This document shows positions 1 through 40,413 of a stretch of DNA of 40,413 bases, in pieces. Source of the DNA: a virus. Its lineage: Duplodnaviria; Caudoviricetes. The notes under the pieces were generated by a model. It had not been told where the DNA came from, made no database searches, and saw only the letters and a program-made list of their open reading frames with translations. The first letter of the stretch is position 1. The number at the start of each line of letters is the position of its first letter. Made by a program: the position numbers and the translations under genes. The stretch lies in IMG/VR virus record IMGVR_UViG_3300012953_000004, positions 1 through 40,413 of that record; one strand, written 5' to 3'.

Positions 1-123
1 CTAACTTTGTTTAAAAACAAATTAGTAGGTTTGTCTAATTCTTTACGAGCACGCATTGTAAGCATTCTTGCTTGCCCATTCCAACTAAATAGTTCTTTAG
101 CAGCAATAACTTCCCAAGGGTTA
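1..123. repeat. Terminal direct repeat, copy 1 (circular assembly overlap)
   Basis: 1-123 is identical to 40291-40413; it lies inside a continuous CDS, so it is more likely an assembly overlap than a physical end. Confidence 0.95.
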
Positions 124-1892
124 TTAGAGCCACGCATAATAGACTTAGCTGTAGGCAAACCACCTGAAAGTTTTCCTAGTTCTTTTACGCCCATTCGGGT
201 TGCATAGCGCCCCCATGTGCCACGAAATGCTTGAGGCAAAGCTCTAAAAGTTTTATCCATAGCAGGACTAGAAAACTTAAACATTGCTATTCCGTATTGA
301 CGATCTGCAATGCCTAAAGTTGGAGTTAATCTTGTACGGTAAGCAAGCTTATTAATAGTTTCTGCTGGAAAAATATTTCTTGCTCCTTCAGCAAAAGTAA
401 TTCCTTGTTTTTTACCTACATGCCTAGAAAAAGGAACAGTCGTGTTTCTAGCTATTTCGCCAGTAAAAGGAATTTTAATTCCGTATGCAATTTTTTCTAA
501 ATCATCTGCAAAAGGAGTAAAACTATCAAGAGTTCTATTCCATTGACCATCTATTACGTTTCCAGCATCATCTAACTTTGCGCCACCTGCTTCTATCCAT
601 TGTTGAGGCGTAAGCAAATCTTCATTTAAACCTTTTCGCTGTGCGTAATTACCTAATTTCCGAATGTCGTCTATTGTTAGCGCTGACCTTCCAAATCTTT
701 TAGCTTTTAAGGTAAGTGCAGCTATTTCTATATATTCTTCTATTAAGTCATCAGCACCTTTAAAAAACAATCTGCTTGAAGAAGCACCTAATTGAGGACT
801 AACGCCAACAGGAAACATGCCCCCTACAGGAGTTGCTTGAGCTGGAATAAAACCGCCTTTAGCGCTTTGCTCTATTGCAAAATCGTCTAAGATTTTGCCA
901 ATAACTTGCCTGTATTCAGCAGTAGTAGCTTTAGGTCCTAGCTCTGCAAGAGATTTTTGAACTTGATTAGATAAATCATCTATAGCTTCATCAGGAACAA
1001 GAGCACGTATTTGCGCACTAACTATTTCATCTGCTTGTTGCCCTCCTTGACGAACTACGTTTCTTGTAAAAGCAGTTTCAAGCATTTCTTTTGTACTTGC
1101 ACGAACAATTTGATTAGCGTTTCTTATTGCAGCAAGGCCTATAGAACGATAAGCGCCTAACCCACCAAACCAGTTTAAAGGATCAAGAATTAAATCTGCA
1201 GGCAAAGCAGTTAAACCAGACGCAGAAACAGTCATACCAAATCTAGGTCCAATACCTGCATAATACAAAGGATTTAATGGAATGCTAGTAGACCAACTGT
1301 CTTGCAACCAGTTTTCTTTATGCAACCATTCACCAAAAGAAAAATATTCTTCACCTATGAGAATGTTTCCTTTTGATTTAAGTCTTTCCCAACTATAAGG
1401 ATTATTTTCATCCCAATTAGGGTCTTGCCCACGAAGTGTAGCAACACCCATTTGAACAATGTCTACAGTGTCTGAAACTCCAGTAGATACTAAACCTAAA
1501 CCAATTCCCAATGATTTTAAAAGACTCCCAGAAGGAGTTTCCATAAAAGTGCCTAATGCTTTTTGCCACCAAGGCATAGCATCTCTTGCTGCTTTTTCCG
1601 CAGCATCACGTTGTTCTTTAAAAAAGTCGTAATCAGGATCAATAGTAGTTTTCCACACATTATCCATAATTGGATTAGGCCTGTAATCATCAGTAGACAA
1701 ATGCCAAGTAATAGGAGCAAGATTATGGTTTTTTAAAACGTATTGCTGAAAAGCACTAGGTTGAATATCAACAGTTTTTAAAGCTTGAGATATTTGCGCT
1801 CTAGTTCCTATTTCAGGTTTATCAACAGTATCTAAAGAAGCTTGATTTAATGCCTTAAAGGCTTTTAGCCTGTTCGGGTCTTGTATTTGCAT
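1..1892 (-). CDS. N-terminal part of giant putative ejection/internal virion protein (continues across the junction; ~3,916 aa in total)
   Basis: ATG at 1890-1892 (MQIQDPNRLKAF...); (1892+40290)-30432+1 = 11751 nt = 3917 codons, in frame with the 30432..40355 ORF; no stops in the portions I translated (about 1-600 and 1550-1892); missed by the ORF track because it runs off the contig end. Confidence 0.88.
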   Translation of the reverse strand, partial: MQIQDPNRLKAFKALNQASLDTVDKPEIGTRAQISQALKTVDIQPSAFQQYVLKNHNLAPITWHLSTDDYRPNPIMDNVWKTTIDPDYDFFKEQRDAAEKAARDAMPWWQKALGTFMETPSGSLLKSLGIGLGLVSTGVSDTVDIVQMGVATLRGQDPNWDENNPYSWERLKSKGNILIGEEYFSFGEWLHKENWLQDSWSTSIPLNPLYYAGIGPRFGMTVSASGLTALPADLILDPLNWFGGLGAYRSIGLAAIRNANQIVRASTKEMLETAFTRNVVRQGGQQADEIVSAQIRALVPDEAIDDLSNQVQKSLAELGPKATTAEYRQVIGKILDDFAIEQSAKGGFIPAQATPVGGMFPVGVSPQLGASSSRLFFKGADDLIEEYIEIAALTLKAKRFGRSALTIDDIRKLGNYAQRKGLNEDLLTPQQWIEAGGAKLDDAGNVIDGQWNRTLDSFTPFADDLEKIAYGIKIPFTGEIARNTTVPFSRHVGKKQGITFAEGARNIFPAETINKLAYRTRLTPTLGIADRQYGIAMFKFSSPAMDKTFRALPQAFRGTWGRYATRMGVKELGKLSGGLPTAKSIMRGSNNPWEVIAAKELFSWNGQARMLTMRARKELDKPTNLFLNKV

Positions 1893-1899
1893 ACATTTC

Positions 1900-3684
1900 C
1901 TATTCCATGTTGGCTATTTGCTGAGCAGCTAAACTTTGCATGTATTGGTCAAAACCTTGATAGACCTGCTGATTTCCAAATGGGTAATTCATTTGAGGTG
2001 GTGGAAGCATTGTTCCACCCTCTTGCCACGAGGGTACGTTTAAACCTTCAATCATAGTATTCTGCATAGATCCTGCTTGGTACGGAGCAATTTGATCTAA
2101 ATAATCAACTGCAGACATAATTCTTTGGCCACTAGAAGTTACGCTTGAATTACCAGCAGCATCTGCTTGAGTTAACCCTCTTTCAAGATCAAACCTATCT
2201 AAATCTGCTTTTGCTTTTACAACTTCAGCATGTTCATTGTCACCATACCTTGCAAGAGCTTCAGTGTAAGCGTCTTTTTTAGCTCTCTTTGCAAGTGCTA
2301 ATGAAGCATCTGAACTACTCCAACCCAAATCAGTTAAACCTTCCAAAGTATTAACTGAAGCAGAAGGTTGATATTCAGATGACTCAGTAACTTCTTTCAA
2401 CAAGTCTTGCTGTTGCCAATCTTCCATAGCTTGCCACGTTGATATAGAAACACCTGCAATAGTAGAGTTCATTTGATCTGATCTCATCTGATTCATTTGT
2501 TCTTGAGCTTTTTCAGGAGAATACGCATTTTCCCACATTTCAGTCTTTAACTCGCTAGGCATAACTTTGTACATTTCAGGCGGAATACCTAACAAGCTTG
2601 CAGCCAATTGATCATCACGTTGCTTTGACTCAGCTTTAGCTCGTGCTGCAGCAGCAGCAGCAGCTTGAGCACGTCTACGTTGCTCTTCTTGTATATACGT
2701 CTGAGTACGTTGCCCTTCTATCTGCATCAAAGCTTGCGCCATAGCCATATCTTGAGCATAACCCTGTTGAGCAAGCCTTTGGGCTTCTCCCAAAACTTGC
2801 TCACGTTCCCTAGCATTTAACTGACGCAAAGCATCTGACGTTGTTTGCTTAATCTGATTTTCTAAACGAAATTTTTCATCGCCTACAGCCATTTGTGCTT
2901 GTGCCATTAATTTAGCTGGCATAGCAAGACGTTCTTGCGAAGCCATACGAGAAACAGTCCTAAGCCTGTCCATAGCAGCAGCACTAGATTCCGCTGTGCT
3001 AGAACGTAAACCTTCGGTTAAAGCTACGACTTCTTCAAATTCGGAAGAAACTTGTTGCCCTAATTCTGCTCTTTGAGCTGACACACGAGAAGCTTCATCT
3101 ATAGCTGCTTGCCCTCTACGGTCTACGCCTGCTTGAGCAATTGAATCTAATTCTTGCGAACCTGCAGTATCTAATACACGAAGTTCACTAGTTAAATCTG
3201 AACCTATTTCGTTTATTTGACTAATTCGCCTATCAAAAGCATCTTGCAAAAATGTCAATTGTTCTTCGTTCATTTCTTCTATGTCTATACGGCCTTGTTC
3301 AGCTAATGATTGAATTTCGGAAGTAAAATCTTTGTGTTCAATTTCACCAAACAGATCTCTCGTAGATTGCGCTAAGTTGTCGTAAATGTCTGCAAAAAAA
3401 TTGCTGCCACCACCGCCACCGCCTGTGCCTGTGTTTCCAAGAGACTCCATTTGATTAGCTCTTAAATGAGGAGAACCCCTGTTTATACTTCCATCAGGAT
3501 TTTGAAACGCAGGATTAATTTTTTGACTATCTGGAGTAGCTTGATTGCCTCCAAATCCACCTATATTGCTCCAATCAATAGAATCTGACGGAGGAGGTGG
3601 CCCATAGCCAGCTAATTTTTTACCTATTTGATCTATGTTAGCTGTAACAAGATCATCTGAACTGTATTGGTTTTCTATTGTCAC
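1900..3684 (-). CDS. Putative ejection/internal virion protein (594 aa, helical, Gln/Ala-rich)
   Basis: Second of three progressively larger genes after the tail genes, as in podovirus ejection operons; coiled-coil-like composition. Confidence 0.6.
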   Translation of the reverse strand: MTIENQYSSDDLVTANIDQIGKKLAGYGPPPPSDSIDWSNIGGFGGNQATPDSQKINPAFQNPDGSINRGSPHLRANQMESLGNTGTGGGGGGSNFFADIYDNLAQSTRDLFGEIEHKDFTSEIQSLAEQGRIDIEEMNEEQLTFLQDAFDRRISQINEIGSDLTSELRVLDTAGSQELDSIAQAGVDRRGQAAIDEASRVSAQRAELGQQVSSEFEEVVALTEGLRSSTAESSAAAMDRLRTVSRMASQERLAMPAKLMAQAQMAVGDEKFRLENQIKQTTSDALRQLNAREREQVLGEAQRLAQQGYAQDMAMAQALMQIEGQRTQTYIQEEQRRRAQAAAAAAARAKAESKQRDDQLAASLLGIPPEMYKVMPSELKTEMWENAYSPEKAQEQMNQMRSDQMNSTIAGVSISTWQAMEDWQQQDLLKEVTESSEYQPSASVNTLEGLTDLGWSSSDASLALAKRAKKDAYTEALARYGDNEHAEVVKAKADLDRFDLERGLTQADAAGNSSVTSSGQRIMSAVDYLDQIAPYQAGSMQNTMIEGLNVPSWQEGGTMLPPPQMNYPFGNQQVYQGFDQYMQSLAAQQIANME

Positions 3685-4097
3685 GATGCTAACCCTTGAA
3701 TACTTTGAGCTACCCCAAATCTACGCATAGCATCAGCTATCGCCTGATCCATGCCAGCCCCACCGAATTGGTCTTCCAAAAGAGCTTGTTGGCGATCCAA
3801 CTGAGCTTGAGCTTCCATTTGCTGACCTTCTACGTTCCACGATTCTAACTGTTTATCTCCAGCTAACCTTTCGGCAGCTTTTTTAGCTACACCAGAATCT
3901 ATCATTCCACGTTGATTCATGTTTCCACGCTGACTTTTAGCCATATCGTCAAATCTGCGATTCAAATTAAACCTTTGAAGCGCATTTTGACGTTTGTGCG
4001 CCTGCCTAGCAGAAGTTATGTCACTCATGCCATAACCGTAGCTAACTATTCTGTTAGAAGAATTACTGGCATTAGATCCTGTATACGTAGAACTCAT
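3681..4097 (-). CDS. Small putative ejection protein (138 aa)
   Basis: Position; Gln/Ala/Gly-rich, NQRGMIDSG motif; 4-nt overlap with next gene. Confidence 0.55.
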   Translation of the reverse strand: MSSTYTGSNASNSSNRIVSYGYGMSDITSARQAHKRQNALQRFNLNRRFDDMAKSQRGNMNQRGMIDSGVAKKAAERLAGDKQLESWNVEGQQMEAQAQLDRQQALLEDQFGGAGMDQAIADAMRRFGVAQSIQGLAS

Positions 4098-4105
4098 ATC
4101 ATAAC

Positions 4106-4282
4106 TTAGTCTGTTTGTCCCACTTCTTCGTTATTAAGAGCTGTTTCAATAGCTGCAATTTCAGCTTTTTTCATAGCTAAATCCCATTCAGCTTGGCCTC
4201 TAGAGCTTAATTGTTTAAGAACAGCCTCTAAAGTTACTATATTTTCCTCTACTGGCTGTTCGTGTTCATCTGGCATTGACAT
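4106..4282 (-). CDS. Small helical hypothetical protein (58 aa, MSMPDEHEQPVEENIVTLEAVLKQLSSRGQAEWDLAMKKAEIAAIETALNNEEVGQTD)
   Basis: Hand-translated; AGAGGAG SD before ATG 4282; fills the gap after the tail fibre gene. Confidence 0.75.
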   Translation of the reverse strand: MSMPDEHEQPVEENIVTLEAVLKQLSSRGQAEWDLAMKKAEIAAIETALNNEEVGQTD

Positions 4283-6273
4283 TTATTCTCCTCTATTTGA
4301 ATAGATAATTCTTGGACTGCTTTAATTATAGGTCCAATAAGCTCACTATAGCGCAATGCTTGGTCCGTAGGCGCAGGTACTTTAACTGTTTTTTCAGGAT
4401 CATCTTGATCAACTATTTCATCTTCTACACCATCAACAGAAAAATCACACCACATAGCTTGCTCGCTAGCATTAGTTTCGCTTCTTGCATCAAGAATAGC
4501 TTTAACTTCTTGCGCTATTAAACCTTGGTGATCTCTAACACCATCTTTCCCTCCATCAGTTTTTTTCCATTTGTATTGGATTGGGCGCAAGGATTTAATA
4601 AAATCCAAGCCCAAAGGAGTATCAACAATATCTGTTTTAAGATTAACGTCTGAAGTGCTAATTGTTGAAGTATCCGCATACAATTGCGTCCACCTAGCAG
4701 ACGATGACCCCAATTTCATCTGACTGTCATAATACGGCCTAAATTCGCTAGATGATTGCCTTGTCCTCCACGCATTACCAGCCCTAGTGTACAAATACCC
4801 TGAAGCTGTTACATAAATACCGCCCATGCTTGTAGAGCTGTGACTACCCATGTAAAGGATAGAATTAGAAGCCCCAAGCATATAATTATACATAGTGGCG
4901 TTAGAGTGGGTTTTCCACACGTTGTTACCAGCATCAGTAACATACCAAACTTCATTTCCACCAACTGAACATGCTAGCGAATCAGCAGCATAACGATACC
5001 AGCCAGTATTGCCATCAGAACTAAACGTAAACGAAGGATCACCAGCAGAACCATCGTCAGCTCTAAGCTCATTAGCGTCAATAATGTCAGTAGTAGTAAT
5101 TTTAGCGCTTTTAAAATCAGCTATATCATCACCAAATGTTGCCCTTACAGTACCATCAGTAGTAATACCCACAACTGCAACAGTTGAACCTCCTGAATTT
5201 GTTTCAGTAGTTCTGTAAATACCAGTATCTGTATCATCAGTAAATTTAATGCTAGGCGCTCCAGCACTACCATCAGCAAATGTAACTGCTCCGCCACCAC
5301 CCAAATCAGCTATAGATTGAGCCGTAACTTTTTTAACGTTAGCGCTATCCGAAGTGTCAGTAATTAACACAAGATCATCTGCAGCTACTGTAACTGTTGA
5401 CGCAGTTACGGTAGCAGGAGTAAAAGCACCGCTTACAGTTAACGAGCCAAGAGTACCAACGCTAGTTAATGAAGAAGTAACGACAGTAGATTTTAACTCA
5501 GTTCCAGTTAATGTGCCTGCAGCAGCAGTTACAGTAATAGGTGCTGTACCATCAAAATCAACGCCATTAATAGCTCTAGCAGTAGCTAATGCAGTTGTTG
5601 TAGCAGCTAAAGTCGCTGTAGCAGCATTACCAGACGTATTTTGGTTACCTGCAGTATTTACTCCAGCTAAATTAATATTTGCTGTGCCATCAAACGACAC
5701 GCCACCTATAGTGCGTGCAGTTTGTAACGCAGTTGCAGTACCAGCGTTACCGCTTATATTAGTCACTCCTGTTATATACCCATAAGAAAGTATTTTGTCT
5801 TGTATCGCAGCACTAGTCATTAAACTAGTGTCGTTATCTGCAAAAGATTCTGAGCTTGTTTGCACAGCAGCATCAGCAAGCTGTGCAACTGCAACATCGG
5901 CAACGTTAAGAGTTACGCTACCTGAAGAACCTCCACCTGATAAAGCTGTTCCAGCTACAACTTCTGTTATGTCTCCCTGCGGAGCTAAAGCAGCTATAGA
6001 CGAAGCGGTTACCGTTTTAGGATTATCACTATCGCTTGTGTCTGCAATAATTACTTTATCGTCTGAGGCTACAGTTACTGAACTTAACTCAGATGGAGCA
6101 AAATTGACAGTGACAGTACCAGTGGTCCCACCGCCTGAGATAGCATCTCCTGCAGTAACACCTGTTATTGTTCCACTACCACCAGTAGGCATTTTTTGAG
6201 CTATTTTACGCAATTCATATTCAATAGCAATAGCGTCTTCAGTTACAAATTTACGAGAAGGCTTATATGCCAT
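4249..6273 (-). CDS. Tail fibre with C-terminal intramolecular chaperone (peptidase S74-like)
   Basis: Gly/Thr/Ala-rich repeats (ATALQTARTIGGVSFDGTANI); C-terminal SDVNLK...LRPIQYKWK...GLIAQEV...YSELIGPIIKAVQEL. Confidence 0.88.
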   Translation of the reverse strand: MAYKPSRKFVTEDAIAIEYELRKIAQKMPTGGSGTITGVTAGDAISGGGTTGTVTVNFAPSELSSVTVASDDKVIIADTSDSDNPKTVTASSIAALAPQGDITEVVAGTALSGGGSSGSVTLNVADVAVAQLADAAVQTSSESFADNDTSLMTSAAIQDKILSYGYITGVTNISGNAGTATALQTARTIGGVSFDGTANINLAGVNTAGNQNTSGNAATATLAATTTALATARAINGVDFDGTAPITVTAAAGTLTGTELKSTVVTSSLTSVGTLGSLTVSGAFTPATVTASTVTVAADDLVLITDTSDSANVKKVTAQSIADLGGGGAVTFADGSAGAPSIKFTDDTDTGIYRTTETNSGGSTVAVVGITTDGTVRATFGDDIADFKSAKITTTDIIDANELRADDGSAGDPSFTFSSDGNTGWYRYAADSLACSVGGNEVWYVTDAGNNVWKTHSNATMYNYMLGASNSILYMGSHSSTSMGGIYVTASGYLYTRAGNAWRTRQSSSEFRPYYDSQMKLGSSSARWTQLYADTSTISTSDVNLKTDIVDTPLGLDFIKSLRPIQYKWKKTDGGKDGVRDHQGLIAQEVKAILDARSETNASEQAMWCDFSVDGVEDEIVDQDDPEKTVKVPAPTDQALRYSELIGPIIKAVQELSIQIEENKCQCQMNTNSQ

Positions 6274-6275
6274 AG

Positions 6276-6557
6276 CTACTCCTCTTCGTTACAAATCTCT
6301 TGAATTATTTCGTCCATTGTCGTAACTTGCTCATTTAACGAATTAATCTGAAATTGCAATTGCTGCAATTCAGATTGAGTAACACTGTTTGCAATGAGTG
6401 ATTCAACTTGGTCGCTTACACGATTTATTTTGTTTGAGTAGCTAGACACTGACCATACAATTGTTGCCACTATCACGATAACTGTCATTAAGAAACCAAG
6501 TGTCATTGAAGATACTCGGAAGTTTTTGACGTTATCTTCGGTTAGTGGCGCATTCAT
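6276..6557 (-). CDS. Single-TM coiled-coil membrane protein (possible lysis accessory)
   Basis: Hydrophobic LGFLMTVIVIVATIVWSV followed by a heptad-like tail. Confidence 0.55.
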   Translation of the reverse strand: MNAPLTEDNVKNFRVSSMTLGFLMTVIVIVATIVWSVSSYSNKINRVSDQVESLIANSVTQSELQQLQFQINSLNEQVTTMDEIIQEICNEEE

Positions 6558-7306
6558 TAGTAATCCAGTGTCACAGTTAAAACAGGTTTGTTAGTATCCG
6601 CTGAACCATCGCACACAGAATAAATATCTGAAGAACTTGTACCGCCACCACTAGCTATCCACCCACTTGATTTCTCAGATACCCACATTTGTTTAGTAGA
6701 TACATGAGTAATAAAGCCAGTTAAACCAGAAGAAGGCAAGGTCAATACTTTAGAAGCGCTTTGCGCCCAACTTTGCAAATTAGAAGCAGCAACGGTTTGC
6801 ATGTTAGTAGTTTGCACATACGAACCAGCGTTGTAGCTAGACATAGAAGTTCCATTCGTTTTGTTTAATTGCCCAACCAATAACGTTTCACTTGTAGAAC
6901 CGCTAATAGGATTAGTACCACCAGTACCCCTATATAAAGTCAATGTTGCGCTAGTAACGTTAGGTCTTACGGCAAGAGCTTCAGCTAATGATGTGCTTGT
7001 ATGCCCACCAGTAGTTGAATCAGCACTAAATTCAAGAACAGTTAAGTTATCACCAAAATCTAAAAACGCTCCAAAGCGAACTTTAGTATCTGTTCTCCAA
7101 GCGTTATTACGCCAACCTTCTGAATCATTGCATGTAAATGCAAGCGTTAAAGGATCAGACTTGTTCCAAACCGTGTACCAAGCTCCATTTTTACGAGCCT
7201 GAATCTTCGTAGGATTAACTAAAGAGCCATCCTTCTCAGCTTTAATAGTTGTACCATTAGGCACAGAAACCCAAGCACCATTCTTGCGAGCTTTAATCTG
7301 TGCCAT
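6557..7306 (-). CDS. Tail fibre/receptor-binding component
   Basis: N-terminal duplicated IKARKNGAW/IQARKNGAW; Ser/Thr/Gly-rich beta domain ending KPVLTVTLDY. Confidence 0.6.
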   Translation of the reverse strand: MAQIKARKNGAWVSVPNGTTIKAEKDGSLVNPTKIQARKNGAWYTVWNKSDPLTLAFTCNDSEGWRNNAWRTDTKVRFGAFLDFGDNLTVLEFSADSTTGGHTSTSLAEALAVRPNVTSATLTLYRGTGGTNPISGSTSETLLVGQLNKTNGTSMSSYNAGSYVQTTNMQTVAASNLQSWAQSASKVLTLPSSGLTGFITHVSTKQMWVSEKSSGWIASGGGTSSSDIYSVCDGSADTNKPVLTVTLDY

Positions 7307-8175
7307 TAGCTTATATCAAACCAAATGTCACCATTGCTAGTGGCAGTAGGTTCCGAAGTACACACAAAAATCGTAGGCGTAGTATCAACTTGATTACTTG
7401 CAACAGTAGCAGCACCGCTGTGGCTATACGCTATACGAGTAATTGAGTTAGCGCCCGAAACAGCGCCAGCAAACGTTAAATCAGCAGCAATGTCCACAGC
7501 GCCATCAATATCAACAACATCTAAGTTAGTCGTACCATCAACATCTAACGTATCAGCAATATAAACATTGCCGTCTAAAACAGATAAAGCGTTTGCGCCA
7601 GCAGTACCAGTTATTTTAAGTATTTCTTCAGACGCATCCCAAAAGAAATAATCTGATCCTGTAGCAGAATGAAATATGACATCATGCCCTGAACCATCTG
7701 AACCAACATTTACTATCCCAGTTATATTTGTAGTTCCTAACGTAGTAGTACCACCAGTAGCAGTAAAATTGCCAGAAACGTCTACGACTCCATTAATATC
7801 CACTGTTGGCGCTGTAATATCTAATGTTGTACCAGCATTAATTTCTAAATGCCCATCAGCAGAAGCTACAATGTTTTCACCACCAGCAGCATCATGAAAA
7901 GAAAGTTTAGAATCGCTAGTTAAAACTAGCTCATCTGCTGATTGATCCCAAAGCATATAATGACCAGCAGAATCTCCAAAAAACTTGACATCATAACCTG
8001 TTCCATCGGAACCCACGGTTATAGTATTTGTCCATGTGCAAGCGCCAGTAAATGCAGCGCCGTCCAAGCGAGCTACTTCGCTTGACCAGCTAGTAACTGC
8101 TGCAAAGTTAGCATTCATTTGAGAAGCAACTATTGTTGTTCCTGCCGTAAAACTTGTAAATGATCCTAAAGCCAT
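7306..8175 (-). CDS. Tail fibre/spike protein (proximal)
   Basis: FTAGTTIVASQMNANF anchor-like N-terminus, repeated VGSDG..DV.F...W module, C-terminal EPTATSNGDIWFD. Confidence 0.7.
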   Translation of the reverse strand: MALGSFTSFTAGTTIVASQMNANFAAVTSWSSEVARLDGAAFTGACTWTNTITVGSDGTGYDVKFFGDSAGHYMLWDQSADELVLTSDSKLSFHDAAGGENIVASADGHLEINAGTTLDITAPTVDINGVVDVSGNFTATGGTTTLGTTNITGIVNVGSDGSGHDVIFHSATGSDYFFWDASEEILKITGTAGANALSVLDGNVYIADTLDVDGTTNLDVVDIDGAVDIAADLTFAGAVSGANSITRIAYSHSGAATVASNQVDTTPTIFVCTSEPTATSNGDIWFDIS

Positions 8176-9749
8176 TATCTCATCCTTCTAGGTACATACG
8201 TAAACCCTATCGCATTTACCTGCCAATCGGAATTAGTAGCTGTGGGTCCAATAATCTTCATACTTATAGCCCTAGCTGTCCCTAAAGTAGGCAATCTTTT
8301 AACATCCGTGACCTTAGATTGATCTTCTGACGACCAAACACCGTCACCTAAACTTCCATCAGCGTTCTGCCAAGTAGCAGTACCCCACACAGAAGCACTA
8401 GTACGACCAGTAATATCTACAGGAAAAGTCTTAGCATAATCAGCAAAATCGTAATCTTTATAGACTTCTACAGTCATTTGAAGCGAAGATTTAGCCAAAG
8501 TCACCATTTGAGGCTTACCCCAACGTTTTTTAACTACAGGATTTCGTGTAGATAGCCAAGGAGTAACAAAATGCGAAGGAATATTTTCTTCATTTGTAAC
8601 GTATTTGTCAAACACTCTAGAATCATCATCATCTATGTGAATTAAACGCCCAGTATTAGTCACACAACCACCAACTAGCAAATGCTCAGTATTAGGAGGT
8701 TGATACGCAAACAGCGGACCAGCATCTATATCTGACATAATCCAAGCACCTTGCTGCCCCAAAGAAGGATCATAAACAAATGTTCTTCTAGTAGTTGAAC
8801 CTTCCCCAGTCCAATCAACAGTTACATAAAGCTTTTCATTAGCCCACGCCAATTGTGGTGGATTAGTAAACGTTATACGCCCATCATCTATAGCAGGGCG
8901 AAGTTTATCAAAAATGTAAGCAGTTCCATTTTGTCCAAGTACATGCACACCTGAACGATCATGCCAAAAGAAAACACCATAAGGTGAAGCAACAGGGCTA
9001 GATAAAGGTATTGAACCAACTGTTTTAGTTAAGTTAACCAGTTGAAAACTATCACTATCAAACCCATACATAGCATAAATAGAATTAGACTTAAAAACGA
9101 CAAGCCTATCGCCAGCAGGTACGATCCCAGTAATGTAATCCCCTGCTTCTCCTTTATCCACGTCCACATAATCTGCTGCTGCCCATTTTTCTGCTTCGTT
9201 AAGGTTAGACCACCTTAACCGATATTTTGTGTTTCCGCCTTCGTACGTGTTTCCAACCCAAACATGGTTATTCCATTGGGCAACATATTGCGCTTGTGGA
9301 AACTGACCTGCGGAACCATTGAGTGTCGTACCCAAATCCGCATCAGTGCTTCCATCCCATTTAAAAGAAACTTTGTCATAAGAAACCCCATACGTAACGT
9401 TATTAAATGTTATCCCATAAACTCTAGAACCATCTGTCCTGTCAGTAATGTTTGTGAAATCAGTAAAATTTCCAGAAGCTGAATGAGCAACTTTAGTTCC
9501 GTAATTAACCATTACACGGTTAGTGCCACCATCAGTATGAAACCCCCAAATGCCTTTAATGTCTGCGCTTAATGCAGTTCCATTACGGCGAATAACGCCG
9601 TTGCGCAACTGCACACCCCCACGAGGGTCCACAGTAACATTAAACAAATCAGGAGATTCATCATCAGCTAAATCAAATTGATCAGCACGAAAATTTAGAC
9701 CGCCAGAAAAAGATTCCAACATTTGAAGTTGGAAATCACGTTTAGACAT
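8175..9749 (-). CDS. Tail nozzle/hub (P22 gp10 / T7 gp12-like)
   Basis: N-terminal FSGGLN, beta-propeller-like repeats (GDRLVVFKSNSIY), position after adaptor. Confidence 0.8.
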   Translation of the reverse strand: MSKRDFQLQMLESFSGGLNFRADQFDLADDESPDLFNVTVDPRGGVQLRNGVIRRNGTALSADIKGIWGFHTDGGTNRVMVNYGTKVAHSASGNFTDFTNITDRTDGSRVYGITFNNVTYGVSYDKVSFKWDGSTDADLGTTLNGSAGQFPQAQYVAQWNNHVWVGNTYEGGNTKYRLRWSNLNEAEKWAAADYVDVDKGEAGDYITGIVPAGDRLVVFKSNSIYAMYGFDSDSFQLVNLTKTVGSIPLSSPVASPYGVFFWHDRSGVHVLGQNGTAYIFDKLRPAIDDGRITFTNPPQLAWANEKLYVTVDWTGEGSTTRRTFVYDPSLGQQGAWIMSDIDAGPLFAYQPPNTEHLLVGGCVTNTGRLIHIDDDDSRVFDKYVTNEENIPSHFVTPWLSTRNPVVKKRWGKPQMVTLAKSSLQMTVEVYKDYDFADYAKTFPVDITGRTSASVWGTATWQNADGSLGDGVWSSEDQSKVTDVKRLPTLGTARAISMKIIGPTATNSDWQVNAIGFTYVPRRMR

Positions 9750-9754
9750 CTAAA

Positions 9755-10480
9755 TCACCATCTAACCCCACCAGTACTTGCATAGCGCAATTGACCAGTT
9801 CCAATCATGTACCTAGTAGAGGTACGTGAATTAGCTATCATCGGTTGCGGAGCAGGAGCGTCAGCGTAACGCCTAGCAACATTATCTAACTCCATTGCAT
9901 ATTGCTGCATGTACTGATTAGACATAACAGGGTCTTCTTGCTGCAAATAAGCTTTAGCAATTGTGTACGTTGTCAAAACAGGGTGAAATGGATTAGGAAG
10001 ATCAGGCGTTTCAGTCCCTGCAGCACTTGCTGCGCTACTAGGAAAATCTGTAGGAAAACGCACACAACGAACATAAATAGTTTCCACCGAATCAGGAGTG
10101 GGATAGAATCTAACAGTGTCATTCCAAAAACTCCATTCCCAAGCGTCACCGCTTGTTGCAACATTTAGTGGGTTGCCACGATCAGCTTCGTCACGCCCCA
10201 CATAAGTCATAACGTGGTCATCGTCCCTTATAGAAATTAAATCACGGATTCCTTGCGTAACACTTGCTCCAATTGTCGCTAACGTATAATCAGAAGTGCC
10301 AACAACAGTTTGAAACGTTGTTTCCGTTTCATAAAACGGCCAACGTTTTTCACTGTAAGCAATAGTGTCATACCCTTGTCCTATAATACGATTAAGTACA
10401 GTGTCACTAATGTCGCTTGAATCTATATCTATAACGTCACGAGTTTGATTGCGTATGTCATCTAGGGTCATTGCAGGCAT
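9755..10480 (-). CDS. Head-tail adaptor (tail tubular A-like)
   Basis: MTLDDIRNQTR start, RWPFYE, RFYPTPD, LPNPFH motifs; position after capsid gene. Confidence 0.8.
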   Translation of the reverse strand: MPAMTLDDIRNQTRDVIDIDSSDISDTVLNRIIGQGYDTIAYSEKRWPFYETETTFQTVVGTSDYTLATIGASVTQGIRDLISIRDDDHVMTYVGRDEADRGNPLNVATSGDAWEWSFWNDTVRFYPTPDSVETIYVRCVRFPTDFPSSAASAAGTETPDLPNPFHPVLTTYTIAKAYLQQEDPVMSNQYMQQYAMELDNVARRYADAPAPQPMIANSRTSTRYMIGTGQLRYASTGGVRW

Positions 10481-10749
10481 TACTCAGCCTCGTTTAAAAA
10501 TTTTTCAAATTGTTGTGTGTGACCTGCACACAACTGCGTTCCTTTAACTGGATGAGCTTTACAATCTTTTCCAGCTTTAGTTTTTCCCGAACATGAAGCA
10601 GGCTCTAAAGGCATTTCAGCAAACTCAGAAACACCTGCAACCATACGTATATTGCCAGATTTACCGTGTGTTGTTCCCCCAACTGCTCTGCCTTCTTGGC
10701 CAGCAGGTCTTGCGTTTGAATTGTATGCTAAGGCGCTTGCTCTCATCAT
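10480..10749 (-). CDS. Small CCCH zinc-finger protein
   Basis: CSGKTKAGKDCKAHPVKGTQLCAGH. Confidence 0.7.
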   Translation of the reverse strand: MMRASALAYNSNARPAGQEGRAVGGTTHGKSGNIRMVAGVSEFAEMPLEPASCSGKTKAGKDCKAHPVKGTQLCAGHTQQFEKFLNEAE

Positions 10750-10751
10750 GC

Positions 10752-10797
10752 TCCGATCTGACTAGTGGGGGAACAATCTGCCCCCCCACCAATCGGA
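10752..10797 (-). terminator. GC-rich hairpin after the capsid gene (terminator/attenuator without U-tract)
   Basis: Minus strand TGGTGGGGGGGCA-GAT-TGTTCCCCCACTA with G-U pairs, flanked by TCCGAT/ATCGGA. Confidence 0.6.
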
Positions 10798-10801
10798 TTT
10801 A

Positions 10802-11761
10802 TTAGTCAGTTAGACCGTAGAGCATACCTTGGCGTGCTCGGTTACTGATTGTTAGGTTTCCGTAACACAAGATTTGCGCATAGCGTGCATCTTGATTAGT
10901 TGGACGTACAAACGGTGTTGGCTTAAACCAAACATCGTTGTGTGCAACTAGACGGAGGTACTTTGTGTTCAAGAAGAACATTTTGCCAGCAACATCAGAA
11001 CCAGCATCATAGGTCACAGGTGCGCCTTTGAAGAGAAGGTTCTGGAATCCTGCATCTGCAACTGTTGCATCGGTGTACCGAAGCTGTGGCTGTAGAAGAG
11101 ATTCGTACTTTTCATATTCATCTTGGTCAGTAATAACCATAGTTGGTTGATCGTTACCAACAGAAACGCCGTTATACATTGTAGACATAGCTGCAAGTGT
11201 AAGAGCACCGCCTTGGTTGGTTAGAGTTGATCTCCACCATGAGTTATCACTGTCTGTGGCATCAATACCACCAATAGCGCTACCTGAATCATTTCCAGTT
11301 CCAACTAGACCGTTAAGTCCTAGCCAGTCTTTTCCGCCGTTTCCAGCACCGTTGCTCCAAAACATAGTGTTCATGTTTTCAATAACGGTTTCTTCAGCTT
11401 GCATAATCTTGCCCTCTAAGAGGTCAATGATTGCAGCTTCGCCATTGTTTTTAGCTTCTTCAATACCCGTGATTGTGACAGTTACTGCATACTGTTTCCA
11501 GTCGTACTCAGCAGCGGTTATACCGTCCTGAGCAGTTGTAGCAATATTGTCAGAACCACTGTACGAAGCAGCAGTTGAGTTTTTCCCATAGATGATGGGA
11601 ACAACAATCTTTGCACCGCCACTTACACGCCGAACGGTTTGACCGTTCGTTAATGCGTAGAACAATGGTCGTGCAGAAAAAATGTTATCCGTCAACTTGG
11701 GAACATAGTTTTTCAGAGTCGTTGATAGAATCTGATCAAAAGCTGTATTTCCAGCAGTCAT
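10802..11761 (-). CDS. Major capsid protein
   Basis: 319 aa after scaffold; LTDNIF..RPLF, AEYDWKQYAV, GFQNLLFKGAPV, YGNLTISNRARQG patterns. Confidence 0.9.
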   Translation of the reverse strand: MTAGNTAFDQILSTTLKNYVPKLTDNIFSARPLFYALTNGQTVRRVSGGAKIVVPIIYGKNSTAASYSGSDNIATTAQDGITAAEYDWKQYAVTVTITGIEEAKNNGEAAIIDLLEGKIMQAEETVIENMNTMFWSNGAGNGGKDWLGLNGLVGTGNDSGSAIGGIDATDSDNSWWRSTLTNQGGALTLAAMSTMYNGVSVGNDQPTMVITDQDEYEKYESLLQPQLRYTDATVADAGFQNLLFKGAPVTYDAGSDVAGKMFFLNTKYLRLVAHNDVWFKPTPFVRPTNQDARYAQILCYGNLTISNRARQGMLYGLTD

Positions 11762-11787
11762 ACTATTTCCTTTATATTGTTAGTTGG

Positions 11788-12480
11788 TTAATTATTTTCT
11801 TGTAAAGCCAACTCGTATGCGTCACGTATTGAACTAACCGCAGTTACTGCTTTATCAATATTTCCAGCAGGAGTTCCTACTGAAGAATCTATGATTTGAG
11901 CATCACGCTTTTCTTGCACAATATCTGCTGTTGCAGAATCCGTAGGATTCGGAACATCAGATTCAGTCTTAACAAATTGGTCATAAGTCATGTCCTTGTA
12001 AGCTGCCTTCAAATTAGGAATATTGTGTTTAATAGCATGAGCAAAAAGCTGCTGTTGATCTATTTCAACACCGTACTCTTCGCCTAATTGCGCTATTTCA
12101 CGTTGCATATTTTGTTGTCTTTGCGCCCGATTTTGTTGTTCAATGGCAGATTCAAGTCGTCGCAAGCGAACTTCTTCGGGGTCCAAATCCTCAACATCTT
12201 CTGGTGTTTCGGTATATTGGTTGCCCAGAGAAATCCCAAATGCGTTTCCTAGAGCCGATATGGCCCCTTCGGGATCACTCTCTAAAGCTTGGACGATTGC
12301 CTCTCCTTGAGCCAATCTCTCACGCTCGGTTGCCAATTCCTGCGTCTTACGTGTGTAATCAGCCTGACGTTGGTAACCATTTTGAAGTTCCTGTAAAGAA
12401 ACTTCTTGTTCTACACCATCTATTTTGACAGTGTAGTTAGGGTTGCTAGAGTTGCTGGTATTTCCCAGTTCTGCTTCCAT
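11788..12480 (-). CDS. Capsid scaffolding protein
   Basis: Hallmark YTVKIDGVEQEVSLQELQNGYQRQADYTRKTQELA; between portal and capsid genes. Confidence 0.9.
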   Translation of the reverse strand: MEAELGNTSNSSNPNYTVKIDGVEQEVSLQELQNGYQRQADYTRKTQELATERERLAQGEAIVQALESDPEGAISALGNAFGISLGNQYTETPEDVEDLDPEEVRLRRLESAIEQQNRAQRQQNMQREIAQLGEEYGVEIDQQQLFAHAIKHNIPNLKAAYKDMTYDQFVKTESDVPNPTDSATADIVQEKRDAQIIDSSVGTPAGNIDKAVTAVSSIRDAYELALQENN

Positions 12481-12528
12481 GTTTGGAATCCTTTCGGTTG
12501 TTCCTATAAATAATAAAAATGTGTCCCA

Positions 12529-14415
12529 TTACATATTAGGCAATTCAACGCCCATTTGGCCTTGTAATTGACTTAGAAGCTCAGGGGGGACACCTCCAGT
12601 AGCTTCAAAAGCACCACCACCAGCACCTGCAGCAGGCGGACCGCCCATTCCACCAGCTATTGATGGTGGAGGGGCAGCGCCTTCAGGAGAAGTGGCAGCA
12701 CCTTCAGGTCCAGCAGGCGGAGCCTGTTGAGCCATGAACTTTTCAGGGTTTTTAACCCCAAATCCGTAAGAAAGCACGTATTTAGCTAATTCAGCAGGAT
12801 CAATAACTGTTCCCACCAAAGGGCCAACAGCGTTCATTAAAGAAATAGCTTGCTGTCTTCGTGCGGTTTCGTTTAGTGGTTGTGTAGATCCACCTTCTAC
12901 AGTAAAATCGTATTCTCCTAAAATGTCATCTCTACTGTAAGCGACAAAATACTTTTCATCGTCTTTGCCTGTAATTCTTACCATTTGTGGACGAGTCATA
13001 AATTGTTGCATTAATTGCAGTACTAACCGAGCAACTTCACCAATGTTTAATTCAACCATTGCAAGCTTATCTGCTGCTCTGGCATTGCCAGCATCAGCGA
13101 TAATGCTAGCTTCTGTTGCAGTACGCCTAATTTCAGGCATTTGCCCACGAGAATACTCAGATACACCGCTAACAGTGTTTATGTCGTTTTCAATAATACC
13201 TGAATGGTTATACATTTCAGGAGCAAGCGGTACTTGCGCCAATGGCACAACCACTTCACCAAGGTTTCTATTTTCATCAACAACAGGCACAAACCTACCA
13301 TCTTCATCTGATTCCAGCGCCTCACGCCCCTCAGGACCAAAAGATCGCTCATGGTATAGGTATTTACGTGCATATCGTTTCCTGTGGTTAACCATCTGCG
13401 TACGAGTTTTATTAAGTTCTTCTTGAAGTGACTCAATAGCTTCTAAGTCACTCATAGGATAAAAAATGTCAGGAATGTCATAATTCCGCAACATTACAAA
13501 AGGATGTCCAAAGCTGTAAGGCATCGGAGTAGGGTCAAGCAAATAATCATCACCTGTGTCAGTACAAACCGAAATTGTGCCATTTTCTAAATCATAAAAT
13601 TCGTATAAAGTTACACGATCTACAAGATCAGAATATCGGTCACGTTCATCGTCATTATCCCAACGAGACTTAATTCCACTATCTGCTTCAACTTTTCTAC
13701 GAGCGCCTGATTTGAACCTTTTGTCTTTTTTGACTTCAGAAACTGGTCTTACAATCCTTTGCGCTATCCATTTTGCGTCCTCTATGCAAGTAGCTTCAGG
13801 ATCAATCAACATATCAAATGGCGAAATACGCTCAACAAAAGGCTGATCTTCAACTACAACCATAGTTGTACTAGGTAAAGTGTCCAAAATATCTTGATCA
13901 GAAGGCAATTCTCCAGTCATTTCAGGATTAGTAATAGCCACATTACGGATTTCTTCTACAGAAGTGTCGTATTCCTTTTGCATTTCCTCAGCGCTCATAG
14001 GGCGCTCTTCTTCAACAAACTTCCAACCTACTTTTAACCAACCATGCCCAAAGATTAAAAAATCTTTAACCATTCTACGAAACGGTTTACGGTAGTCATG
14101 GTGTCGCCAAAGATAATTAATAACAGATTCAACAAATATAGCCCTGTCTTCATCAGTTTCTTTTGTAGCAGCAACCGTAATTTTAGGATGATTAACAGCT
14201 ACTGAAGGAGCAATAACATTAACAGTGCTAAAAGCAAGATTGACAGATATACGATCACTAGTAATACCGTATTGGTTATTATCCCAATATGTTTTACCAC
14301 GATACAAGTCAATCATGCGCCTCCACTTAGCATCGTACCCTTCATCGGTACGCCACTTTTGAGCCATGCGTAAGCGTTGTTTTACCTGATCGTATTCATC
14401 TGCTTTATATGCCAT
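12529..14415 (-). CDS. Portal protein (P22-like)
   Basis: 628 aa; DFLIFGHGWLKVGW, ERISPFDMLIDPEA, LQEELNK, VSGVSEYSRG, RRTATEA. Confidence 0.92.
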   Translation of the reverse strand: MAYKADEYDQVKQRLRMAQKWRTDEGYDAKWRRMIDLYRGKTYWDNNQYGITSDRISVNLAFSTVNVIAPSVAVNHPKITVAATKETDEDRAIFVESVINYLWRHHDYRKPFRRMVKDFLIFGHGWLKVGWKFVEEERPMSAEEMQKEYDTSVEEIRNVAITNPEMTGELPSDQDILDTLPSTTMVVVEDQPFVERISPFDMLIDPEATCIEDAKWIAQRIVRPVSEVKKDKRFKSGARRKVEADSGIKSRWDNDDERDRYSDLVDRVTLYEFYDLENGTISVCTDTGDDYLLDPTPMPYSFGHPFVMLRNYDIPDIFYPMSDLEAIESLQEELNKTRTQMVNHRKRYARKYLYHERSFGPEGREALESDEDGRFVPVVDENRNLGEVVVPLAQVPLAPEMYNHSGIIENDINTVSGVSEYSRGQMPEIRRTATEASIIADAGNARAADKLAMVELNIGEVARLVLQLMQQFMTRPQMVRITGKDDEKYFVAYSRDDILGEYDFTVEGGSTQPLNETARRQQAISLMNAVGPLVGTVIDPAELAKYVLSYGFGVKNPEKFMAQQAPPAGPEGAATSPEGAAPPPSIAGGMGGPPAAGAGGGAFEATGGVPPELLSQLQGQMGVELPNM

Positions 14416-14416
14416 G

Positions 14417-14686
14417 TTATGTCCAACGGTTTCCTACGTACTCTATTTTTTTACCTGCTGCCTTAGCATCAGATATTACCTTACGTTCACGCTCTTTGAG
14501 CGTCATATCTTGTTCTTCTTTAGGCAAAATTGAACGTTCGCCCTCAAAAGAGTACATTTGGAGGCTTAATGTTTTCTCACGAAAAGCCCAACCTTCTTTG
14601 AGTACCTGTTCAGAGACATCGGGTTCCCTTGATCTCTTATCTATGCAGTATTCCTCAAAGGTTGCATCGTGTGGCAACATTGCCAT
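14417..14686 (-). CDS. Hypothetical protein (89 aa)
   Basis: Tightly packed in the late operon. Confidence 0.7.
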   Translation of the reverse strand: MAMLPHDATFEEYCIDKRSREPDVSEQVLKEGWAFREKTLSLQMYSFEGERSILPKEEQDMTLKERERKVISDAKAAGKKIEYVGNRWT

Positions 14687-14691
14687 AGAAA

Positions 14692-14952
14692 CTATACAGC
14701 TCCGCTAGGTTGTTTGGCAGAAGGTTCTACTTTGCCACCAAGACCATGCTGATTCTTAGGTGTTACACGAGGTGTTTTGTGATTTCCGCCTTCACCAACG
14801 CCTGAGCCAGAAGCTTCAGCGTTTTTGTGGGCTGATTGACCAGCACCTCGTCCACTCGCAGGGCGAGCAGGACCGTTATACAGCATGGAAGTGTTACCAA
14901 GCACAGGTTTTGCACCAGCTCCTACTTCATTGTATTTGGCATTATGTGCCAT
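14692..14952 (-). CDS. Gly/Ala-rich basic hypothetical protein (86 aa)
   Basis: TAAGGAG SD; preceded by TGGGACA motif. Confidence 0.75.
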   Translation of the reverse strand: MAHNAKYNEVGAGAKPVLGNTSMLYNGPARPASGRGAGQSAHKNAEASGSGVGEGGNHKTPRVTPKNQHGLGGKVEPSAKQPSGAV

Positions 14953-14986
14953 TGGATCTCCTTAAATTAAATATCCTAGTATTAGC

Positions 14987-15655
14987 TTACGCTGTCCCAC
15001 GATCTAAATACTTTCCTATAACGTTATCACCAAATTCAGCGTATTTAGGTATTTGACGCAGCCACCAATCAAAAGTAAACGTATCATCAACTTCTTCAAC
15101 AAATTCTGGCACAAATGCGTATTTGCGCATTTGATTTGCTAGCGCTAACGCCATTACACGGTCATCATAAGGCGAACCAGACATTTGACCCCTGTCATTT
15201 CGTGTATATGTCCTTAACTCAGCAATCGTGTTCTTATCATACAACGTTAACTCATAGTTTTTAAGAGCCATGCCTAAATCATCAATCATCAACGGTTTAG
15301 AAGTACGTGTAGTTTTCCACCCATATTCTTGAGTAATTCTTTGGTCAACCTGATTTAACGACCTTTTTCTAAAAAGATTCGGATAACCAATCTGTCTAAG
15401 CTGAGTAATAGTCGTAAGGCCATGATTGTTTGCTTCAACACAGCACAAAGCATCCCCATACCACAACCCAATTTTTAAAACTTCATGCGCTAGTTCATCT
15501 GGCGGTATGCGCCCATGCCATATCGCCACCTGTTCCCCTGTGCGCACATCTAAAACCTGCACACACGAATAATCACCATGCTTTAAACCCTCAGCAGTAT
15601 CTACTCCTAAAACGTATCCGCTAAAATTTTTTGGGTTTTGCCAAACAGTTAACAT
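14987..15655 (-). CDS. terL: Terminase large subunit, nuclease (RNase H-like) domain
   Basis: YVLGVDTAEG, VEANNHG, YDDRVMALALA; own ATG with GGAG SD. Confidence 0.88.
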   Translation of the reverse strand: MLTVWQNPKNFSGYVLGVDTAEGLKHGDYSCVQVLDVRTGEQVAIWHGRIPPDELAHEVLKIGLWYGDALCCVEANNHGLTTITQLRQIGYPNLFRKRSLNQVDQRITQEYGWKTTRTSKPLMIDDLGMALKNYELTLYDKNTIAELRTYTRNDRGQMSGSPYDDRVMALALANQMRKYAFVPEFVEEVDDTFTFDWWLRQIPKYAEFGDNVIGKYLDRGTA

Positions 15656-16536
15656 CTAAACTCCACAACTCTCGGATGCGGCTCATGCAAATGGCCTTCT
15701 CGGCCAGCTCTAACATGATGCTCAATAGATTCCAAAGCGTCAAGATCAAATACAGGGTTACCAGAGCGAACAAATGCCTCTTCAGGGGAAGTTGGGTATT
15801 CTTGTGCAAGTTGCCAAGGCAACATAGCGTCTTTTTTACCTTCATACCACGAATCATCTCTATCCTCAGATGCAGACCAAGGAAAAAACATAGAATCAAA
15901 GTTATTATTGCCAGTTACCGCACCTGTCCATAGATTGTGGAAAAAGTTACCCGAACCGTTTGCTGTAGAAAGTCCAATAATACGACCCCCCACATCAGCA
16001 ACAGGCTCAATAGAGGCCCAAGCCTCCTCTGGGTTAGGTAAAAACGCCCACTCATCCACAACAATAAGTGTTGCAGACTCTCCACGAGCAGGATCAGAAG
16101 CGGAAGGCATACTAGTAATCTGCGAACCGTTAGAAAACCCCATTCTTTGCTGGTGCTCAATTTCCGATTTAGGACCACGTTCAACCATCCACTTTGGCAA
16201 ATGCTTAAATCCATACTTAGTTTTCCTTAACAACAAGACCGCCTCACGTTCAGTACGTGAAAGGTCAATAATATTTTGGTCATCATGGAAATATGCCAAC
16301 CAGAACTGATGAGCAGCTACTAACGTAGTCCAACCTATCTGCCTAGCTTTGAGTGTTAGCGAATATCTTTCATCTCGCCATCTGTTAAGAGCTTCTTTTT
16401 GAGCCTCACGTAATCCAAAAAGTATGCGACCATGAGCAGGGTGAGCAATGCTCCAATAGTTTTGAAGAAAATACTCCTCGCTCTTGACACAGTTCCTCCA
16501 CTCGGCTTCTTGACGAAGCTCCGTAATACGAGCCAC
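15649..16536 (-). CDS. terL: Terminase large subunit, ATPase domain
   Basis: LKARQIGWTT (Walker A), LIVVDEWAF (Walker B), LSTANG coupling motif, QEYPTSPEEAF. Confidence 0.92.
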   Translation of the reverse strand: MARITELRQEAEWRNCVKSEEYFLQNYWSIAHPAHGRILFGLREAQKEALNRWRDERYSLTLKARQIGWTTLVAAHQFWLAYFHDDQNIIDLSRTEREAVLLLRKTKYGFKHLPKWMVERGPKSEIEHQQRMGFSNGSQITSMPSASDPARGESATLIVVDEWAFLPNPEEAWASIEPVADVGGRIIGLSTANGSGNFFHNLWTGAVTGNNNFDSMFFPWSASEDRDDSWYEGKKDAMLPWQLAQEYPTSPEEAFVRSGNPVFDLDALESIEHHVRAGREGHLHEPHPRVVEFRC

Positions 16537-16643
16537 TAGTAACCTCTAGCTCGCCCCATACCTTTAGACTTGCTTTTGGACTTCTTTTTAGCTTTAGAAG
16601 ACTTACTCTTCATACCGCTATATCCACCTTTACCTTTAGGCAT
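16536..16643 (-). CDS. Very basic 35-aa peptide MPKGKGGYSGMKSKSSKAKKKSKSKSKGMGRARGY
   Basis: Hand-translated; overlaps terS stop and terL start; GGTGG SD. Confidence 0.75.
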   Translation of the reverse strand: MPKGKGGYSGMKSKSSKAKKKSKSKSKGMGRARGY

Positions 16644-17082
16644 TTTCCACCAACCTTAATGTTCCAATTGTAGCCTCAAGCGCATCAGCCAACTCATTAT
16701 CAGACATAGAAGCTACATCACGATCCTCAGTTACAGCCACTTTACGTTTCGGCGTAAATTTATCAATATACTGTAAGTAAAGGCTTGCAGCCTTTACATC
16801 ACCATCGGCAGCACGCTGCCAAAGAGCATCTATGACGCTCTGAACCCTTTCAGGGTTTATGTTGAGTTCGGCTGCACGCCGATCCCATTCTTTAATGAAC
16901 CTAGGGTCTTTCTTAATTCGTCTTACAGAGTCCTCGTGTAGGTCGTTTTGTTTCGCCCATTCACGTTGTGTGTAGGGTTCTCTTTCTGGACCTTGTAAGA
17001 GCCAATCTAATAGTCTTAGCCAGTGGTCTGGCATAACCTTTAGGCCTGTCTCAGAATCTGTTTTCCAATTGTTCTTTCCCAT
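16636..17082 (-). CDS. terS: Terminase small subunit (HTH type)
   Basis: Start reassigned to MGKNN (AGAAAGGA SD); HTH TQREWAKQNDLHEDSVRRIKKDPRF; GDVKAASLYLQY; upstream of terL. Confidence 0.8.
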   Translation of the reverse strand: MGKNNWKTDSETGLKVMPDHWLRLLDWLLQGPEREPYTQREWAKQNDLHEDSVRRIKKDPRFIKEWDRRAAELNINPERVQSVIDALWQRAADGDVKAASLYLQYIDKFTPKRKVAVTEDRDVASMSDNELADALEATIGTLRLVENA

Positions 17083-17108
17083 AGGTTCCTTTCTCTTGTT
17101 AGCGTAAT

Positions 17109-17153
17109 TGTCCCATTCGTGCTTTACAAGTAATTTAATAAAATACTGGGACA
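17109..17153. promoter_or_regulatory. Back-to-back pair of TGGGACA motifs at the late/early divergence point
   Basis: TGTCCC 17109-17114 and GGGACA 17148-17153 flank an AT-rich spacer. Confidence 0.55.
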
Positions 17154-17530
17154 CTTTGCACAATAGGTACTAAGTACTTAGAACAAAATTTCGTTTACCT
17201 CAGTAAAAAGAAATTTTGGTACTGGGTAGTTTCATATCGCTAACAGCACTTTGTGATAGCCAGAGCTTCTAAAAACCAAACGGAACGGATATGGATTAAT
17301 AATTATTATAGGAAACAAGGTACGGGGGGGGCCGTAGGGGTGCATCGCCAGTCCCTGTGCATAATGCGCACCGACTGGTCAGTCTTCTCACGCCAATTCC
17401 TTCGCACAAGAAGAAAACTAGTCCTGACCTGCTGTTATATCTCCTCCAGTCCTGCAGTTATGTGGGGGGATCTGCGCAGGTAACCGTGCTGCTGGAGAGA
17501 GCTGAACCCCATCTAGTCTGGTCAAAAACT

Positions 17531-17582
17531 ATGCAACAACGTAGTTGTTGTAAAAAGTACCTGAGGAACGAAGGTACTTTTT
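17531..17582 (+). promoter_or_regulatory. Tandem hairpins upstream of the first early gene
   Basis: CAACAAC-GTA-GTTGTTG then AAAAAGTACCT-GAGGAACGA-AGGTACTTTTT. Confidence 0.6.
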
Positions 17583-17617
17583 CCTTCCACGACAACCAAC
17601 CAGAAAGGAGTTCGGCG

Positions 17618-17851
17618 ATGAACTCTTACAGAGAATGGCGAAAACAACAATCATTTACAAAACTTCCAGTTTTCCTTTGGAAAATAAAGGTGAAACTTGG
17701 CTACCATTTTGAGGACAATCCTGTCTTCTGCGATGGTCCTATGTACTTCTTAGAGGACTGCTACGATGAGTTCCTTTATTCACCGCTTGCGACTTTCCTT
17801 AGAAAGTTAGGCATAGTGAAATCCGATCCTTGGACTTCTACGGAGATCTAA
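17618..17851 (+). CDS. First early gene, hypothetical (77 aa)
   Basis: AGAAAGGAG SD before ATG 17618; followed by a terminator. Confidence 0.75.
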   Translation: MNSYREWRKQQSFTKLPVFLWKIKVKLGYHFEDNPVFCDGPMYFLEDCYDEFLYSPLATFLRKLGIVKSDPWTSTEI

Positions 17852-17854
17852 AGA

Positions 17855-17898
17855 GAAAGGTGTGCATGGTGATAGTATCACTGTGCGCACCTTTTTTT
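17855..17898 (+). terminator. Rho-independent terminator
   Basis: AAAGGTGTGCATGGTGAT-AGT-ATCACTGTGCGCACCTTT followed by a T-tract. Confidence 0.85.
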
Positions 17899-17972
17899 GT
17901 GTCCTGTGACCTGTATGCGTAGCACCTTGAAAAGGTGGAGAAAAGGGGTCGCTAACAGGACGAGAGGAAACC

Positions 17973-18028
17973 ATGCTACTACGTTAAGTAGTAGTGAATT
18001 ACCCCTTCTTAATTGAAGGGGATAATTC
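17973..18028 (+). promoter_or_regulatory. Tandem hairpins upstream of the second early gene
   Basis: CTACTAC-GTTAA-GTAGTAG then GAATTA-CCCCTTC-TTAATT-GAAGGGG-A-TAATTC. Confidence 0.6.
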
Positions 18029-18059
18029 CCTTACACAACAACGACTGGGAGGTCGGCAA

Positions 18060-18491
18060 ATGACAACACAAATCACAATCAGCAAAGCTGAAGCGAAAGC
18101 AATCCTTGGATTGGCCTCAAAAATCAGCAGGGCAGAAGGCCTGAAGGAAGATGCACCTGCGGTTAAGCCAAAGGCTTCTAAGGCCAAGAGTCCTAAGATG
18201 TCGGCAGATCGTGCTGAGAACCTTAAAAGGTTGGCCGAGGTTAAGCCTAAGTCAGCTAAGAAACCACGTGTTGAGGCTAAGCCTCGTGTAGTTTCTAAGT
18301 CGGCTAAAAGCCATGCTAGGTCAATTCTTAATCGTAAGATTAATGGTCATAAGAGTGCCTCAACGTTAGCGTTGAGTCGTGGAGAAAGAGAAGTGGCTGT
18401 TGAACATCTCCAGTCTGCGCTGGACATTTGTCCTGCGGACTGGGATAGTGTGATGGAGTCCATCAACCGAAGGTTAGTTAAGCTAGTCTGA
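18060..18491 (+). CDS. Lys/Ala/Pro-rich basic early protein (histone-H1-like linker)
   Basis: ACTGGGAGGT RBS; AVKPKASKAKSPK, VKPKSAKKPRVEAKPR. Confidence 0.75.
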   Translation: MTTQITISKAEAKAILGLASKISRAEGLKEDAPAVKPKASKAKSPKMSADRAENLKRLAEVKPKSAKKPRVEAKPRVVSKSAKSHARSILNRKINGHKSASTLALSRGEREVAVEHLQSALDICPADWDSVMESINRRLVKLV

Positions 18492-18492
18492 A

Positions 18493-18549
18493 GTTGAGGC
18501 TGATACGCTTGCATCATGGGGGTGGTGTAGGCGTATTGGCCCTTCAAAT
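18493..18549 (+). terminator. 19-bp G-U-rich RNA stem-loop (terminator or processing site)
   Basis: GCTGATACGCTTGCATCAT-GGGG-GTGGTGTAGGCGTATTGGC directly after the stop codon. Confidence 0.65.
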
Positions 18550-18559
18550 TGGTTCAGGT

Positions 18560-18602
18560 TATAGTTTATTAACTTGAATTAATGAAAGTTAATAAACATA
18601 TA
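18560..18602 (+). promoter_or_regulatory. Bulged-A hairpin with TATAGT at its 5' base
   Basis: TATA-GTTTATTAACTT-GAATTAATGA-AAGTTAATAAAC-A-TATA. Confidence 0.65.
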
Positions 18603-18622
18603 GATGACTGGGAGGTCAGAAC

Positions 18623-19063
18623 ATGGAAACAGTAAACCCACTAACAGGAGCGCCAGATTCATTCGGTTGGTCCGAAGAACCAGCAGTTCCTGCTGAAAGT
18701 AAATTGCCTAAGTTGTACACGATCACAGATGATCCTGAGATGCGTGTTTACTGGGCAGATTGGAAGAACCCAGCCCTTTTCTCTCCAGAGAAATACACGC
18801 TTGGTGAGTATGAGCTACTCCAAGCTGTTGGCATGGATCCAAGGAGAACCTTGGATTATGACGATGCGTTTGAAATGGGCAGTCAAGCTCTAAATATGGT
18901 CTTCTGTGAAGGTCAGGGAGTGTGGCTGGAAGATGGCTTTCAGGTAACTGAAGACTATTGGGTTAATGAGTTCCGATACCTGTATGAAACTAGCGTGGAT
19001 TCCGATTGGGAACATGACGGTTTTGAGTACGTTATATCCGAGGAAGATTTTCTCGGAGCTTAA
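18623..19063 (+). CDS. Acidic early protein (146 aa)
   Basis: ACTGGGAGGT RBS; Asp/Glu/aromatic-rich. Confidence 0.8.
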   Translation: METVNPLTGAPDSFGWSEEPAVPAESKLPKLYTITDDPEMRVYWADWKNPALFSPEKYTLGEYELLQAVGMDPRRTLDYDDAFEMGSQALNMVFCEGQGVWLEDGFQVTEDYWVNEFRYLYETSVDSDWEHDGFEYVISEEDFLGA

Positions 19064-19085
19064 TTAGACTGGGAGGTCTACACAC

Positions 19086-19445
19086 ATGTTTACATTCACC
19101 GTAACCCTTGGGTTAGAAGATGATTTTGGTGGCGAATACAATAGCGATTGGATTGGACGGTACGTTCAGTCTAGTCCTCATGCACAGTCCATGTTTACCG
19201 TGTTTACCATTGCTAATGGTAAGGGCATTGACACTGACACCAATAAGGAAGAACCTGTCCTTGTGTTACAAGGATTTTGTGAATCCGAAAGGCTGTTAGA
19301 CGACACACACGATTACTTCAGGGGTGTCGCTACAGATATGCGCCAAAGAGGATTTGGCTGGTTTCAGTCCAGTATCAGTAGTTACGCTTACACGGACTAC
19401 GGCCAAGATGTTATGGAACATAACTTGGAAGCCGAATTAACATAA
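19086..19445 (+). CDS. Early protein, candidate SAM lyase-like (T3 0.3 type)
   Basis: ACTGGGAGGT RBS; TVTLGL...G..EEPVLVL...VATDMRQRGF pattern; gene solid, function tentative. Confidence 0.4.
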   Translation: MFTFTVTLGLEDDFGGEYNSDWIGRYVQSSPHAQSMFTVFTIANGKGIDTDTNKEEPVLVLQGFCESERLLDDTHDYFRGVATDMRQRGFGWFQSSISSYAYTDYGQDVMEHNLEAELT

Positions 19446-19455
19446 ACGTCTTAGT

Positions 19456-19486
19456 GGTTTACCCCTCTTTATTGAGGGGATAAACC
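19456..19486 (+). promoter_or_regulatory. Bulged-A hairpin
   Basis: GGTTTA-CCCCTC-TTTATT-GAGGGG-A-TAAACC. Confidence 0.6.
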
Positions 19487-19511
19487 TCTTAGCTAGATTG
19501 GAGAAAAGATA

Positions 19512-19775
19512 ATGTATTTGAAGTCACATCCGAATAGGCAGATCATTAAGGTCTGTTTGCAACATGATGGTCATGGTCGTTACTACGGTGTAGTACTGGT
19601 CAAATGGGCCAACATTGACCCTGAAGAGTATGTCGTGTGGAGCTGTGGCTCCAACGATCACGAAATGGCGCTAGAGACGGCTCATGGCGACTATGTGATA
19701 GGGCGTGATGAAGCTGAGAAAGTGTTTGCTCGTAGAGCATCCATTCATAGGATAGGAGTAAAATTAGATGCCTAG
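19512..19775 (+). CDS. Hypothetical early protein (87 aa)
   Basis: GGAG SD; EYVVW...HGDY...EAEKVFARR. Confidence 0.75.
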   Translation: MYLKSHPNRQIIKVCLQHDGHGRYYGVVLVKWANIDPEEYVVWSCGSNDHEMALETAHGDYVIGRDEAEKVFARRASIHRIGVKLDA

Positions 19776-20052
19776 TGGAACTATTAACGGTGTAACCGTT
19801 GCCATAGGACATGGCGACTTGATCGCATTTCTTCCATGTTCCCATTGTGGGAAAGAAGAAACGGTTAAAGCTAAACACAAAGACGTGCAGGCATATCTGC
19901 GTGGTGCTCTTGTGCAAGAGGTGTGGCCTAAAGCTACCCCTGCTTACAGGGAGCAAATGATAGGGTTGCGTAATGGTGGGAACCACTACCATTGTGACAC
20001 CTGTTGGAGTGATCTCTTTGGAGATGACGACGACGAAGACGACAATTGGTAA
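19768..20052 (+). CDS. Zn-binding hypothetical protein
   Basis: CSHCG...CDTCW; AGGAG SD; acidic tail. Confidence 0.75.
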   Translation: MPSGTINGVTVAIGHGDLIAFLPCSHCGKEETVKAKHKDVQAYLRGALVQEVWPKATPAYREQMIGLRNGGNHYHCDTCWSDLFGDDDDEDDNW

Positions 20053-20070
20053 GTGACCATAGGAGGTCAA

Positions 20071-20283
20071 ATGAAAAATAGTGAAAGAAACCGTTTACGG
20101 TATCGTAAGCTGAATGCACAGTTGGCTAATGCCACCAAGTTTAATAAATCAGGTGAAACTGAGAGAATGGTGGAAGCGCTTAACAGCGCATATAAGCTAG
20201 CTTCTACACCTACGGTGTGGCCACACGAACAAGAACGTGTGTTAAAGTCAGCTAAAAAGCACGGCGCTATAGTCGGAGCTTAA
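20071..20283 (+). CDS. Basic hypothetical protein (70 aa)
   Basis: AGGAGGT SD before ATG 20071. Confidence 0.7.
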   Translation: MKNSERNRLRYRKLNAQLANATKFNKSGETERMVEALNSAYKLASTPTVWPHEQERVLKSAKKHGAIVGA

Positions 20284-20289
20284 CAGGTG

Positions 20290-20364
20290 GGGCCTCGTGT
20301 GAGGCCCTACTACAGGGTGCATATGTAACGTCCCCCATGTGCATCCTGTAGTGGGTAAACCACT
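20290..20364 (+). other. Multi-hairpin structured intergenic RNA element
   Basis: GGGCCTC/GAGGCCC hairpin; 20-bp stem 20306-20325/20336-20355; alternative AGTGG/CCACT hairpin. Confidence 0.6.
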
Positions 20365-20382
20365 AAAATACTGGGAGGTATT

Positions 20383-20934
20383 ATGTACACAACTTTAGAT
20401 TGGCTAATTGTATGCGTTCTAGGCGGACTTGGTGTCGGCTTGTATATAGGATGCGTATTGCACTTTCGTGAACTTTGTGAAGTTCAGGAAATTTACCAAG
20501 CGCAAGTAAAAAAGCTTGCAGAGCAAGAATACAACGGTTGGGTCAACCGTGAAACGTGGGCTTTTATGCTGTGGCAAAGCGGTGACGCTTTTCTTTACGA
20601 TCTTATGCGTGAGATGTCTGCGCAAATAGCTGTAGACCAGCTTATATTCCAAGATCCTTATGAGACTACTAAAGGCCACTTTAGTAATAGGGGTATGACA
20701 GAGATAGAGCATCGCAACTTAGGCGCTGAGTATATAGACCAGTGGTCAGCTTATGCTGAAGAAATGGTTGAGTCGGATTACAACGAACACTTTAGTGCAG
20801 CTCTTAGCGACATTGGCTCTATGTGGCGTGTAGACCCTCAAGAGATAGGCGAAGCCTTAGAAGAATCTGTCCGTGAGGACATTTTCAATGGCTTTAACAT
20901 TGCTACCGTGGAGGTGGTTGGCGAAGATGATTGA
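20383..20934 (+). CDS. Hypothetical protein with N-terminal TM helix and YNGWVNRETW motif
   Basis: ACTGGGAGGT RBS; WLIVCVLGGLGVGLYIGCVL; YNGWxNxETW is a recurrent phage early-gene motif. Confidence 0.75.
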   Translation: MYTTLDWLIVCVLGGLGVGLYIGCVLHFRELCEVQEIYQAQVKKLAEQEYNGWVNRETWAFMLWQSGDAFLYDLMREMSAQIAVDQLIFQDPYETTKGHFSNRGMTEIEHRNLGAEYIDQWSAYAEEMVESDYNEHFSAALSDIGSMWRVDPQEIGEALEESVREDIFNGFNIATVEVVGEDD

Positions 20935-21199
20935 CATAGATTCTTACGAATACCTAGAATCCGAACACCACAGGGCTAGGAAAATCTTGGATAACCACGG
21001 GTTATTTGATTGGGTTGCTTTACCCAACGAACGAGAGCTAGTTAGGCGTATAGATCCTAAGGATTATTACGCAAATGAAGAGTGTCCGAAGGACAAAGAC
21101 AATGGCGATTTTATGTGCCAAGGGTGTGGTGAGTGGTTTGGTAAAACTCTTACGTTTACAGCATATGTGTGCCACTGGTGTACAGGGGCGCTGACTTAG
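20927..21199 (+). CDS. Zn-finger hypothetical protein (90 aa)
   Basis: GGAGGT SD; CQGC...CHWC. Confidence 0.7.
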   Translation: MIDIDSYEYLESEHHRARKILDNHGLFDWVALPNERELVRRIDPKDYYANEECPKDKDNGDFMCQGCGEWFGKTLTFTAYVCHWCTGALT

Positions 21200-21469
21200 A
21201 TGGTTTACAGGGAGTTATGGACACCTATTAAAACCCTTAAGGTTGAAGGCAAGCGTTACCCTTTGGAACGTGGTCGGCTTTTCAAGGTAAAGGGAGAACG
21301 AGGGGTCTACAGGGTCATGGACATGTTTGCGCATAAGGACGACCCTAATCGGATTGAGATTCACGCTTGGTGGCGTGATAGAGAACTGTTCACAGGCGGT
21401 AAAGCTATGTGGAGGTACGTCAGGCCTAATGACGTTAAACGGATTTTAGGCAAATTGGAAAAAGTATAA
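21200..21469 (+). CDS. Hypothetical protein resembling an actinophage family (DUF7246-like)
   Basis: LERGRLFKVKGERGVYRV...WRYVRPNDVKRI pattern, recognised from memory. Confidence 0.6.
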   Translation: MVYRELWTPIKTLKVEGKRYPLERGRLFKVKGERGVYRVMDMFAHKDDPNRIEIHAWWRDRELFTGGKAMWRYVRPNDVKRILGKLEKV

Positions 21470-21507
21470 TAATTATTACTGAATTAATGAAGTAATAATT
21501 ATATATA
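21465..21507 (+). promoter_or_regulatory. Bulged-A hairpin with TATAAT at its 5' base
   Basis: TATA-ATAATTATTACT-GAATTAATGA-AGTAATAATTAT-A-TATA. Confidence 0.65.
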
Positions 21508-21523
21508 GAACTGGGAGGTTCAA

Positions 21524-22054
21524 ATGAGTAATGAAATTGAAGTAAAGCTTGTGCTAGATAAAGCGCAATTAGATGGCCCTACTGCGTTGCAGTTAGTGGA
21601 GATGTTTAAGCAAATAGCTGGCAATGAGGCGTTTGGTAACGCTGTTGAGCAGGTGTTTCACGATAGGTCCAGCTTTGTAGCTGATCTCAAAGGCATAATG
21701 AATGTGCAAGATACCGATGACCTTCGGTACGACATTCTTAATAGCTACGACTTTGAAAATGCTACAGAAGCAAACATTGAGAACTGGATAAGCAATAGTG
21801 ATTTGCACTACTTGCCTGATGAAGTTCAAGATTTAAGGCATGGAGTTGAAGAGCTTGACGTAGGCGACATTCGGGATCGTTTGGACACGATTGAAGACAA
21901 GCTAAGCATAGATACGAGTGAAGAAGATTACCGTACAATAGACGGTCTTCAGGAACGTGTACTTGAGCTTGAAAAGAACGTTGCTAACCTAATGGCGATC
22001 AACGAACGTCAAATGCACCTTATCCATAACATACAAGGAGTGGAGCTTACATAA
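21524..22054 (+). CDS. Acidic coiled-coil protein (176 aa)
   Basis: ACTGGGAGGT RBS; heptad-like C-terminus. Confidence 0.8.
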   Translation: MSNEIEVKLVLDKAQLDGPTALQLVEMFKQIAGNEAFGNAVEQVFHDRSSFVADLKGIMNVQDTDDLRYDILNSYDFENATEANIENWISNSDLHYLPDEVQDLRHGVEELDVGDIRDRLDTIEDKLSIDTSEEDYRTIDGLQERVLELEKNVANLMAINERQMHLIHNIQGVELT

Positions 22055-22062
22055 GAGCGTTG

Positions 22063-22114
22063 GGGTGTGGCAGTACCTTCTTTGCCGAAACCTGTCACAC
22101 CCTTCGTATAAAAT
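22063..22114 (+). promoter_or_regulatory. Stem-loop overlapping a putative promoter GTCACACCC-N6-TAAAAT
   Basis: GGGTGTGGCAG/CTGTCACACCC stem; same motif and spacing at 24052. Confidence 0.55.
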
Positions 22115-22146
22115 ATATACAACAATGACCAGAGGAGGTCACAATT

Positions 22147-23151
22147 ATGACATGGGCTAAAGATTTCATGTTTAACAAAGGAGATGACGACACGCCAACA
22201 GCGTCCGTCATGCTCAAAGCACAACAGGTAGGGGCAGATTTTGATGTCACCTATTTACCAGCAGGTTTCCTGAAACAAGCTGTAACGTGGCAAGAACCAG
22301 AGTTCACGGTTCCTGTCTACGACTCAGGCGAGTATGAAGGTAAACCTAAACAAATGTACATTGTCCGTGATGACACTAATGAGGTGGTAGGTCAACACTC
22401 ATCCAAGTACCCAAAGCGTGATGCGTACCATCACAACTTTCAGGTCTTGGAGAATGCGTTCCCTAATTCTTGCGAGAATGTCCAAGTTTGGGATAATGGA
22501 GGCTTATGCCTTGTTACACAACGCATAGGTGATGAGGTTGAATTGCCTATGGGAGATGAAGTTGTCCAATACGTTTACAGCGTTATGTCCTTGAATGGAA
22601 CCAAACGCACAATGACCATACCCAAAGCAAGCAGGGTTTCCTGCACAAATGCGCTGGGTTTAACGTTGGCTATTATCTCGTCAAAGGCTACTCGTAACCA
22701 TGACGCTAGAATTTCATTCCAAGCTGAAGTGTTTGAGAAATCAGAGATTCAGTTAGATGCGCTAGTGAGAATGGCTAAAGTCTTTACTAGTAAAAACTTT
22801 ACAGATCAGGAGTTCTCACGTTTAGTGGACAACCTGTTAGAAGTTCCTGATAAAGATGCCAGCACTAGAGCTGTCAATACGTACCAACGTACTCGTAACA
22901 GTATGTTCACTACATGGCGGAAAGAATGCCAAGAGTATAACGACCAAAACATGTGGCTTGCATACAACGCAGTCCAAGGTGCGGAACAGCATCGTGTAAA
23001 CGCCAACTTTAAAGCCGAGGACGACAAGGGCTATGAAGCTGGTCAAAAGAAATCCATCTTTAACGCTCTTGAAGGTGGTACACCCCTAGCTGAATCTTGC
23101 GAAAAATATTTGCGAGCAGAGCTAGATGCGCCAGAAAAGGCGCTAGTATAG
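22147..23151 (+). CDS. DUF932 (LGT_TIGR03299-like) protein
   Basis: IVRDDTNEVVG..SSKY, SLNGT, RVSCTNAL, TRNH, NMWLAYNAVQGAEQH. Confidence 0.8.
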   Translation: MTWAKDFMFNKGDDDTPTASVMLKAQQVGADFDVTYLPAGFLKQAVTWQEPEFTVPVYDSGEYEGKPKQMYIVRDDTNEVVGQHSSKYPKRDAYHHNFQVLENAFPNSCENVQVWDNGGLCLVTQRIGDEVELPMGDEVVQYVYSVMSLNGTKRTMTIPKASRVSCTNALGLTLAIISSKATRNHDARISFQAEVFEKSEIQLDALVRMAKVFTSKNFTDQEFSRLVDNLLEVPDKDASTRAVNTYQRTRNSMFTTWRKECQEYNDQNMWLAYNAVQGAEQHRVNANFKAEDDKGYEAGQKKSIFNALEGGTPLAESCEKYLRAELDAPEKALV

Positions 23152-23153
23152 GT

Positions 23154-23241
23154 GGAGGTCTAGGTGGGACTGCCGTCCATGACACGAAAGTGTAGTGAAT
23201 GACCTCCCTCTCTGATGGCAGTTCCACCTCTCTAACGAGAG
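23154..23241 (+). ncRNA. Putative structured RNA (16-bp stem, GNRA hairpin, anti-SD loop, possible pseudoknot)
   Basis: 23162-23177 pairs with 23214-23229; ACAC-GAAA-GTGT; GACCTCC 23201-23207 complements GGAGGTC 23154-23160. Confidence 0.5.
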
Positions 23242-23247
23242 GGAATT

Positions 23248-23610
23248 ATGATAGTAATAAACACGGACGGTGCGTTTGATGTCGTGCCGTATAACGATGG
23301 CGTTCTTGTAAGGACCCATCACACAGAGTGTCTGCGAAAAATGATGACACGAATACATGGCAAGAAATGGGTGTATGCCCACCTTGCTGATCACATTAAA
23401 CACACACCCAAAACAAGGTGGAAATGGCGAATGACTCTCCATACTCACGATTGGACTGGGTATCTAGGTAAATGCACTCGTGCTATGGACTATGACTTTC
23501 TGTACGACAAAATGATCACAGAGGAAGACATAACTACTACGAAATTGCATGGAATAGCAGGTGTTTACACACACATGAAGAAAGGGTGGTCCCATGTTAA
23601 ACAAGTATGA
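23248..23610 (+). CDS. Hypothetical protein (120 aa)
   Basis: GAGGG SD; VINTDGAF..VLVRT..HTP..WR..MDYDF pattern. Confidence 0.7.
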   Translation: MIVINTDGAFDVVPYNDGVLVRTHHTECLRKMMTRIHGKKWVYAHLADHIKHTPKTRWKWRMTLHTHDWTGYLGKCTRAMDYDFLYDKMITEEDITTTKLHGIAGVYTHMKKGWSHVKQV

Positions 23611-23806
23611 AGTGACATTCTTGTACACATATGAAGACACAGAGACAGTTGAAGTTGTCGCTAACAGTGAGTGTGAAGCTCAAAGGCTAGCGGAAGACGA
23701 GCGCTCTGGACCAGATTATGCGTGGAATCACGCAGCTCTGACAATGGACAATATATGGTCTGTTGACGAAATAGAATCAGATATAACCGAGGAGGTTGAT
23801 GCCTAA
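23594..23806 (+). CDS. Small acidic hypothetical protein
   Basis: KYEVTF...VEVVANSECEAQRLAED; overlaps neighbours. Confidence 0.7.
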   Translation: MLNKYEVTFLYTYEDTETVEVVANSECEAQRLAEDERSGPDYAWNHAALTMDNIWSVDEIESDITEEVDA

Positions 23807-24063
23807 TGGCTGAAATATTAAACGAGTTTCCTGCACACCTGAGACAAGGTATAAAAGGTAAACCCCCAAAATACCAAGAAGAATGGTTTGATGGGCGTGC
23901 AAGAAAACTAAACTATTACATAGATTTACAAACGTATTCAGACATGAACTCTGCTCGTACATCGCTTTACACACAAGCAAAAAGGCGTAACATGCGAGCT
24001 TTGATAGCCCAACAGGGAGATAATTTATATTTTCAGGTTGTGGATTTAGAAGTCACACCCTAA
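23806..24063 (+). CDS. Putative DNA-binding protein (85 aa)
   Basis: GGAGGT SD; basic; PKYQEEWFDG...ARTSLYTQAKRR...LYFQ. Confidence 0.55.
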   Translation: MAEILNEFPAHLRQGIKGKPPKYQEEWFDGRARKLNYYIDLQTYSDMNSARTSLYTQAKRRNMRALIAQQGDNLYFQVVDLEVTP

Positions 24064-24120
24064 AGTTATACTAGTACTTAGTACATAATCACCCTTTAGG
24101 GGGTGATTATGATACTAAGT
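24052..24120 (+). promoter_or_regulatory. Putative replication-module promoter GTCACACCC-N6-TATACT plus bulged-A hairpin
   Basis: ACTTAGTA-CATAATCACCC-TTTAGG-GGGTGATTATG-A-TACTAAGT at 24076-24120. Confidence 0.6.
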
Positions 24121-24143
24121 AACTACTGGAGGTATTGTTAGCG

Positions 24144-24956
24144 ATGAGTCTTTTTCCGATTCATTTAGATGAAAAAGGACGTTACGTTCACACATGGGTT
24201 AGGCAATCGTCTGTAAAAACAGCCGACATGTGTATGGAGCGTCTAAGAAATAGCATGTTTCACTTGAGTGAAGAACCCAAGAACGATGGGGCTGAGTTAG
24301 GCACAGCGTGCCATCAAGCCGTAGAGGATTTGTTGCTCTCTCGCATTGAGCAAGAAGCTGAAATGACAGAGCATGACATGTATGACGCATTTGACTACTA
24401 TTGGGATGAAATGTCCGAAGAGGTAGACAACTGGTACTCGTACGGAAATGCTAATAAAGCGAGGGATAGCGGACGTGGAAAGTTAAAAAGTTGGTATGAC
24501 AACGTTTTGCCCATGATCCAAAATCCTGTGGGTGTAGAAGTAGGTTTCAACAAGTTGCTTATAGAAGATGATGAACGTGTTGTGTATTTGCGTGGCACTG
24601 TAGACCTCGTAGAAGAGGGAGTTCTTTGGGATTGGAAATTTCCTAAAGCAGACTACACACGTGACCGTTGGCAATATGACCGATGGGACGTTCAAAGTAT
24701 TGCCTACACATGGGCGTTAGATGTTCCTACCTTTAGGTTTGGTGTTATGCACAATAAAGGTTGGGGAACAATGGAATTTACACGCAACGAATCACATGTA
24801 GAGTGGTTGCGTAACAAGGTCGCTAGTATCTGCCGATATGTTGAGAACCAAACAGCTCCTTGGCTGTTAGGGGACAACGGTTGGTGGTGTAGTGAAAAAT
24901 GGTGTCCATCTTGGACACAATGTAAGGGTAAGAAAAGCCCAGAAAGCGAGGAATAA
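24144..24956 (+). CDS. Cas4/RecB-like PD-(D/E)XK exonuclease with four Fe-S cysteines
   Basis: SS...C, GTACH..VE, GTVD, DWK, Q..AY, CSEKWCPSWTQC; GGAGGT SD favours ATG 24144. Confidence 0.88.
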   Translation: MSLFPIHLDEKGRYVHTWVRQSSVKTADMCMERLRNSMFHLSEEPKNDGAELGTACHQAVEDLLLSRIEQEAEMTEHDMYDAFDYYWDEMSEEVDNWYSYGNANKARDSGRGKLKSWYDNVLPMIQNPVGVEVGFNKLLIEDDERVVYLRGTVDLVEEGVLWDWKFPKADYTRDRWQYDRWDVQSIAYTWALDVPTFRFGVMHNKGWGTMEFTRNESHVEWLRNKVASICRYVENQTAPWLLGDNGWWCSEKWCPSWTQCKGKKSPESEE

Positions 24957-24957
24957 C

Positions 24958-25659
24958 ATGGCTTACTCCATGACTCCTTATGAAAGAGCGTCCATAGAGG
25001 CGCAAGTCTGTATAAAAGCAGGCGTTGAGATGGCCGTAGCTGAAATAAGCAACGGCGGTTCAGGTGGTGTGTCACTTGCTTTAGCAAATGCACTAGCACT
25101 TGCTGAATCACTTGGTGACTTGAAAGATGTCATCGTTGGTGAAACTGCAAACGCACCTCGTCCTGTTCCGATGACTACAGAGGCAGACATAAAGGCTGCG
25201 TTCCCAACTGCGGTAACGCAAACCACTCCCTCTGGGCAAACATCACAATACATCTCCGATGAGGATTACTCATTGGTCAACAAATTATTCATGCACGAGA
25301 AGGCAAACGGCATAGCCTACGCCTCCAAGGACTCGGTATTCATGGATAACCAAGCTATTAGGAAGCTATTTGCCGAAGGCACAAGGCAATTCCCACCAGA
25401 CTACTGGGCGGAATCCATGCGTGGCAGAGAAATACCTACAACTAAAACAGGCAAATGTGCTCTTGGTGATTTTAAAATCAAAAAGGGTACAAGCGTAAGT
25501 GCTGATGGCACTCCCATTTTGGGGAATGGTGAAGGCAATCACCCACTTGCGAACAAATCAGGTTACTTCGGTGGCTTGGTTAACCACACGCCTTTTAGTT
25601 GGCCTGACCGTCCTGCACCTATTGATCCTAATGGGTGGTTAGCAGGAATAAGTGGCTAA
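24958..25659 (+). CDS. Hypothetical replication/recombination protein (possible SSB or annealing partner)
   Basis: GAGG SD; between exonuclease and helicase; ERASIEAQVCIKAGVE helix. Confidence 0.5.
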   Translation: MAYSMTPYERASIEAQVCIKAGVEMAVAEISNGGSGGVSLALANALALAESLGDLKDVIVGETANAPRPVPMTTEADIKAAFPTAVTQTTPSGQTSQYISDEDYSLVNKLFMHEKANGIAYASKDSVFMDNQAIRKLFAEGTRQFPPDYWAESMRGREIPTTKTGKCALGDFKIKKGTSVSADGTPILGNGEGNHPLANKSGYFGGLVNHTPFSWPDRPAPIDPNGWLAGISG

Positions 25660-26638
25660 CAAGCGTCTGTCTATGACAGATGCAATGGATTTGCTGGGGC
25701 AGTCACAAACTGCCTCAGCAGTCCATAAAGACGTTAAAGGGGTCAGTGACTCAGACTTAAAGCGATTATTTACACCTAAGACAGAGCAGATGAAACGTAT
25801 GCGCTCTGATCTTCGTGCAGGCGGAGAGTGGCGCTTTGGTATTGAGGCTTTTGACTCAGCAACTCTAGGAGGCGCACGAGCAGGACAGCTTGTGACCCTC
25901 ATAGGGAAAACGCATACAGGTAAAACTATGGTAGCTATGAATATGGTTGCAAAGAACAAGAATCACCGTACTCTATGGGTGAGTCCAGATGAGACAGAGA
26001 CTATGTTCTGGGGCCGATACTCGGCCATGAAACTGCAGATTCCCCAATCTGACTGGCTATCTAGGCTTATGCGACAGGATGAGATGGCGTGGGAGCGCAC
26101 ATCTCAGATAGTCCAAGACCAAAAGAACCTACATTTTGAGTCCACAGGCATGTCTGTAGACGACTTAGATAAAGCCTTGCGAATAGCATCAACAGAACTG
26201 TGGGACGGTGAACGTCCGCATGTTCTTGTGTATGATTACCTTGAGCTGATAAGGGGTGGCACAGGCGATGCACAAAGCGTGCAAGCCAAGATTGAATCCT
26301 TTAAACAGCTAGTTTCCGATTGGCGCATAATAGGCGTTATGCTGCATCAGTCGGGACGAGGTTCAGGTACTCGTGGAACTGCAGGAGGCATTGACTCTGG
26401 CAGATACGGTTCTACATCTGAAAGCCATTTCGTTATAGAGACATGGCGCAGGTGGGACGACACTAGCCTTGACGAGGAAGATCGTGCCTACTACCAGAAT
26501 GAGATAAGCGTTGGCTTATGGAAAAACAAGGCAGGTGAAGGAACTAAGGCAGAAGCGAACCTGACGATAGACCCAAGTGGACGACTGCTTGAAGCAGGCG
26601 TAACGTGGGAGCAGAGGGAGTTGGATCTAGATGAATGA
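25652..26638 (+). CDS. DnaB-like (SF4/RecA-fold) helicase
   Basis: GKTHTGKT, VLVYDYLELI, LHQSGR, WKNK. Confidence 0.9.
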   Translation: MANKRLSMTDAMDLLGQSQTASAVHKDVKGVSDSDLKRLFTPKTEQMKRMRSDLRAGGEWRFGIEAFDSATLGGARAGQLVTLIGKTHTGKTMVAMNMVAKNKNHRTLWVSPDETETMFWGRYSAMKLQIPQSDWLSRLMRQDEMAWERTSQIVQDQKNLHFESTGMSVDDLDKALRIASTELWDGERPHVLVYDYLELIRGGTGDAQSVQAKIESFKQLVSDWRIIGVMLHQSGRGSGTRGTAGGIDSGRYGSTSESHFVIETWRRWDDTSLDEEDRAYYQNEISVGLWKNKAGEGTKAEANLTIDPSGRLLEAGVTWEQRELDLDE

Positions 26639-27650
26639 AGAACTAGTCCGAGATTTCGTAATGCTCTTTAAAGGGTTTCCTAACGCTTACGGAACCAATG
26701 AAGGTGGATGTAGATGGGAAAAGCCAAACTTTGAAAACCATCTCTTCGGAGATAGGGAAGATGACATGATTGGCACATACCCGATGGTTTACGATCCTCA
26801 TTGCAAGCTAAACATGCAAGGCCCAGAAGCCTACGACTCTGAGCGTAAATACACAGAAATGCAACCAGATATGTGGCATTGCATTTGGGGTGCTATTGAC
26901 ATAGACGAAGGCGATGACTCGCTAGACTATGCCTTTAACGCCCAGACAATACTTAGAGCTTTAGAGATACCTAGTTGGGTAGAACTCTCAAGGTCCAAAG
27001 GATGCCATGTGTGGGTATTTTGTGAAGAATGGGTTACTGCCAAGCTGATACGCAAGGTGTTAAAAGGTGTTATGCAAATAGGCAAGATACCTTACGATGC
27101 CGTGTACCCTAAGCAAGATTTTCTTGATGGGCCAGTTGGCAACTACATGAGGCTTCCTTATGGCTGTAAGCGACCCAAACAACGTCAGGTAATGATAAAC
27201 CACACAAGCGAACCATACGACTTAGAGTCGTTTCTGTTTACAGCGATTGACAGAAAGGCTAGCAAAGTGGCTTTAGAGGCAGCGTCTACGCTGTATAAAG
27301 AGCCACAGGCTGACTTGCCACCTCCACGTGAGTACTCCAAGGAACCGTTGATGACGGCAGATGGCAGTAAACTTCGTGGAGCTTCTAGACGAATGTATGA
27401 AGACGGTCCTGTTCAGTATTTTCTTACAGGACAAGGCGCAGGTCGTGGTCGCCACGGCTTTCTACACAGATTTGCTAGAGCAATGTGGGAGTCAAAGTAC
27501 CAGAGAGGTGATATAGTTTCATGGACTGCAGATCTAGACGCTCGTCTTGGTCTATGGTTTAGTGAAGGACCTAAATTCTCTGGGAGGCGAGATGCCGAAA
27601 AGCAAATCCAAAAAATCGTTGATGACGCAGGCTCAAGAGCCTTGCGTTGA
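26631..27650 (+). CDS. AEP-superfamily primase (TOTE-like)
   Basis: HLFG..IGTYP, WGAIDID, ELSRSKGCHVWVF, VYPKQ, GNYMRLPY. Confidence 0.88.
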   Translation: MNEELVRDFVMLFKGFPNAYGTNEGGCRWEKPNFENHLFGDREDDMIGTYPMVYDPHCKLNMQGPEAYDSERKYTEMQPDMWHCIWGAIDIDEGDDSLDYAFNAQTILRALEIPSWVELSRSKGCHVWVFCEEWVTAKLIRKVLKGVMQIGKIPYDAVYPKQDFLDGPVGNYMRLPYGCKRPKQRQVMINHTSEPYDLESFLFTAIDRKASKVALEAASTLYKEPQADLPPPREYSKEPLMTADGSKLRGASRRMYEDGPVQYFLTGQGAGRGRHGFLHRFARAMWESKYQRGDIVSWTADLDARLGLWFSEGPKFSGRRDAEKQIQKIVDDAGSRALR

Positions 27651-27981
27651 GTTCATTGTTGAGGGCCGACCCAAGCCAAAGGGTCGCCCTCGCATGACTC
27701 GTAGGGGTAGAGTGTATACACCCATAGAAACGATAGAAGCTGAAGAACTTTATGCTGAAACAATAGCAGACAAATACGAACAATTTGAGGGGCCTGTGAC
27801 AGTGATACTTAAATTCAGCAAAGACAACACTTACGTTCAGATTTGTTCAGCAGGAGATTGGAAATCTCCCTTGCGTGGAGATCTGGACAATTATATTAAA
27901 TTGGCTTTAGACGGCATACAACGTGCAGGACTTATTAAAAACGACAAACAAGTTGTCCACGTTGATGCCATTAAGGTATGA
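27592..27981 (+). CDS. rusA: RusA-like Holliday junction resolvase
   Basis: PKPKGRPR, YTP..T, GDLDNYIKLALDG, NDKQV. Confidence 0.9.
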   Translation: MPKSKSKKSLMTQAQEPCVEFIVEGRPKPKGRPRMTRRGRVYTPIETIEAEELYAETIADKYEQFEGPVTVILKFSKDNTYVQICSAGDWKSPLRGDLDNYIKLALDGIQRAGLIKNDKQVVHVDAIKV

Positions 27982-27982
27982 G

Positions 27983-28420
27983 ATGAGTTTTAAGGATAGA
28001 GATTTTGAACACAGGTTTAAGATGATGGGTGACATAGCGGAACAAGCATTTGAAACCATATGGCACACTAATTGGGAGAGATTTGGGCTAAATAGGCCTA
28101 GGTTAAAGATGAGTGCTTTGCCACCAGTAATCAGGCACACGCCCGATTACCTAACGTCTAACAACCTCGTAGAAGTGCAAGGCTTAGGCAGGGATCAAAC
28201 GCTTAAGCTTAAGCTTGAAAAGTACGAAGCGCTAGAGTGGTGGAATAAAGTTCACCCACTTTTGTTTTTCGTTTATGACTCCCATAATGATCGGGCGCAT
28301 TCCCTTGAATGGAAAGCCCTAAAAAAACTGTGCAAATACGCACAAATTGAAGAATTTCCTGAAGGGAAAAAGTACTATGCCATACATGCTGAACTAATAT
28401 GGGGTAATGGCAAAACGTGA
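27983..28420 (+). CDS. PD-(D/E)XK-like endonuclease
   Basis: GDIAEQAF, HTPDYL, LVEVQG (Q replaces the usual K). Confidence 0.65.
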   Translation: MSFKDRDFEHRFKMMGDIAEQAFETIWHTNWERFGLNRPRLKMSALPPVIRHTPDYLTSNNLVEVQGLGRDQTLKLKLEKYEALEWWNKVHPLLFFVYDSHNDRAHSLEWKALKKLCKYAQIEEFPEGKKYYAIHAELIWGNGKT

Positions 28421-28784
28421 CTTTATTATTGACCCGATTGAAGCATCGTGGATATTTGATAAAGCATACAACAAACAGAAACACAGAGTAGCCACAGCAA
28501 TGGAGGCTCTTATGCTTGCGGAACCTCACAAAACGCCTGAAGTTTCCTTAGAAGAGCAACACGACCTTAGAGAAATCCTTGTTAGCGCATTAGACACACT
28601 TGAACCTATAGAGCTTTGGATCATCAACGCTTTACTATTTGAAAAGTTAAGCTTACGAGAAGTTCAACACATATTAGGAATACCAAAAACCACTCTTGCT
28701 AGAAAGCGAGACAGAATCTTAGAAAAACTAAGAAACAAAATACGAACCATCCCACAAGTAAAGGAGTATCTAGATGGACAATAA
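28407..28784 (+). CDS. Sigma-70 region-4-like HTH protein (candidate late regulator)
   Basis: ALDTLEPIE..II...FEKLSLREVQHILGIPKTTLARKRDRILEKLR. Confidence 0.8.
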   Translation: MAKRDFIIDPIEASWIFDKAYNKQKHRVATAMEALMLAEPHKTPEVSLEEQHDLREILVSALDTLEPIELWIINALLFEKLSLREVQHILGIPKTTLARKRDRILEKLRNKIRTIPQVKEYLDGQ

Positions 28785-29334
28785 TAACGACATAATGCCT
28801 AGGTATTGGGAAGATGCAGCAGGCTTAATGGCTTTTAGAATAGACGATGCCAGAGGCAGAGGTTTAAAACACCCAAATGCAGAAGAAGGATTCTTTGCAT
28901 TGCTTAAAGCTATACGTGAAGAATACGACACTTGGTGCATAAAACTTTATGGGGTGTTAGACGAAGACATTGACGAAACAGTAGTAGCTAATTGGTTTAC
29001 TGCGTTTGCGACACTGGTTTTAGACGCAGGCGAAACACACATAGAGATTAACATTCCTGATGCGGAATCATTGTTGCCGTTGCTTACAGCAAAACAACAT
29101 GATTACGGACACATGAATATTCAAAAATTTGGGTTAGACGGCATTCTAGTCAGGATGCACGACAAGATAGCTCGCTTAGAGAACCTGACAATGCGTTCTT
29201 ACGACATAGGCGATGATGAACTTTGCGAAGCAAAAGCTGACACCATCGCAGACCTAGTAGGATACTGCATAATTGCGTGCATGTACGCTTATGAAATATG
29301 GATGCTCCCCATGCAACTTGACGACATTGATTAA
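28774..29334 (+). CDS. DUF1599 / nucleotide-modification-associated domain 1 protein
   Basis: KQHDYG..NIQKFG..GILVRMHDKIARLENL...DTIADLVGYCII. Confidence 0.85.
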   Translation: MDNNNDIMPRYWEDAAGLMAFRIDDARGRGLKHPNAEEGFFALLKAIREEYDTWCIKLYGVLDEDIDETVVANWFTAFATLVLDAGETHIEINIPDAESLLPLLTAKQHDYGHMNIQKFGLDGILVRMHDKIARLENLTMRSYDIGDDELCEAKADTIADLVGYCIIACMYAYEIWMLPMQLDDID

Positions 29335-29516
29335 TGAAGCATCAAGTCCACATACATCAACAACGTTTACGACAAGGAAAACCTGCAATCATACACAGAA
29401 CCTATAAAGGGTCTGAGTATCACCAAGAGTTTGAAATCCCTAAAAAAGCTAAGGTTATACAACCAGAAAAACCACTTTCTTGTGGCGCTCGTGCATGGAT
29501 TGAATGGGAAGATTAA
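29334..29516 (+). CDS. Small hypothetical protein (60 aa)
   Basis: VHIHQQ..., PEKPLSCGARAWIE, a recurrent phage motif. Confidence 0.75.
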   Translation: MKHQVHIHQQRLRQGKPAIIHRTYKGSEYHQEFEIPKKAKVIQPEKPLSCGARAWIEWED

Positions 29517-29680
29517 CTGTCTTTGTTAAAAGCTTTAGATACAGGGTTCTTAAAAAGGCAACCACCAATAAACGCTATTGCAGCATCTCCACCAATAGTT
29601 CCTACTGCTGCAAGCACAACAACAGCGCAAACACCCACAATTGTAAGCAATTCGCTTTTTAACTCTTTTACACTGTCCAT
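29513..29680 (-). CDS. Holin candidate (55 aa, two hydrophobic segments)
   Basis: Hand-translated MDSVKELKSELLTIVGVCAVVVLAAVGTIGGDAAIAFIGGCLFKNPVSKAFNKDS; GGAG SD; overlaps the endolysin stop. Confidence 0.7.
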   Translation of the reverse strand: MDSVKELKSELLTIVGVCAVVVLAAVGTIGGDAAIAFIGGCLFKNPVSKAFNKDS

Positions 29681-30411
29681 AAATATCTCCATGTCACTGG
29701 TCCAATAACCCCATCATTTGCAATAGGGTGTTGTTTTTGAAAGCGTAACACCGCTTTCTTAGTATTTCTACCGTAAATACCATCAACAACTAGGTTAACA
29801 GGAAGTCGTGCATTTAACTGGCTTTGAGCCATTTGCACGTATTTACCTTTAGATCCTTTACGCAATGGTTTACGTTGTAGTTTTACACCTATTTCTAACA
29901 GAGTTTTTCTAATGCCACTAAAATCTATCTTTTTAGGATTTTCACTAGCTTCTGGCATTCCTGCTTTAATCCAACTAGCTATAGCGTTAGATGGACAATA
30001 GGTCTTTGCAAAATCTCGGTGACATTTAATCCATAAATGATCACCGTATTTTTTACGCACGCCCTCAATAGCAATGCGTATTCCTTCTTTGCCCTTTTCA
30101 GTAATATCATCACCTGAGCCTATATAAGACAAAGAAATAGTTCTCCAATTCCAACCTCTAGTAGCTGCGCCTTGATGCCACCCACGACCCTCAAATATTT
30201 CCCCATTTTCCCCAATTAAAAAATTGTACCCAATTGATTTCCAACCAAGAGTTTTAGTGTGATAACGGTCATGGCTTTTTACACGTTCGGCAGGCATTGA
30301 TGAAGCGCCAGTAGTGTGATGCACAACGATGCCAACAGGTTTAACACGAAACGGAGATAACCGTTTTCCCGAATCAATTGCTCCCCATTCTTTACGAGTA
30401 ATAATTTTCAT
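29668..30411 (-). CDS. Endolysin: Amidase_2 (PGRP/T7 lysozyme-like) plus C-terminal peptidoglycan-binding domain
   Basis: IVVHHT, IGYNFLI, EGRGW, HRDFAKTYCP; LRKGSKG..V..Q..L, VDGIYG..T, DGVIGPVTW. Confidence 0.93.
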   Translation of the reverse strand: MKIITRKEWGAIDSGKRLSPFRVKPVGIVVHHTTGASSMPAERVKSHDRYHTKTLGWKSIGYNFLIGENGEIFEGRGWHQGAATRGWNWRTISLSYIGSGDDITEKGKEGIRIAIEGVRKKYGDHLWIKCHRDFAKTYCPSNAIASWIKAGMPEASENPKKIDFSGIRKTLLEIGVKLQRKPLRKGSKGKYVQMAQSQLNARLPVNLVVDGIYGRNTKKAVLRFQKQHPIANDGVIGPVTWRYLWTV

Positions 30412-30431
30412 ACCTATAAGACTCCTTGTCC

Positions 30432-33400
30432 CTAATTGTTGTTATGAATAGCATCCAACAACTGTAAGCGGTTAGCATCAGTTACTTTTTGCCTATTTTC
30501 GTAATATCTTCCTACTTCAGCTTGTTCTATTTCATAAGGACTAAGTGTTCTTAATCCTATTCCAAAGAACCAACTCATTATATTGGAAAAATGCCTTTGC
30601 TGGTATTTCTCCTCAGTAGGAGCTACCCTACGCAAATCGCTAATAGGAGGCGTTACTTGTGTTAAAAAGTGCAACCATTTAGATTTTACAGCATAACCAC
30701 CGTTAGGTAAAGGCTTTGCAACACCTTGTGTTTCTAACATTGGCATCAGTAACGGAACTTTCTCCAACCAGAAAGGCACATGTTCGTATCTGTCTTTAAA
30801 TGAATAGTCTTTCCAAATGTTCCTATTCATCATCAACTCCAAAGGAGCTTTGACTAATGGGGTCATCATTGACGCTCCAGAGCGCAATGTGGCCCCTGCT
30901 GCGCCTAATACATCACCTTGAGCTAATTCGCTAACAGGATCGTTAATCATGTCAAAAGTAGAACGAATAGGAAGATCTGGCATAAAGAAAACAGGGTTTC
31001 CTTGCACATCCATACTTGCAGGCAATCGCACACCGCCCTGTCTTAGCATCCAGTCAGGAACAGGGCCGACATCCCTATCTTCCTTGTCAGATAACGCACG
31101 CATTGTTAATGCGTATCTATGAAATTTAGCTGGCTGTTGAAAATATTGTCCAATAGTTAAAGGAATAGCGTGACGTGACCACGTATAAAACGGAATTAAT
31201 CTTTTAACTTTCCGCTCAGTTTGACTTAAATCAGAATAATCAAAATGCCATTTAACTATGTTATCCCAAGCGTCATCTACAGTTCCACCAGAATTTAACG
31301 TGTGCAACCCTAAAGATCCTCTTACTACATCTTCTACAGTAGCGTTAGCGCCTCTAAATTTTTTAAGACCAATAAATTGAGAACTAAAAGGCATTGATGC
31401 TCGTATGTTCCAGTCTCTTCCCCTCCATCGTTTAACAGTCTCTATTTCCCTGTTTCCAATTTTTATTGATCGTTTAGAATCAGGAATAAATTCTTGCCCA
31501 TAAAAACCAGACCCTTCTTTACCTACTAAACCACCGTCCATCATTACACGAACTGCGTTAATGTCTTTAGGATTAGTCTTTTTGCGTGCTGCATCAGCCA
31601 ATTGCTGTGCGTCACGCAATACACGCCTACGTAATTTAGGTTTAGAAGCTCCAAATATAGCTGCATCAGCTATTTCGTCTTGATATTTTAAATACTTAAA
31701 GGCGTTTAAAAATTGGCTATAAGCGCTTACAGGAACATCAGCTAAATAATTCATCCATAACGCTCCGTAAAAGTTTCTAGCCAAGAAGCCTGCTTTTAAA
31801 ATCATGTAACCTTTTGTAACGTTATGAACGTTGTCGTAATACTGAACAAGAGTCTTGGGAGGTTTACCTGTAGTTTCTAACCCAAGTTTTGTCGTACCCA
31901 TTATTGTTTCAGTTATTCCTTCTCTAGTGGAATTAGCTAAACCAACTGGGTTCTTAGCAGCATCATGTGCATAAATTAATGATGTGAAAAGACGTTCTTT
32001 CGTCTTTTCACTCATTTCTGAGTAATTAGGTACAAATAACTGGTCTACATCTGGTTTAGGATTATTCAAAGTCTTAAGAACATAGTCAATTTCATCTAAG
32101 TCATTAATTCCTATTTGCTTTAAAGAAGCTGAAAAATCTAAAAGATTTTCCAAGCTTCCTATCGCTAACAAGTCATCTTCAGCAATACCATCTACCATGT
32201 TCTTTAATTTGTTTCTGGCATCAACGTGAAGCTGTAAGCGTTGAGTAACAAAATCTAGCGCTTGTTTCTCTTGAAGAATACGCAATTCCACATCTTCTAA
32301 CTCTTTTGCTAAACCTGTTATTTCAATATCTTCATCAGGCATCCACTTTCTCAACTTTTCAACATCTTTAGACAATTGCGTGTCATAAGGCCTAGAAGTT
32401 CTTATCTTATGCAAATCGCCTAAAGCTTTAAGTCTGTCCATGTAATGAGCTTGCAAATTCTCCATATTGTACTTAATTTGCTTAGACTCATTAATGCTTT
32501 CAAAAACGTCTTTCTTTAACAGACTGTAGTTTTCTCGGCCAATATCGTAAGCAGCTTGATCTTTAACATCAAGCGCTTGGGCCAACCCTTTTCTTTCTAC
32601 CAATTTACCTTTAGGTCTTCCACCTTTAATAAACATAGGGAAAATGTTTCCTCTGCCAGAAGCTTGTAAAGCTTCATAAGCAGCTTTTTCAGTAACACTT
32701 GCGCCTTTAAAATCAAGAGTTGGATTATTTAAAAAGTTTCTTACTTGCTCATCGTAACGTTTAATAAGTGATTCTCGTGTAGGTATTTTACTTGCAACAA
32801 TTTCGTCAATAAGCTCTTGCTCGTCAGCGTTCCACCATTTTTTCCACTTTTCATCAAGTACAGGATTGTCGTTAAAAGCATAAATCTTTTGATCTGTGTA
32901 AAGTTCATCAAACCCTGCAACTACATGATGGTTGTCAGATGGCTTAGGAATACCTGTAGCTCCTTCTTCAAGCTCAGTTGAAAAATCTTGCCTGATAGCT
33001 CTACGAGGAACATCTGGATCACGTTCTAACACTTTAAACCTATTAACATACGTTTCTGCATCAACTTCACGCAAAGTACCTTCAGCTATTAACTGCTTCA
33101 CAGTGTCGTCACCACCCCTGAACGTATCTGCTAAACCTTTAGCCGTATAAACTCTTGTAACTAAACCAGTACGCATTTGCTCATTTGACGCTGCCAAAAA
33201 ATGATGCACGTCTATAGCAGCATTAATCTGTTGTTGCGCCCTTTGAGCAGCCCATTCAGGATCAACAACAATCGCATTAGGATTAGTAATCGTGTAATCC
33301 ATTGTAAATGGAGCCTGAACAGTGCCTTTACGAGCTTGTTCTACTGGGTCCGCCATAGCGTCCCAAGTTTCATTCTCAAGCTGAGAAGCCTGCCTACTGC

Positions 33401-36400
33401 TCATTCTTCTATTAATACCTTCTACGTCAAGCCCTATAGTTTCCTGTTGAGCGACAATGTAAGCGTCATCTATTACGTCATCTTGATCACCGTATCTACC
33501 TGCAACTTCTCGCATTTCCCTTTCAGTACTACGGCTGTATTGAGCTTGATCCCTGTAACCCCCAGACCTAAGTTTAGACCTAACGTTTCTAACGTTTGAA
33601 TTAAAGCTTTGATCATACGTAGCTTGACCGTGCATCCTAGGTTGAGAAACACCTATATACCCATCATTAGCTAAAGACATTTTCCAATCGTCTATCATCC
33701 TCTTAGCTAAAAGGCTGTCAGCGCCCTCAACGTTAGCAAACAATTGCATTACCCTATTTACGTGAACATAAGATTGCATCTTAGCTTTAAGAATTTCATC
33801 CTTAAAATGAGGATTAGATGGGCTTGTCGCATACGCATACTCACCCAAATCGTCCATAAAATTATTAAACCGATCACCGTCTCTAGTCAAATAGCCATTA
33901 ACTGCGTCTATTTGCCTGTATTTGTTATCTCTCCAAGAAAGAAACTCAAGTACTTCTTGGAAGGTTCCACCTTCATTAAAGTAATTTGCCATAATAGGAT
34001 CAGTTTTAATAGCAGCTCTTATAGAGCGAACACGACCCATTGTTCTTACAGAAGTAATCGTATCCCTTCTAGTTGCTGCAGTCATAGTATCAACTACGCT
34101 AGGAACACTACTCCCTTCAGAAACTCTGTAAATGTCGTTTAGAATTACTTTACCTTCACCTGTTGCAGGGGAAATACCTGCAGGAGTAACCTGAACAACT
34201 TCAGTAGCAGGTTGTGGCAATCCTAAATCTGCGTCTTGTAACTCTAAACTCCCTTTGTATTTGTTAGCAAGCAACAACTCCATCTCTTTAGCTTGTTTAG
34301 CTGTTAAAGCGTCCTTAGTAACTACTCGTATTATTTCATCCATGACAAGCGGATCTTGTCTTCCTAAAATATCTACCATTCGTTCGCCCAAAGAAATCAT
34401 GTCTTGTGGCATAAGTTTGGTAGGTCCTTCCCAGCCAACCAAACGAAGTATTTGATCAGTAAACTGACTCAAATCATCACCCTTAAGGCCAGCAGGGTTA
34501 GCAGGACTAAGCTCAGTCCAAAATCTGTACAAACCTTCTTCGTAACCATTAAAACTAATAAGGGATGTATCGCCCATAGTTCTAGCTTCTGCATCTAGCT
34601 TAAGTAAAGTTGCCATAATTTCTTCAGGTTCTTTAACTTGAAGAACAGGATCAACACCATAAAACCTTATTTCTCCCATGTTTGTATCAACAGCTAGACC
34701 TTGATACTTAACCCCTTCCCTGTAAGCGTAAGGCGCTAACGTCATCCTAGACTTACCCCCAAATGGGCTTTGCTGATGGCCCATGACATCAGAAAGGCCC
34801 AAAGGTTTAGCAATTGTGTCATCGTAGCCACCTGAATTATCCAAAAGTCTAAGAAGACCAGTTTTACCTTCTGTTGCCCACGTATCTAAAACAACTTTGG
34901 TTGGCAAAACGTTAGAAGCAAACTGCTTCAGCATTTCGTCTTCGTCTGTCAAATAAGGTAACCCAAAATATTCAGATAAATATTTTGTTCTAACTTCCAA
35001 GAAATGCGCTAGTTCATCTAATGTTTTTGCATCTAAATCAGGAACAGCGTTCTCTAAATAATTTTTCCAACCTCCCACAGAGTTACGCACATGCAACATT
35101 CGTTCTACTTGCTGATTCATTGAATCAGGCATAAACCCACTAGGTAATTTTCTAGCAATATCTTCAGGAATATTATTAGGAAAGTACAAACTTTCATCTA
35201 TAGCCCCATACATTTTAGGACCTAAACCTAATTCCATAACTTCTGTAATGTCGTAATTAACGCCTACAACTTCCCTTGGCTGTCCACTAGCTCTAGTTGG
35301 AGTAAGCGGATCTCCTTGCCTTGCAAGGTCATCTACGCCTTCAAAAACTTTATTTAGCTCTTCTGCTAAATCATCTTTGACTCGCATTATTTGAGCTTCC
35401 ATGTCTTTAGGTTTTAATTCTTCTAGTTTCGCAATCTTTCTTTGCGCACGCCTAGAAGCAAACCCAGCAGTCCGCCATTGCGTGTATTGAGTGCCAAATA
35501 TTTTGTCACCTTTACCAAATCCTTTAGTCTCAAGCCATTCCTGAGTTAAAGAATTCTTGCGTTCTTTAATTTCTATTTTGCTAGGTTTCCTAGCTTGACG
35601 CTCTACTACAGTTCCATCTAATTGCGTGTAACTTACCCTATCTCGTGGAGTAATCTCCTTTACACCTTTAGGCGTTTTAGGACGTTTAGGTTCAACAGTA
35701 GGGCGAGGCCTAGGTGGCTCTAACGGTGGAGGAGAATCTACAGGCACAAAACTAACATTGTCTATTACGCTTGCGTTAATAGAATCCACCATTGCATCAA
35801 ATTCCATAGGGTGCGTATCTACGACATCAGCAGCATAATGATACAACCCAGTTTCTTTAGTTAATTGTTCCGCTAAATCATTTGCTGCCTGTTGACGGAT
35901 TTGATCATCCGTCATATCCCAAGCAGCATTAGTAGCCACAGTAGACTTACCACTGTTAGCTTCCCAATTTTTAAATTCAATGTCGTATTTTTCCCAAGCT
36001 TTACGATCTTGATTGTAAGCGGTTACTTCTTTGTTGTATTGAATCATTTCAGCTTCATACACTTGTTGCACTTTGGCATCAGGATCTGCAAGAGACTCAG
36101 GTGTGCTTTTGCTAACTATAATGTTATTTTGATCATCCACAGAAACAGTAGTTGGTTGCTTTTCAACCAACTGCAGTCTTCCGTCAACATATTCTAAAGC
36201 TTTATAGGGTTGTCCATCAGGAAGATGTTTTTCAGTTCCTTTAGAAGTAAAGAAAGCATCATCCATTCCATACCTAACAGTCCTAAATCTACCAAACCTT
36301 TCAGCTTGATTACCCCAAGCATCAAGAGCACTAGGTCTACCAGTTGTAGGGTTTACCTCTCCCCACAAAATACCGTAATTTCTAGCAGAACCTGTTCCAT

Positions 36401-39400
36401 TAACTGACCAATTTCCCAACAAAACATCAGCTATAAAATCGTCAGACATCTTAAGAACTTGTGGTTCAACTTTTACTCCCCAAAAACTAAATGCCATTTG
36501 AGTCAAATCTTGGTTTGTTTCAACAAAATTAGGATCAAACACAGACAAACCATCATCTTCACCATAAACAGGCTTAGGGTAACCTGCCTGTTGCGTTGCT
36601 CTAGGATCAACAGGCGCACGACCACGACTAGCTCTTTGAGGACCAGCTTCACCGCCAACAGTATACGGCTTTATACTTTCATTAATTTTCATAACAGAAT
36701 AAGCAGTACCACGTTGAACTCTGGCTTCCATGCGAGGCACAGCAACACCCAAAATTTCGTAAACCTTTTGAGCAGCTAACTGCTCATCTCTTTCACGAAA
36801 ATTCTTTTTCTTTCCCTGCGGAGTTGCATTGTCATGCTGCGAAAACGATCTTACATAATACGTTTCACCGTCAGCGCCCTTGTAAAAACCATCCAAAAGA
36901 TCAGAACCCTTTGGAGCAACAGGAAAAGCTTCACTTCCCTGAAAACCAATAACTTCTGGTTCTATTCTCATTTCTGGATTTAAAATATCTAAATCAATAC
37001 CAAATTTTTTAAAAGGAACAGGGCTTTGCACGCCTTGTTCCATTGCTTCCCCAAACTTTTTAGCATAACGTTCTACTCTAGCGATTTCTTCCATTGTTAC
37101 AGGAATGCCATCAAGTTCAACTTTCATGTATTCCTCTAGCTTTGCAAAAGGATTTCTTGACAATTCTTCCTGAACTGAAGCAAAACGCCTATCTACCGCT
37201 TCCCTGTATTTCCCTATCTTTAACGCCAAATCAGAAGCACTTTCAATAGTCGCTAAAGATTCTTTCCCCATCAACAAATAATATTGCCTTATGGCATTGC
37301 CTAATTCTCTGCTAAGTTCAGGATTTGCAATAACTTTTGCTTGCTCGTCTATACCATTGTGCATGTGTGACTTAATTAAGTTTCGCCATTGCTCAACATT
37401 TTCTACAGTAGGAACACCAAACTGGGCAATAGGACCTTGGTCTTCTAAATCGCTAAACTTTTTAGCTATTTGATCTAATTCATCCATTAAAGATGAAATT
37501 TCCATATCCATTGTTTCCAATGTTTTAAGCATTGACGCAGGCAAATTAGCAGGATTTTCTTTTACAATTGCATCGTGATGGCTTATTTGAAACCATTGAC
37601 CCATGCCTTCATCAAACCTAAGCATTTCAGTATCAAAATATTGACTAATTTCTTTAAAAGTCATTTCTGACCCATCAGACAAAACAACCGTTTTAGGTCC
37701 AATTATTTGAGAAATACTTCCATCAGGCATAAGCCTGTAAGAAACACCACCGTCATTAAGAACTTTAACAGCTTGATGAGGTGTCATAAAAGTTCTAACT
37801 TTTGCAGGAGATGGTTCAGGACCCATTCTAGCAAGCACGTCTTCATCAGGTCTTGCAGCCCCCATAGGAGTAACTAGTTCATCTTCTCCTGATATTTGGC
37901 CACGTTCTTCAAAGTTTCTCTTTAGGTAATCTTCAATTTGTTCACCTTCTCGTTGCCCCTGATGTCGTTTAGCGTTAGAGTTTTCCCACCTTTGTCTTTG
38001 ATGCTTAATAGTGTTTTCAATCTCTAATGTCTGAATATCTGTTAGTTCTTCAGCAGTAATTTTTTGCTGAGGAGCGACATCATCTGTAACTGCAGAAACT
38101 TGCTCTAAAGCTTGCTCTCGTTCAAGAGGCGTAACATCTTTTCCTGTTAGCGGATCACGGAAAGCAGGCTCATCTAAAGCTTGCGCTCTTTGAGGCGGAG
38201 CATCAGGGAACGTCATTCGTGCTATATCGTCTTCCCACCTTCGCAAAGTTAATTCTATAACTTTGCGATCTACCATTTGACCAATTCCTTGAGAACCAGC
38301 TACTCCTTGCACTTCTTGATAACCAAGTTTATTAAAAGCAGTTATCGCAGACATTGCATCAGGAAGATCTTGTTCAACTTGCCTCATAATAACTGGCAAC
38401 AATTCTTCTGAAGTCATGTGATGCCAATTGGGCATTTGCAAAAGCTCAGGCATAAATTCGTGTGCTTTAGCAGCATCTAAACCTCGTGTAATTTCAAGAA
38501 GTTTATTAACTTCAGTAGAAACACGCACTTTTGCTTGTAAATAGCTTTCATACATGCTTGCAACATTAGGAATGTTCCCAGCATCGTCAGCAAACTCTTC
38601 CCAATTTATGCTGCGCATAAACATTTCTAATTCACGTTTAAGGTCTTGACGTATTGCTCTTAACGCAGGATCAGTAATTTGTGACGGATCAATTTCTGCA
38701 TCTATACCTTTAATTACTCGTATAATGTCATCTGCAGTTGTTTGCCATATTTCTCTACCAACGCTGTCGTTCCAAATAGTATTTAACGTAGACAACTCTA
38801 AATCTACATCGTCACCAAAAACACCCATATTCGTCATACGATGAGCTTCATAATTTCTATTTGTTTGTATTACTTCAGCAATCGCTTGAGTGTATTTATT
38901 AGCAGCATCTTTGGCTCGTTCTACGCTTCCAAATTTTTCAATAAGGTGTTGTTCTATTTTTGCTTTAGTTTGTACACCGTTACTTAATGATTCGTACAGA
39001 TAATAATAAACGTTATCCGTTATATCCTCTCCACCAATCATCAACTTTTGGAGCACCTCTTGAAGCTCTTGAATTTCCACATTCGCTTCTATCGCTTTTT
39101 GGAACTGAGGAAATTCTTCAATTGATATTTCTCCAGCTTTAAATTTTTCAATGTCAAACATGAACTGTTCTTGTTCATCCATAACTTGCATTAACTTGTT
39201 AAACAATTCATCTGTTTTATCAACAGACTCTCCGTACATTTGTTCACGCCTATTAAGTAATTGCTCACGATCCATTGCACGAGATAATTCTGTTTCATAT
39301 TCATCAAGCAACTTAGCGTGTTGATTTTCCAAATTTACAATAGTTTCATCCATCAAACGTTTTTGAGCTAGTTCAGCTTCCGCAGACCGAATAATTGCTT

Positions 39401-40413
39401 CATCTATTTCAACTTCTTTTTTCTTAATTGTTTGAACCATGCGAGTTAAACGCCTGCTTGCTGCAACCGAAGCAGCAGAAGGCATCTTTAAACCAGTTAC
39501 CCAACCAGTAGCATTAGGCGACCATCCACCCTTAATAACTCTCTGATTTAACCAATTCATTCCAATCAACTGAGAAACACCTTGGTTGTAGTTGTCTAAA
39601 ACTTTTTGCATATTAAAGCTAAAGAACTCACCATTCATGCCTAAATTTTCTAGAATCTCAGACATTTGCTCAGGGATAGTTCCATACGCTCTACCGCTTA
39701 TTGGGTTTAGCTGTCCAACGTTTCCTAATTCTTCTCCAAAGAAAGTGGTCCTAGGAGAACTAGATGAGTTGGCAAATTGTTTGCGAAAATTTTGCATTTG
39801 CGCATCAGTAGGAGGAATAACCTTTCCTTGTGGATTACGCACAGGTGTGTAATTGTCAGCAAACCATTTTTCAAATTCTGTTTCAAATTCTTTAGGCTCA
39901 ACATAAAAACGTCTTTGCTCAGGGCCTACAGTCCTGCCTTTTTGTTTACTTACAATGGCTGCTTTCCACTCATCAGTTAATTGATGAGGGAAATAGCCTG
40001 CTCTTTTGGCAAGAAAATCTGTTTGTGCCATGCTGTTTGCCATTAAGCGCAAACTCTCCATCAAGGTTGCTCCTTGGCCAACAAGGTCAACGCCAGTTTT
40101 TAACGCAACTTGTTCCATAACTTCTATAGCTGCTTGATCGCCTTCTATCGCTGACATTAAAAGACGTTGAAAAGCTTCACTGTCATTTAATGCGTAAGCA
40201 GTAGGGAAATCCCCCAAAAGAACACCATTTTCAGTTTTCCACGCATTAAGAATAGGTTTTATGTTTCCTAACTCATTATTAACGACTCCTCTAACTTTGT
40301 TTAAAAACAAATTAGTAGGTTTGTCTAATTCTTTACGAGCACGCATTGTAAGCATTCTTGCTTGCCCATTCCAACTAAATAGTTCTTTAGCAGCAATAAC
40401 TTCCCAAGGGTTA
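30432..40413 (-). CDS. Giant putative ejection/polyvalent virion protein, C-terminal part (true start at 1892 via the junction)
   Basis: Open frame to the contig end; C-terminal WHFDYSDLS..ER..KRLIPFYTWSR...PDW...PDLP resembles the tail of large polyvalent/ejection proteins. Confidence 0.85.
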   Translation of the reverse strand, partial: NPWEVIAAKELFSWNGQARMLTMRARKELDKPTNLFLNKVRGVVNNELGNIKPILNAWKTENGVLLGDFPTAYALNDSEAFQRLLMSAIEGDQAAIEVMEQVALKTGVDLVGQGATLMESLRLMANSMAQTDFLAKRAGYFPHQLTDEWKAAIVSKQKGRTVGPEQRRFYVEPKEFETEFEKWFADNYTPVRNPQGKVIPPTDAQMQNFRKQFANSSSSPRTTFFGEELGNVGQLNPISGRAYGTIPEQMSEILENLGMNGEFFSFNMQKVLDNYNQGVSQLIGMNWLNQRVIKGGWSPNATGWVTGLKMPSAASVAASRRLTRMVQTIKKKEVEIDEAIIRSAEAELAQKRLMDETIVNLENQHAKLLDEYETELSRAMDREQLLNRREQMYGESVDKTDELFNKLMQVMDEQEQFMFDIEKFKAGEISIEEFPQFQKAIEANVEIQELQEVLQKLMIGGEDITDNVYYYLYESLSNGVQTKAKIEQHLIEKFGSVERAKDAANKYTQAIAEVIQTNRNYEAHRMTNMGVFGDDVDLELSTLNTIWNDSVGREIWQTTADDIIRVIKGIDAEIDPSQITDPALRAIRQDLKRELEMFMRSINWEEFADDAGNIPNVASMYESYLQAKVRVSTEVNKLLEITRGLDAAKAHEFMPELLQMPNWHHMTSEELLPVIMRQVEQDLPDAMSAITAFNKLGYQEVQGVAGSQGIGQMVDRKVIELTLRRWEDDIARMTFPDAPPQRAQALDEPAFRDPLTGKDVTPLEREQALEQVSAVTDDVAPQQKITAEELTDIQTLEIENTIKHQRQRWENSNAKRHQGQREGEQIEDYLKRNFEERGQISGEDELVTPMGAARPDEDVLARMGPEPSPAKVRTFMTPHQAVKVLNDGGVSYRLMPDGSISQIIGPKTVVLSDGSEMTFKEISQYFDTEMLRFDEGMGQWFQISHHDAIVKENPANLPASMLKTLETMDMEISSLMDELDQIAKKFSDLEDQGPIAQFGVPTVENVEQWRNLIKSHMHNGIDEQAKVIANPELSRELGNAIRQYYLLMGKESLATIESASDLALKIGKYREAVDRRFASVQEELSRNPFAKLEEYMKVELDGIPVTMEEIARVERYAKKFGEAMEQGVQSPVPFKKFGIDLDILNPEMRIEPEVIGFQGSEAFPVAPKGSDLLDGFYKGADGETYYVRSFSQHDNATPQGKKKNFRERDEQLAAQKVYEILGVAVPRMEARVQRGTAYSVMKINESIKPYTVGGEAGPQRASRGRAPVDPRATQQAGYPKPVYGEDDGLSVFDPNFVETNQDLTQMAFSFWGVKVEPQVLKMSDDFIADVLLGNWSVNGTGSARNYGILWGEVNPTTGRPSALDAWGNQAERFGRFRTVRYGMDDAFFTSKGTEKHLPDGQPYKALEYVDGRLQLVEKQPTTVSVDDQNNIIVSKSTPESLADPDAKVQQVYEAEMIQYNKEVTAYNQDRKAWEKYDIEFKNWEANSGKSTVATNAAWDMTDDQIRQQAANDLAEQLTKETGLYHYAADVVDTHPMEFDAMVDSINASVIDNVSFVPVDSPPPLEPPRPRPTVEPKRPKTPKGVKEITPRDRVSYTQLDGTVVERQARKPSKIEIKERKNSLTQEWLETKGFGKGDKIFGTQYTQWRTAGFASRRAQRKIAKLEELKPKDMEAQIMRVKDDLAEELNKVFEGVDDLARQGDPLTPTRASGQPREVVGVNYDITEVMELGLGPKMYGAIDESLYFPNNIPEDIARKLPSGFMPDSMNQQVERMLHVRNSVGGWKNYLENAVPDLDAKTLDELAHFLEVRTKYLSEYFGLPYLTDEDEMLKQFASNVLPTKVVLDTWATEGKTGLLRLLDNSGGYDDTIAKPLGLSDVMGHQQSPFGGKSRMTLAPYAYREGVKYQGLAVDTNMGEIRFYGVDPVLQVKEPEEIMATLLKLDAEARTMGDTSLISFNGYEEGLYRFWTELSPANPAGLKGDDLSQFTDQILRLVGWEGPTKLMPQDMISLGERMVDILGRQDPLVMDEIIRVVTKDALTAKQAKEMELLLANKYKGSLELQDADLGLPQPATEVVQVTPAGISPATGEGKVILNDIYRVSEGSSVPSVVDTMTAATRRDTITSVRTMGRVRSIRAAIKTDPIMANYFNEGGTFQEVLEFLSWRDNKYRQIDAVNGYLTRDGDRFNNFMDDLGEYAYATSPSNPHFKDEILKAKMQSYVHVNRVMQLFANVEGADSLLAKRMIDDWKMSLANDGYIGVSQPRMHGQATYDQSFNSNVRNVRSKLRSGGYRDQAQYSRSTEREMREVAGRYGDQDDVIDDAYIVAQQETIGLDVEGINRRMSSRQASQLENETWDAMADPVEQARKGTVQAPFTMDYTITNPNAIVVDPEWAAQRAQQQINAAIDVHHFLAASNEQMRTGLVTRVYTAKGLADTFRGGDDTVKQLIAEGTLREVDAETYVNRFKVLERDPDVPRRAIRQDFSTELEEGATGIPKPSDNHHVVAGFDELYTDQKIYAFNDNPVLDEKWKKWWNADEQELIDEIVASKIPTRESLIKRYDEQVRNFLNNPTLDFKGASVTEKAAYEALQASGRGNIFPMFIKGGRPKGKLVERKGLAQALDVKDQAAYDIGRENYSLLKKDVFESINESKQIKYNMENLQAHYMDRLKALGDLHKIRTSRPYDTQLSKDVEKLRKWMPDEDIEITGLAKELEDVELRILQEKQALDFVTQRLQLHVDARNKLKNMVDGIAEDDLLAIGSLENLLDFSASLKQIGINDLDEIDYVLKTLNNPKPDVDQLFVPNYSEMSEKTKERLFTSLIYAHDAAKNPVGLANSTREGITETIMGTTKLGLETTGKPPKTLVQYYDNVHNVTKGYMILKAGFLARNFYGALWMNYLADVPVSAYSQFLNAFKYLKYQDEIADAAIFGASKPKLRRRVLRDAQQLADAARKKTNPKDINAVRVMMDGGLVGKEGSGFYGQEFIPDSKRSIKIGNREIETVKRWRGRDWNIRASMPFSSQFIGLKKFRGANATVEDVVRGSLGLHTLNSGGTVDDAWDNIVKWHFDYSDLSQTERKVKRLIPFYTWSRHAIPLTIGQYFQQPAKFHRYALTMRALSDKEDRDVGPVPDWMLRQGGVRLPASMDVQGNPVFFMPDLPIRSTFDMINDPVSELAQGDVLGAAGATLRSGASMMTPLVKAPLELMMNRNIWKDYSFKDRYEHVPFWLEKVPLLMPMLETQGVAKPLPNGGYAVKSKWLHFLTQVTPPISDLRRVAPTEEKYQQRHFSNIMSWFFGIGLRTLSPYEIEQAEVGRYYENRQKVTDANRLQLLDAIHNNN
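40291..40413. repeat. Terminal direct repeat, copy 2
   Basis: Identical to 1-123. Confidence 0.95.

What the first reader, a model, noticed from the sequence alone, without database searches (positions are those of the whole stretch)
17531..18028. Homologous tandem-hairpin cassettes before the first two early genes, one with a C-GTA-G triloop
Seen: ATGCAACAAC-GTA-GTTGTTGT (17531) and ATGCTACTAC-GTTAA-GTAGTAGT (17973) differ by compensatory A/T swaps. Each is followed at once by a second hairpin and then an RBS. Knowledge: C-GNA-G triloops are exceptionally stable in DNA and form N4 virion-RNAP promoters. Inference: structure-encoded earliest promoters or DNA-entry signals, perhaps recognised by the giant ejected protein. 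I did not find an RNAP catalytic motif in that protein, so this link is speculative.
Basis: partly seen in the sequence, partly recalled or inferred. Interest (0 to 1): 0.8.

Follow-up and report, generated by a model that had tools for sequence, protein, structure and literature searches.

The report
Duplicated DNA-hairpin early-gene start cassette
A marine phage opens its first two early genes with the same cassette of two back-to-back hairpin-forming palindromes that close relatives keep by paired mutations; the cassette likely works as folded DNA at a start site for the host's RNA polymerase, and it does not fit the N4-type promoter first proposed.

Summary
Both cassettes are real and conserved: all 56 stem cells pair in 7 copies from 4 genomes, with compensatory changes. 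The N4 reading fails. The GTA loop lies on the non-template strand, close relatives have AAA there, and no RNA polymerase was found in the 3,916-aa giant protein (not fully excluded).

The cassette joins two family-wide elements. Hairpin 1 is a C(R-N-A)G DNA mini-hairpin. In relatives such hairpins crowd the first 1-2 kb of the early arm: 66 of 89 leader triloops, 31 on one strand and 35 on the other, flipping strand at homologous sites. Hairpin 2 is a strand-polar long hairpin (70 sense, 2 antisense) just before the ribosome-binding site of many early genes, with near-perfect pairing and DNA-type tips.

Cassette 2 follows a terminator-like hairpin and heads the family's usual first gene. Cassette 1 is a copy in front of a swappable gene (three alleles).

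Best reading: a duplicated, PeSL-like promoter-leader for host polymerase, likely gated by cruciform extrusion. The main rival is T7-like RNase III processing of hairpin 2. Function is untested, and earlier scan notes report similar hairpin fields in unrelated phages.

The parts
17525..17535 (+). Shared upstream box AAAAC-TATGCA; candidate -10-like hexamer at 17530-17535 (TATGCT in most relatives)
   Evidence: sequence; AAAC, ATGC invariant in 7 copies; promoter role inferred
17533..17551 (.). Cassette 1 hairpin 1: 7-bp perfect palindrome, C(GTA)G loop, basal G.T pair; DNA mini-hairpin type
   Evidence: loop AAA in L001/L002, GTA in L003
17552..17582 (+). Cassette 1 hairpin 2: 11-bp stem, tandem GA/GA, G(GAA)C tip; member of the per-gene polar hairpin family
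   Evidence: compensatory changes in L002
17583..17617 (+). A/C-rich spacer and Shine-Dalgarno (17605-17610)
   Evidence: sequence
17618..17851 (+). Swappable first early gene, 77 aa, no family hit; replaced by an unrelated 98-aa gene in L001/L002 and by 628 other bases in runs X3 and X6
17860..17898 (+). RNA-type hairpin with G.U pairs (17860-17890) followed by T7 (17892-17898): intrinsic-terminator-like
   Evidence: terminator role inferred; an L087 homolog lacks the T tract
17923..17937 (.). Small hairpin CACCTT-GAA-AAGGTG; loop GTA in L001/L002
17968..17977 (+). Upstream box of cassette 2, AAAC-CATGCT (TATGCT in L001/L002)
17975..17995 (.). Cassette 2 hairpin 1: 7-bp palindrome, loop GTTAA, basal G.T pair
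17996..18028 (+). Cassette 2 hairpin 2: 13 bp with one bulged A; basal G-C is A-T in L001/L002
18060..18491 (+). Second early gene, 143 aa, K/A/P-rich; homolog of the gene that comes first in L087, L011, L097, L003, L108
   Evidence: blastp E 4e-23 to 0.05 in a small set
18564..18597 (+). Further per-gene hairpin (12 bp, GA/GA tip) before ATG 18623
19456..19486 (+). Further per-gene hairpin, homologous to 17996-18028 with the same bulged A and covarying base, before ATG 19512
21469..21502 (+). Further per-gene hairpin (12 bp, same tip as 18564) before ATG 21524

Best explanation
The two cassettes are copies of one conserved module (upstream box, short DNA-type palindrome, long sense-strand hairpin, A/C-rich spacer, ribosome-binding site) that likely serves as the start site of the two earliest transcription units for the host RNA polymerase and likely acts through folded DNA. 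SHOWN: anatomy, covariation, duplication, gene swapping behind cassette 1, strand-independent DNA-type loops of the hairpin-1 class across the family, strict sense polarity and near-perfect pairing of the hairpin-2 class. INFERRED: (1) the early arm is the genome end that enters first; (2) AAAAC-YATGCW holds a -10-like element, so hairpin 1 would span about -8 to +9; (3) negative supercoiling would extrude the palindrome, as for N4's 5-7 bp hairpins, so that DNA topology gates initiation; (4) hairpin 2 folds on the sense strand, as DNA or in the transcript, and marks each gene module; (5) cassette 1 arose when an extra gene with its own terminator was placed ahead of the family's usual first gene.
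For: Hairpin 1 and the upstream box were found only at the two unit starts: after the leader and after the terminator-like hairpin 17860-17898. L003, which lacks the inserted gene, has a single copy, directly before the gene-2 homolog. DNA signature: in 55 leaders, 66 of 89 unique triloop hairpins (stem 6 bp or more) are C(R-N-A)G on one strand, 31 top and 35 bottom, against 41 of 305 in control DNA; 123 non-unique observed against a mean of 0.33 in 30 mononucleotide shuffles. In L093 vs L095, 6 of 9 homologous loops differ, all 6 switch strand and all keep the motif. In 32 dereplicated leaders the density is 0 per kb at -1000 to -250, 6.3 at 0-250 and 3.3 at 750-1000 nt from a conserved anchor beside terS; control 0.1. 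T7 has 4 of its 6 such hairpins in its first and last 100-140 bases. Such loops are far more stable in DNA than RNA (PMC13037366). An N4 hairpin placed between -35 and -10 silenced a host promoter in a gyrase-dependent way (PMC4496689). Hairpin-2 class: 70 sense, 2 antisense, 0 control; 49 of 64 have 11 perfect pairs, with 6 G.T and 0 A.C in 704 pairs; 29 of 78 tips are R-N-A triloops and none is a closed GNRA or cUUCGg. A TANNNT hexamer lies 16 nt before the first long hairpin in two separate lineages.
Against: No transcript data. No -35 element was seen, and the consensus scan lists no promoter at either cassette. The window's own hexamers (TATGCA, CATGCT) each miss a key base. Of 24 first hairpins listed, only the window lineage and the L025-L158 lineage show the 16-nt TANNNT, and 7 show no TA/CA-NNN-T in 60 nt. 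There is no conserved upstream motif for the hairpin-2 class, and 36 of 67 copies lie within 18 nt of the upstream stop codon, which is the T7 RNase III layout. G.T exceeds A.C on the sense strand (27 vs 4 in 96 hairpins), as RNA folding would also give. The mini-hairpin field is patchy: 5 or more in the first 1.2 kb in 10 of 32 leaders, none in 11 of 32, and only 1-2 in the window's lineage. Cassette 2's loop (GTTAA) is not a triloop. The genome end is not mapped. Related phages are not independent samples.
Confidence: 0.42

Rival explanations
1. Hairpin 2 is an RNA element: an RNase III processing site or 5' stabiliser that cuts or shields a polycistronic early mRNA just ahead of each ribosome-binding site, as in T7. 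Hairpin 1 is a separate DNA feature or stacks on hairpin 2.
For: Position between stop codon and SD (36 of 67 within 18 nt of a stop; 60 of 78 with an SD within 55 nt). Strict sense polarity (70 vs 2). Main stem of 11-14 bp in 48 of 78, then a mismatch or bulge and a short lower stem, matching the ~11-bp minimal RNase III helix (PMC3867540) and the layout of the T7 hairpins before genes 0.3, 0.5, 1, 1.1 and 1.3 (their naming as RNase III sites is recalled). G.T 27 vs A.C 4.
Against: The T7 upper stems each carry 2 G.U in about 9-10 pairs (my reading), against 6 in 704 here. Tips are DNA-type, with no closed GNRA or cUUCGg in 78. The same early regions hold a separate class richer in G.U pairs (55 G.T per 785 WC pairs). 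It does not explain hairpin 1.
Confidence: 0.27
2. The palindromes serve the genome end rather than transcription: terminal-repeat duplication, packaging, a replication origin, an injection pause, or protection of the entering end from nucleases.
For: The field starts abruptly at a conserved anchor next to terS and decays with distance, even through coding DNA. The T7 ends carry the same loop type. Mini-hairpins resist nucleases and occur at phage priming sites (PMC13037366). The T5 injection stop region is palindrome-rich (10.1101/866236).
Against: In the window's lineage the field is nearly absent, and hairpin 1 is duplicated together with the gene start, which ties it to expression. Ends were not mapped.
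Confidence: 0.13
3. N4-like hairpin promoters read by a virion RNA polymerase inside the giant ejected protein.
For: C(GTA)G loop on a 7-bp stem at the head of the early region; giant protein of N4-vRNAP size (3,916 aa; homolog P0001 3,917 aa).
Against: Wrong strand, central T, and A rather than C at the N4 +1 position. Loop not conserved. No T7/N4 or double-psi-barrel motif. Only 5 homologs for a 1,121-aa middle part among 1.84 billion proteins. No PDB sequence hit and no significant fold match for two segments.
Confidence: 0.06
4. A put-like antiterminator RNA: two stems one base apart at the start of each early transcript modify host RNA polymerase.
For: Two stems separated by a single T in all 7 copies; about 50 nt long; a terminator-like hairpin downstream; HK022 put has two stem-loops behind early promoters (PMC9378689).
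Against: The tandem form was found only in this lineage, while hairpin 2 occurs alone before many genes. Stem 1 is a plain 7-bp palindrome with a DNA-type loop. No Rfam match in the window.
Confidence: 0.05
5. Non-adaptive: template-switch or snap-back mutagenesis perfects palindromes where DNA folds most easily, and loop micro-inversions flip them.
For: Would give perfect stems, DNA-stable loops and strand flips without selection (general knowledge); the field is patchy across relatives.
Against: The middle loop base varies while positions 1 and 3 stay in the motif. Hairpin 2 keeps a fixed place and polarity before ribosome-binding sites. The cassette is kept while the gene behind it is replaced.
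Confidence: 0.07

Closest known systems
PeSL (promoter-early stem-loop) cassettes of T4-type phages (PMC2839356, passages; PMC4122927, parts 1-2 of 3 read)
   Same: Repeated intergenic cassette with stem-loop and Shine-Dalgarno in front of small variable early genes; genes are exchanged at the cassette.
   Different: No sigma-70 -35/-10 pair; two tandem hairpins; DNA-type loops; a 40-kb podovirus-like genome; terminator and promoter activity untested.
Coliphage N4 early promoters P1-P3 (PMC4496689, passages and part 1 of 3 of section 2.1 read)
   Same: Short stem closed by C-G with a G-N-A triloop near the head of the early region; extrusion by supercoiling is plausible.
   Different: Loop on the non-template strand here and on either strand in relatives; no conserved -11 purine or +1C; no virion RNA polymerase found.
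T7 early RNase III sites (record V01146; PMC3867540, passages)
   Same: A hairpin with an internal irregularity shortly before the SD of successive early genes.
   Different: Stems here are nearly free of G.U, tips are DNA-type, there is a conserved 3' TGA irregularity near the tip, and cleavage is not shown.
T7 genome-end palindromes (V01146 positions 26 and 66, repeated at 39803 and 39843)
   Same: C(ATA)G and C(TTC)G triloop hairpins concentrated at the physical ends.
   Different: Two per end in T7, against up to about 22 per 1.2 kb in relatives here, running into coding DNA; ends here are unmapped.
HK022 put RNA (PMC9378689, passages)
   Same: Two adjacent stems behind an early start.
   Different: No bulged or triple-helix stem I; the second stem occurs alone elsewhere; no sequence comparison was made.

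Membership tests
N4 virion-RNAP promoter | C-G closed G-N-A triloop on a 5-7 bp stem | tested here: inconclusive
   Met in window cassette 1 and L003; AAA in L001/L002; GTTAA in cassette 2
N4 virion-RNAP promoter | Stable loop on the template strand | tested here: not met
   GTA is on the sense strand of the early genes; N4's own hairpins read TTC/TCC on the sense strand
N4 virion-RNAP promoter | Purine at -11 and +1C eleven bases away | tested here: not met
   Central base T17542; the N4 +1 position would be A17531, pointing leftward
N4 virion-RNAP promoter | Phage encodes a T7-like virion RNA polymerase | tested here: inconclusive
   No motif, family, PDB or fold match; models had mean pLDDT 49 and 53 and covered 1,971 of 3,916 residues
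PeSL cassette | Sigma-70-like -35 and -10 boxes | tested here: not met
   No site at either cassette in the consensus scan; only a -10-like hexamer
PeSL cassette | Intergenic stem-loop plus Shine-Dalgarno at the 3' end | tested here: met
PeSL cassette | Gene exchange at the cassette | tested here: met
   Three alleles behind cassette 1; five different first genes among 8 loci of the L025-L158 lineage
PeSL cassette | Stem-loop terminates and cassette promotes transcription | not testable with these tools
   needs a reporter assay
T7-type RNase III processing site | Helix of about 11 bp or more with an irregularity at the cut, between stop codon and SD | tested here: met
T7-type RNase III processing site | Cleavage by RNase III | not testable with these tools
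   no RNA data; needs 5'-end mapping or an in vitro assay
HK022 put antiterminator | Two adjacent stem-loops downstream of an early promoter | tested here: inconclusive
   Two stems one base apart; promoter position unknown
HK022 put antiterminator | Conserved put sequence, triple helix and binding to the beta-prime zinc domain | not tested
   No direct comparison with put sequences was made; no Rfam match in the window

The most novel reading that the evidence does not exclude
A mirror-image of N4. In this abundant marine phage family each early gene is headed by a DNA hairpin designed to stay folded only on the non-template strand (tandem GA, G-N-A tip), so that supercoil-driven extrusion leaves the template strand open for initiation without a sigma-type promoter. 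The strand-independent mini-hairpin field nucleates cruciforms along the entering genome end.
Probability: 0.15. Interest if true: 0.85.

Novelty: new variant of a known kind. Interest (0 to 1): 0.55.

Why it matters
How podoviruses without their own RNA polymerase time early genes and treat the first-entering DNA is poorly known. This family offers natural experiments: loops that flip strand at homologous hairpins, a duplicated start cassette, and a polar per-gene hairpin with DNA-type tips. Together they give small, directly testable substrates for topology-gated initiation or for an undescribed processing signal. The cassette also marks the point where first-expressed genes are swapped. None of my 10 literature searches returned a description of these elements in this family. 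The library lacks most subscription papers, and earlier notes of this scan record similar mini-hairpin fields in unrelated phages, so the field itself is not new to the scan.

Tried and rejected
Rfam: no match in the window. Sigma-70 consensus scan: 18 sites against 25.7 expected in 16000-30500, none at the cassettes. Metagenome pattern scan: 17 hits, 3 of them the cassette (L168, L181, L182, matching forms already seen) and 14 unrelated. Expression: no RNA holder listed. Genome ends: contig ends showed no common position, though a few stop at the G-rich anchor; the one raw-read run laid a single read. Promoter logo upstream of the hairpin-2 class: no conserved motif; TANNNT in 19 of 67 against 9.6 +/- 2.8 at random places, confounded by stop codons. 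RNA polymerase in the giant protein: motif scans, Pfam, PHROGs, NCBIfam, PDB sequence search, ESM Atlas (best 0.86, no common family) and three Foldseek searches of two low-confidence models gave nothing significant; one weak row named a virion RNA polymerase (E 0.12, TM 0.07) and I do not count it. Residues 1-609, a stretch of about 280 aa between the two models, and the last ~1,050 residues were not folded; the VIA-align searches were not run. CCTTCGG in coding DNA was checked and pairs as a TTC triloop, not a UUCG tetraloop. Integron attC likeness (recalled) was dropped because the arms begin with GTT and end with AAC, the reverse of attC. Host: one relative is binned in an Acidimicrobiaceae MAG and another in an archaeal MAG, so the host is not settled. 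Look-ups of earlier findings by place returned nothing. No supplementary files were consulted.

Full report
Setting. The window is a complete circular phage assembly with a 123-nt terminal overlap. It encodes a portal, scaffold, capsid, a terminase in two reading frames, a small terminase, helicase, primase, RusA and an amidase endolysin. Small unknown genes run rightward from 17618, divergent from terS. The 3,307-aa ORF continues in frame across the overlap with ORF 3-1892 to give about 3,916 aa; a homolog of 3,917 aa exists. Runs holding half or more of the region are labelled marine or seawater metagenomes where a label is given. The host is not settled: relatives are binned in an Acidimicrobiaceae MAG and in an archaeal MAG, and the endolysin points to a bacterium.

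Observation. Both cassettes are as described. Seven copies from the window, L001, L002 and L003 keep all 56 stem cells of hairpin 1 paired, with compensatory A/T swaps at 2 of 8 pairs and an invariant basal G.T. Hairpin 2 also covaries at its base and inside its tip. The loop of hairpin 1 is GTA in the window and L003, AAA in L001 and L002, and GTTAA in cassette 2.

Why there are two. Gene 2 is a homolog of the gene that comes first in L087, L011, L097, L003 and L108 (weak for all but L087). Gene 1 is exchangeable: a 77-aa gene here, an unrelated 98-aa gene in L001/L002, and 628 other bases replacing 17600-17909 in runs X3 and X6, with matching loose ends in X2. In X2, X3 and X6 no differences are listed inside the cassettes. 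A G.U-containing hairpin with a T7 tract (17860-17898) follows gene 1. I infer that cassette 1 is a copy placed ahead of an inserted gene and that each cassette starts a transcription unit. In another lineage with near-identical leaders, 8 loci carry 5 different first genes.

N4 test. N4 promoters need the G-N-A loop on the template strand, a purine at -11 and +1C (PMC4496689: passages, first part of section 2.1). In the N4 record the hairpins upstream of gp1 and gp2 read TTC and TCC on the sense strand (I identify them as P1 and P2 from recall). Here GTA is on the sense strand with a central T, so an N4-type enzyme would fire leftward from an A. Motif scans, family scans, PDB sequence searches and Foldseek on two models gave no polymerase. 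The models were poor (mean pLDDT 49 and 53) and covered 1,971 of 3,916 residues, so absence is likely but not proven.

Hairpin 1 belongs to a DNA mini-hairpin class. I gathered relatives through terL (80 loci kept of 277), the PD-(D/E)XK nuclease (80 of 111), the DUF932 gene (3 loci, 1 used) and genome contigs (2). Some loci come from the same contig, so hairpin counts use unique sequences where stated. Perfect stems of 10 bp or more occur at 0.76 per kb upstream of these anchors and 0.095 per kb downstream (445 in 588 kb against 100 in 1,052 kb, non-unique). In 55 non-coding leaders, 66 of 89 unique triloop hairpins with stems of 6 bp or more are C(R-N-A)G on one strand, 31 top and 35 bottom, in 24 loci; controls give 41 of 305; 30 mononucleotide shuffles give a mean of 0.33 against 123 non-unique observed. 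Between L093 and L095, 6 of 9 homologous loops differ; all 6 switch strand and stay in the motif. In 32 dereplicated leaders the density (counting also TTTA, TAAA and TT loops) is zero from -1000 to -250, 6.3 per kb in the first 250 nt after a conserved anchor beside terS, 3.3 at 750-1000 nt, and near background beyond 2-5 kb. It is patchy: 5 or more in 10 of 32, none in 11 of 32. The window has a weak version, 10 of its 17 such hairpins (stem 5 or more) in 17.5-21.1 kb (nominal p 3.5e-7 with boundaries chosen afterwards). T7 has 6 in 39.9 kb, 4 of them at its two ends. These loops are much more stable in DNA than in RNA and resist nucleases (PMC13037366, passages). Strand-independence points to a cruciform or either-strand DNA fold, not to RNA or a strand-specific reader.

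Hairpin 2 belongs to a polar per-gene class. A symmetric search found 161 unique long hairpins within 80 nt of an SD in 61 early regions, against 7 in controls. Under a strict definition (9 or more perfect pairs below a 3' GA irregularity) there are 78 in 32 loci; the typed forms number 70 on the sense strand, 2 antisense and 0 in controls. Main stems are mostly 11-14 bp (48 of 78). By my tally 29 of 78 tips are R-N-A triloops, about 22 are two-base loops, and none is a closed GNRA or cUUCGg. Of 64 scored over 11 pairs, 49 are perfect, with 6 G.T and no A.C in 704 pairs. In a looser set G.T beats A.C 27 to 4, many of them at the lower mismatch. No upstream promoter motif is conserved, and 36 of 67 lie within 18 nt of a stop codon. 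Position and geometry match T7's RNase III hairpins (PMC3867540, passages), but T7's upper stems carry 2 G.U each. Whether this class folds as sense-strand DNA or as RNA is not resolved; I put the two near even.

Mechanism. The box AAAC-Y-ATGC-W and hairpin 1 were found only at the two unit starts. TATGCT is a plausible -10 hexamer (general knowledge of TANNNT), and an unrelated TAGCTT lies at the same 16-nt distance from the first long hairpin in the L025-L158 lineage. Most other lineages lack it, and the window's own copies are imperfect. If it is the -10, hairpin 1 covers the melted region, and extrusion would gate initiation; an N4 hairpin did silence a host promoter in a gyrase-dependent way (PMC4496689). 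I give this reading 0.42, RNA processing by hairpin 2 0.27, a genome-end role 0.13, neutral origin 0.07, N4-type 0.06 and put-like 0.05. The first three are not fully exclusive.

Comparison and novelty. It works most like a PeSL cassette (PMC2839356, passages; PMC4122927, parts 1-2 of 3) but fails the sigma-70 promoter feature, so I do not file it as one. It is not an N4 promoter. put (PMC9378689, passages) and the T5 injection stop region (10.1101/866236, passages) are more distant analogies. 10.1101/2025.11.10.687097 (passages) added nothing. Ten searches found no description of these elements in this family. Earlier AI notes of this scan report like fields in unrelated phages; they are leads, not evidence. 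Verdict: real, conserved, a new variant of phage early start cassettes, with function unproven.

Noticed in passing
window:3-1892 and 30432-40355 (-): One giant ORF of about 3,916 aa split only by the window ends. Only its last ~470 aa are matched across many relatives (loci reach only its C-terminal end). A kinase-like stretch is suggested near residues 1150-1350 of the 3,307-aa part by weak local Foldseek rows.
   Followed up: partly
window:17168-17228 and 24075-24121: TACTNAGTA boxes flanking a hairpin, once before terS and once before the nuclease-helicase operon. 228 boxes upstream against 1 downstream in relatives; no G.T bias (2 vs 7 A.C). Likely a DNA operator or middle/late promoter element.
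   Followed up: partly
L006, L011, L019 early leaders: Tandem arrays of 10-18 long perfect palindromes, many built around TACTNAGTA or CT-TT/AA-AG cores.
   Followed up: partly
L093, L095, L011 first early gene: C(TTC)G hairpins written into coding sequence every 25-35 nt through Pro-Ser and Ser-Ser codons.
   Followed up: partly
window:17109-17153: TGTCCCA...TGGGACA inverted repeat upstream of terS, seen in many relatives.
   Followed up: no
window:14987-16536 (-): Large terminase in two overlapping ORFs (ATPase 295 aa, nuclease 222 aa); natural split or frameshift not examined.
   Followed up: no
window:18498-18541, 20309-20358, about 22067-22104, about 23163-23230: G.U-rich RNA-type hairpins between early genes, distinct from the per-gene class; candidates for terminators or RNase III sites.
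   Followed up: partly
window:28407-28784: 125-aa protein resembling sigma factor region 4; a candidate reader of the TACTNAGTA element.
   Followed up: no
L185:26-82 (T7): T7's ends hold C(ATA)G and C(TTC)G triloop hairpins, 4 of only 6 in the genome.
   Followed up: partly
window:17357-17372: GCATAATGC palindrome in the leader, found in both orientations in some relatives (18 upstream against 9 downstream).
   Followed up: no

Follow-up and report, generated by a model that had tools for sequence, protein, structure and literature searches.

Immediately downstream of a DUF932 gene, in its 3' UTR, the phage genome analyzed here encodes a long hairpin whose open loop carries the anti-Shine–Dalgarno (anti-SD) core ACCUCC, and the ribosome-binding sites (RBSs) of several genes upstream of it form small hairpins displaying the complementary GGAGGU. 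From comparative sequence evidence, we put at roughly 50% the probability that this element yields a 3' UTR-derived anti-SD hairpin RNA, i.e., a base-pairing regulator that would lower the translational output of presumed early genes of the same phage. What has been demonstrated of this explanation is a co-varying fold with a conserved loop, along with the matching upstream hairpin GGAGGU sites.

The window, i.e., the whole stretch of DNA that was analyzed, comprises an entire phage record of 40,413 bp, complete with direct terminal repeats. Its minus strand encodes terminase, an SU10-like portal, capsid and tail proteins, an amidase that also has a peptidoglycan-binding domain, and, at 30432–40355, an ORF of 3,307 aa with no Pfam or PHROG match; the large terminase consists of two overlapping minus-strand ORFs (14987–16536), a 295-aa ATPase part and a 222-aa nuclease part. 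Between 17.6 and 29.7 kb, the plus strand carries small genes of unknown function, DUF932, and then exonuclease, DnaB-like helicase, primase, and RusA. Throughout, "early" denotes the stretch of plus-strand genes that leads up to and includes DUF932, a designation taken from gene order only. The endolysin, whose best full-length matches are to Streptomyces and Thermobifida phages (28–29%), weakly suggests a Gram-positive, probably actinobacterial host. Capsid matches were mixed, several relatives come from marine-labelled contigs, and one 28% match in a Flavobacteriaceae-labelled MAG contig was taken as uninformative about the host. A WhiB search returned nothing in five genomes, and the window contains no tRNA or tmRNA. 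Among the relatives, ARAGORN called a tmRNA in L031 (3011–3334), L037 has a similar 3' end, and L045 carries right after its DUF932 hairpin (~2705–2800) a short tmRNA-end-like element without coding part, which was not called by ARAGORN.

Several other repeats punctuate these genomes. The palindrome GTAC-TNA-GTAC occurs in the window at 17167–17177, 24074–24084, and ~24110–24120, and is conserved across subclades (L157:6347–6394, L165:10741–10788, L172:6373–6419, L113:7904–7951 and 1405, L110:8380 and 1412, L159:14018), often paired ~36 bp apart before the exonuclease gene and once before the small terminase gene; it is likely an operator or promoter for a middle/late switch. Long intergenic hairpins are also found at 17855–17900, ending in a terminator-like T run, at 18505–18540, at 20306–20355, with a CCCC-rich loop, and at 24066–24123.

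The element and its immediate neighbors are arranged as follows:
22147–23151, plus strand: DUF932 gene, 334 aa (PF06067, E 1.5e-10), with the hairpin in its 3' UTR
23154–23160, plus strand: 5' GGAGGUC, subgroup-specific, predicted to pair with the loop in nascent RNA or to extend P1 below a bulge
23162–23229, plus strand: candidate anti-SD hairpin RNA, with a 16-bp closing helix P1 (23162–23177 with 23214–23229)
23178–23197, plus strand: inner side hairpin with a GAAA loop, a variable accessory part
23198–23213, plus strand: open loop with UGACCUCCC, the predicted targeting seed (core ACCUCC at 23202–23207, unpaired in the fold)
23228–23243, plus strand: weak hairpin over the GAGAGGG RBS of the next gene
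23248–23610, plus strand: next gene, 120 aa, no family

Both the 16-bp stem and the ACAC-GAAA-GTGT hairpin reported in an earlier, sequence-only reading of this DNA are present in the sequence and in the predicted fold. P1 begins 10 nt past the DUF932 stop codon, contains two G-U pairs, and encloses the inner hairpin (ACAC-GAAA-GTGT at 23182–23193, stacked on three further pairs) together with a 16-nt open loop, in which TGACCTCCC (23200–23208) is predicted to be unpaired at an opening cost of 0.5 kcal/mol. The folding energy of 23153–23229 is −33.2 kcal/mol (z −3.65), which 1 of 200 shuffles equaled. In the 95–98% relatives, the inner hairpin has a GCAA loop and one broken lower pair. The CTCTC-TAAC-GAGAG hairpin proposed just downstream (23228–23241) does exist, but two of its bases are common with the long stem. 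An Rfam search, which the same reading had suggested, matched no family: Rfam 15 gave no match at gathering thresholds across the whole window, and none even at E 10 for 23050–23350. Three sequencing runs of unspecified kind (contigs) contain the element DNA, with no variant inside it. The AlphaFold model of DUF932 was confident (pLDDT 90.5), yet it had no clear match among solved folds: no PDB entry matched by sequence, Foldseek gave nothing at E 0.001, and the best Z of 6.5 lay within background, an outcome that neither shows nor excludes RNA binding.

We next evaluated conservation across DUF932 relatives. Searches yielded 137 loci with a profile match, of which 104 were left after removing duplicates and loci without 80 nt past the stop codon, and a tree built from the 69 loci scoring >290 splits 26 rows from 43 sister rows (support 98/100). 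ACCUCC is found ≤80 nt after the DUF932 stop in 23 of the 26 clade rows (22 of 25 for relatives alone, as L106 is the window's own copy) versus 1 of 43 sister-clade rows; the background rate is 109 in 11,572 windows. The loop, on whose conservation the initial proposal depended, is hence largely kept. The core is predicted to be open (mean unpaired probability ≥0.65) in 22 of these 23 rows, and the single sister-clade occurrence is paired, not open. Closing helices start 0–18 nt past the stop and span 9–21 bp, and because they sum to 90 G-U pairs across the 23 rows, the RNA was assigned to the plus strand.

Stem pairing is maintained despite sequence change. In subgroups C and D, 98% of 198 cells are paired, compared to 29–53% in slid controls, with changes on both sides in 6 of 22 pairs. 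The window's subgroup A has 84 of 84 cells paired (14 columns, 6 rows) and four columns changed on both sides; these pairs were counted from the helix end since MAFFT misaligned the A3 3' arm, and the bulged L113 was excluded. While GACCUCCCUC is invariant in all seven subgroup-A rows, the invariant part of the loop across all subgroups is ACCUCC only, and the side hairpin precedes the core in A, follows it in C/D, and is absent in B/E. Taken together, these patterns point to a conserved structure in a plus-strand RNA, with the unpaired and conserved C-rich seed and the co-varying stems expected of a trans-acting C-rich-loop sRNA.

Exceptions within the clade include L026, which sits on a long branch with unsure placement, L045, in which the helix is kept and the loop carries CCUCC only, and L024, in which RBS hairpins are present but the element was not found in the available 24-kb fragment. 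A model of subgroups C/D does not recover the window's copy, and cross-subgroup homology therefore rests on position and loop core. Loci were flagged with a stricter loop scanner, a looser version having given many false flags. An exact 15-nt loop scan of viral contigs returned 18 loci, including 3 DUF932 relatives, and the remaining 15 look like chance. The degenerate C/D loop scan returned 20 (9 with DUF932 upstream, 10 unrelated, and L201, where the hairpin sits at a contig end), and a B-type loop pattern only 3, all already known. In subgroups B, D, and E, a second GC-rich hairpin lies just 3' of the element (L025, L033, L036, L043, L044, L028–L040) and may mark the 3' end of the RNA. Separately, a phage outside the clade carries a 14–19-bp helix with a ACCUCCCC loop (L099:11790–11840) at the 5' end of a helicase ORF, 2.9 kb downstream of DUF932, which is possibly a relocated or independent element.

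The putative targets of the loop lie in the early block. As originally noted, the loop is perfectly complementary to early RBSs, through two 8-nt words found at five plus-strand places, all of them RBSs (GGGAGGTC at 18047, 18610, and 19071; GGAGGTCA at 18611, 20062, and 22134, the last of which the sequence-only reading had placed at 22135). No further 8-nt complement of the loop words exists on either strand of the window, the element itself excepted. Any strong SD will by itself give a 6-nt ACCUCC/GGAGGU match, so that information resides only in the conservation of the open loop and in the flanking bases. Overlooked in the sequence-only reading, the GGAGGU sites are themselves small hairpins with GGA in the loop:
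18042–18055, plus strand: CGACU-GGGA-GGUCG, predicted target
18605–18618, plus strand: UGACU-GGGA-GGUCA, best predicted target (9 bp, net −12.7 kcal/mol)
19065–19080, plus strand: UAGACU-GGGA-GGUCUA, predicted target (net −12.7 kcal/mol)
20054–20069, plus strand: UGACC-AUAGGA-GGUCA, predicted target
20367–20382, plus strand: AAUACU-GGGA-GGUAUU, predicted target (7 bp)
21508–21521, plus strand: GAACU-GGGA-GGUUC, predicted target
22126–22141, plus strand: UGACC-AGAGGA-GGUCA, RBS of DUF932 itself, predicted target (feedback)

The arms of these RBS hairpins co-vary (GAC/GUC, UAC/GUA, AAC/GUU, CAC/GUG). A survey of 11 genomes or fragments found stems of at least 5 bp at 27 of 37 upstream GGAGGU sites, versus 8.2 expected when 5' flanks are swapped (p 0.0002), and at 6 of 20 GGAGG sites lacking the U. 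Downstream, in the replication block, 8 of 15 GGAGGU sites are also hairpins. Among DUF932 loci, hairpin sites number 52 of 88 in clade A (19 expected; 288 kb) and 4 of 22 in clade B (1.8 expected; 424 kb), a contrast between clades that amounts to one evolutionary event. GGAGG precedes 95 of 276 same-strand versus 11 of 173 opposite-strand genes in the 11 genomes (crude gene caller) and none of 19 minus-strand genes in a hand list for the window, suggesting that structural genes largely lack it; among 18 minus-strand genes, 3 can form a 6-bp helix with the loop, none via GGAGG. Pairing is short (7–9 bp) and opening the RBS hairpins costs 4–8 kcal/mol, after which the seven clear early sites retain a net predicted binding energy of −8 to −13 kcal/mol. 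Two AT-rich palindromes centered on TGAATTAATGAA (18565–18600 and 21470–21500) lie just upstream of hairpin RBSs, and two related palindromes of the form ACCCCT...AGGGGATAA (18001–18025 and 19460–19485) lie upstream of early genes.

Loop and sites were then compared between subclades. Directly 5' of ACCUCC, the loop has G, U, C, or A depending on the row, and in four of five subclades this neighbor is matched by the base 3' of GGAGGU (C at 17 of 27 sites in A, A at 7 of 11 in B, C at 5 of 8 in C, and G at 1 of 1 in E, which thus rests on one site). Subclade D is discordant, as 0 of 15 sites have C although five of its six loops call for it. Assigning loops to their own sites gave better pairing energies than any other assignment (exact p 0.008 with 5 subclades, i.e., five units only, in which kin share composition). 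Ten non-independent groups gave p 0.007, and the co-variation test lost significance when only the best single target was scored (p 0.11). Overall, this tracking lends modest support to a predicted anti-SD pairing.

Under the anti-SD explanation, the hairpin would share a transcript with DUF932, where the presumed early block ends. Because a promoter and terminator scan found none at the element, and no U-tailed terminator flanks it, a discrete RNA of 40–75 nt would have to arise by processing. Its long helix would shield both RNA ends and allow the molecule to build up over time. The CC-rich loop would first contact (kiss) the GGA loop of an RBS hairpin and then displace the 5' arm of that hairpin, forming 7–9 bp over the whole SD with no chaperone. 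Loading of the 30S subunit would thereby be blocked on 7–8 early genes, DUF932 included, and structural genes, mostly without GGAGG, would escape. The net result would be an RNA-only counterpart of the T4 RegB early shut-off. Counted against this explanation are the discordance of subclade D, the absence of the element in L024, and the reduced CCUCC loop of L045, together with the short pairing, the cost of opening the RBS hairpins, and the occurrence of hairpin sites downstream.

Among the alternatives, we regard as unlikely a scenario in which the helix is a processing or stability hairpin, giving the DUF932 message a nuclease site or barrier, with ACCUCC serving as decoy for a 16S 3'-tail-binding protein and a separate CsrA- or RegB-type protein reading the RBS hairpins. 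CsrA-type sites present GGA in a hairpin loop over the SD, which the RBS hairpins resemble; such hairpins also occur without the element (L024 and the mycobacteriophage SirPhilip), and other long intergenic hairpins are found in the same block. A 16S mimic, however, would be expected to keep C 5' of ACCUCC, and this base instead varies and tracks the RBSs in four of five subclades. No phage-encoded CsrA was found in the five genomes searched, although a host copy may exist, and no RegB-like gene is annotated in the window.

It also appears rather improbable that the loop acts in cis only, pairing with an SD on the same transcript, either that of DUF932 (5'–3' feedback) or that of the next gene (translational coupling). 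Subgroups A, B, and C, with 14 rows between them, all have a DUF932 RBS that matches the loop flank, and CCCTCTC of the window (23206–23212) can alternatively pair with the next gene's GAGAGGG over 8 bp, a possibility missed in the sequence-only reading. Yet in D, E, and F the DUF932 RBS is GGAGAA, GGAGGA, or GGAGGC, with no GGAGGU, and ACCUCC is nonetheless kept, while the SD of the following gene mostly reads GGAGG with no U and that gene itself differs between subgroups, which together argue against a purely cis partner.

We find it improbable that the loop serves host shut-off, binding exposed SDs of host mRNAs while hairpins protect the phage's own messages. Such a role would account for an invariant loop part limited to the universal anti-SD core, for the energetic cost of opening the RBS hairpins, and for the avoidance of GGAGG by structural genes. 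Protection, however, predicts loop flanks that avoid the phage's own sites, whereas these match in four of five subclades, and net energies on own sites are still favorable.

Finally, a pseudoknotted cis-switch or small ribozyme built on GGAGGUC (23154–23160), the other function initially proposed, is very improbable because the 5' pseudoknot is a trait of the window's subgroup only. Equally improbable is leader-peptide control by a 12-codon ORF (23164–23202) that has no conserved frame, length, or start. The 7-bp complementarity of GGAGGTC to the loop is real, a leader–loop partner of 4–8 bp occurs in 7 of 7 subgroup-A rows, all of which keep AGGUY, and folding predictions for nascent RNA have the leader pair with the loop before P1 is complete, so that this pairing may be a transient fold. 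Outside subgroup A, the partner is found in only 2 of 16 rows (4 and 5 bp) and, judging from these rows, is not a defining feature of the element family. The inner hairpin switches side or vanishes between subgroups, which counts against a cis-switch or ribozyme, and a 1–2-nt linker would need to span a 15-bp helix. HDV-like, hammerhead, twister, and pistol ribozymes were rejected given the lack of any Rfam match and the 14 of 16 non-A rows without 5' partner.

A parallel to the proposed anti-SD RNA and its tagged RBSs exists in cluster K mycobacteriophages, whose start-associated sequences (SAS) are described as an RBS motif of 13 bp, symmetrical at its ends, that precedes non-structural genes only, with one reversed copy away from a gene start in four genomes (PMC3203893); that source, in the part available to us, leaves open whether RNA or protein binds the SAS. 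A similar RBS motif is described for Microbacterium cluster EF phages (PMC7302621). In Anaya, we found that the reversed copy (59,870) forms the loop of an intergenic sense-strand hairpin, in a stretch with homologues in 128 phage records, from phages that can be propagated on a laboratory host. This arrangement holds in five of seven homologues checked: Anaya, plus Adephagia, Shaobing, Mdavu, and Ageofdapage, which keep the loop on varying stems. Amgine has a degenerate loop that still pairs over 11 bp (−20.1 kcal/mol), and SirPhilip has lost the loop though the SAS is present. The right arms of Pixie and TM4 likewise carry SAS and no reversed copy in a loop, and RBS hairpins can thus exist alone, which also counts against the anti-SD explanation. 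As in cluster K, the window repeats its RBS motif at non-structural gene starts in one orientation and holds a single reversed copy away from a gene start (GACCTCC, whose only plus-strand occurrence is at 23201). Unlike the fixed cluster K 13-mer, the RBS arms of the window vary and co-vary, and the fixed 13-bp consensus with upstream 17-bp inverted repeats (extended SAS, ESAS) is not seen, although palindromes precede some window sites; those centered on TGAATTAATGAA are a possible counterpart of the extended repeats. The cluster K hairpin, which the available part of PMC3203893 does not describe, is not adjacent to DUF932, and the likeness observed is one of design. As far as sequence comparison goes, a loop-plus-tagged-RBS design recurs in cluster K but is not obligatory.

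More tentatively, phages of Gram-positive hosts might share a two-part, RNA-only regulon that has arisen more than once, in which an anti-SD hairpin accumulating from the end of the early transcript would act as a timer silencing hairpin-SD-tagged genes; this would also explain the cluster K SAS and their reversed copy. If true, a matched anti-SD RNA and hairpin-tagged RBSs would constitute a chaperone-free RNA route to early shut-off, so far known in phage translation from proteins such as T4 RegB, and a compact tool to silence gene sets. A question open since 2011, namely the role of the cluster K SAS and the reason for the reversed copy, becomes directly testable.

RsaE and RoxS have C-rich loops that pair with G-rich RBSs, and RegB is specific for GGAG. 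The predicted element belongs to none of the cuckoo, 6C, and RegB systems. In the 6C (B11) sRNA of Actinomycetota, a C-rich loop pairs with a G-rich RBS, often itself looped, without Hfq (PMC6486639), and RNAIII pairs similarly, as cited in PMC4615179. Unlike the element, 6C, RNAIII, and RsaE/RoxS are independent chromosomal sRNAs with two or more loops, and no sequence match to them was seen. The element would work as a C-rich-loop sRNA like the cuckoo sRNAs (PMC4615179), but Cuckoo/CcsR/ar14 RNAs of Alphaproteobacteria are described as two to four adjacent hairpins of 24–50 nt with CCUCCUCCC (PMC4615179, PMC8034643), whereas the element is a single long, ACCUCC-bearing helix from a phage that has structured putative targets of its own. 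Membership in this family was rejected, the loop being GACCUCCCUC rather than CCUCCUCCC, with one motif-bearing hairpin per locus and no Rfam match. A precedent exists in CcaF1/CcsR, where a DUF protein matures anti-SD RNAs that derive from the 3' UTR of its own message (PMC8034643). The predicted outcome resembles that of T4 RegB, by which SD-marked early messages are silenced together (PMC9697503), RegB being, unlike the element, a protein nuclease. The c4 antisense RNA of phages P1/P7 pairs through its loops with an RBS of the phage, but it has one target operon, long specific complementarity, and a link to lysogeny (PMC12197685). The available part of this phage sRNA review contains no comparable case, and we found no description of the element or of an anti-SAS RNA in the literature; an unnamed listing may exist in the alignments of Fremin et al. 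(PMC10690425), whose tables, in the portion available, include candidates upstream of DUF932 genes. The new finding, based on the sequences compared, is that the putative targets are themselves structured and, in four of five subclades, matched at the flanking base to the anti-SD loop.
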